NCBI GenBank assembly: GCA_002269645.1 | Contig: NIVC01000325.1 | Coordinates: 1 to 36,901, forward strand | Origin: Macrostomum lignano | Lineage: Eukaryota | Reading direction: 5' to 3' | Length of the DNA: 36,901 nt | Part shown: piece by piece, positions 1-36,901 of the stretch | How positions within the stretch are numbered: position 1 is the stretch's first letter | Layout: every line of letters begins with the position of its first letter | Made by a program: the position numbers and the translations under genes | The notes under the pieces: model-generated | What the model saw: the letters and a program-made list of their open reading frames with translations, nothing else | Database searches by the model: none | What the model was told of the DNA's origin: nothing

Positions 1-1169
1 CGTAAATTTACAGCCGCTTTTCTTCGAATCACGCAAGAGTTCTTTTTTGCATATTTAATTTACCGCTGTTACTATTTTTTTCATAGACAAAGAAACCTCA
101 CACCGTGTAGTTGTCTCTCGTGTGTGTAACCTCACACACGAGAGAATATTTTTATTATATGCTATTGCTTTTCAGGCCAAAAATGCTTGTCAGATTGCGC
201 AAACTATACATAAAAGGTAAAGACATGCATTGTAGCAGTCCTAAGCCTGCCGAAACGAGGGTGAAAGCAGCGATGTCTACCCGCCAGCAAAAGTTGTCTA
301 TGGCCCCAAGTGGGCACAAAGAAACTATGTGTATATTTTGAGCTAATATTTGCATTAACATGAGATATTAACATTAACATGAGATAAACATTAGATATAT
401 ATATAGTCCATTGACAGTCTTTAGATTTCTCACGCGGAATACCTTCTGACCTTAGTTTGATTGATTAAAGTTAAACGTACAATTTTCAAGCTTGCAATTT
501 CCAAACAGTGAGCTTGCACTCTGGAACTGCCGACTGCAATAGAGTAGTTGGTAGCGATCTCGTGAATGAGTTCTTAGTCGGCACAACAGACCTAGTCGAG
601 CAGTCGGTAGCCGATCTCTCGATTACGTCTCCAGTCGATACAACCGACCTGTTCGATCCGGTAAAGCTTGTTTCAGACGGGGCCTGGAACAGCCAGTCGA
701 CGACTAATAGTGTGTCAATTCACGAAACAGGTTTCCAACGTGATCTTCCGGTGTAGGATTGCGTAGTTCCTCATCAATTAGCCTCTCTTGCTCATCCGTC
801 AGCCCTGTCCATTGATTGATTCTGTCGACATGGTCCCGAGGATCGAGATGCGTGATGAAATCGAGCTCATCTGAGCTCAATCCACTAATTTCGTCTTCGC
901 GTATTGAAGAATAACGCAGCATATTCAACAAACAGTAAAGGAATAAAAACACGATGGATTTTTCTTTCTAACATGACTTCAACATGACTTAATATGACAG
1001 GTCTCGAGTGCTTAGGCCATAGACAAGTCAAGAAGAAGCGGGCGAGAAATGAAGCCAATAGCTTACTTCAAATGGAATTTGACCATAGAATGGATTCAGC
1101 GGGCGTGAAATGGTATTTCTCGCCCGCTGCGTTGGCAGGCTTAGATTGGCTACAATACTAATATACTCG

Positions 1170-1238
1170 TAGTTAGGCTGTCTTGGGCAGAAATGAGCGA
1201 AACAGACGCGCTCATTTCTGCCCAAGACAGCCTAACTA
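1170..1238. repeat. Perfect 30-bp inverted repeat with 9-nt spacer
   Basis: TAGTTAGGCTGTCTTGGGCAGAAATGAGCG (1170-1199) and its exact reverse complement (1209-1238). Confidence 0.97.
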
Positions 1239-1519
1239 TATTATATATTATGATAGTTTTTTAAACTAGACGTGCCATAATTTGAGGTAATCTAAGTTCG
1301 CCCAGCTGGGCCGTCCGAGCTGCTCCGTCAGCCTCCATTTCGAAAAACTGCAGAACGAGGAATCAAAATTAGCAGTGACATTCGAATGAATGAAACAAAG
1401 TCTGCAGTGGAAGGAAATTTCGTCTCTGCCTGGTGCATTTTTTGCGGCGGAGATGTCTGTACAGTAGCAGCGGTTGCGGCAAGGATGTCGCCAGCGGATC
1501 ATGCAAAATTGATTGATTT

Positions 1520-1701
1520 ATTAATTAGCTTCACGCAACCTCCACGGCACCAGAGCAATTAACAATAATCTGTAATAATCCAAGGTCGCTTGGACGGACC
1601 GAGCCAGCTGCATTGGAAACCCGCTGGTCGTTGATCTTGAAGGAGGCGCACAGCAGGCCAGCGTGCGCCGTGTCAAACTTGCTGTCCGAGCGAGTCCGTC
1701 A
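1520..1701 (-). CDS. Probable terminal exon of the tetraspanin (cytoplasmic tail); acceptor ambiguous
   Basis: Two phase-2 compatible acceptors (1701 after GAG, 1681 after CAG) open different frames ending near 1522-1533. AATAAA follows at 1517-1522 on the minus strand. I cannot choose the frame. Confidence 0.35.
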
Positions 1702-2196
1702 CTCGTAAAACAAGACGGCTTTAAACACCGCCAGGAACAAGGGCTGCCTTATTACTTAAAAGTGTCTTTTTGATGGGGTTTGTTTCGTCTACTCAAAGTT
1801 GGTGAGCTTATTAGAAGGATAAAGCCCAAATTTAATTTGCCACTTGCTGCAGGTTGGGTAATACGCATTATTTTTTTGCAGACAGTATATCTAGGTAAGT
1901 CCGGTGCAATATATTACCTTAAATTTCTCGTTTTGCACTCTAATCTGTGTATTTCTGGTAAAAAAATAAAGCAATACTTTGAAGGTACCGAATATACTTG
2001 TATTGCTGTAGCACCAGCAGCGAATATATTAATTCAAAATAGTGTCCTGGTTTCTGCAAGCATGTCTTATTAAAAGCAACTGAAAAATTGCTGCGCGCCT
2101 AAAATTATTTTTATTCTATACTTAAGCACACAAGTCAACTTTTGTGGATTTACCAGTAGGACATTTTCCACGACCTTTGGAAAATTCAAAACTTAC

Positions 2197-2243
2197 TCAG
2201 ACGGGCCTATGATGCTCACCATTGTGGAGGCGACGCACATGGC
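2197..2243 (-). CDS. Tetraspanin, exon 5 (end of TM4); not in the ORF track
   Basis: Acceptor catttcag|GCC, donor GA|gtaagt (phase 2). AMCVASTMVSIIGPS completes TM4. Confidence 0.8.
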
Positions 2244-2352
2244 CTGAAATGCAACAAGTCAGTTTTCAAAGAGACGGAGACAGAAGAATCAGGTCTGCAT
2301 AGCATGGAACAAGCTGTTGGAATGCCTGCTAAGGCAGCATTGCGGATGTTAC

Positions 2353-2436
2353 CTGGCAAAGGGATGTGAAGACGGCCCATAGCGAGATCATTAAATCGTA
2401 AAAGGCATCCTTGTTGCTGATCTTTGTCAGACAGTC
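2353..2436 (-). CDS. Tetraspanin, exon 4 (last loop Cys and TM4 start); not in the ORF track
   Basis: Acceptor ttcaacag|GAC, donor CAG|gtaaca, 28 codons, phase 0/0. DCLTKISNKDAFYDLMISLWAVFTSLCQ supplies the conserved Cys before TM4. Confidence 0.85.
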
Positions 2437-2533
2437 CTGTTGAAGGTGAATTTTTTATTAATGATTTCTTGCCGAGTCAGCTTCGCTTCTGCCCTGCAGA
2501 TTTTGCGTGTTATAATGATGCGCTGATGGGTTA

Positions 2534-5488
2534 TGTTGGCGTGTTGGAGCTGTGCAGTGAGGATCGGTCAGGACTGTGTTGGAGCTGTGCAGTGAGGATC
2601 GGTCAGGACTGTGTTGGTGTGTTGGAGCTGTGCAGTGAGGATCGGTCAGGACTGTGTTGGAGCTGTGCAGTGAGAATCAGTCAGGACTGTGTTGGAGCTG
2701 TGCAGTGAGGATCAGTCAGGACTGTGTTGGTGTGTTGCAGCTGTGCAGTGAGGATCGGTCAGGACTGTGTTGCAGCTGTGCAGTGAGGATCGGTCAGGAC
2801 TGTGTTGCAGCTGTGCAGTGAGGATCGGTCAGGACTGTGTTGGAGCTGTGCAGTGAGGATCAGTCAGGACTGTGTTGGTGTGTTGCAGCTGTGCAGTGAG
2901 GATCGGTCAGGACTGTGTTGCAGCTGTGCAGTGAGGATCGGTCAGGACTGTGTTGGTGTGTTGCAGCTGTGCAGTGAGGATCGGTCAGGACTGTGTTGCA
3001 GCTGTGCAGTGAGGATCGGTCAGGACTGTGTTGCAGCTGTGCAGTGAGGATCGGTCAGGACTGTGTTGGAGCTGTGCAGTGAGGATCAGTCAGGACTGTG
3101 TTGGTGTGTTGCAGCTGTGCAGTGAGGATCGGTCAGGACTGTGTTGCAGCTGTGCAGTGAGGATCGGTCAGGACTGTGTTGGAGCTGTGCAGTGAGGATC
3201 GGTCAGGACTGTGTTGCAGCTGTGCAGTGAGGATCGGTCAGGACTGTGTTGGAGCTGTGCAGTGAGGATCAGTCAGGACTGTGTTGGTGTGTTGGAGCTG
3301 TGCAGTGAGGATTGGTCAGGACTGTGTTGGCGTGTTGGAGCTGTGCAGTAAGGATGGGTCAGGACTGTGTTGGTGTGTTGGAGCTGTGCAGTGAGGATCG
3401 GTCAGGACTGTGTTGGTGTATTGGAGCTGTGCAGTGAGGATTGGTCAGGGCTGTGTTGGAGCTGTGCAGTGAGGATCGGTCAGGACTATGTTGGAGCTGT
3501 GCAGTGAGGATCAGTCAGGACTGTGTTGGTGTGTTGGAGCTGTGCAGTGAGGATCGGTCAGGACTGTGTTGGAGCTGTGCAGTGAGGATTGGTCAGGACT
3601 GTGTTGGAGCTGTACAGTGAGGATCGGTCAGGACTGTGTTGGTGTTTTGGAGCTGTGCAGTGAGAATCGGTCAGGACTTTGTTGGAGCTGTGCAGTGAGG
3701 ATTGGTCAGGACTGTGTTGGTGTTTTGGAGCTGTGCAGTGAGGATCGGTCAGGGCTGTGTTGGAGTGTTGGAGCTGTGCAGTGAGGATCGGTCAGGACTG
3801 TGTTGGTGTATTGGAGCTGTGCAGTGAGGATTGGTCAGGGCTGTGTTGGAGCTGTGCAGTGAGGATTGGTCAGGACTGTGCTGGAGCTGTGCAGTGAGGA
3901 TCGGTCAGGACTGTGTTGGAGCTGTGCAGTGAGGATCGGTCAGGACTGTGTTGGAGCTGTGCAGTGAGGATCGGTCAGGACTGTGTTGGAGCTGTGCAGT
4001 GAGGATTGGTCAGGACTGTGTTGGAGCTGTACAGTGAGGATCGGTCAGGACTGTGTTGGTGTTTTGGAGCTGTGCAGTGAGGATCGGTCAGGACTGTGTT
4101 GGTGTGTTGGAGCTGTGCAGTGAGGATTGGTCAGGACTGTGTTGGAGCTGTACAGTGAGGATCGGTCAGGACTGTGTTGGTGTTTTGGAGCTGTGCAGTG
4201 AGGATCGGTCAGGACTGTGTTGGTGTGTTGGAGCTGTGCAGTGAGGATTGGTCAGGACTGTGTTGGTGTGTTGGAGCTGTGCAGTGAGGATCGGTCAGGA
4301 CTGTGTTGGTGTATTGGAGCTGTGCAGTGATGGTGTGTTGGAGCTGTGCAGTGATGGTGTGTTGGAGCTGTGCAGTGAGGATTGGTCAGGACTGTGTTGG
4401 TGTATTGGAGCTGTGCATTGAGGATTGGTCAGGACTGTGTTGGTGTGTTGGAGCTGTGCAGTGAGGATTGGTCAGGACTGTGTTGCAGCTGTGCAGTGAG
4501 GATCGGTCAGGACTGTGTTGGAGCTGTGCAGTGAGGATCGGTCAGGACTGTGTTGGAGCTGTGCAGTGAGGATCAGTCAGGACTGTGTTGGAGCTGTGCA
4601 GTGAGGATCGGTCAGGACTGTGTTGGAGCTGTGCAGTGAGGATCAGTCAGGACTGTGTTGGAGCTGTGCAGTGAGGATCGGTCAGGACTGTGTTGGAGCT
4701 GTGCAGTGAGGATCGGTCAGGGCTGTGTTGGAGCTGTGCAGTGAGGATCAGTCAGGACTGTGTTGGAGCTGTGCAGTGAGGATCGGTCAGGACTGTGTTG
4801 GAGTGTTGGAGCTGTGCAGTGAGGATCGGTCAGGACTGTGTTGGAGCTGTGCAGTGAGGATCGGTCAGGACTGTGTTGGTGTGTTGGAGCTGTGCAGTGA
4901 TGGTGTGTTGGAGCTGTGCAGTGATGGTGTGTTGGAGCTGTGCAGTGAGGATTGGTCAGGACTGTGTTGGTGTATTGGAGCTGTGCATTGAGGATTGGTC
5001 AGGACTGTGTTGGTGTGTTGGAGCTGTGCAGTGAGGATTGGTCAGGACTGTGTTGCAGCTGTGCAGTGAGGATCGGTCAGGACTGTGTTGGAGCTGTGCA
5101 GTGAGGATCGGTCAGGACTGTGTTGGAGCTGTGCAGTGAGGATCAGTCAGGACTGTGTTGGAGCTGTGCAGTGAGGATCGGTCAGGACTGTGTTGGAGCT
5201 GTGCAGTGAGGATCAGTCAGGACTGTGTTGGAGCTGTGCAGTGAGGATCGGTCAGGACTGTGTTGGAGCTGTGCAGTGAGGATCGGTCAGGGCTGTGTTG
5301 GAGCTGTGCAGTGAGGATCAGTCAGGACTGTGTTGGAGCTGTGCAGTGAGGATCGGTCAGGACTGTGTTGGAGTGTTGGAGCTGTGCAGTGAGGATCGGT
5401 CAGGACTGTGTTGGAGCTGTGCAGTGAGGATCGGTCAGGACTGTGTTGGAGTGTTGGAGCTGTGCAGTGAGGATCGGTCAGGACTGTG
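2534..5488 (+). repeat. 35-bp minisatellite (with 43-bp variant), ~80 units, filling tetraspanin intron 3
   Basis: Unit GTTGGAGCTGTGCAGTGAGGATCGGTCAGGACTGT with an optional GTTGGTGT insertion, read directly. Confidence 0.98.
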
Positions 5489-5590
5489 CCAGTTATTCGA
5501 TAATACGCCAATCATATGACGTAAAATTGGGACTCAATACTTTAACTCGAGCACGTTGAAAAAGACAATCATTCTAACAAAGTAGCTCAC

Positions 5591-5785
5591 ATATTTGTGA
5601 ACGTATTTCTTTTCCCGAGCCTCCTTCAGGTTCTCGGCTTGTTGGCACTTCGGTCCAGGTTCCAGACAGCAGGAGTCGGGCAGGGTGGTCTTCTTGCCGG
5701 TTACGTTGGCGTTGACCAGCTTGTACCATGGAGACTGGAGGAACAGGTTCTCCTTCTCATCGCCGCTCCAGCCGCAGCACAACTC
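5591..5785 (-). CDS. Tetraspanin, exon 3 (CCG and PxSCC motifs)
   Basis: Acceptor aaacag|GAG (NAGNAG; alternative start 5782), donor TAT|gtgagc. ELCCGWSG...LPDSCCLEPGPKC contains the tetraspanin CCG and PxSCC signatures. Confidence 0.93.
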
Positions 5786-5888
5786 CTGTTTCAGTGGCCC
5801 AAGTTTAAATTGGTTAGCGAGTGAGCAATAATCTAATTAGTTGTCTTCCATAATGTGCTATCAGATTGAGAATTTAAAATTTCCTGAC

Positions 5889-6062
5889 CTCTTCTTGCCC
5901 ATTGTTTAAAAACGAAGTCACGCCTTCGTCTTCGCCATATTGCTTTGTTAATTTTTCTCTGTATTCGTTTATATCCGATTTAGTCAGAGTATTCCTGTTC
6001 GTGAGATGCATCACAAGGATGACTACGTTTGTGACAACCGCGCAGGCCAGAATGCAAACGAT
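5889..6062 (-). CDS. Tetraspanin, exon 2 (TM3 and start of large extracellular loop)
   Basis: Acceptor ccttccag|ATC, donor GAG|gtcagg, 58 codons, phase 0/0. IVCILACAVVTNVVILVMHL...GVTSFLNNGQEE matches the helix that precedes the CCG motif. Confidence 0.88.
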
Positions 6063-6439
6063 CTGGAAGGTGGGCAGGTGAGGCAGTTCCGGCCGCAATT
6101 TAGGCTCCAAGAGGCTGATTCGAGAAGCCATTGATAAGAGTCCTGGAAAAGGGGGCTTCAATCGGCTCTGCGACTCAGCGATAAATGAGGGCCAGCCCCC
6201 AAGAGGTACACAGAGTGTACAGTATGTGCCTGAAAATTAGAAAGTCAGGGCCACCGTAACCCTTGTGTGAGTGTATGAGTACAGCATCTATGCACAGCTT
6301 GTGTGCGCTCAGGAGGCTGAACTGGCTCAACGCTGGTTGTGGGACGATGTCACCGAAAAAGCTGCGCCAGGGAGCCCACGGCCCCTCCCTGCAATTATTA
6401 CTACATGAATATATCTTACAAAAGTCCCCTAACTGTGCT

Positions 6440-7110
6440 CGCATGGGCGTATTCAGCATGCCAGTGAAGTATGAGACAGACCAGGCCCATGGGCTAAGGT
6501 CTGCGATGCTCCACGCCTGCCTCCATCTTCAGCAGGTAAGGCCAGTGGGAGGTCTGCACCCTCTCTTTGCCGCTGGCAGCCGTAGACCCCCCACGCTGTT
6601 TCGCAAGCCGACCAGGGGTACCCGTCCCCGCGAGTGTTCAAGGCAGACCCTAGGGCTGCTGGACAGACAGGGCTCCGGCGCTGGCGACCCATCATCTAGT
6701 AGCTTCGGCCAAACTTAGGTATGCGGGTTTGGCTTGCCAGCCTGCAGGCCTTGGTACTGCTCAACGTACCCTCTAATGCCTAAGGTGTTGACCGTGCCGA
6801 TAGGCTGGAAGGCCGGGGAGTAGTCCGGTCGCAAGCGGTCCCCCTCCTGGTGTCGGGCCAGCCTTGAGGGTTCTTTTGGCCTACTGCCCGGGTGGGTACC
6901 GCGCCCCTTCGAGGGTAGCCCACCACCTTTATCATGGCCTTCGAGCCGACTATGAATAAGCTGCTGGAGACACTGGGGGACCTCCCTGGGCGGCGTTCAT
7001 AGCGATGCGTCGGCCGTTCAGGGATTAGCGGAATGAGCGTTCGCGCCTTCCCGCTTTGTCCCCCTCCGAGGCATCCCTGCAGCTAAGTCAAGTAAGTCAA
7101 GTCCCGTAGC
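6440..7110. mobile_element. GC-rich insert in tetraspanin intron 1, possibly a non-LTR retroelement fragment
   Basis: Abrupt GC-rich block with no conserved ORF. Ends in TAAGTCAAGTAAGTCAAGT, similar to the short tandem tails of RTE-type elements. Orientation signals conflict. Confidence 0.25.
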
Positions 7111-7576
7111 TGTATTTGCACACAAAAATGAACACTCTTCAATGCTTGCTTTTGCGTTTTTATGTTGCAAGACACATGATCGTGGGCAGTCTTTGCTGCC
7201 GAAACGTTTTTCCCTCATTACACTGACAGGAGGCTGTAGTAAGCAACAAAAAGAGCTTTCTCACACTGAGATTAATTAGGGATTAGTGCCTTCTTAAGGG
7301 TCCCGGCAAGATCCACAAAGTCCCCTGCTAATTTTAAGTAAACCAACAAAAAGGAATCTCCAGAGAGGATAAATTAATATTAGTTAGTTACTTGTACTAA
7401 TGTTACTTTAGTTAATTATAGCTTGTATATGGGCCATTCCGCCGACCCTTGAACACGCACATGTACATGGACTCGTACGCAGGCACGCACTCACACAGAG
7501 TGTACAACTGACTCTGTTCCTACGCCCAGGGGCCACGGAGAAGCAGCAACATCAGGTAGAGTTCGGACGCACTTAC

Positions 7577-7822
7577 AATTTTGAGCAGGATGCGCCAGTT
7601 CTGCACGACGCCAACAATGCCCAGGATGCCAATGGTGATGTTAGCCAGGCTGGAAAAGATCTTGATGAGGCCGCCGCCTTTGAAAGTGAACGATTCTCCC
7701 ACAGTTAAATACGGATTTGTGGCTATGGTGATTCCGTAGAAAGTTAAACTGATGATTCCCAGTAAAATGTTGGCGCTGTACGTCACTATCACTATGTGAC
7801 GGATGGCCTCGCTGGATAGCAT
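7577..7822 (-). CDS. Tetraspanin, coding exon 1 (TM1, small loop, TM2)
   Basis: ATG at 7822, MLSSEAIRHIVIVTYSANILLGIISL...IGILGIVGVVQNWRILLKI. Two hydrophobic segments. Ends at a canonical donor ATT|gtaagt, phase 0, 82 codons. Confidence 0.85.
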
Positions 7823-8552
7823 TCGTGTGGATTGTAACTTCCAGTAGTTTTCGTATTTCTACACGAAAATCTAAGAATAAATTAGCTTCAAGGCTCTCTT
7901 TTGTGATACTTTGGCTATAAAAGTGCTCCACTTTCCGACCATAGACAGCTGCGCTCGTGAGCGGAAGAACGATATGTGGTCAAAAATACAAATTTGAGTT
8001 AACTTGAAAAAAAATTGGTGACTACCAAACGACTTCGGTAATAATTTAACAACCTTATAATTTTTCTGGGGTTAATTTTACTAAGAACATATTAGGATAG
8101 CCTAAGCGTACATTTCAAAATTTCAAAACTTCTGCAAAACTTCACTTCTGCTGAAATTACTTGTAGTCCCTCTTGAAATCTGTAAAATTGCAAGTACAAA
8201 CTCTTGCATTGTACGTCGAACGTCTAAAATAATATTTCGGTCACTTTTATAAACTTAAAACTTTACAAACTCTAAATTTAATATAGCCCAACTCGTGAAG
8301 ATTATTGAGTTAGTGGACGTGACTCGCAAGAATTTTCCCATTATGCGAAATTTTGCGCTAGCAAAAGCAACCCCTGAGATTCATGACGACTACAGTTCAC
8401 TCAAGGACTACTAGACTTGATATAACGAAGTGTTCCTAGTGGTCCTTGAGTCCACTTTAAAGTTTACTGCAGGTTTCAGTCTGTTAGGTTCGGAGTTCCA
8501 AATGGATTACATATAAAAGACGGCCATTTACTCGTAACTGACACAAGAAGCG

Positions 8553-8700
8553 ACCCAGCGGGAAAGGCACCGCTGGAACAACGTTGTGTACCAACGGTGG
8601 ACCAACGGCTACAAATGTCCGGCGCAAAACCGTTGGAACAACGGTGGCAAAACAACGGTTATACAACGCTATACCAACGCCAAACCAATGCCTGTGTGGC
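8553..8700. mobile_element. Possible terminal fragment of a DNA transposon with subterminal CAACG repeats
   Basis: About eight CAACG(G/T/C) motifs in ~130 bp following CCCAGC. No matching opposite terminus found. Confidence 0.3.
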
Positions 8701-9977
8701 CAATTGTGGGTGACTTTTTAAATGTACGTACTTTTTAGCTTATACCCGCAGCCTTTCGATGACGACCTGTTGCGTCATGGGTGGTTGAAGCTGACAGGCC
8801 ACATCATCCGCGCCCAGGATCGTAATGTCCACAGACGGTGCAGGAGGGGCTGCTGCTTACGTTGCAGATGTCTTTCTATGTTAGGAATACGTACTTAATG
8901 ATGAAATATTTTGTTAAAACTGACGTTTTCAACTTTCAATTCCATTTTTTACCCCAATTTTGCGCATCTGCCGTTGTTTTGAGATAAATGTGCACTACAT
9001 TGCCGCAATTTCAAAACGGCTCGCTGCAAAGTGTAATTGGTGTAAAATCAAGCCACTGAAGAATCGCTTCTTGTTGTCGTCTATGGCCTCTATGGCCCAA
9101 AAGGGGTTCTATGGAGCAACCACAGACCTTTTTGGGGCATAGACAATGAAAAGCAATTCTTCAATTAGCTTTATTCTACACCTACACTAATGATTAAATT
9201 GCCTGCTCTTTAACTCGATTAAATTGGAAAACGCCGTAGTTTAACAGCTTGTACTCGACGCGACTACTTTTATTGCCTGTTAACTTTTTACTATAGTTCA
9301 TTCCGAACAACCGTGACAGCCATGTTGTGACGGTTTCATTTCTTGTACATAATTTAGTGTGCCGTCGTAAAAGTACGAGTATTTTTGCAAAGTACTCGTA
9401 ATTATTTTCATTTATTGTAATTATTCTATTAATTTACAAGTACATCTGCACGTATTGTTTGACATGTTAAGCAGATAAAGTTTACACTATTTTGTTTCAA
9501 TCTTAATGCTTCAATTTCAAATGATTATAAAAATGTTTTGAATTTCCCTGCAAGCTGCTTGTCTGGTTTGTCGCTCGTCGCTCTTGGCTTTGAGTTGGCT
9601 TTAATTTATCATTTAATATATTGAATAGTTCGCAGATGTTCCACAGTATTTTCGACAGCTCCCTGTAATTCGCCTAGTTCACTACTATCTCTTCATGCAT
9701 GTAAATCCTGATAGACCGCTATAAAACGCATCAACATCAGCAAAAGAAAAGTACGCCTAAGACCCCGTCACAACGTGTCAGTCGCCTGGGTTTTCGTTTA
9801 AACTACTTTGTTACGCTGATTTTGTTTAATGGTTTCGTTTTGTTTTGCTTAGAGAAGCGAACTAGAGAAATATGGGCTATTGTTATTTTAAATACCTTTC
9901 CTTGATTTACATACAGTCAGGTATCTGTTTCATCAAAAGTATCCAAGAATGCCGCGGAGCGGATCAAATTCGATAGG

Positions 9978-10958
9978 TCACTCAGACAGGACGCGGGTCC
10001 CGCAGTTGCCGTCACCGCCGCGAGTGTCCAGGCAGGCAGCCAGCGCCGATTCCCAGCCGCACACGCGGACCACCGTGTTCGGGCTGGCTTTCAACAGGCG
10101 CACCGCGGCCGCCAGCTTGCCGCGCATGCCGCCGGTAACGTCGGAAACTCCGGGCGCAGCGCCGCCAACTCCAGCGACGTCTTGAGAGCTGCCTCCACCG
10201 AGACGAATCTCCGGCAGCAAGTGAGCCATGCCCGGAGGGGCCGTGGCCGGGTCCTGACTGAAGACTCCGCCTGAGGATGTAACGAAAACGGCGCGCCGCA
10301 GGTCGAACGATTCGGCCAGCTTGGCAGCGAGGGCGTCGCCGCCGAGCACCGACCAGCCGATGATGGTCTCGTCAGTGGCGTCACGATCGAGAGCCAGCAC
10401 GGCGTCTCCATGCAGCGCGGGCACGAACCCGGCCTGAAGGAGGTCACTGATGCGATCTACCAGTCCCGGTGGACAGTGCGATCCGACGAAATCGGTCACG
10501 TCGCTGAAGTGACTGCATGGCGACAGAACAGTGACTGGGATTCCGGCTTTCACGAGACAGGCCGCAACCCGGCCGGCTAGGTCCTGCACCGCCCTGCGAG
10601 TGTCGCAGAAGCCGAGGCGGCGTTGCTGAAGCTCCACCGGTGACAGCTTTGCCAGTTGACGAGCGTCGATGCCGTCGGTAAGGCGGGCGTCGGTTGCGTG
10701 CGGGTGGCCGAAGGAGCCCGCACCGTGCAGCAGCACCCAGCGAAGTCGTCGACGTCTCTGGACGTAGCCTGCGTTGCCGTCATCGACATCATCATCCACC
10801 TTAACAGCTTCAATAGCGGTGGCCAGCTCGGCCAGTCGGTCCAGACCGTCCTGGCGGAGCTGCTCACGGCCGGATTTGTCAGTCAGGCAGCTGCCGCCAA
10901 CCTTCAGCACCAGGTCGATGGTGACTTTGGCTGTCGTCGAGCTGCTGGTCTGTGACAT
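9978..10958 (-). CDS. IPK: Isopentenyl phosphate kinase-like protein (amino acid kinase superfamily), intronless, ~326 aa
   Basis: Motifs in the correct order: LKVGGS, LLHGAGSFGH (IPK signature His), PALHGDAV, GGD, VFVTSSGGVFSQDP, DVTGGMRGKL, GTRV. First ATG (MSQTSSS) is at 10958; the ORF track begins further upstream at a non-ATG codon. Confidence 0.9.
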   Translation of the reverse strand: MSQTSSSTTAKVTIDLVLKVGGSCLTDKSGREQLRQDGLDRLAELATAIEAVKVDDDVDDGNAGYVQRRRRLRWVLLHGAGSFGHPHATDARLTDGIDARQLAKLSPVELQQRRLGFCDTRRAVQDLAGRVAACLVKAGIPVTVLSPCSHFSDVTDFVGSHCPPGLVDRISDLLQAGFVPALHGDAVLALDRDATDETIIGWSVLGGDALAAKLAESFDLRRAVFVTSSGGVFSQDPATAPPGMAHLLPEIRLGGGSSQDVAGVGGAAPGVSDVTGGMRGKLAAAVRLLKASPNTVVRVCGWESALAACLDTRGGDGNCGTRVLSE

Positions 10959-13900
10959 TTGGCTTCTCTTTTTTGGCGATGATTTCTGTAATGAACACGA
11001 GATGGTTTGTAAACTAAGGGGTACGTGCAACTGTGACTCTACTTTAAATATTGACTTTAGTTTCTTAGCATAAAAGTATATTACTTGTTAGTAGATGCTA
11101 GCGAGCATGACTAAACATTTTGATGATAAATCTGCTTACTCTTGTAATAGATACGAGCAAGCGTTTTTACGTTTTGTTTTACCTTTTTTACTTACGTGTA
11201 CACATTGATAATGATACAAACAGTTTGGTTGCATTTATAAAGGCCTACAACAAATATCTTCTATCGAAGGTGTTAAATGCCACTACTTGAAACATTTATC
11301 TAGCTTGAAATATCTAGCTTACAGAGTCTGGTGGGGTCATGCGCAGATTGAAAGCACAGCGATACAAGACCGAAGCGCTAGCGGTCCCGAGCTCTGGAGA
11401 AGCGAATGGAAACAGTCTTGAGACGGAGCGGCGATCGAGCTTGGGCTCCCCAAAAACTAGGAGGTCTGGGAGGGGGCGGAAATTGCCTCGCTGGCAATGG
11501 CGGCTCGCCGGCGATGTTAAGAGACGCCGCACTGACGAATAAATGAGACGGAATGAGAAGGAGAATGGGAGCTAGAGCCCCAGGGGGCTGAGTTTGATGA
11601 TGGAAACAGCTGGGAGCATGCAATACGGGGTAAGAAAGCAGCAGCTAGGATATTAAGTCAAAGAACCTACTGGCGTGTGAGAGTGCACCGCGCGCATGTG
11701 TTTGAGATTGTGTTCCTCATCGAACCCCGGGCCATGGGGAATCCCCTTCCCATTATGCCGCAGGGAGCGAGGAGGCAGGGGTCAGAGATGCAGTGTTGCG
11801 GAAGGCTGGATTGTGGCCCTCCAATGCCAAAGAGAGAGAGAAAGTAAAGGGGGGAGGGGCAGACATGAAAGCTGAATTTTTTAGCTCGAATCCACGGGAG
11901 CGAGGGATTAAGAGTATTAGCAGCGTACAAGCTCTATTGGAATATAGGGAGAAATTCCGTCTCTGTACCTTTCTGCTCCCAAGGCCATTGGAGGCGTTGC
12001 GAGACACCGAAGAAGAGTGAAAGGCCTAGTCTTGCAACCCCCATCCTATACTGTTAAAAACTGCTGCGTGTATTTAGCAAATATATTAATACATCTTACG
12101 CGCAAAGAATTTGGTGACGAGCTACAGTAGGGACAATGTCCCATTAGTCATTAGCACTGTGCTAAACCTTTTCGATGAATGGGCCGCCGAGGAGCTGTCA
12201 CGTTGGAAACCTTCCCCACCCGCCCTAGTTGTGCGCACGCCAGACAGGTAAGAGCTGCGGGTTGCAGGTTTTCCCACCGGCGCCAACAACAATCGAAATC
12301 CCACCTGTTGATGCCCCAATGCCGGGGCAAACGGAGTCAGTTGGAATTTTACCCGGAACAGCCCGCAACAAGTAAACCTTAAATGCATTACAGTCCATTC
12401 GCACTGCCTTGTCGTCTGCAGGTGTCACCAAGTTCATTTCGACCAAAAGAAAAGAAAATGTGTTAGGAAGTTTAATCTATATGCGTAGATGCGTTTGTTG
12501 TAGTTTAGCTTTTTGAAAAAAGTCCATTTGAACTTTTACTCCATTCTACTGGCCAGAGATTGACCGACTCGACAATAATTTATTCTCCACCCCCTTGCTT
12601 GTACAGCTGTCTAGTCTTCGCAGTCCAGAGCGTTCGAATAGCCAGCCAAGACCGCTACGACTCGCTCAGAGCCAACAGCGGTCAACACGCCATCCAGCTT
12701 CCACTCCAGGCGACCCATTCTCAGGCATATTTTAAGAGCTCAAAGCGCCCTAGGACGGGACTGGCCCTCACCCTCCTCTCCATGACTGCCTCCTTGGTCC
12801 TCCTCAGTTTATTGAGCTCTCCGAAGCAAGAGGATCGCTGGGCGGACGCGCGAGCTCCGGGCCAACAAAATAAAGAGGCTGCACGACCGAAAGAAGAAAG
12901 GGACAGATTTCTCATTTGTAAAATGGCCTGAAGAAAAAGCGGAAAGAGATGAGAGAGGGCGAGAGAGAGAGAGAGGCTTCAGTAGCTTCTGGCTCTCAGG
13001 AAACATTATAAGTATGGGAGAAAGAATGAGAGCGAGAGTCGGGGAGAGACTGGGAGAGAGCGGGTTGGGGGGCGTCCACTTGCACTTTTGTCAAAAGCCA
13101 AAACAGACGTAGGACAGCAAGAGGGCTCGGGCTGATTCAATCTGGCTTGCAAAATTATTTATGCAGTAAAGAACGAGCTGAGACACGCATCAATAAATAA
13201 CTAATAATGCACTGGTACCGCCGGCACTGCTGGGGCAGGACCGGCGCCTCACTGCTCACTATACGGACATGATTTGAGGTCTGGCAGGCCATCAGGCTTG
13301 TCGAGTTTTGCACGCAGCGGCTTAATCCTCGAGTTGCAGCGAGATCGCGAAAACACTGCTTCTACTAGCTACTATGCTTTAGTGCTTCTATAAGGGCAAT
13401 CTCTTCTGGAGAAAGAGTAGAACGAAAGAGGGGGGGGCTTAATTCTGTTTGGCCTCCTGGGGATGCAAATGGGAAAGCGGGGAGGAAGGGACGCTTTGTG
13501 CTCGGGGACTGGGGGATAGAAAGTTAAAATCGGCTCACAATGCTGATCACGCAGGGGGCGGTGGGAGAAGTTCTGCACAAAAGCCGAACCAATCGCACTT
13601 TCTGCAGGTCGGAAGCCCCAAAACTGTCACTACAGGTTTACGAAAGTTAACTACTTAGTAAGTTTATCCCAGTAACTAATGGAAAATTAAAAAAATATTC
13701 TTCTTTTGAACTCCGGTTATAAGAGTGAACTAGTTTATAGTGTAGCAACCCTATCTTGACGACGTGGGCCGATGTTTCCGACGTCGTTCTCCGTCTCCGT
13801 CTCCGTTTGCCAGCAACGTCCATCAAACGTCAGGTACATCGGATGAATCGCCGGACGTCGAAATGTTGCACGGAAGATAAAAAACGCGCGACAAGCACCA

Positions 13901-15657
13901 CGTATCTGATATTACTACCGGCTATCTCGCTTGCTCACACCAAGCTTATTAAGTTGTTAGCTAATTGGCTGAAAAGCAGGCGGATTTAGAAAGGCATCGC
14001 TCTGCACGAATTGTGCCAAGTGACCATCAGTACTCCACTGCAAGCTCGGAAAAATTTCAATCACAAGCCGGAGAAACAGTTATTACGGAAATGAAAATTT
14101 GACACTATAAACTCATAGTAGAATAAAGTTATTGTTTGGAAAAAGCAATCATTAATAGGTAATTAGCGATCCTGAACAGTTTAGCCAGCCAATGGACAGC
14201 AAAGTATTCTTATTTCCGCTTGGAAAGCAAGCAGATGGCAACACTGAGGCGTATTGAAGAAAGGCAATGCTCTGCATATTAACGAGATAGAATGACATGG
14301 GAAGGAGGAGGGGGCGAGTTGCGAGACGAAACAGGAATCTCATTAGTTCCTTAGCGGGACAACGCTGCATTGAGCTGCCCTACCCGCATGCTATAGCTAG
14401 TGCTCCCCCCCCCCTACTCAAAATATTGCATCCAATTTTGACCGCACCTGTGTAGGCTTGTTGTATGCAGCTACATAGGTAGCGATATTGGACTGCGGGT
14501 CAGAGGATAAGCGTACGAAGCGGGGATGAGCAGAGTGCCTATCGCGAGTGCCCATACGCGATTTTTTTGGGACGTTGCGGTTGCAATTTGCATGCGGCCG
14601 CTGACCAGTATCGGGTAGCGGCCGCCACTGCGGAAGCCTCTTGCTGTTTTATGCAGCAGCCGGCAGTGTTTTAGTGGTGTCTTGCCCTCACCCTCCACCG
14701 ACACCCACAAAACTAAGGCAGTCTGGCATGATGGATGAGGGACAACTGCAGTTTCTACCGTTGCGAAGCGCTGGCCAACGCGCTAATGCAATTTGTAGCA
14801 GAGACTTTCAACCGAGAAAGATCGAGACAGACGAGAGAGTGAGTGGCAGTTGCTCACCCGACAATCAAATTGCAGCCCAAATTCATAGATTTCACCGTTT
14901 TATAAGTATATTTCTTGCGAAAATAGTGGCCGGAGTTTGGAGGCGAACGGACGGGGAGATAAAAATAGAGTAAAAAGAGGCGCAAGCAGAAGCAGAGAAA
15001 ACGAGATCGGCGGTCTTCAGCCAAGCGCAGTAGGGGTCCGCGATGTATGAATTTATTTTAATTTATTTCCCCCACATTTCCTCAATCCTTCCACCATAGC
15101 TCCCCTATTTCTGTCTCATCCCTTACCTCTTCATCCCTAACCTGAGCCCTCGCTTCCACGTCAGTTTCCATACAAGTGCGGCAGCAGCGCAAGCCAATTC
15201 TAGCAAACTGACCCCTCCTATCCACGGCTGTCCCGTCTAGCCACTCCGCCACTGACTCCCCGGCCTCAGTCTCTTCGCCCCGTCACTCGCTCCCAAACTC
15301 CTCTCCCCTGCCCCCAACCAACTCCCTCCAATCCCATTCAAGCTTCCTCCCTCATCACTTGCATCTCTCCCCCTGACTCCATATCCTTCTCTTTTTTTCA
15401 GCTCCTGCCAGCGATAGATTGCGAGCCGCCCCAGAGCCAGGCTCAAAACCGCTGTTTAAAATAGATGGGCGCAGAGACAAAAAGTTTGTCCTGCAGTAAT
15501 CTGTAAGGCAGCGCCGGCTAAATGGAATCTCGAAGAAGTCATTCGACGGTGGTGAAATGCTCGACAATGGCACCCAAATAGGAGCGCATTTTCGTCAAAA
15601 CTTTTCCGTTTCTGTCTTTGTTCCGGTCAGTCAGTTTTCATTTTTTAATACTCAGAG

Positions 15658-16983
15658 ATGTCGGCCCAAGCTGCTGCAGCCGTGTTTCCGGGTCAGTTCC
15701 TGGATTTGCCCAGCCTCTTGAGCTCAGGCTCCATCCTGGCCAGCGGTTCAGTGCTCAACTCCATGAATATCGGCCAGCTACCGCGGCTGGTCGAGAAGAA
15801 GAGCGACACCACCTATGTTCTAGTTGGAGTTGGTGGCGTAGGCGCTGGCACCGGCCATATGACAAGATTCACGGTGTTCTTCATTGTGTTGCAGTTTTTA
15901 TGCGGCGTGCTGTCAATCCTGGTGGGTCTGCTGGGCGTAGTCGTTGCCAGCATCCGCATACGCAAGCAGGTGGTCATCGCTGCGCTGTTGCTCTCCTCCG
16001 GACAGGCAATCCTATCCGCCATCTGCTTGACTTTCGGCGCTCTCGATACTAAAGACGCTTGGCACGACGCCAAACAGTCGATTGACAATTTTGCAAAGAT
16101 GCTGATGAACTGCATCAACACAGTGTGCTCGGTGTGCCTGTGCGTCTCGCTCACTCGACGGCTGTACCGCTACAGGGACTACGCAGTCTGTCGGTTCAAC
16201 CAGTTTCGGCCACCGGTTGTCGTCTGCACCGGGGCAGTCATCGCCACCTCGATTGCCAGTTTGAGCGCATTTGCATCTGGCATGATGCTCTCCGTGACGC
16301 AGAAGTACAACTACGCAGGCGGACTGCACATGGGCCTCCTAGGACTCACGCTAGGTCTAGCAATGGTTCTCAACCTGAAGCTGATGATTCATCAGGCCAG
16401 CACCATCGCATGCCTTTTGCTCATTGCGTTCACTCTGCTCAGCTCCTGCGCAGCCGCCTACACGGAGAGCGTCGAGCTCGATAACGTCGCCGGGACGCAG
16501 AGCACCAGAAAGCTGTACTACGGTTATATCATCAAGTCGGCAGTTGTTTACTTCTCCGCGTTGCTCAATATTGCAACTGTCGGTGCTTTGGCTCCATGCC
16601 AGTTTCTGCGCCTCTGGCACATGGCCGTCATTCAGGGCAACGCCGAGGACGAAGAAGAGGTCACAGCGGCTGCGGCAGCTGCGGCGGCTGACACCAGCAA
16701 TGCCGTCAACATCGGAGACCACGATGACGGAGGAGCGACCTTCAATCAGTTGTCTTCGGCAAACCCCAACTCGCCGCTGCTGCTGTCCGTCAGACAACTC
16801 TGGCGAGATCATCAGCAGCCGCAGCAGCATCCGCCAGTCTGCTGGGCAACCATACGGGGGCGGACAATGTCAGCGCTGCTTCCAACAGCACGACATTGCC
16901 TAGAATGCCGTACCAGCAACAGCAGCTCCATCACATGCAACAGCTTCATTCGCGGTTCGCTACTGGCGCTCAGGCGTGATTGA
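15658..16983 (+). CDS. Intronless multi-pass membrane protein (~7 TM), family unassigned, 441 aa
   Basis: Long ORF with GC3-rich codon usage like the other genes. Seven hydrophobic segments and an acidic/poly-Ala/Gln tail. Acceptor-like tttttaatactcag just before the ATG; AATAAA at 17074. Confidence 0.8.
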   Translation: MSAQAAAAVFPGQFLDLPSLLSSGSILASGSVLNSMNIGQLPRLVEKKSDTTYVLVGVGGVGAGTGHMTRFTVFFIVLQFLCGVLSILVGLLGVVVASIRIRKQVVIAALLLSSGQAILSAICLTFGALDTKDAWHDAKQSIDNFAKMLMNCINTVCSVCLCVSLTRRLYRYRDYAVCRFNQFRPPVVVCTGAVIATSIASLSAFASGMMLSVTQKYNYAGGLHMGLLGLTLGLAMVLNLKLMIHQASTIACLLLIAFTLLSSCAAAYTESVELDNVAGTQSTRKLYYGYIIKSAVVYFSALLNIATVGALAPCQFLRLWHMAVIQGNAEDEEEVTAAAAAAAADTSNAVNIGDHDDGGATFNQLSSANPNSPLLLSVRQLWRDHQQPQQHPPVCWATIRGRTMSALLPTARHCLECRTSNSSSITCNSFIRGSLLALRRD

Positions 16984-18382
16984 TAGTTCACTTGTTTGAA
17001 CTTTCTGGGTCTACAGGTGCTAATTAGGCGGTGATAGTTGAAAACTAAAGTTAAAATAGCTAACGGAAATTAAAATAAAATTAACCAACATCCAAAGTTG
17101 AAAGCTTATGGAAGAAAGACTGAAGACAGGCAAACCAAGAGAAGTCACTGGTAGAAGTTAACCAGGAGTTAATCAACCAATTAATCCTATCAGAATTTTA
17201 GACTAGATTTTATTAGCCATTGGATTAAACTTTGTTCTAAAAATCGTCGCTAATAATGTAACGGCACAACATATGTCTGCACACCGCTCTGTTAAATAGT
17301 TTAGCACTCTGCTGTTTATAGCGGGTCAGGCAGAAAGTATTCAGAATTGTTTAAGAAGAAAGCAATTTTCTGTTGCATTATCATTATCAACCATATGTTA
17401 TTCACATTCAATGTTAATTGCACGTAAGTAAGCGCCTAGATATTTTGATATAGCTAGTTATAATTGTCACGTACATGTAAGAATATGTTTTTTACTAACG
17501 ATTCAACTATTTTTGTATTTCCTTTAACGAGTACTACGAGCAGTCGAGCATGCTATATATATCATCATTATGCTGTACGTCTAAATTCTGGACTACAGCT
17601 TATTATCGAGTGAAAGCATATAGAAATTTTTAATTTTTAGTCACTTCAGCAATTGGTAATTTGTGTACAAGGACGTGAAACTGCTGACTATGCTGCTACT
17701 ATTATATTATAACTCATAGTCTCAGAATGATCGCTACATTAGTAATTGGCCCGTTTCTTATTATACCCCGTCCTTTATACACGAGCTAATTTCCGGCATA
17801 ATCTCTGCTACGTGTAAGCCAGTTAAGTGCGCGACAGCCCTCAGCTTGCACTCTGCGAGTACATTGTCGTTGTAGAGATGAAACCTGCTTTTTATTTATA
17901 TTTGATCTGCTTGGATTTTCTTTTTGTTAAAGCGTTTGTTACAATTAAAATACATGATTAAAGTTCCTCAACTTGAAGCAGATATCAGGAGTATGGCGGG
18001 TGCCCTTTTTGCTTGTACTTGCAGGATATAGCACAGAATATAGCGCTATGAATTATCATTCTCGAACTAGCTACATGTAGCTGTTATAGTTAGTCTAGGC
18101 GTGTTGAAACGGGGTGAAACGCACTGCATCTCGCCCGCTGCAATAATCTATGGCTATGGCCGACTTCCATAAGTAAAAAACCTCGTATGCATATAAGTAT
18201 CTAGTTAATGTTTCTACAACTTGTAGATTTTGAAAGTAAAGCTTAGTACTGCTAAATTATGCTTAGTATCAGTTACTTTTTTTAATTCGCAAAATAAGGA
18301 GTTTTGGCTCCGCCCCCACACCCCCGCAAGGGGGCTCAGCGCCCCTTGACCCCGCTTTCTTTTGACTTTGCCTTAGACATTT

Positions 18383-18643
18383 TCAGCGGGCCGTGAAACC
18401 GACTGAATACATTGGAGTAAATGGGATTTTACCATAGACAGTCTCAACGGGCCATGAAACCGACTGAATACATTGGAGTAAATGGGATTTTACCATAGAC
18501 AGTCTCAACGGGCCGTGAAGCCGACTGAATACATTGGAGTAAATGGGATTTTACCATAGACAGTCTCAACGGGCCGTGAAACCGACTGAATACATAGGAG
18601 TAAATGGGATTTTACCATAGACAGTCTCAACGGGCCGTGAAAC
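18383..18643 (+). repeat. 61-bp tandem repeat, ~4.3 copies
   Basis: Unit TCAACGGGCCGTGAAACCGACTGAATACATTGGAGTAAATGGGATTTTACCATAGACAGTC starts at 18383, 18444, 18505, 18566 and 18627 (partial). Confidence 0.97.
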
Positions 18644-19056
18644 GCGCCTCGGCGTTATAGCTCGTTTCTGCCCTCTGCAGCCCATCAATATATACCAGTA
18701 TACTAGACAAAAAGCCGATTCCCACCCCAGGAATACAAAAGCCATTCTAAATGATTATAATCACTCGCTTTTTTATTCCTTTATAATTTTTCTTCAATTT
18801 CTTCAGATTTCAATTCCGATCGTAACCATATGATCACGCTATAGAACTCAAAGCGTATAATTTTTTTGTTTAAGGATAAAAATATTTCTGAACAGACTCT
18901 GGGAAGCAGATAATATTAACTCGAGATTCGCCATAAATACAAGCATTAAGCAGCTCAGCACTGCAGCGATGGAGTAAAATTTCGCTGAGCTGCATGCAGA
19001 CTCGACGAGGAGCCACATCAATTTATAGTGTGAGATTGCTAATCGGATAAAGATGC

Positions 19057-20987
19057 CTATTGCAGCGAGGCGCAGTAAAGCTGGCCTACATGGAATTGCA
19101 GGGAGCAGTGAGTGAGCAGCGATATACATCGCTTCAGCATATAATTTTCATTGCAACCAACAATTTTGCGTTCACGCAATGAGAGGAAAAAGAGGGAATC
19201 GAGAGCGACATATCTGAAAAATGAAACAAGATCCTTCTGCACACCCGCACTTAGCAGCAGGTCTGACAAGCTGCTAGCACCACTTGCCCGCACACAACGG
19301 TTCTGTTCGCAAAAGATAGCCAAGCGTTTCCTGCTCACAGCTCTCAATAGCAACTCTTGCTCTCTTGCCATCGACTCACATCTTCCTTCCTCCCAGCAGT
19401 CCCCCGGGTCCATTTCCCGAAGGATTTCTACAAGAAGGATCGCGCTGAGGCCGGATTGACCTGCTGCTTGTTCTGGCTTGGCACAATATTAGAGAATAAA
19501 TTTGGGAACACATAACAGGGGGAACTCTGATGGGTCGATAAAAATGCATTTACATCAGTGGGGAGAGAGAGATCTGGGGAAAGACAGAGAAAAATGTAGT
19601 AGAGAAGTAAAGATCGTTTGAGACGCGGTGGGATCAGATGGAGTGAGGATGCGGTGGTTGGCTGGGTCTGACGCGTATAGACTAGATTTAGTGAATGATT
19701 TATACTGTCGTCAAACCGTGACAGCGACAGTCGTGGCACTGATGAGACGACTACCCACCGAACGATAAAAACGCTCAGTATCAAATATTGCTCGCTGAAA
19801 TTAATAGTTACTCCGAATAAGCTGAACACATATTCAAATCTATCATGGGTGTGCGAGGCCACTTCAATATTTCTGAATGTAGGTAAGGGGAACCTTTTAG
19901 CTAATGTAAGAATATCTAGACACAACAGGCCAGGGTTGTAGCCTAGTGGTTAGAGCGTCGCGGTCTCACGACTTGAAGGTCGGGGGTTTGATTCCTGATA
20001 CCATGGATTGGATTTGATTTCCATGAATTGGAAAAATTTGTCTTGAGTAAGTAAGACACCTAACCCTGCATCGCTTCAGTTCATACAGAATTATTTGGGG
20101 CAACTCAATTGAGGCGACTCCACAAGGCTGTAAAGGCCTTGTGTGGGGAGTGGGGAGCCCCCTCAGTCCTTGAACTGAACAGCCAGCAGCCTTCAGATGC
20201 GCCGCGCAATAGCTGCAGCTGCTGTCGGTTGTACATGTGCCCATTTGGACAGGTGTAATAAATTATTACTATTACTAATAGGCCTATATGGAAAATAAGC
20301 CAACTGCCTAGTTTTCTTCAGCAGTGCCTCAAGAAATACAATAAGCACAAAATTACAATTTGCTGATCGCACATAACAATTTCAAACAACCATCAGAGTG
20401 AAATACAAGAGTCCATTTACTAAAAAAATTGTTTAACCTTTCTTTAAGTATGTTTACAAATCTTGATTTGCAACTAAATACGGCTGAAACTATCCCATTA
20501 TCAAGTCTGAATTAACTAACATAATTTCCCCTAACACTCCAAAATTAATTACAATGTTTCTATGACGCAATTAAGAGCCTGCTTTTCAGTGTTGGTCATC
20601 ATAATTGTTTGCTAGTCATGACAAGTTTTATAATTACTTTAAAAATAAGTAGTCACTTGCCGATTAATATGACCTGGAGATGAGACCAATGGAATTGTTT
20701 TTGAAAAGCCGATTAGTTAGCTTGATTTTCTTTAAACTGTTTACTTTAAGTAGTATTGAATTCAATACATGCAGATTGATCAAATTTAGATAAATAAAAG
20801 CTAATATAGAGTAGATAATGCGCAAATATATTAGTAAATTTGTACTTAAGCTGTTAAAATTAATTTGGCACAAATAAAGATAAATGAGGCAAGTATTACG
20901 TGTTTCTGTTCTTATATTTTTAAGTGCAATATTTAACTTGCTTTTCAAAGAAACTGAAGCATTAATCTTGTAATACCCTTGTGTCAT
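19057..20987 (-). CDS. Candidate multi-exon gene of unknown function, head-to-head with fem-1 (exons ~20987-20674, 20506-20357, 19872-19673, then ~19470-19057; 3' end uncertain)
   Basis: Phase-consistent chain: AG|gtcata, aattcag|A...TT|gtaatt, cattcag|A...C|gtcaga, all frames open. The SINE falls inside predicted intron 2. All three CpGs in exon 1 are in Arg codons. No family recognised. Confidence 0.45.
19929..20280 (+). mobile_element. tRNA-derived SINE
   Basis: A-box TAGCCTAGTGGTTAGAGCG (19939-19957) and B-box GGTTTGATTCC (19985-19995). Acceptor and T stems do not pair, so it is not a tRNA. Core GTCTTGAGTAAGTAAGACACCTAACCCT resembles the V/Meta-SINE central motif. AT-rich (ATT/ACT)n tail. 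Confidence 0.75.
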
Positions 20988-23900
20988 CACCGTTAAAACA
21001 TTTCTTGTAAATAGATCCGAATTTTAAGTTGGTGTCGTTTCTATTTATGTTGCCGCAAATTTTCCAATTTTCTATTTTAAAGTCTTATAGTTTCCTTTAG
21101 AGTCATTGTCATAATGAAAGAGATTATTTTCCAATGAGTTGTTGATTGTACTGTGTAGGGTAGTGCATGTAAACAGGAAGTTGTGAGCTTGGCTTGTGTT
21201 GTTGCATTTGTGTCTAATCCTGATCCCTTATTGTTAAATTTCAGAAAAAATTATTCAACGTAGCAAAGTGATCCGTTAAATTTAGAGCAAGTATAAGTTT
21301 TTTGCAATGCAAAATAACTTTATTGCACTTTGTCGCAATGGCACTTCTTTCCAAAAATTTTATGATCAACTTCAAAAACGTGATCGACTGGAAAGACGAA
21401 GAATTGTTAATATGATTATTGAAGGAGCCACCTGTTTGATCAACTCATCTCGTTATGGTTTGTATAAATTTGTTTACAATATGCAATATATTTTATATTA
21501 ATTTATAATTATATGACTAGGGGCCTATGTTTACCACCAAATTCAAGACACTTATAGCCTATTTTTATTATGAAAAGGACATATTTAGGCCTACTTTGTC
21601 CTTTTATTTATTTATTTCCTTATATAACTTTTATTTTTAACTAGTTAATTTTTAATAACTTTTATAACCTGGACTAGGCCTTACCCCTAGGCCTAGGCTA
21701 TTATTATTAGTAGTATTGTGGTTAGGCCTATTCGTATTATATCATAACCTAGGTCAGTTTGAGTGCCTAGTCCCAAGTACAATATAGGTTAGATGTTAAT
21801 ATAACATGTGTAATGATGCTCTGTCTAGTACTTACATGGATATAAGCAAGCGTGATGATGCTCTGCAATAATAGGTTACTCTGTTTAGTATTGTGACATT
21901 CAGAGTTTGTGCTGCAGCTTGGGGTATGATGACAATCTTGAGTGTTTATATAGTGGGTATACAATATAAGTAGAGATATAGTTTGGTACAAGCTATATGC
22001 TCTCTCAGCATTATGACCCTTTGGCAAGAACTCCCTGTAGCCTAACAAGCTTCTACTGTAGTAGTGCTTCAATACTCTACGAATTTTGAGCAATAAAGGT
22101 ATGTTTTCTTAGAAACCAAACTCGTGCAAAATACTAGATAAATATTTTGTTTTAATGCATCAAATGTATTTGTTTTACCATACCAAATATTTTGTTTTAC
22201 TAGGCCTATGCAAAATAAATTGGAGAATTATTTTTTTGTTTTAATCATATGGAGGGGAAACCACTATATATAGGAGTGATTTTGTAGCAAATAAACCAAC
22301 TGTCTGATACTTGTAAGCAAATATTATGAGCAAAATAGCAGTTCAATCTATACATTTCAAAGTCTTTCAAGCTAAATAACAACTTATTCATTTGCAAAAC
22401 CTGAAAAACAATTCCAAGAAATTTGCTAAGAGAGGGAATTGGGACTAATTCTTGGAGATATACTAAGAGAGGCGCCGTGACCCTCTAGTCTCAGTGAACG
22501 CCCGATTAGGACTATCTACTAATTCATGTACCAGTACTAGACCACTTAGGCCATAAGCTACCAGAACATTACCAGAATGCTACTAGAAACACTACCAGAA
22601 ATGCTACTAAGAATGCTACCCAGAAATATTCAAATGAAATTCTAAGAAACAGTTAGAAACATTAAGGCAAGATTTAGTGTCAGCAATAGAAATTTAAGAG
22701 AGGAAATTAAAAACCTGTCACAGCTTGTGGCAATTAGTGGGATATTCAGAGGATAGAAGTAAGCCCTACGACACCCTTAGGAAAATATTTTAGAACATAT
22801 GAGTAGTTTTTTTTTAGATTTGCCAAGATTTAAAGTGCATTTAAGTTTTGTAACTTTTGCATAAAATAAAGAGGCCTAGTATGGCCTATTACATAATGTA
22901 AGTTACATTAAATGTAACAACAAAAAAAGGTTTTATTGTGTCCCAGGGCTCTTATTTATTCCTTTGCTTGCCTTACTAGCTGCCACCAAGCTGTTACAGG
23001 GGTTATTCCTTTTTGTTAATATTGCTGGTTATTATCTGCCTTTTACTAGTAGCATATGTACTTCTATTGGTAGCATATGTACTCTTATTGGTAGCGTCTG
23101 TACTTCTATTGGTAGTGTATGTACTTTTATTGTACTTTCTGGCCTGAGCGGTCTTTTTAGGCACTGTTTATCCTATTCCTATACTCCTCTAACGATATTA
23201 TTCTCAGTCCTGGGTGTTCCCGGGATCAGAGGGTCACAGCGCACTTCGCTGGGTATTCTGCCCTGAGGCGGGTTTCTCAGACTCTAAGCTTGGAGTTCTC
23301 TACCCTGTGGTAGGATCTCTGCCTCCTAAAGGCGGGTTACTAGACTCCTAAGTCTAGGATTTCTCGTTCTCTGAGAATGGACTGGACTCCCAATCTTGGG
23401 GCAACTCATAAACTACTATCCACTACTCGAAATAAGTAACACGAGCAAATACGAGCTCAAGGCTGATAGAATTTCTTCTCTACTGAGAATTGCTTATTGT
23501 TCAACGAGGAACAGACAAGAGCAAGTTGGTTTGCTAGGCTCTCAAATGGCAAAACAAAATAATAGCTTTTTTTGAATTTATACCTTTTCTAAGAAATGTA
23601 AACTACTAAAAGAAGAAGGCCTATTACAATTGTCATAATAGAAAAGTAAAGTTGCATAATTTTGAAATTCTATTATACATTATAGTCATTTCCAAATTTT
23701 TGGCATTTACCTAAAACTTTGCCTAAAAAATTCTAGCATACACTTAACACCTTCCTAACAAAGGTATGCATTGGCTTTGTATGCCAAAAGTTTGCCATGC
23801 ATATACCTGGCATAGTATATAGTTTATATAATCACATAGAAGAGTTTATTAAGTGGAAAAATATTAATAAGTTTATTTTTCTAGGTTGAATAATATTATG

Positions 23901-24560
23901 ATTAAACTTTTATCTAAGATCCTAGGATTGCAGGATTATAGAATTAGGATTAGGAATCAATTATTAAGTATATATCAAGGTCCATAGTCAGGAAGAAGGC
24001 ATGTATGCTAGAAATTTCTAGGGTAGAATCAATAAATTTGGCATATATGTTGGCATACAAAAAGTGATTCTGGTCTTTTGGTATACACACTTAATATTTT
24101 AATGTTTGATATGTATCTAAAGTTTAAAAAAATTACATTATCAATAGCACTTACAATAGTTGTCTATGAATTAAAATTTTAACAAAGATATACAAATTAT
24201 TTTTTGTTTGTTATATATATTCAAAATGGAAATACAAATATAATAGTTATTTTTAGTCTTTTATTTTATCTAATTGATATTAAATATCAAAATTGCTAGT
24301 CTAATAGTAACATTTCAAAATTGATAATTTGAAGCTTTGCATATTTGGTATACATTGGGATATATAAAGAATGTTCCAAACTATGGATCAAGGTTAGAAA
24401 AGGATAAGATTTTTGCAATTGGATAAAATTAAATTAACTGTTATCAACAACTATTATTCAGTAGTATTTATTGTATGAATTGCAAAACCAAATTTAGAAG
24501 TAGAATTGTAAGTTAAAAAATAATAAAGTGTCAAGAATAAACTTCCTATGTGCAAAAGCT
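20280..24560. other. CpG-depleted, TpA/CTAG-enriched domain spanning the 5' ends of fem-1 and the divergent candidate gene
   Basis: Manual count ~40 CpG in ~4.26 kb, and none in ~23505-24565, versus ~22 in 600 bp of AT-rich DNA at 9001-9600. Recurrent TAGGCC, GGCCTA and CCTAGG. Confidence 0.8.
21307..21457 (+). CDS. fem-1: FEM-1, coding exon 1 (AT-rich)
   Basis: MQNNFIALCRNG...RRIVNMIIEGATCLINSSRYG aligns with the FEM1 N-terminus (AVFNAARDG...TNGATPLLMAARYG) at the same length. In-frame upstream stop at 21283. Phase-1 donor TAT G|gtttgt joins exon 2 to give RYG-HLD. Confidence 0.82.
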
Positions 24561-24651
24561 TTTTATCGCTCCAAATATGGCTATGGGAAGTTATCGATCA
24601 GAGGTTTTTAAGCACAAATCAATGATTGTTACCTTTTTAGTAGTGACTTGA

Positions 24652-25071
<420 letters not shown>

Positions 25072-25118
25072 TGATTGAAGAGCAATTCTTGCTTGCCTGA
25101 TTGCTTGGCTTCGTCTGA

Positions 25119-26070
25119 CCTTAATTGACCCCTGCAGTTTTGTGGGCTCACCTCATTTGACCCCAGTTATTCCTATGCCTCTCACCTTAATTGACCCCTG
25201 TTATTCCTATGCCTCTCACCTTAATTGACCCCGGTTATTCCCATGCCTCTCACCTTAATTGACCCCTGTTATTCCCATGCCTCTCACCTTAATTGACCCC
25301 GATTATCCCCATGCCTCTCACCTTAATTGACCCCGATTATCCCCATGCCTCTCACCTTAATTGACCCCGGTTATCCCCATGCCTCTCACCTTAATTGACC
25401 CCGATTATCCCCATGCCTCTCACCTTAATTGACCCCGGTTATTCCCATGCCTCTCACCTTAATTGACCCCGGTTGTTTCCATGCCTCTCACCTTAATTGA
25501 CCCCGATTATCCCCATGCCTCTCACCTTAATTGACCCCAGTTATTCCCATGCCTCTCACCTTAATTGACCCCAGTTATTCCCATGCCTCTCACCTTAATT
25601 GACCCCAGTTATTCCCATGCCTCTCACCTTAATTGACCCCGATTATCCCCATGCCTCTCACCTTAATTGACCCCAGTTATTCCCATGCCTCTCACCTTAA
25701 TTGACCCCAGTTATTCCCATGCCTCTCACCTTAATTGACCCCAGTTATTCCCATGCCTCTCACCTTAATTGACCCCGATTATCCCCATGCCTCTCACCTT
25801 AATTGACCCCAGTTATTCCCATGCCTCTCACCTTAATTGACCCCAGTTATTCCCATGCCTCTCACCTTAATTGACCCCGATTATCCCCATGCCTCTCACC
25901 TTAATTGACCCCAGTTGTTCCCATGCCTCTCACCTTAATTGACCCCGATTATCCCCATGCCTCTCACCTTAATTGACCCCAGTTGTTCCCATGCCTCTCA
26001 CCTTAATTGACCCCGATTATCCCCATGCCTCTCACCTTAGTTGACCCCAGTTGTTCCCATGCCTCTCACC
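25119..26070 (+). repeat. 34-bp minisatellite, ~28 units, fem-1 intron 2
   Basis: Unit CCTTAATTGACCCCAGTTATTCCCATGCCTCTCA. Degenerate at the left edge; ends ~20 nt before the acceptor. Confidence 0.98.
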
Positions 26071-26092
26071 GAGCGCCAACCGCCCACGCCAG

Positions 26093-26387
26093 GTACCTGC
26101 TAGACGTCGGCGCCGACCACCAGCGCCAGAGCACGAAGGGCAACACGGCGCTGCACGACGCCGCCGAGAGCGGCAACCTGCGCATCCTCAAGCTGCTCCT
26201 TGACCGCGGCGCCCAGCTCCGGCCGGACATTCACGGCGTCTCCCCGCTGCTCGGCGCCGCCAATTCCGGCCACGCCAACATCGTGGACTACCTGGCCGGC
26301 CACCCGGAGCTCGTGCCCGACCCTGCGGAGCGAGTGCACGCTATGGAGCTGCTCGGCTGCACCCTGGTTGACAAGCGGCGCGACTGG
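26093..26387 (+). CDS. fem-1: FEM-1, exon 3
   Basis: gccag|G TAC ... TGG|gtgagt. KGNTALHDAAESG and AMELLGCTLVDKRRD correspond to FEM1C KGNTALHDCAESG and ALELLGATFVDKKRD. Confidence 0.96.
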
Positions 26388-26612
26388 GTGAGTCGGGGAA
26401 TTCCCGTTTTTGAGGAGCTTTGAGAAAGTTCAATTGGAATTTTTGCGCTTGAAAATATTTGGGAAATAATTGAGTTGATACCCTTTGTTCAAAAGGGAAT
26501 TCTCGGTGCCATGGTAGCTTTTATTCTATATGCGGAGATATAGGTTTCGAGACCTGGGGGAATTTGAGCTGGAATTCTCTTACTAAAATTCCCCTCCCCT
26601 CTCAAATTGAAG

Positions 26613-26870
26613 GTGAGCGGCCTCCGCCGCTGGCGCAAAGCGCTGCGCCTTCGCGAGGGCCTCCGGCTGCCAAAGGCGGCGGCGCCGCGGCACGAGGCGG
26701 CCTTCGCCGGCGCCAAGGAGTTTCAATCTGCAGCTGAGCTGGACGAGGTTGCCGCCGACCCGGAAGCTGTCCGATTGCAGGCCCTGATGGTGCGGGAGCG
26801 GATTCTGGGCTCCGAGCACCCCGACACAGCCTACTATATGCGCTACAGGGGCGCCGTGTACGCCGACCAG
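26613..26870 (+). CDS. fem-1: FEM-1, exon 4
   Basis: tgaag|GTG ... CAG|gtttgg. LQALMVRERILGSEHPDTAYYMRYRGAVYAD is a FEM1 hallmark. Confidence 0.96.
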
Positions 26871-26939
26871 GTTTGGCCACAGAAATTCTGCTTTGTTTTG
26901 CTGCCTCAATCTGATAACTGCTGCGATTGGGTCACTCTG

Positions 26940-27815
26940 GGTCAGTTTGGGTCATAAAGGTCAACTTTAAGTAATGCTAAACTCAAAAGGTCAGTTGGGG
27001 TCATGTTACGAGTTAAACTCAAATGAGTCATTGCTAAAGGTCAGTTAGGGTCATGCTAGACTCAGATGAGTCATTGTCAAAGGTCAGTTGGGGTCATACT
27101 AGACTCAGATGAGTCATTATTAAAGGTCAGTTGGGGTCATGCTAGACTCAGATGAGTCATTGTCAAAGGTCAGTTGGGGTCATGCTCGACTCAGATGAGT
27201 CATTGCTAAAGGTCAGTTGGTGTCATGCCGAGTCATGCTAGACTCAGATGAGTCATTGCTAAAGGTCAGCTTGGGTCATGCTAGACTCAGATGAGTCATT
27301 GCTAAAGGTCAGTTGGTGTCATGCTCGACTCAGATGAGTCATTGCTAAAGGTCAGTTGGGGTCATGCTCGACTCAGATGAATCATTGCTAAAGGTCAGTT
27401 GGTGTCATGCTCGACTCAGATGAGTCATTGCTAAAGGTCAGTTGGGGTCATGCTCGACTCAGATGAGTCATTGCTAAAGGTCAGTTGGTGTCATGCCGAG
27501 TCATGCTAGACTCAGATGAGTCATTGCTAAAGGTCAGCTTGGGTCATGCTAGACTCAGATGAGTCATTGTCAAAGGTCAGTTGGGGTCATGCTCGACTCA
27601 GATGAGTCATTGTCAAAGGTCAGTTGGGGTCAGGCTAGACTCAGATGAGTCATTGTCAAAGGTCAGTTGGGGTCAGGCTAGACTCAGATGAGTCATCGTG
27701 AAAGGTCAGTTGGGGTCATGTTATACTCAGATGAGTCATTGCTAAAGGTCAGTTGGGGTCATGTTATACTCAGATGAGTCATTGCTAAAGGTCAGTTGGG
27801 GTCAGGCTAGACTCA
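26940..27815 (+). repeat. 43-bp minisatellite, ~20 units, fem-1 intron 4
   Basis: Unit GACTCAGATGAGTCATTGCTAAAGGTCAGTTGGGGTCATGCTA. First ~2 units are degenerate. Confidence 0.97.
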
Positions 27816-27920
27816 CAAGTCAGTCATAAATTTACAATGTCGGCCTAAGTAAGCCCTGCAGGCTCTCAAGAACCGAACAAACCAGTGAATTGCAATCTCT
27901 GATTTTGCCACATCAACCAG

Positions 27921-28100
27921 GGCCAATTCGAGAGCTGCCTTCGCCTGTGGCTGTACGCCCTGGAGCTGCAGCTGCGGCACGCCAGCCCCTTCTTTCCCGC
28001 TAGCCTGGCCTCCTTCAACAACTTCATCGAACTGTTCGCCTTCATGCTGAGCTCCAATGCCAGGCCGCTGGCAGCTCAGTGGACCGAAGTGCTCGGGCAG
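27921..28100 (+). CDS. fem-1: FEM-1, exon 5; not in the ORF track
   Basis: accag|GGC ... CAG|gtgagc, 60 codons. GQFESCLRLWLYALELQ...SFNNFIELFAFML matches FEM1 GNFKRCINLWKYALDMQ...SFAELFSFML. Confidence 0.93.
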
Positions 28101-28222
28101 GTGAGCAGTTCAGTTAAAGTTATGCTAATTGCCAATATTTGAAGTAAAAAACGCTCTCTTGCTACTGCCGAGAGCCAGTAGTACAATAAGGAAACAAATC
28201 AAACTGTCTCCAATCCCCCAAG

Positions 28223-28663
28223 GTCCTCTGCCGTTGCGTGTTGGAACTCGCCAAGTCTTTCAAGGCTCTCGGCCTGCCGTTCCGGACCGCCGTCGCTGCA
28301 GACGGCACTGCCGCGGCCGCTTCTGCTGGAGACTCCGCTGCTGCTGCTGCAGTTGCCAGCGAAGCACCTTCGACTAATTCAGCAGCCACCGCCACGGCCG
28401 CAGCCGCCGCGGCCACCGTTGCGTCGCCGGAGGAGCGGCCGCTGCAGTACGCCGACCGCCTGCTTGAGTGCCTGGCCACCCTCACCGCCCTGCTCGTGCG
28501 GGCCGCCGCTGCCGCCTCTTCCGCCTCCTCGGCTGCCTCTGCTGACGTCGCTGATGATCCACCGGACTTCGCCCTGCCACTCGCAGTCAGGCAGGCCCTG
28601 TTCGACGTGCGCTGCGTTGCCAGCCCGTTGTCTGGCAATCGCCTCATTCACTTCGCTTGTCAG
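28223..28663 (+). CDS. fem-1: FEM-1, exon 6 (with Ala-rich insertion)
   Basis: cccaag|GTC ... CAG|gtaatt, 147 codons. VLCRCVLEL, LECLATLTALL and GNRLIHFAC lie at FEM1-equivalent positions. Confidence 0.88.
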
Positions 28664-28676
28664 GTAATTCTGCAGT

Positions 28677-28843
28677 TTTTGTATGACCGCGTGGAACTGG
28701 ATGGTGCTTTTGTATGACCATGTGGAACTGGATGGTGCTTTTGTATGACCATGTGGAACTGGATGGTGCTTTTGTATGACCATTTGGAACTGGATGGTGC
28801 TTTTGTATTGTATGACCGTGTGGAACTGGATGGTGCTTTTGTA
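28677..28843 (+). repeat. 31-bp minisatellite, ~5 units, fem-1 intron 6
   Basis: Unit TTTTGTATGACCATGTGGAACTGGATGGTGC. Confidence 0.95.
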
Positions 28844-28846
28844 AAA

Positions 28847-29938
28847 CCCGGAACTATATGAGTACACCCGGAACTGTATGAGCACACCCGGAACTGTATG
28901 AGCACACCCGGAACTGTATGAGTACACCCGGAACTGTATGAGCACACCCGGAACTGAATGAGCACACCCGGAACTGAATGAGCACACCCGGAACTGAATG
29001 AGCACACCCGGAACTGTATGAGCACACCCGGAACTGTATGAGCACACCCGGAACTGAATGAGCACACCCGGAACTGAATGAGCACACCCGGAACTGTATG
29101 AGCACACCTGGAACTGTATGAGTACACCCGGAACTGAATGAGCACACCCGGAACTGAATGAGCACACCCGGAACTGAATGAGCACACCCGGAACTGAATG
29201 AGCACACCCGGAACTGTATGAGCACACCTGGAACTGTTTGAGCACACCCGGAACTGTTTGAGCAGATCCCGAACTGTATGAGCACACTCGGAACTGTATG
29301 AGCACACTCGGAACTGTATGAGCACACTCGGAACTGTATGAGCACACCCGGAACTGAATGAGCACACCCGGAACTGTATGAGCACACCCGGAACTGTATG
29401 AGCACACCCGGAACTGAATGAGCACACCCGGAACTGAATGAGCACACCCGGAACTGTATGAGCACACCTGGAACTGTATGAGTACACCCGGAACTGAATG
29501 AGCACACCCGGAACTGAATGAGCACACCCGGAACTGAATGAGCACACCCGGAACTGAATGAGCACACCCGGAACTGTATGAGCACACCTGGAACTGTTTG
29601 AGCACACCCGGAACTGTTTGAGCAGATCCCGAACTGTATGAGCACACTCGGAACTGTATGAGCACACTCGGAACTGTATGAGCACACTCGGAACTGTATG
29701 AGCACACTCGGAACTGTATGAGCACACGCGGAACTGAATGAGCACACCTTGGAACTGTATGAGCACACTCGGAACTGTATGAGCACTCGCGGAACTGAAT
29801 GAGCACACGCGGAACTGTATGAGCACACCCGGAACTGTATGAGCACACTCGGAACTGTATGAGCACACCCGGAAGTGTATGAGCACACCCGGAACTGTAT
29901 GAGCACACCCGGAACTGTATGAGCACACCCGGAACTGC
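28847..29938 (+). repeat. 20-bp minisatellite, ~54 units, fem-1 intron 6
   Basis: Unit CCCGGAACTGTATGAGCACA. Ends ~15 nt before the exon 7 acceptor. Confidence 0.98.
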
Positions 29939-29953
29939 ATGCCCTCCCCGCAG

Positions 29954-30613
29954 TCGAGCCGCCGGTCGCGCATCACGGAGCGCTACCCGGCCACCCAGCT
30001 GCCGTGTCCGGCCACTGTCCGACTGTTGCTCCGGCTTGGTGCCGGCGCCGACTCCGTCAATCGCGACGGCGACACGCCGCTTCACTTGGCGACCCGCGCC
30101 CGCAGCGTGGATTCGGTTGGCGCCCTCCTGAGCGCCGGCGCGCACTCTGACTTGCCCAACTCTGCCGGCAAGTCGCCGCTGGGCGAGCTGCTCCTGGTGT
30201 CGGCCGCCGCCGGCAGCAACGAGGTCGCTTTGGACACCGGCGGCGCCGACGACTCGGCGGCCACCAGCTCGATCGTCTGCCTGCTGCGCTCGGCCCGGTT
30301 CACCCGCCTGTCCTGCCTGTGCGCCACCGCATTCGCCAAGTCCGGCCAGCCGCTGCCGCCCGGCTGCTCCGGCTGGGTGCGCGACACCCTGCTGGCCCAC
30401 TGCCCGCCTCAGCGGCAGGCCGGCGCCGCTTCCACTCTAACGGCGACTTCGTCTCTATCGAACTCGAGCTTATCGAGCGGAGCGTCGCCGCCTTCGCCGC
30501 CGAGCGCCGGCGCGGGTCCATCGATGTCCTACCAGCAGCAGCAGCAGCAGCACCAGCAGTCGACGGCCTCTTCCCCTGATCAGCGCGACCGCCAGCAGCA
30601 GCAGTCTGTCTAA
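29954..30613 (+). CDS. fem-1: FEM-1, terminal exon 7 (C-terminal ankyrin repeats, BC/VHL-box-like motif, Ser/Pro/Gln tail)
   Basis: ccgcag|TCG. RYPATQLPCPATVRLLLRLGA...NRDGDTPLHLA and TRLSCLCATAF (cf. TLQCLAARVI). Stop TAA at 30611-30613; AATAAA at 30661. Confidence 0.93.
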   Translation, partial: SSRRSRITERYPATQLPCPATVRLLLRLGAGADSVNRDGDTPLHLATRARSVDSVGALLSAGAHSDLPNSAGKSPLGELLLVSAAAGSNEVALDTGGADDSAATSSIVCLLRSARFTRLSCLCATAFAKSGQPLPPGCSGWVRDTLLAHCPPQRQAGAASTLTATSSLSNSSLSSGASPPSPPSAGAGPSMSYQQQQQQHQQSTASSPDQRDRQQQQSV

Positions 30614-30739
30614 AAGCGATTTTTTTAGAGATTTTGCTCCATATTTCTCTTCCCTCTTTTAATAAATTGACTGCCACGTGATTTGGTTGCGTCATAAACA
30701 GTCATCATCAGTTTAGAGCATGTTCATATGTCATACACT

Positions 30740-30935
30740 CGGTCAATTGGGGTCATGCTAAATTAAATGAGTCATGGCGTGTTATTTAGGGTCATGAAAA
30801 TTCATAAATCTTAGGGTCGAACTAACTGACTGCTAGATTCGAATAGGTCATTTAAGGTCGTGCTAGACTCCTCAGTCGTTCCTCAGTCAAGGTCACACTG
30901 GACTGAAACGAGGCATACAATGTCATTTAAGGTCA
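30740..30935 (+). repeat. Degenerate copies of the 43-bp intron-4 repeat, downstream of fem-1
   Basis: GGTCAATTGGGGTCATGCTAAATTAAATGAGTCAT and AAGGTCGTGCTAGACTC align with the 43-bp unit. Confidence 0.7.
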
Positions 30936-31406
30936 CGCTGCAGTTACCAGTCTGTGTTTGCAGACAAAATGGGTGATTTTATATGAGAATATTACAATAA
31001 GATTCCAAGACTAATTTGCTTGGTTTGCCTTTCCAATCCATAATTGATAACTTTGCTAATACAAACCATATTTTCCTTGCTTAATTTATGCCTGAAGACC
31101 CAATATTTCTAGGTTCAGGTAGATTCACTGGATTTGTTTAACTTTTTAATAAGATTTGTAATTTTGTGTCTACTTTTTTGTCTTGTCAATGCTTCGTGTG
31201 AATATCAGTTCGGCTTGCTCAGTGCTATCTCTGTGTTTCAATCACTTCGAGTTTTAATTAAATTGCTCCAAATTTGAAGGATTTTTTAGTTCTCTTAAAT
31301 ATGCCAGTTCTTTATATGGATATCATCACTAACTGCTTTAATTGTATTTTAGTTCGAGCTTTAGGAGGTTGAACCCTGTTCATGCCCTCCCTGTAGTGAA
31401 CTGTTT

Positions 31407-31979
31407 ACCCTCCTCAGAAAGCTGCTACCCTCCTCAGAGAGCTGCTACCCTCCTCAGAAAGCTGCTACTCTTCTCAGAAAGCTGCTACCCTCCTCAGAAA
31501 GCTGCTACCCTCCTCAGAGAGCTGCTACCCTCCTCAGAAAGCTGCTACCATCCTCAGAGAGCTGCTACCCTCCTCAGAAAGCTGCTACCCTCCTCAGAGA
31601 GCTGCTACCCTCCTCAGAAAGCTGCTACCCTCCTCAGAGAGCTGCTACCCTTCTCAGAAAGCTGCTACTCTTCTCAGAAAGCTGCTACCCTCCTCAGAGA
31701 GCTGCTACCCTCCTCAGAAAGCTGCTACCCTCCTCAGAGAGCTGCTACCCTCCTCAGAAAGCTGCTACCCTCCTCAGAGAGCTGCTACCCTTCTCAGAAA
31801 GCTGCTACTCTTCTCAGAAAGCTGCTACCCTCCTCAGAAAGCTGCTACCCTCCTCAGAGAGCTGCTACCCTCCTCAGAAAGCTGCTACTCTTCTCAGAAA
31901 GCTGTTTGCCCTCCTCAGAAAGCTGTTTGCCCTCCTCAGAAAGCTGTTTGCCCTCCTCAGAGAGCTGCTACCCTCAGAG
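31407..31979 (+). repeat. 20-bp minisatellite, ~28 units
   Basis: Unit CCCTCCTCAGA(A/G)AGCTGCTA. Confidence 0.98.
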
Positions 31980-32664
31980 TTTCCAAAGTTAGTTATAGTT
32001 TTTTCCTAAAACTCACTCTGCCCTGTCCCTATATTCACTTGATTTGATGCCAATGTTAAAAATCTATTTTGTTTCCTAATGTACATGATTCGTTTTTGCT
32101 GTTAAATGCTGGTTCGTGATGCTCCATCGTATCCCAGCTTCCCGCAATTGTACAATTTTTTACCCCAAAAATTGGTCATTTTTTCCTTCCGATAAAAATC
32201 GCTTTGTTTTACTCACTTTCCCCGTTTCAGTCAGTAGTATTAGTGGCGCGCGTGAATTATTTCTCTCCAAATTTGGTTATATTAAACCCCACCCTCTTCC
32301 GCGCAAAAATTACAAGATTTCATTCATTCAAGTTGTTCTCAAAAGTTCTGCTGCTACTATAAGATTTTTCCTATTTTTTTCTTTTACACATTCTATTACT
32401 GAGCTAGTAGTAACTGTAGATTATTGCTTGGCACCTACCTAATTACTGTGAATAGTTGGTTGCGAACTAAAGATTATCTGCACCAGCTGTTGATTGCTTA
32501 TCTATATATATTAATATAATAATCAGTGATGGATCTGGCTTAACTACCCCTGTCATTCATGCATGAGCTCATGCTAATGCCCAAACTGTCTGCTTCAGTA
32601 CAATCTCCATGCAGCTTCTTTGTTATTTTTTATATTCAAATGATAATTCAAGCCCTTATTACCT

Positions 32665-35600
32665 TGAGGGTGAGATTTTGAAATTAGTCAGGATTGAGGG
32701 GTGAGATTTTGAAATTAGTCTGTTGTGAGGGGTGAGATTTTGAATTAATCGGTTGTGAGGGGTGAGATTTTGAAATTAGTCAGGATTGAGGGGTGAGATT
32801 TTGAAATTAGTCTGTTGTGAGGGGTGAGATTTTGAATTAATCGGTTGTGAGGGGTGAGATTTTGAAATTAGTCTGTTGTGAGGGGTGAGATTTTGGAGTT
32901 CGTCAGTTGTGACGTGTGAGATTTTGGAGTTCGTCAGTTTTGAGGGATGAGATTTTGGAATTAGTCAGTTGTGAGGGGTGAGATTTTGGAATTAGTCAGT
33001 TGTGAGGGGTGAGATTTTGGAATTAATCGGTTGTGAGGGGTGAGATTTTTTAATTAATCGGTTGTGAGGGGTGAGATTTTTGAATTAGTCAGTTGTGAGG
33101 GGTGAGATTTTTGAATTAATCGGTTGTGAGAGGTGAGATTTTGGAATTAGTCAGTTGTGAGGGGTGAGATTTTTGAATTAATCGGTTGTGAGGGGTGAGA
33201 TTTTTTAATTAATCAGTTGTGAGGGGTGAGATTTTTTAATTAATCGGTTGTGAGGGGTGAGATTTTTTAATTAATCGGTTGTGAGGGGTGAGATTTTTTA
33301 ATTAATCGGTTGTGAGGGGTGAGATTTTGGAATTAATTGGTTGTGAGGGGTGAGATTTTTTAATTAATCGGTTTTGAGGGGTGAGAGTTTGGAATTATCG
33401 GTTGTGAGAGGTGAGATTTTGGAATTATCGGTTATGAGGGGTGAGATTTTGGAATTAGTCAGTTGTGAGGGGTGAGAGTTTGGAATTAATCGGTTGTGAG
33501 GGGTGAGATTTTGGAATTAGTCAGTTGTGAGGGGTGAGATTTTGGAATTAGTCAGTTGTGAGGGGTGAGATTTTGGAATTATCGGTTGTGAGGGGTGAGA
33601 TTTTGGAATTAGTCAGTTGTGAGGGGTGAGATTTTGGAATTAGTCAGTTGTGAGGGGTGAGATTTTGGAATTATCGGTTGTGAGGAGTGAGATTTTTTAA
33701 TTAATCGGTTGTGAGGGGTGAGAGTTTGGAATTAATCGGTTGTGAGGGGTGAGATTTTTAATTAATCGGTTGTGAGGGGTGAGATTTTGGAATTAATCGG
33801 TTGTGAGAGATGAGATTTTGGAATTAATCGGTTGTGAGGGATGAGATTTTGGAATTAGTCAGTTGTGAGGGGTGAGATTTTGGAATTATCGGTTGTGAGG
33901 GGTGAGATTTTGGAATTAATCGGTTGTGAGGGATAAGATTTTTTAATTAATCAGTTGTGAGGGGTGAGATTTTGGAATTAATTGGTTGTGAGGGGTGAGA
34001 TTTTTTAATTAATCGGTTGTGAGGGGTGAGAGTTTGGAATTATCGGTTGTGAGAGGTGAGATTTTGGAATTATCGGTTGTGAGGGGTGAGATTTTGGAAT
34101 TAGTCAGTTGTGAGGGGTGAGAGTTTGGAATTAATCGGTTGTGAGGGGTGAGATTTTGGAATTAGTCAGTTGTGAGGGTGAGATTTTGGAATTAGTCAGT
34201 TGTGAGGGGTGAGATTTTGGAATTATCGGTTGTGAGGAGTGAGATTTTTTAATTAATCGGTTGTGAGGGGTGAGAGTTTGGAATTAATCGGTTGTGAGGG
34301 GTGAGATTTTTTAATTAATCGGTTGTGAGGGGTGAGATTTTGGAATTAATCGGTTGTGAGAGATGAGATTTTGGAATTAGTCAGTTGTGAGGGGTGAGAT
34401 TTTGGAATTAGTCAGTTGTGAGGGGTGGGATTTTGGAATTATCGGTTGTGAGGAGTGAGATTTTTTAATTAATCGGTTGTGAGGGGTGAGAGTTTGGAAT
34501 TAATCGGTTGTGAGGGTGAGATTTTTTAATTAATCGGTTGTGAGGGGTGAGATTTTGGAATTAATCGGTTGTGAGGGATGAGATTTTGGAATTAGTCAGT
34601 TGTGAGGGGTGAGATTTTGGAATTATCGGTTGTGAGGGGTGAGATTTTGGAATTAATCGGTTGTGAGGAATGAGATTTTGGAATTAGTCAGTTGTGAGGG
34701 GTGAGATTTTGGAATTAATCGGTTGTGAGGGATGAGATTTTAGAATTAATCCGTTGTGAGGGATGAGATTTTGGAATTAATCGGTTGTGAGAGATGAGAT
34801 TTTGGAATTAATCGGTTGTGAGGGATGAGATTTTGGAATTAGTCAGTTGTGAGGGGTGAGATTTTGGAATTATCGGTTGTGAGGGGTGAGATTTTGGAAT
34901 TAATCGGTTGTGAGGGATGAGATTTTTTAATTAATCAGTTGTGAGGGGTGAGATTTTGGAATTAATTGGTTGTGAGGGGTGAGATTTTTTAATTAATCGG
35001 TTGTGAGGGGTGAGAGTTTGGAATTATCGGTGTGTGAGAGGTGAGATTTTGGAATTATCGGTTGTGAGGGGTGAGATTTTGGAATTAGTCAGTTGTGAGG
35101 GGTGAGAGTTTGGAATTAATCGGTTGTGAGGGGTGAGATTTTGGAATTAGTCAGTTGTGAGGGGTGAGATTTTGGAATTAGTCAGTTGTGAGGGGTGAGA
35201 TTTTGGAATTATCGGTTGTGAGGAGTGAGATTTTTTAATTAATCGGTTGTGAGGGGTGAGAGTTTGGAATTAATCGGTTGTGAGGGGTGAGATTTTTTAA
35301 TTAATCGGTTGTGAGGGGTGAGATTTTGGAATTAATCGGTTGTGAGAGATGAGATTTTGGAATTAGTCAGTTGTGAGGGGTGAGATTTTGGAATTAGTCA
35401 GTTGTGAGGGGTGGGATTTTGGAATTATCGGTTGTGAGGAGTGAGATTTTTTAATTAATCGGTTGTGAGGGGTGAGAGTTTGGAATTAATCGGTTGTGAG
35501 GGGTGAGATTTTTTAATTAATCGGTTGTGAGGGGTGAGATTTTGGAATTAATCGGTTGTGAGGGATGAGATTTTGGAATTAGTCAGTTGTGAGGGGTGAG

Positions 35601-36275
35601 ATTTTGGAATTATCGGTTGTGAGGGGTGAGATTTTGGAATTAATCGGTTGTGAGGAATGAGATTTTGGAATTAGTCAGTTGTGAGGGGTGAGATTTTGGA
35701 ATTAATCGGTTGTGAGGGATGAGATTTTAGAATTAATCCGTTGTGAGGGATGAGATTTTGGAATTAATCCGTTGTGAGGGATGAGATTTTGGAATTATCG
35801 GTTGTGAGGGGTGAGATTTTTTAATTAATCGGTTGTGAGGGGTGAGAGTTTGGAATTAATCGGTTGTGAGGGGTGAGATTTTTTAATTATTCGGTTGTGA
35901 GGGTGAGATTTTGGAATTAATCGGTTGTGAGGGATGAGATTTTGGAATTAGTCAGTTGTGAGGGGTGAGATTTTGGAATTAATCGGTTGTGAGGGATGAG
36001 ATTTTGGAATTAATCCGTTGTGAGGGATGAGATTTTGGAATTAATCCGTTGTGAGGGATGAGATTTTGGAATTATTGGTTGTGAGGGGTGAGATTTTTAA
36101 TTAATCGGTTGTGAGGGGTGAGAGTTTGGAATTAATCGGTTGTGAGGGGTGAGATTTTTTAATTATTCGGTTGTGAGGGGTGAGATTTTGGAATTAATCG
36201 GTTGTGAGGGATGAGATTTTGGAATTAATCGGTTGTGAGGGATGAGATGGAATTAATCGGTTGTGAGGGTGTGAT
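32665..36275 (+). repeat. ~31-bp minisatellite, ~115 units
   Basis: Unit GAGGGGTGAGATTTTGGAATTAATCGGTTGT with recurrent variants (TAGTCAG, TTTTAATT, AGAGTTTG). Confidence 0.98.
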
Positions 36276-36454
36276 ATTGAGCTGTTTACATAGAAATGAA
36301 AAGTCGTATCGTTTTAAAATATCTATTTTGTGCAGAAGAATTTTGTAAAATATTCATTTGTATTCTCATATGTGATTTATTTTAGGATAAATATTTTATC
36401 GAATAACATCAGAGCAGTTGTTGTGTTGCTATAAGCATCTCAGTAGTCTTTGCT

Positions 36455-36618
36455 CTATAGCCGTGATGGCCTTGTGGGAATCGCGGTTATGATACTCGGC
36501 TTGATTTCTGAGCTGCTCATCACTGGGTGCTTGGAGCCGCCGGTGACGGAGCCACTTTGCCCAATTTGCCTGACTTTGGAGATCTCAGAATTATGGCAGC
36601 TCCCAGCACCAGCAACAG
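36455..36618 (-). CDS. Candidate terminal exon of a gene entering from the right edge
   Basis: Acceptor ccattttcag|CT, then an open phase-1 frame (VAGAGSCHNSEISKVRQ...PTRPSRL) to TAG at 36455. AATAAA about 75 nt downstream on the minus strand. No homology recognised. Confidence 0.4.
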
Positions 36619-36669
36619 CTGAAAATGGCAGGCGAAAACTCGATCATTTTGTTTCGAAATTTGATCCTT

Positions 36670-36901
36670 GGTAGAGGGTCAGAGGCTGTGTACATTGGGT
36701 AGAGGGTCAGAGGCTGTGTACATTGGGGTAAGAGGGTTAGAGCTGTGTACATTGGGGTAAGAGGGTTAGAGGCTGTGTACATTGGGTAAGAGGGTTAGAG
36801 GCTGTGTACATTGGGGTAAGAGGGTTAGAGGCTGTGTACATTGGGGTAAGAGGGTTAGAGGCTGTGTACATTGGGTAAGAGGGTTAGAGGCTGTGTACAT
36901 T
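36670..36901 (+). repeat. 30/31-bp minisatellite running off the window edge
   Basis: Unit GGGTAAGAGGGTTAGAGGCTGTGTACATTG(G). Confidence 0.96.

What the first reader, a model, noticed from the sequence alone, without database searches (positions are those of the whole stretch)
20280..24560. An inverted CpG island: sharply bounded CpG desert with an apparent CG-to-TA double-conversion signature over two gene 5' ends
Seen: CpG falls to ~9 per kb, and to zero over ~1.05 kb (23505-24565), versus ~35 per kb in other AT-rich DNA here, then returns abruptly at fem-1 exon 2. CTAG, CCTAGG and TAGGCCTA recur. At 21671-21755, GGACTAGGCC...CCTAGGCCTAGGCTATTATTATTAGTAGTATTG reads as ordinary GC-rich DNA (CCGG, CCCGGG, GTCGTCGTCGGCGGCG) if TA is read as CG. 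TG and CA remain common, so this is not fungal RIP-type CpA loss. Known: CpG methylation yields TG or CA in one step and then removes its own target. Inference: reaching TA needs a second step (paired deamination resolved toward T, or continued modification at former CpG sites), targeted to a domain around a bidirectional promoter. This would be a candidate localised germline cytosine modification or hypermutation system. Caveat: similar TAGGCCTA-rich DNA may occur in other methylated animal genomes, so novelty needs checking.
Basis: partly seen in the sequence, partly recalled or inferred. Interest (0 to 1): 0.85.

Follow-up and report, generated by a model that had tools for sequence, protein, structure and literature searches.

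The report
Transition-hypermutable CpG desert in flatworm intron
The CpG-free, AT-rich block is real and lies around exon 1 and intron 1 of the fem-1 gene of the flatworm Macrostomum lignano, but comparison with three other copies of the locus shows CpGs are lost one base at a time (to TG or CA), never by a CG-to-TA double change, inside a domain where only transitions are about five times faster than next door.

Summary
The window is the whole contig NIVC01000325.1 of Macrostomum lignano (GCA_002269645.1). The finding covers the upstream DNA, exon 1 (21307-21457) and intron 1 (21458-24727) of fem-1 (BOX15_Mlig034082g2).

There are 40 CpG in 4,281 bp (9.3/kb, o/e 0.37, against 0.87-1.02 in the flanks). 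A 1,062-bp stretch has no CpG where 17 are expected. TAGGCCTA, GGCCTA and CTAG are enriched over dinucleotide shuffles.

The interpretation mostly fails. Three paralogous or allelic contigs carry the same desert, so it is neither a mis-join nor a recent insertion. Of 19 variable CpG columns, 11 are CG/CA, 5 CG/TG, 3 CG/AG and none CG/TA. Of 468 TA columns, 46 vary with CA or TG and none with CG. TpA o/e (0.98) is not raised where CpG loss is complete (0.95). Only one gene 5' end is annotated.

What is there is a domain with a transition-specific excess. Transversions match the flank (0.81% against 0.84%). Transitions are 4.8 times higher (3.06% against 0.64%), biased towards C>T and strongest at CpG. 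M. lignano keeps DNMT1 and DNMT3 and has low 5mC, so a focal germline cytosine-methylated patch is the best explanation. This is inferred, not shown.

The TAGGCCTA motif is a separate, unexplained feature that changes by whole-unit indels.

The parts
20280..21306 (+). AT-rich DNA upstream of the fem-1 start codon (promoter or 5' UTR region). Mild CpG depletion and no CTAG excess.
   Evidence: CpG o/e 0.55. CTAG 2 against 2.9 expected. Transitions 1.27% and transversions 0.78% against the paralogue.
21307..21457 (+). fem-1 exon 1 (MQNNF...SSRY + G), AT-rich coding sequence inside the domain.
   Evidence: Annotated product P0127/BOX15_Mlig034082g2 starts here. tblastn gives a weak match to fem-1 N-termini. 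GC3 is 0.24 against 0.80 in exon 2, and all five CpG are in Arg CGN codons.
21458..24566 (+). Core of the CpG desert: intron 1 up to the point where CpG resumes. This is the transition-hypermutable domain.
   Evidence: Intron 1 as a whole (21458-24727) has CpG o/e 0.29; this core without the indel segment has 0.17. Transitions 3.06% and transversions 0.81%, against 0.64% and 0.84% in the non-coding flank. Transition:transversion is about 45:5 in 21500-22925.
22935..23628 (.). 694-bp segment present in the window and L007, absent in L005. L006 lacks 22925-23800. Flanked by the direct repeat ATTGT. Probably a transposon insertion or a microhomology deletion.
   Evidence: Alignment gaps and junctions. 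GC 41% with 13 CpG, which is most of the CpG in intron 1.
23506..24566 (.). CpG-free kilobase.
   Evidence: Longest CpG-free gap in the window, with 17 CpG expected. GC 25.5%, TpA o/e 0.95.
24567..24727 (+). End of intron 1, where CpG returns. Holds ATG 24658, which one paralogue's gene model (P0126) uses as its start.
   Evidence: The CpG at 24567, 24595 and 24672 vary between copies.
24728..25071 (+). fem-1 exon 2, GC-rich and CpG-replete.
   Evidence: GC3 0.80. 0-1 differences between copies.
20279..20286 (.). TAGGCCTA at the left edge.
   Evidence: Conserved in all copies.
21586..21593 (.). TAGGCCTA.
21675..21700 (.). TAGGCC...CCTAGGCCTAGGC cluster. L005 carries one extra 5-bp TAGGC/CTAGG unit.
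21723..21730 (.). TAGGCCTA.
22201..22208 (.). TAGGCCTA that is polymorphic as a unit. The window and L007 have TA-GGCC-TA; L005 and L006 have only TA.
   Evidence: 6-bp indel GGCCTA.
22872..22888 (.). AGGCCTAgtatGGCCTA.
23617..23623 (.). AGGCCTA near the right end of the 694-bp segment.

Best explanation
The block is an old, in-place compositional domain around exon 1 and intron 1 of the Macrostomum lignano fem-1 gene. It is neither an insertion nor an assembly error.

Inside it cytosines are lost by ordinary single transitions at a much raised rate. The loss is strongest at CpG and weaker at CpA and CpT. It is near the flank rate at CpC. Transversions run at the flank rate. CpG therefore decays to TG or CA. 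TG and CA then decay independently to TA, the common sink of all pyrimidine-purine steps. Nothing converts CG to TA in one event.

The most likely cause (inferred) is that this about 3-kb stretch is one of the few germline cytosine-methylated patches in a genome that keeps DNMT1 and DNMT3 but has little 5mC overall. Deamination of 5mC at CG, and possibly at non-CG sites, would drive the C>T excess.

The recurrent TAGGCCTA/GGCCTA motif is a separate feature. It is gained or lost as whole short units and is not decayed CpG-rich DNA.

Shown: the desert, its presence in four contigs, the single-step changes, the transition-only excess and the C>T bias. Inferred: methylation as the cause.
For: Identity and age.
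- The window is NIVC01000325.1 of M. lignano.
- The desert is present with the same flanks in contigs NIVC01001487.1, NIVC01003567.1 and NIVC01003506.1.
- Exon 1 inside it is annotated, has GC3 0.24 against 0.80 for exon 2, and keeps CpG only in Arg codons. This points to long residence under the local bias plus selection.

Single steps.
- 19 variable CpG columns: 11 CG/CA, 5 CG/TG, 3 CG/AG and 0 CG/TA.
- TA columns vary with CA (23) and TG (23), never with CG.

Transition-only excess (window against NIVC01001487.1).
- Intron core: transitions 72 of 2355, transversions 19 of 2355.
- Non-coding flank 17000-20279: transitions 19 of 2967, transversions 25 of 2967.
- Fisher test: transitions P=1e-11, transversions P=1.0.

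Context.
- CpG sites differing: 11 of 17 in the core against 1 of 216 in the flank.
- Across the whole desert, per-C differences are CG 0.265, CA 0.095, CT 0.073 and CC 0.026, against 0.007-0.010 in every context of the pooled controls.
- The 3' neighbour matters and the 5' neighbour does not.

Direction.
- In the polarisable subset, S>W transitions are 16 of 1053 sites and W>S are 10 of 2495 (odds ratio 3.8, P=0.0008).
- The flank shows no such bias.

Literature.
- M. lignano retains DNMT1 and DNMT3 and has low 5mC.
- Its genomic methylation pattern is said to be unknown (PMC11292947, PMC9246332, PMC10658182, all citing Wasik et al. 2015).
Against: - No methylation data were available, so 5mC on this stretch is an inference.
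- Most differences lie on one unpolarised branch (window lineage against L005/L006). A uniform T>C rate acting on this AT-rich composition would mimic much of the apparent CG>CA~CT>CC ranking (my calculation: chi-square about 7.8, 3 d.f.). So the context ranking rests on the equilibrium argument, the CC/GG excess (o/e 1.3) and a small polarised subset.
- About 85% of the excess transitions are at non-CpG sites. Classical animal CpG methylation alone does not explain this.
- The domain covers a 5' intron while the GC-rich exons downstream keep CpG o/e about 1. Invertebrate gene-body methylation usually looks the other way round.
- L005 and L006 share most differences from the window, so they are not independent replicates.
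- Only one locus was seen.
Confidence: 0.6

Rival explanations
1. One reading: CpG sites in the domain are converted to TpA by a paired or double deamination, or by continued modification of the former CpG site.
For: CpG is nearly absent while TA-containing palindromes (CTAG, TAGGCCTA) are enriched. CA/TG to TA changes are about ten times more frequent per site than in the flanks.
Against: - No CG/TA difference in 19 variable CpG columns or 468 TA columns.
- The only adjacent double changes in the desert are GC/AG at 21052 and CT/TA at 23807.
- CT/TT transitions are raised as much as CA/TA, so the second step is not tied to ex-CpG sites.
- TpA o/e is 0.95 in the CpG-free kilobase.
- Back-converting TA to CG gives an implausible 130 CpG/kb.
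- YRGGCCYR precursors number 2 in 32.6 kb outside, against 5 TAGGCCTA in 4.3 kb inside.
Confidence: 0.03
2. Methylation-independent deamination. The AT-rich, easily melted (or peculiarly packaged or transcribed) DNA at the 5' end of the gene exposes cytosines. C>T rises in all contexts and feeds back on AT content.
For: Most excess transitions are non-CpG (61 of 72). The domain is the most AT-rich DNA in the window. The slight G>C and T>A skew on the coding strand (+0.04, -0.025) has the sign expected for transcription-associated asymmetry.
Against: - It does not explain a CpG-specific deficit (o/e 0.17) when other AT-rich DNA here has o/e about 1.
- The excess stops about 160 bp before exon 2, although transcription continues. 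Downstream non-satellite gene DNA shows no excess.
- The skews are no larger than in the flanks.
Confidence: 0.15
3. Inherited composition. The block is a stack of old transposon or MITE relics, or DNA methylated only in the past. Its low CpG was set before or elsewhere, and nothing special acts on it now.
For: - One 694-bp segment behaves as an insertion or deletion with a 5-bp direct repeat.
- TAGGCCTA looks like a TA-target excision footprint, and one site is polymorphic as TA against TAGGCCTA.
- There is a weak 12-13 of 16 terminal inverted repeat at 21723/22878.
Against: - The transition excess is seen in differences that arose after the copies separated, so the process acted recently.
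- Exon 1 shares the bias.
- No repeat of the block occurs elsewhere in the held DNA.
- No transposon protein or RNA family hit was found.
Confidence: 0.1
4. Differential homogenisation. GC-biased gene conversion among the four copies keeps the flanks and exons GC- and CpG-rich and nearly identical. Intron 1 escapes conversion and drifts to the AT-rich mutational equilibrium.
For: Flanks and exons are 0-1.4% diverged and the desert 2-4.8%. Relationships among the copies are mosaic along the locus, which shows that conversion or recombination occurs.
Against: - Transversion divergence is the same in the non-coding flank and the intron core (0.84% against 0.81%), so time since separation is the same.
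- Conversion bias does not produce a CpG-specific deficit.
- The mosaic pattern shows that exchange also happens inside the desert.
Confidence: 0.07
5. Artefact: an assembly mis-join, contaminant DNA or a recent foreign AT-rich insertion.
For: Abrupt compositional change. PacBio-type 1-bp indel errors are visible between the window and L007.
Against: The same block with the same flanks is present in four separately assembled contigs. It contains the annotated exon 1, which splices in phase to exon 2.
Confidence: 0.01

Closest known systems
Mosaic ('fractional') invertebrate DNA methylation, seen as CpG-depleted methylated domains beside CpG-replete unmethylated DNA (as in Ciona, oyster and annelids; reviewed in PMC9246332, PMC11292947)
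   Same: A bounded domain of low CpG o/e sits in a genome whose other DNA has o/e about 1. CpG changes are single transitions to TG or CA. The organism retains DNMT1 and DNMT3.
   Different: The domain covers the upstream DNA, exon 1 and first intron rather than the gene body; the downstream exons keep their CpG. It is far more AT-rich than its surroundings. Most of the excess transitions are at non-CpG cytosines. Methylation itself was not observed.
Fungal RIP relics and AT-rich isochores (Neurospora, Leptosphaeria), which are also targets of CG and non-CG methylation
   Same: A sharply bounded AT- and TpA-rich block in a GC-balanced genome. C>T transitions depend on the 3' neighbour. The locus exists in several copies.
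   Different: The RIP substrate index is not met ((CpA+TpG)/(ApC+GpT) is 1.12-1.17, not below 1.03). CpG rather than CpA is the most affected context. Equally duplicated flanks are untouched. No RID-type enzyme is known in animals (my knowledge).
AID/APOBEC-type cytosine deaminase hypermutation (kataegis, retroelement editing)
   Same: Localised C>T/G>A excess without extra transversions.
   Different: No dependence on the 5' neighbour (0.065-0.105 for all four bases). No strand-coordinated runs; C/T and G/A differences are interleaved and split evenly between lineages.
Dependence of cytosine deamination on local GC content (DNA melting model; Fryxell and co-workers, cited from memory)
   Same: Higher C>T rate in AT-rich DNA, with a self-reinforcing loss of GC.
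   Different: The effect here is far larger and sharply bounded. Other AT-rich DNA in the same window shows neither CpG loss nor a transition excess.
Tc1/mariner-type excision footprints (TA + terminal bases + TA), considered for the TAGGCCTA motif
   Same: An 8-bp palindrome of the form TA-NN-N'N'-TA. One site is polymorphic as TA against TA-GGCC-TA. A TA-flanked palindromic element with GG...CC termini exists at 1172-1236 of the same contig.
   Different: No family of such elements was found in the DNA held. The best terminal-repeat pair inside the desert is no better than chance. Some motif changes look like tandem slippage of a 5-bp unit instead.

Membership tests
CpG-depleted methylated domain (mosaic animal DNA methylation) | CpG o/e far below that of neighbouring DNA of similar base composition | tested here: met
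   0.37 for the finding and 0.17 for the intron core without the indel segment, against 0.97 in AT-rich 17001-19000.
CpG-depleted methylated domain (mosaic animal DNA methylation) | CpG sites change by single transitions to TG or CA, at a rate far above other sites and above flank CpG | tested here: met
   16 of 19 variable CpG columns are CG/TG or CG/CA. 11 of 17 CpG sites differ in the core against 1 of 216 in the flank. Caveat: the differences are unpolarised and include CpG gains.
CpG-depleted methylated domain (mosaic animal DNA methylation) | The organism encodes maintenance and de novo DNA methyltransferases | not testable with these tools
   Literature only: DNMT1 and DNMT3 are retained and 5mC is low in M. 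lignano (PMC11292947, PMC9246332, PMC10658182).
CpG-depleted methylated domain (mosaic animal DNA methylation) | 5mC is actually present on the domain in germline DNA | not testable with these tools
   No bisulfite or long-read modification data are accessible.
CpG-depleted methylated domain (mosaic animal DNA methylation) | The domain coincides with the transcribed gene body (canonical gene-body methylation) | tested here: not met
   Exons 2 onwards have CpG o/e 0.9-1.17. Depletion is confined to the upstream DNA and intron 1.
   0 of 19 variable CpG columns and 0 of 468 TA columns.
   0.98 overall against 0.78-1.01 in controls, and 0.95 in the CpG-free kilobase. The excess is confined to 21501-22000 (1.42) and 23001-23500 (1.31). 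Statistical power is low.
   2 in 32.6 kb outside against 5 TAGGCCTA in 4.3 kb inside.
RIP-like repeat-induced point mutation | Composite RIP indices: TpA/ApT high and (CpA+TpG)/(ApC+GpT) below about 1.03 | tested here: not met
   1.08 and 1.17 in the desert. Controls give similar values.
RIP-like repeat-induced point mutation | Mutation follows duplication: all duplicated DNA of sufficient length is hit | tested here: not met
   The flanks are duplicated in the same four contigs and show no transition excess.
AID/APOBEC-type deaminase editing | Specificity for the 5' neighbour of the edited C | tested here: not met
   Variable fraction by 5' base is 0.09, 0.091, 0.065 and 0.105. The 3' base decides.
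AID/APOBEC-type deaminase editing | Strand-coordinated clusters confined to one copy | tested here: not met
   C/T and G/A differences are interleaved. 26 AT alleles lie in the window lineage and 26 in the other.
TA-target transposon excision footprint (for TAGGCCTA) | Presence/absence polymorphism of TA against TA + end bases + TA | tested here: met
   At 22203, GGCCTA is present in the window and L007 and absent in L005 and L006. This is one site only, and a microhomology deletion fits equally well.
TA-target transposon excision footprint (for TAGGCCTA) | A matching element family with GG...CC termini and TA duplications | tested here: inconclusive
   One TA-flanked 27-bp-stem palindrome at 1172-1236. 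There is no second copy in the held DNA. The 21723/22878 pair (12-13 of 16) is at chance level.

The most novel reading that the evidence does not exclude
A flatworm has small, sharply bounded genomic islands in which cytosines are modified in CG and also in CA and CT contexts. The cause could be dense CG plus non-CG methylation by its DNMT1/DNMT3, or another cytosine-directed activity set by the 3' neighbour. These islands mutate by C>T ten to sixty times faster than the rest of an otherwise unmethylated genome. That would be an animal counterpart of the methylated AT-rich relics of fungi, sitting at the 5' end of a conserved gene and marked by a recurrent TAGGCCTA unit.
Probability: 0.12. 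Interest if true: 0.7.

Novelty: new variant of a known kind. Interest (0 to 1): 0.4.

Why it matters
The proposed new chemistry (CG to TA in one event) is not there, which removes the main reason for the high first-stage score.

What remains is still useful. The review literature found here says the genomic pattern of DNA methylation is unknown for any free-living flatworm, although Macrostomum lignano keeps DNMT1 and DNMT3. This locus gives a concrete, testable prediction of where 5mC should sit: 21.4-24.6 kb of NIVC01000325.1 and its three paralogues, but not the flanks.

It also shows that paralogue comparison in this duplicated genome can read local mutation spectra. If the transition-only excess at non-CpG cytosines holds up genome-wide, it would point to focal non-CG methylation or another cytosine-directed process in an animal germline.

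It also shows how a local mutational regime can reshape a coding exon. Exon 1 has GC3 0.24 and exon 2 has 0.80, within one gene.

Tried and rejected
- Organism identification through fem-1. The best hit was only 75% identical and unnamed, exact ORF look-ups failed, and contigs of distant homologues were uninformative. It was solved through the neighbouring AA_kinase gene.
- Self-similarity of the block against the whole window gave no significant repeats. My first impression of a long foldback at 22460-23250 reduced to a 17 of 19 inverted match plus unrelated short tandem repeats.
- Rfam and tRNA scans of the window found nothing.
- A Pfam scan of neighbouring ORFs for a second, divergent gene found nothing apart from the AA_kinase gene.
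- A literature search for TAGGCCTA returned only primers and unrelated oligonucleotides. No newer M. lignano methylome paper was found. Wasik et al. 2015 is not held.
- NUMT or viral origin was considered from the base composition only. It was not pursued once the block was found in four contigs with a spliced exon inside.
- Telomere-like TTAGG/CCTAA enrichment (15 sites) is only about 1.7 times expectation by my estimate and was dropped.
- A 'survivor' model for TAGGCCTA (a stable GGCC core plus a TA sink) was rejected. YR-flanked GGCC is 16-26% per side outside but 58-83% inside.
- The apparent CG>CA~CT>CC ranking from unpolarised differences was downgraded. A uniform T>C rate on this composition predicts a similar ranking, except for CpC.
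- A search for TA|GG...CC|TA elements found only chance-level pairs and one palindrome.

Full report
**1. What the window is**

The sequence is animal DNA with GC-rich exons and introns full of minisatellites. A neighbouring single-exon AA_kinase gene (9978-11030, minus strand) is 99% identical to a Macrostomum lignano protein.

The fem-1 product P0127 (BOX15_Mlig034082g2) lies on a contig of exactly 36,901 bp. The look-up returns NIVC01000325.1 of assembly GCA_002269645.1, with the CDS at 21307-30613. The window is therefore that whole contig.

The annotated protein starts MQNNFIALCRNG...SSRYG|HLDFV. This confirms an AT-rich exon 1 at 21307-21457, spliced in phase 1 to exon 2 at 24728. Intron 1 is 21458-24727. 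No other gene is called in 11307-36901, so the 'two gene 5' ends / bidirectional promoter' part of the finding has no support.

**2. The observation**

- 20280-24560 holds 40 CpG (9.3/kb, o/e 0.37). Non-satellite controls have 35-50/kb and o/e 0.87-1.02, including DNA of similar AT content.
- The gap between the CpGs at 23505 and 24567 (1,062 bp) is the longest in the window. Seventeen CpG are expected there.
- The right edge is abrupt: 26 CpG in 24501-25000.
- The left edge is not abrupt. 20280-21300 has o/e 0.55, and exon 1 keeps five CpG, all in Arg CGN codons.
- The core is intron 1. Its o/e is 0.29, or 0.17 once a 694-bp indel segment holding 13 of its CpG is removed.
- The motifs are significantly enriched over dinucleotide-preserving shuffles of the region: TAGGCCTA 4 against 0.10, GGCCTA or TAGGCC 15 against 1.39, CTAG 27 against 15.8.
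- Ten of 12 GGCC sit in a TAGGCC or GGCCTA context.
- The CTAG excess is confined to intron 1.

**3. Composition alone cannot decide the mechanism**

TpA o/e is 0.98 in the desert, against 0.78-1.01 in controls. It is 0.95 in the CpG-free kilobase. The only raised sub-windows are 21501-22000 (1.42) and 23001-23500 (1.31). TG and CA o/e are 1.07 and 1.06.

The CpG deficit (about 70 sites) is small beside about 490 TA and about 500 TG+CA. Neither a TA gain nor a TG/CA gain of that size would be visible.

Reading TA as CG is unconstrained. Applied to intron 1, it gives 130 CpG/kb, GC 57% and o/e 1.62. That is about twice the densest stretch of that length in the window.

**4. The decisive comparison**

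The assembly holds three more copies of the locus:

| Copy | Contig | Relation to the window |
|---|---|---|
| L007 | NIVC01003506.1 | 99.5% identical; mostly 1-bp indels |
| L005 (with L004) | NIVC01001487.1 | diverged copy |
| L006 | NIVC01003567.1 | diverged copy |

All carry the same AT-rich, CpG-poor block between the same flanks. That excludes a mis-join, contamination or a recent insertion.

I aligned 18644-25146 across the four copies.

- In 20280-24726, 53 dinucleotide columns hold CG in at least one copy, and 19 of them vary. The alternatives are 11 CG/CA, 5 CG/TG, 3 CG/AG and no CG/TA.
- Of 468 columns with TA, 404 are invariant, 23 vary with CA, 23 with TG and none with CG.
- Only two adjacent double substitutions occur in the desert: GC/AG at 21052 and CT/TA at 23807. 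Neither is CG/TA.
- If even 30% of CpG changes were double conversions, seeing 0 of 19 would have P=0.001.

CpG is therefore lost one base at a time, and TA is reached by a second, independent transition.

**5. What is special about the domain**

Rates below compare the window with NIVC01001487.1.

| Region | Transversions | Transitions |
|---|---|---|
| Non-coding flank 17000-20279 | 0.84% | 0.64% |
| Upstream part 20280-21306 | 0.78% | 1.27% |
| Intron core 21458-24566 | 0.81% | 3.06% |

- Transversions do not differ between core and flank (Fisher P=1.0). The copies have therefore been apart equally long everywhere.
- Transitions differ strongly between core and flank (Fisher P=1e-11).
- In 21500-22925 the transition:transversion ratio is about 45:5.
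- The comparison with L006 gives the same picture. It is not independent, because L005 and L006 share most differences from the window.

By 3' neighbour, the fraction of C sites that differ across the whole desert (20280-24726 without exon 1) is CG 0.265, CA 0.095, CT 0.073 and CC 0.026. In the pooled control regions it is 0.007-0.010 in every context. In the intron core alone, 11 of 17 CpG sites differ. The 5' neighbour has no effect.

One caution applies. These differences are unpolarised. With so few C and so many T, a uniform T>C rate would produce a similar ranking, except for CpC. I therefore do not lean on the exact ranking.

Three lines of evidence are independent of that problem:

- CpG o/e of 0.17 and CC/GG o/e of 1.3 (against about 1 outside) require context-dependent loss.
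- In the subset that can be polarised by a third lineage, S>W transitions are 3.8 times more frequent per site than W>S (16 of 1053 against 10 of 2495, P=0.0008). The flank shows no such bias.
- AT alleles are split evenly between the lineages (26 and 26) and C/T and G/A changes are interleaved. This looks like a steady process in all copies, not one editing burst.

Exon 1 shares the bias (GC3 0.24 against 0.80 in exon 2; FYMINK residues 38% against 26-33% in orthologues). This argues for long residence in the regime.

**6. Best explanation**

A transition-only, C>T-biased, CpG-preferring excess is the expected footprint of cytosine methylation followed by deamination. Here it is confined to a bounded domain in a genome whose other DNA shows no CpG hypermutability.

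Reviews state that M. lignano, unlike planarians and parasitic flatworms, retains DNMT1 and DNMT3 and has low overall 5mC. They also state that its genomic pattern is unknown. A focal methylated patch would fit.

This cause is inferred. No methylation data could be consulted. About 85% of the excess transitions are at non-CpG sites, which needs either non-CG methylation or an added methylation-independent component.

Rivals:
- Deamination of easily melted or transcribed DNA without methylation. This does not explain the CpG specificity or the stop before exon 2.
- Inherited transposon composition. The excess arose after the copies split.
- Escape from GC-biased homogenisation. Transversion depth is equal.
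- RIP. The indices are not met and the duplicated flanks are untouched.
- AID/APOBEC editing. There is no 5' context and there are no strand runs.

**7. The TAGGCCTA motif**

The motif is not decayed GC-rich DNA. YR-flanked GGCC octamers number 2 in 32.6 kb outside the desert, against 5 in 4.3 kb inside it. Substitution within motif copies is no different from background (my count).

The motif changes by whole units:
- A 6-bp GGCCTA indel at 22203 (TA against TA-GGCC-TA).
- An extra 5-bp TAGGC unit in L005 at 21692.
- A clustered change creating TTAGGGCC at 20246-20251 in L005 and L006.
- CCTGG against CTAGG at 23807.

The form TA-GG-CC-TA is what a TA-target transposon with GG...CC ends would leave on excision. 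One TA-flanked perfect palindrome with such ends sits at 1172-1236. I found no family of such elements, and slippage or microhomology deletion fits some of the events equally well. I leave the motif unexplained.

**8. Verdict**

The double-conversion mechanism and the bidirectional-promoter setting are not supported. The weaker idea of a localised cytosine-directed mutational regime is supported.

The feature is best filed as a variant of the known CpG-depleted methylated domain of mosaic-methylated invertebrates. It is unusual in its position (5' intron rather than gene body), its extreme AT-richness and its non-CpG transition excess. It is of moderate interest, mainly as a directly testable prediction for where 5mC lies in this flatworm.

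Noticed in passing
window 232-1241 and 1172-1236: About 1 kb here is absent from the paralogous contig; the empty site is at L004 18646-18648. Near its right end is a perfect palindrome with 27-bp stems (TTAGGCTGTCTTGGGCAGAAATGAGCG / aaacaga / reverse complement), flanked by TA. This is a likely mobile-element insertion with a terminal hairpin.
   Followed up: partly
window 22935-23628 (L006: 22925-23800): A 694-bp segment of intron 1 is present in two copies and absent in L005. It is flanked by the 5-bp direct repeat ATTGT. L006 has a different, larger gap. The segment holds short tandem repeats (23049-23132) and most of the intron's CpG.
   Followed up: partly
window about 10,000-17,000: This stretch is almost identical between the copies (0-2 differences per 500 bp), while the DNA on either side differs by 1-1.5%. 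It includes an unannotated GC-rich 441-aa multi-membrane-span ORF (15658-16983) with no Pfam hit. Either recent homogenisation or strong constraint could explain this.
   Followed up: no
window 9978-11030 (minus strand): Single-exon, GC-rich AA_kinase / isopentenyl-phosphate-kinase-like gene (P0121). Only three distant homologues (31-34% identity) reached E<1e-10 in 5.8 billion proteins. This is an unusual gene for an animal.
   Followed up: no
window 21307-21457 and 24728-25071: Two exons of one gene have opposite codon composition: exon 1 has GC3 0.24 and exon 2 has GC3 0.80. The exon-1 peptide is much more diverged from other fem-1 proteins (about 30-40% identity) than exon 2 (75%).
   Followed up: yes
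fem-1 introns 2 onwards (25147-26070, 27017-27815, 28677-29941), plus 2541-5488, 31406-31975 and 32668-36278: Minisatellites with 20-43-bp units fill the introns and flanks. Their copy number differs between the four copies, so the gene spans 4,984 to 9,307 bp.
   Followed up: partly
L006 20341-21909: One paralogous contig carries a THAP + P-element-transposase-like ORF (457 aa) about 5.4 kb downstream of fem-1.
   Followed up: no
window 20238-20251: Four differences lie within 14 bp at the left edge of the domain. The window has GTGCCCATTTGGACAGG where L005 and L006 have GAGCCCATTAGGGCCGG. This looks like a complex, possibly templated event that creates a motif-like TTAGGGCC.
   Followed up: no
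window against L007 (whole alignment): The two contigs differ almost only by 1-bp deletions, which are typical long-read consensus errors. They may be the same allele assembled twice rather than true paralogues.
   Followed up: no
L006 gene model (P0126); window 24658: One copy is annotated with a start at ATG 24658, inside the end of intron 1 (MATVIDSK...), although its exon 1 is intact. This suggests an alternative 5' end just where CpG returns.
   Followed up: no

What the first reader, a model, noticed from the sequence alone, without database searches (positions are those of the whole stretch)
21307..21457. fem-1 is compositionally split: exon 1 keeps CpG only where arginine requires it
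Exon 1 is ~34% GC with ~24% GC3 (manual count), whereas exons 2-7 are strongly GC- and CpG-rich. All 5 CpGs in exon 1 are at codon positions 1-2 of Arg codons, with none in NCG codons or across codon junctions. Exon 1 of the divergent candidate gene shows the same (3 of 3). This is what purifying selection opposing a local CpG-destroying process would leave, and it shows the process acts on live coding sequence, not only on dead repeats.
Basis: partly seen in the sequence, partly recalled or inferred. Interest (0 to 1): 0.7.

Follow-up and report, generated by a model that had tools for sequence, protein, structure and literature searches.

The report
Flatworm fem-1 exon in CpG-poor island
The first coding exon of a flatworm (Macrostomum lignano) fem-1 gene sits in a 4.7-kb AT-rich block where CpG sites mutate unusually fast, so its silent sites have drifted to AT and only arginine-coding CpGs survive; this looks like the footprint of patchy DNA methylation, not a new kind of system.

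Summary
The window is a whole contig of Macrostomum lignano assembly Mlig_3_7. The gene is the FEM1A/C-type homeolog BOX15_Mlig034082g2, and my 7-exon model equals its annotated 775-aa protein.

Exon 1 has GC 34.4%, GC3 24%, and 5 CpGs, all at C1G2 of CGN arginine codons. Exons 2-7 have GC3 70-92%.

The GC3 split is far beyond chance (p=2e-17). The "5 of 5 in Arg" pattern alone is not significant (P~0.09 given exon 1's own GC3). The "divergent gene" ORF is broken in the two other lineages compared, so it is not a gene.

Comparison of the three homeologous subgenome copies supports a local CpG-specific process. Transitions hit 17/82 CpG sites in the island's noncoding DNA. They hit 0/363 in neighbouring noncoding DNA and 6/512 in exons 2-7.

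Exon 1 is under purifying selection (0 nonsynonymous changes, about 5 expected).

CpG decay alone cannot give GC3 24%, because complete synonymous decay of exons 2-7 would leave 53%. Both compartments are at compositional steady state, and the split predates the subgenome divergence.

Methylation is inferred, not shown. M. lignano keeps DNMT1/3 according to the literature. Overall this is a known kind of footprint in a lineage whose methylation pattern is said to be unknown.

The parts
20001..24727 (.). AT-rich, CpG-depleted island: upstream region, exon 1 and intron 1 of fem-1
   Evidence: GC is 0.22-0.50 per 250 bp (mostly about 0.3). CpG observed/expected is 50/131. CpG o/e is 0.51 upstream and 0.29 in intron 1, against 0.88-1.05 in other noncoding DNA. 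CpG transitions among homeologs are 17/82 sites.
21307..21457 (+). fem-1 coding exon 1 (50 codons + 1 nt)
   Evidence: GC 34.4%, GC3 24%, 5 CpG all in CGN. Identical to annotated protein P0150. The peptide is identical in 4 copies, with 3 synonymous changes only.
21334..21336 (+). Arg codon CGC (CpG 1 of 5)
21379..21381 (+). Arg codon CGT (CpG 2)
21385..21387 (+). Arg codon CGA (CpG 3)
21397..21399 (+). Arg codon CGA (CpG 4)
21451..21453 (+). Arg codon CGT (CpG 5)
21458..24727 (+). intron 1 (3270 bp, GT-AG)
   Evidence: GC 0.323, CpG o/e 0.29, TG+CA o/e 1.01. ts:tv is 64:8 in 21.46-24.0 kb among homeologs.
22935..23629 (.). segment of intron 1 present only in the window lineage
   Evidence: Absent from L004/L008 (22935-23629) and L005/L007 (22925-23801). 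Locally higher GC and more CpG.
24658..24727 (+). in-frame ATG and 23 codons at the 3' end of intron 1, used as the start in the annotation of homeolog C (748-aa model that skips exon 1)
   Evidence: P0149 is 748 aa, which equals 23 + 725. The ORF extension is identical in all copies.
24728..25070 (+). fem-1 exon 2
   Evidence: GC3 0.79, 26 CpG
26093..26387 (+). fem-1 exon 3
   Evidence: GC3 0.92, 39 CpG
26613..26870 (+). fem-1 exon 4
   Evidence: GC3 0.83
27921..28100 (+). fem-1 exon 5
   Evidence: GC3 0.85
28223..28663 (+). fem-1 exon 6
   Evidence: GC3 0.70
29954..30613 (+). fem-1 exon 7 including the stop codon
   Evidence: GC3 0.86, 94 CpG
   Evidence: 3 CpG, all CGN. Frameshift in B, stop in C, substitutions mostly at codon positions 1-2.

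Best explanation
The gene is one of three homeologous copies (plus one redundant near-identical contig) of a FEM1A/C-type ubiquitin-ligase substrate receptor in the neopolyploid flatworm Macrostomum lignano. Its first coding exon lies inside a 4.7-kb AT-rich block made of the upstream region and intron 1.

Shown:
- In this block, and not in neighbouring noncoding DNA or in exons 2-7, CpG dinucleotides are depleted and are lost and gained by transitions at roughly 10 times the rate of other sites.
- Exon 1 is protected at the amino-acid level.
- Its silent sites sit at the neutral base composition of the block.

Inferred:
- The block is a germline-methylated domain in a genome with sparse 5mC made by DNMT1/DNMT3.
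- 5mC deamination removes every CpG that a synonymous transition can remove.
- C1G2 of CGN arginine codons survive because CGN>TGN and CGN>CAN change the amino acid, and CGN>AGR needs a rare transversion.
- The force that keeps GC3 at 70-92% in the other exons does not operate, or is outweighed, in exon 1. That force could be codon selection or GC-biased conversion.

The state is an old equilibrium shared by all subgenomes, not a decay in progress.
For: - Organism and gene.
- Composition by exon.
- Island CpG o/e in all copies.
- CpG-site transitions are 17/82 in the island, 0/363 in control noncoding DNA (p=7e-14), 6/512 in exons 2-7 (p=3e-11), and 85/3507 at other island sites (OR 10.5).
- Purifying selection on exon 1.
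- 4-fold sites of exon 1 diverge 3/18 against 9/460 in exons 2-7 (p=0.008).
- Arg family usage is 5 CGN: 2 AGA. I expect about 25% CGN from island composition, a rough estimate I made by hand from island base and dinucleotide frequencies. The binomial tail at p=0.25 is P=0.013.
- CpG-decay simulation leaves CpG only in CGN.
- Equilibrium: I derive a polarised island GC* of 0.27-0.30 from the counts. Observed GC is 0.31 and exon-1 GC3 is 0.24.
- CpG columns of three satellites or minisatellites are the most transition-variable columns.
- DNMT1 and DNMT3 are retained and 5mC is low in M. lignano (PMC11292947, PMC9246332).
- The three homeologous subgenomes differ by about 2% (PMC10733133).
Against: - No methylation data were seen for this locus, so 5mC is inferred.
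- TpG+CpA is not in excess in intron 1 (o/e 1.01).
- The CpG effect relative to other G/C sites in the island is only about 3-fold.
- CpG decay alone cannot give GC3 0.24.
- Exon-1-specific tests are weak (P~0.09, 0.098; combined 0.05).
- Genealogies differ along the locus, which points to gene conversion among copies. Polarisation of some changes may therefore be wrong.
- A methylated promoter-proximal region is unexpected for an expressed gene.
Confidence: 0.6

Rival explanations
1. Weak codon selection on a minor isoform. GC3-richness in M. lignano reflects selection on codon usage. Exon 1 escapes because most fem-1 mRNA starts near exon 2, from an alternative 5' end inside intron 1 or by trans-splicing at the exon-2 acceptor. 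Exon 1 is then rarely translated and its silent sites drift to the neutral AT-rich composition. CpG depletion of the block would be a separate matter.
For: - Homeolog C is annotated with a 748-aa product that starts at the ATG at 24658 and skips exon 1.
- That 23-codon extension is identical in all copies.
- Short introns 3 and 5 have GC 0.40 beside exons with GC3 of about 0.85. The GC3 force is therefore exon-specific rather than regional.
- Trans-splicing is widespread in this species (PMC5730564).
Against: - Two homeologs, g1 and g2, are annotated with exon 1.
- Exon 1 shows clear amino-acid constraint (P about 0.01).
- This rival does not explain the CpG-site hypermutability of the block.
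- No expression data were examined.
Confidence: 0.25
2. Purely regional base composition. The block is simply neutral AT-rich DNA, shaped by AT-biased mutation without GC-biased gene conversion. Exon 1 follows its flanks and there is no CpG-specific process.
For: - Exon-1 GC3 (0.24) is close to flank GC (0.30-0.32) and to the block's equilibrium GC (0.27-0.30, derived).
- Control noncoding DNA also has an AT-biased equilibrium. I derive GC* of about 0.36 from the counts.
- GC-rich parts of the locus are the least diverged among homeologs, as expected if conversion both homogenises and raises GC.
Against: - CpG transitions are 17/82 against 0/363.
- Other equally AT-rich noncoding stretches have CpG o/e of about 0.9-1.05.
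- Exons 2-7 have GC3 far above their own introns.
Confidence: 0.1
3. Processive deaminase or RIP-like hypermutation of a repeat-derived intron, spilling into exon 1.
For: - ts:tv is 64:8 in the intron-1 core, against 30:49 in other noncoding DNA.
- ts:tv is 44:3 in intron 1 on the branch between the window lineage and the other two.
Against: - The same 8:1 ratio is found at 4-fold sites of exons 2-7.
- Transitions go both ways and on both strands, with no strand-coordinated runs.
- There is no CpA or TpC context preference.
- Island divergence is about the genome-wide homeolog average (PMC10733133).
- No further copies of the island were found in about 100 kb of held sequence.
Confidence: 0.04
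4. Annotation artefact: exon 1 is not part of fem-1.
For: One homeolog is annotated without it.
Against: - The exon-1 peptide aligns with the FEM1 N-terminus, including GATxL...RxGHL across the junction.
- It matches the RNA-seq-based annotation exactly.
- It is intact, with only synonymous changes, in 4 copies.
Confidence: 0.02

Closest known systems
Mosaic (patchy) cytosine methylation footprints in invertebrate genomes: CpG o/e bimodality caused by 5mC deamination
   Same: Local CpG depletion lies next to CpG-normal DNA. The CpG transition rate is elevated only in the depleted domain. The organism keeps DNMT1 and DNMT3 (PMC11292947, PMC9246332).
   Different: The usual invertebrate pattern depletes CpG in gene bodies of housekeeping genes. 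Here exons 2-7 are CpG-rich (o/e about 1). The depleted parts are an AT-rich promoter/intron-1 block and satellites, which is closer to repeat- or heterochromatin-targeted methylation. TpG/CpA excess is absent in intron 1. Methylation itself was not observed.
CGN arginine codons as retained, hypermutable CpGs in methylated vertebrate coding sequence (general knowledge)
   Same: CpGs persist where both transitions are nonsynonymous and are lost at synonymous positions.
   Different: Here the effect is confined to one exon of a gene whose other exons are full of synonymous CpGs.
Isochore-like correlation of GC3 with flanking GC, and GC-biased gene conversion
   Same: Exon-1 GC3 equals the composition of its flanks. 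GC-rich segments are the least diverged among homeologs.
   Different: Exons 2-7 exceed their adjacent introns by 30-45 GC points, so the GC3 force is exon-specific rather than regional.
Repeat-induced point mutation (RIP) AT-isochores of fungi
   Same: AT-rich, CpG-poor blocks lie beside GC-rich genes, with transition-dominated divergence.
   Different: There is no CpA>TpA bias, no strand-coordinated tracts and no duplicated target. Transitions run in both directions. The organism is an animal.

Membership tests
FEM1 (fem-1 homolog, CRL2 substrate receptor) | N-terminal ankyrin-repeat domain with FEM1-type sequence | tested here: met
   Residues 25-262 align with human FEM1C 26-261 at E=3e-94. 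FEM1B matches at E=2e-63. Fem-1 homologs from many animals are 55-63% identical.
FEM1 (fem-1 homolog, CRL2 substrate receptor) | Central TPR-like helical region and C-terminal ankyrin repeats | tested here: met
   The C-terminal 512 aa hit Daphnia fem-1 B and the CG6966-like protein over the conserved 'DPE..RLQAL..RERILG..HPDT.YY.RYRGAVYAD' stretch. The full model is 775 aa.
FEM1 (fem-1 homolog, CRL2 substrate receptor) | C-terminal VHL/Cul2 box and degron-binding pocket residues | not tested
   No residue-level or structural check was done.
Germline-methylated (5mC) CpG-decay domain | CpG observed/expected well below that of neighbouring DNA of similar GC | tested here: met
   0.29-0.51 against 0.88-1.05, in all three subgenome copies.
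Germline-methylated (5mC) CpG-decay domain | CpG sites evolve by transitions faster than other sites, and only inside the domain | tested here: met
   17/82 against 85/3507 within the island. 0/363 and 6/512 outside it.
Germline-methylated (5mC) CpG-decay domain | Compensating excess of TpG/CpA | tested here: not met
   TG+CA o/e is 1.01 in intron 1 and 1.21 upstream.
Germline-methylated (5mC) CpG-decay domain | Maintenance and de novo DNA methyltransferases in the genome | not tested
   Literature only: DNMT1 and DNMT3 are retained and 5mC is low in M. lignano (PMC11292947, PMC9246332). An older survey found only DNMT2 and MBD2/3 (PMC3710501).
Germline-methylated (5mC) CpG-decay domain | 5mC actually present on this DNA in germline cells | not testable with these tools
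   Needs bisulfite, EM-seq or nanopore data.
RIP-like or processive deaminase hypermutation | Unidirectional C>T/G>A in a preferred dinucleotide context, in strand-coordinated tracts, on duplicated DNA | tested here: not met
   Both directions and both strands occur. Runs tests give P=0.47-0.89. There is no context preference beyond CpG. No extra copies were found.
Regional (isochore / gBGC) control of GC3 | GC3 tracks GC of adjacent noncoding DNA for all exons | tested here: not met
   True for exon 1 (0.24 vs 0.30-0.32). False for exons 2-7 (0.70-0.92 against introns at 0.40-0.52).

The most novel reading that the evidence does not exclude
M. lignano has a focal methylation system aimed at AT-rich or repeat domains instead of gene bodies. 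Such domains are also shielded from the exon-level GC3-raising force, for example GC-biased inter-homeolog conversion. A single gene can then straddle two mutational regimes. Within-gene GC3 splits would then be a sequence-only map of the germline methylome in a free-living flatworm, whose methylation pattern was said to be unknown in 2022 (PMC9246332).
Probability: 0.25. Interest if true: 0.6.

Novelty: new member of a known kind. Interest (0 to 1): 0.38.

Why it matters
If the inference holds, it gives a locus-level evolutionary footprint of patchy germline cytosine methylation in a free-living flatworm. Most studied flatworms have lost DNMT1 and DNMT3, and a 2022 review calls the genomic pattern of 5mC in free-living flatworms unknown.

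The within-gene contrast is also a natural experiment on what makes M. lignano codons GC-rich. One mRNA carries GC3 of 24% in one exon and 82% in the rest. Either codon selection differs between isoforms, or a DNA-level process is excluded from the island.

The three homeologous subgenomes provide a built-in way to measure local mutation spectra genome-wide.

In practical terms, the fem-1 gene itself is ordinary.

Tried and rejected
- Exact-protein look-ups of the AA_kinase and membrane-protein ORFs found nothing.
- The first homolog search with exons 1-3 did not return the M. lignano protein. I wrongly took this to mean there were no close relatives. A search with the C-terminal part then found the M. 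lignano cluster.
- Pfam on ten ORFs gave only AA_kinase and a sub-threshold tetraspanin hit.
- Rfam on 19.0-25.2 kb found nothing.
- The repeat finder on the island gave only a 21-bp minisatellite and one weak inverted repeat, with no transposon ends.
- I first read the island as hypermutated by transitions, at 6 times the neighbouring noncoding rate. I withdrew this for two reasons. Its divergence matches the published genome-wide homeolog divergence, and its 8:1 ts:tv equals that of 4-fold sites in exons 2-7.
- Strand-run tests for deaminase-like tracts were negative.
- Wasik et al. 2015, the primary source for M. lignano 5mC, is not held in the library.
Full report
**Identity of the sequence**

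The window is eukaryotic, with mosaic GC of 26-64%. An AA_kinase/isopentenyl-phosphate-kinase-like ORF at 9978-10958 (-) is 99% identical to BOX15_Mlig017369g1 of Macrostomum lignano. The C-terminal part of the fem-1 product hits a 4-member M. lignano cluster. One member, PAA85474.1 (BOX15_Mlig034082g2), lies on a contig of exactly 36,901 bp, which is the window length. The window is therefore a whole contig of assembly GCA_002269645.1 (Mlig_3_7).

**Gene model**

I built a 7-exon GT-AG model by hand: 21307-21457, 24728-25070, 26093-26387, 26613-26870, 27921-28100, 28223-28663 and 29954-30613. It encodes 775 aa. The product is identical to the annotated protein P0150. That annotation is RNA-seq and transcriptome based (PMC5730564), so the 21457^24728 junction has indirect transcript support.

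The protein is a FEM1A/C-type homolog. Human FEM1C matches at E=3e-94 and FEM1B at 2e-63. The exon-1 peptide aligns with FEM1 N-termini across the junction.

Homeolog C is annotated with a 748-aa product that starts at an in-frame ATG (24658) inside intron 1 and skips exon 1.

**Check of the observation**

- Exon 1 has GC 34.4% and GC3 12/50 = 24%.
- It has 5 CpGs, all at codon positions 1-2 of CGC, CGT, CGA, CGA and CGT. There are no NCG codons and no C|G junctions.
- Exons 2-7 have GC 60-71%, GC3 0.70-0.92 and 254 CpGs, distributed 46/69/139 over positions 1-2, 2-3 and 3|1.
- The GC3 contrast is 12/50 against 596/725, p=1.6e-17.
- The two other genes of the window have GC3 0.76 in their first 50 codons. 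Exon 1 is the only one of 29 fifty-codon blocks below 0.62. AT-rich first exons are therefore not seen in the other two genes of this window.

The codon-position claim is weaker. With the amino-acid sequence fixed and synonymous codons drawn at exon 1's own third-position composition, 2.1 non-Arg CpGs are expected, and P(0) is 0.08-0.10. Permuting synonymous codons gives P=0.10.

**The second example is not a gene**

The only ORF that fits '3 of 3' is 20987-20667 (-): 107 aa, GC 0.27, GC3 0.31, rich in N/I/L/K. It carries a frameshift in homeolog B and a stop at codon 7 in homeolog C. 8 of its 10 substitutions fall at codon positions 1-2.

**Surroundings**

Exon 1 lies in a block from about 20.0 to 24.7 kb with GC of about 0.3. 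It has 50 CpGs where 131 are expected. CpG o/e is 0.29 in intron 1 and 0.51-0.54 upstream. Other noncoding DNA of the window has 0.84-1.05, including stretches that are equally AT-rich, such as 17.0-18.4 kb with GC 0.37 and o/e 0.92.

The 250-bp window holding exon 1 is the only one in the block with CpG above expectation: 7 against 5.6. TpG+CpA is not in excess in intron 1 (1.01). Rfam, Pfam and repeat searches found no element that explains the block.

**Homeologs as a built-in comparison**

Mlig_3_7 contains three homeologous subgenomes that differ by about 2%. Four-copy blocks are usually redundant (PMC10733133). I fetched the other copies:

- g1 on NIVC01001487.1 (L003, L004, L008; lineage B).
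- Mlig029402g1 on NIVC01003567.1 (L005, L007; lineage C).
- g3 on NIVC01003506.1 (L006), which is 99.7-99.97% identical to the window and forms lineage A together with it.

Island distances are A-B 3.45%, A-C 2.8% and B-C 2.1%.

Exon 1 encodes the same peptide in all four copies. There are three synonymous differences and all five CGN codons are kept. At the island's rate, 4.5-5.3 nonsynonymous changes are expected and none is seen (P=0.005-0.012). Exon 1's 4-fold sites diverge 3/18 against 9/460 in exons 2-7 (p=0.008). Exon 1 is thus constrained at the protein level and fast at silent sites. All copies share the island's GC (0.30-0.34) and CpG o/e (0.17-0.53). The split therefore predates the subgenome divergence.

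**Local CpG process**

I aligned the unique parts of 14.1-31.4 kb in the three lineages. I then counted sites that are CpG in any lineage and differ by a transition.

| Region | CpG sites changed by a transition |
|---|---|
| Island noncoding | 17/82 |
| Noncoding 14.1-20.0 kb | 0/363 (p=7e-14 against the island) |
| Exons 2-7 | 6/512 (p=3e-11 against the island) |
| Membrane-protein CDS | 0/195 |
| Exon 1 | 0/10 |

Within the island, CpG sites change 10.5 times as often as other sites. They change 3.1 times as often as other sites that hold G or C.

CpG columns are also the most transition-variable columns in the 35-bp satellite, the 34-bp minisatellite of intron 2 and the 31-bp satellite. 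Their rate is 18-22%, against 1-4% for other G/C columns. This is not so in the 20-bp array of intron 6. These counts are not independent events.

This supports a local, CpG-specific process. M. lignano is reported to keep DNMT1 and DNMT3 and to have low 5mC (PMC11292947, PMC9246332, PMC10658182). Methylation of this block is the most likely cause, but it is inferred.

For exon 1, 0 of 10 CpG sites changed where 2.1 are expected (P=0.098). Combined with the codon-position test, this gives P=0.05.

- Converting every CpG of exons 2-7 that a synonymous transition can remove leaves CpG only in 46 CGN codons. That is the exon-1 pattern. But GC3 would be 0.535, not 0.24.
- GC1 (0.42) and GC2 (0.36) of exon 1 are also low.
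- From the counts I derive an equilibrium GC of 0.27-0.30 for the island, using polarised and majority-rule substitutions. Observed island GC is 0.31 and exon-1 GC3 is 0.24.
- CpG losses and gains are equal, 7 and 7.
- In exons 2-7, synonymous W>S and S>W changes are 6 and 6 at GC3 0.82.

Both compartments are therefore at steady state. Exon 1's silent sites behave like neutral DNA of the block, and a strong GC3-favouring force acts only on exons 2-7. Introns 3 and 5 have GC 0.40 between exons with GC3 of about 0.85. That force is exon-specific, which argues against a simple regional explanation.

Arg family usage in exon 1 is 5 CGN: 2 AGA. I expect about 25% CGN from island composition, a rough hand estimate from base and dinucleotide frequencies. 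The binomial tail at p=0.25 is P=0.013. This fits CGN codons being frozen: both transitions are nonsynonymous and CGN>AGR needs a transversion.

**What I withdrew**

The intron-1 core shows ts:tv of 64:8, against 30:49 in other noncoding DNA. Its transition rate is 4.0% against 0.5%. I first read this as transition hypermutation, and then withdrew that reading for these reasons:

- The island's divergence is about the published genome-wide homeolog value.
- 4-fold sites of exons 2-7 also show 8:1.
- Transitions go both ways on both strands, without strand-coordinated runs.
- Branch loads change along the locus, which points to gene conversion among copies.

The odd feature is rather the low, transversion-rich divergence of the other noncoding DNA. 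This includes 14-17 kb, with 3 differences in about 2,900 sites. It remains unexplained.

**Verdict**

- A local CpG-destroying process and purifying selection on exon 1 are both backed by homeolog comparison.
- The exon-1 CpG pattern alone is underpowered.
- CpG decay cannot by itself explain the AT-rich silent sites.
- The state is an old equilibrium.

The main rival for the GC3 split is weak codon selection on a rarely used first exon, which RNA-seq would settle. This is a known kind of footprint in a lineage where it has not been described. The gene itself is ordinary.

Noticed in passing
window 14000-17000 against L007 and L008: The three subgenome copies differ at only 3 of about 2,900 aligned sites here. 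The 441-aa membrane-protein gene at 15658-16983 has 0 differences. The genome-wide figure is about 2% and intron 1 of fem-1 reaches 3-4.5%. This suggests recent inter-homeolog gene conversion or strong constraint.
   Followed up: partly
window 17000-20000, 25071-30613 (unique intron parts), 30614-31405: Differences among homeologs in these noncoding stretches have ts:tv of 1:1 or lower (30:49). Intron 1 and 4-fold coding sites show 8:1. Many transversions are A<->T and some are clustered. The cause is unknown; complex events or assembly errors are possible.
   Followed up: partly
window 22935-23629 (to 23801 against copy C): A 694-877 bp segment of intron 1 is present only in the window lineage. 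It is GC- and CpG-richer than its surroundings. It is either a young insertion or independent deletions in the other two copies. No terminal repeats were seen.
   Followed up: partly
window 25147-26070, 27017-27815, 28677-29941: Introns 2, 4 and 6 of fem-1 are almost wholly minisatellites with units of 34, 43, and 31 and 20 bp. Copy number differs among homeologs: from the start codon to the stop the gene spans 9.3 kb here, 6.8 kb in g1 and about 8.3 kb in copy C.
   Followed up: partly
window 2541-5488 and 32668-36278: Two long satellites with 35-bp and 31-bp units have extreme GC skew (+0.5 and +0.84). The 31-bp array contains no GpC at all. Their single CpG is the most variable column, with CG>TG/CA in about 20% of units.
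   Followed up: partly
window 9978-10958 (-): An intron-less AA_kinase gene resembles isopentenyl phosphate kinase. Apart from the M. lignano copy, the best database relatives are only 27-34% identical and come mostly from metagenomes. This is an unusual gene for an animal. Its origin, ancient retention or horizontal transfer, was not examined.
   Followed up: no
window 15658-16983 (+): A 441-aa multi-pass membrane protein ORF has GC3 of about 0.7 and no Pfam match. It is not annotated in the homeologous contig stretch L003.
   Followed up: no
L007 18480-21918 (gene 20341-21909, -): Homeolog C carries a 3.4-kb insertion not seen in the window. It encodes a 457-aa THAP / P-element-transposase-like protein and lies between the 31-bp satellite and the sequence matching window 36281-36901.
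   Followed up: no
window 24658-24727: An in-frame ATG and 23 codons run directly into exon 2 and are identical at the protein level in all four copies. They serve as the start of the annotated 748-aa product of copy C. This suggests an alternative 5' end that bypasses exon 1.
   Followed up: partly
L006 against window 18298-33134: Contig NIVC01003506.1 is 99.7% identical to the window over 14.8 kb. It is probably a redundant representation of the same subgenome copy, as described for 4-copy blocks in PMC10733133. Its fem-1 model, g3, is truncated to 614 aa.
   Followed up: partly
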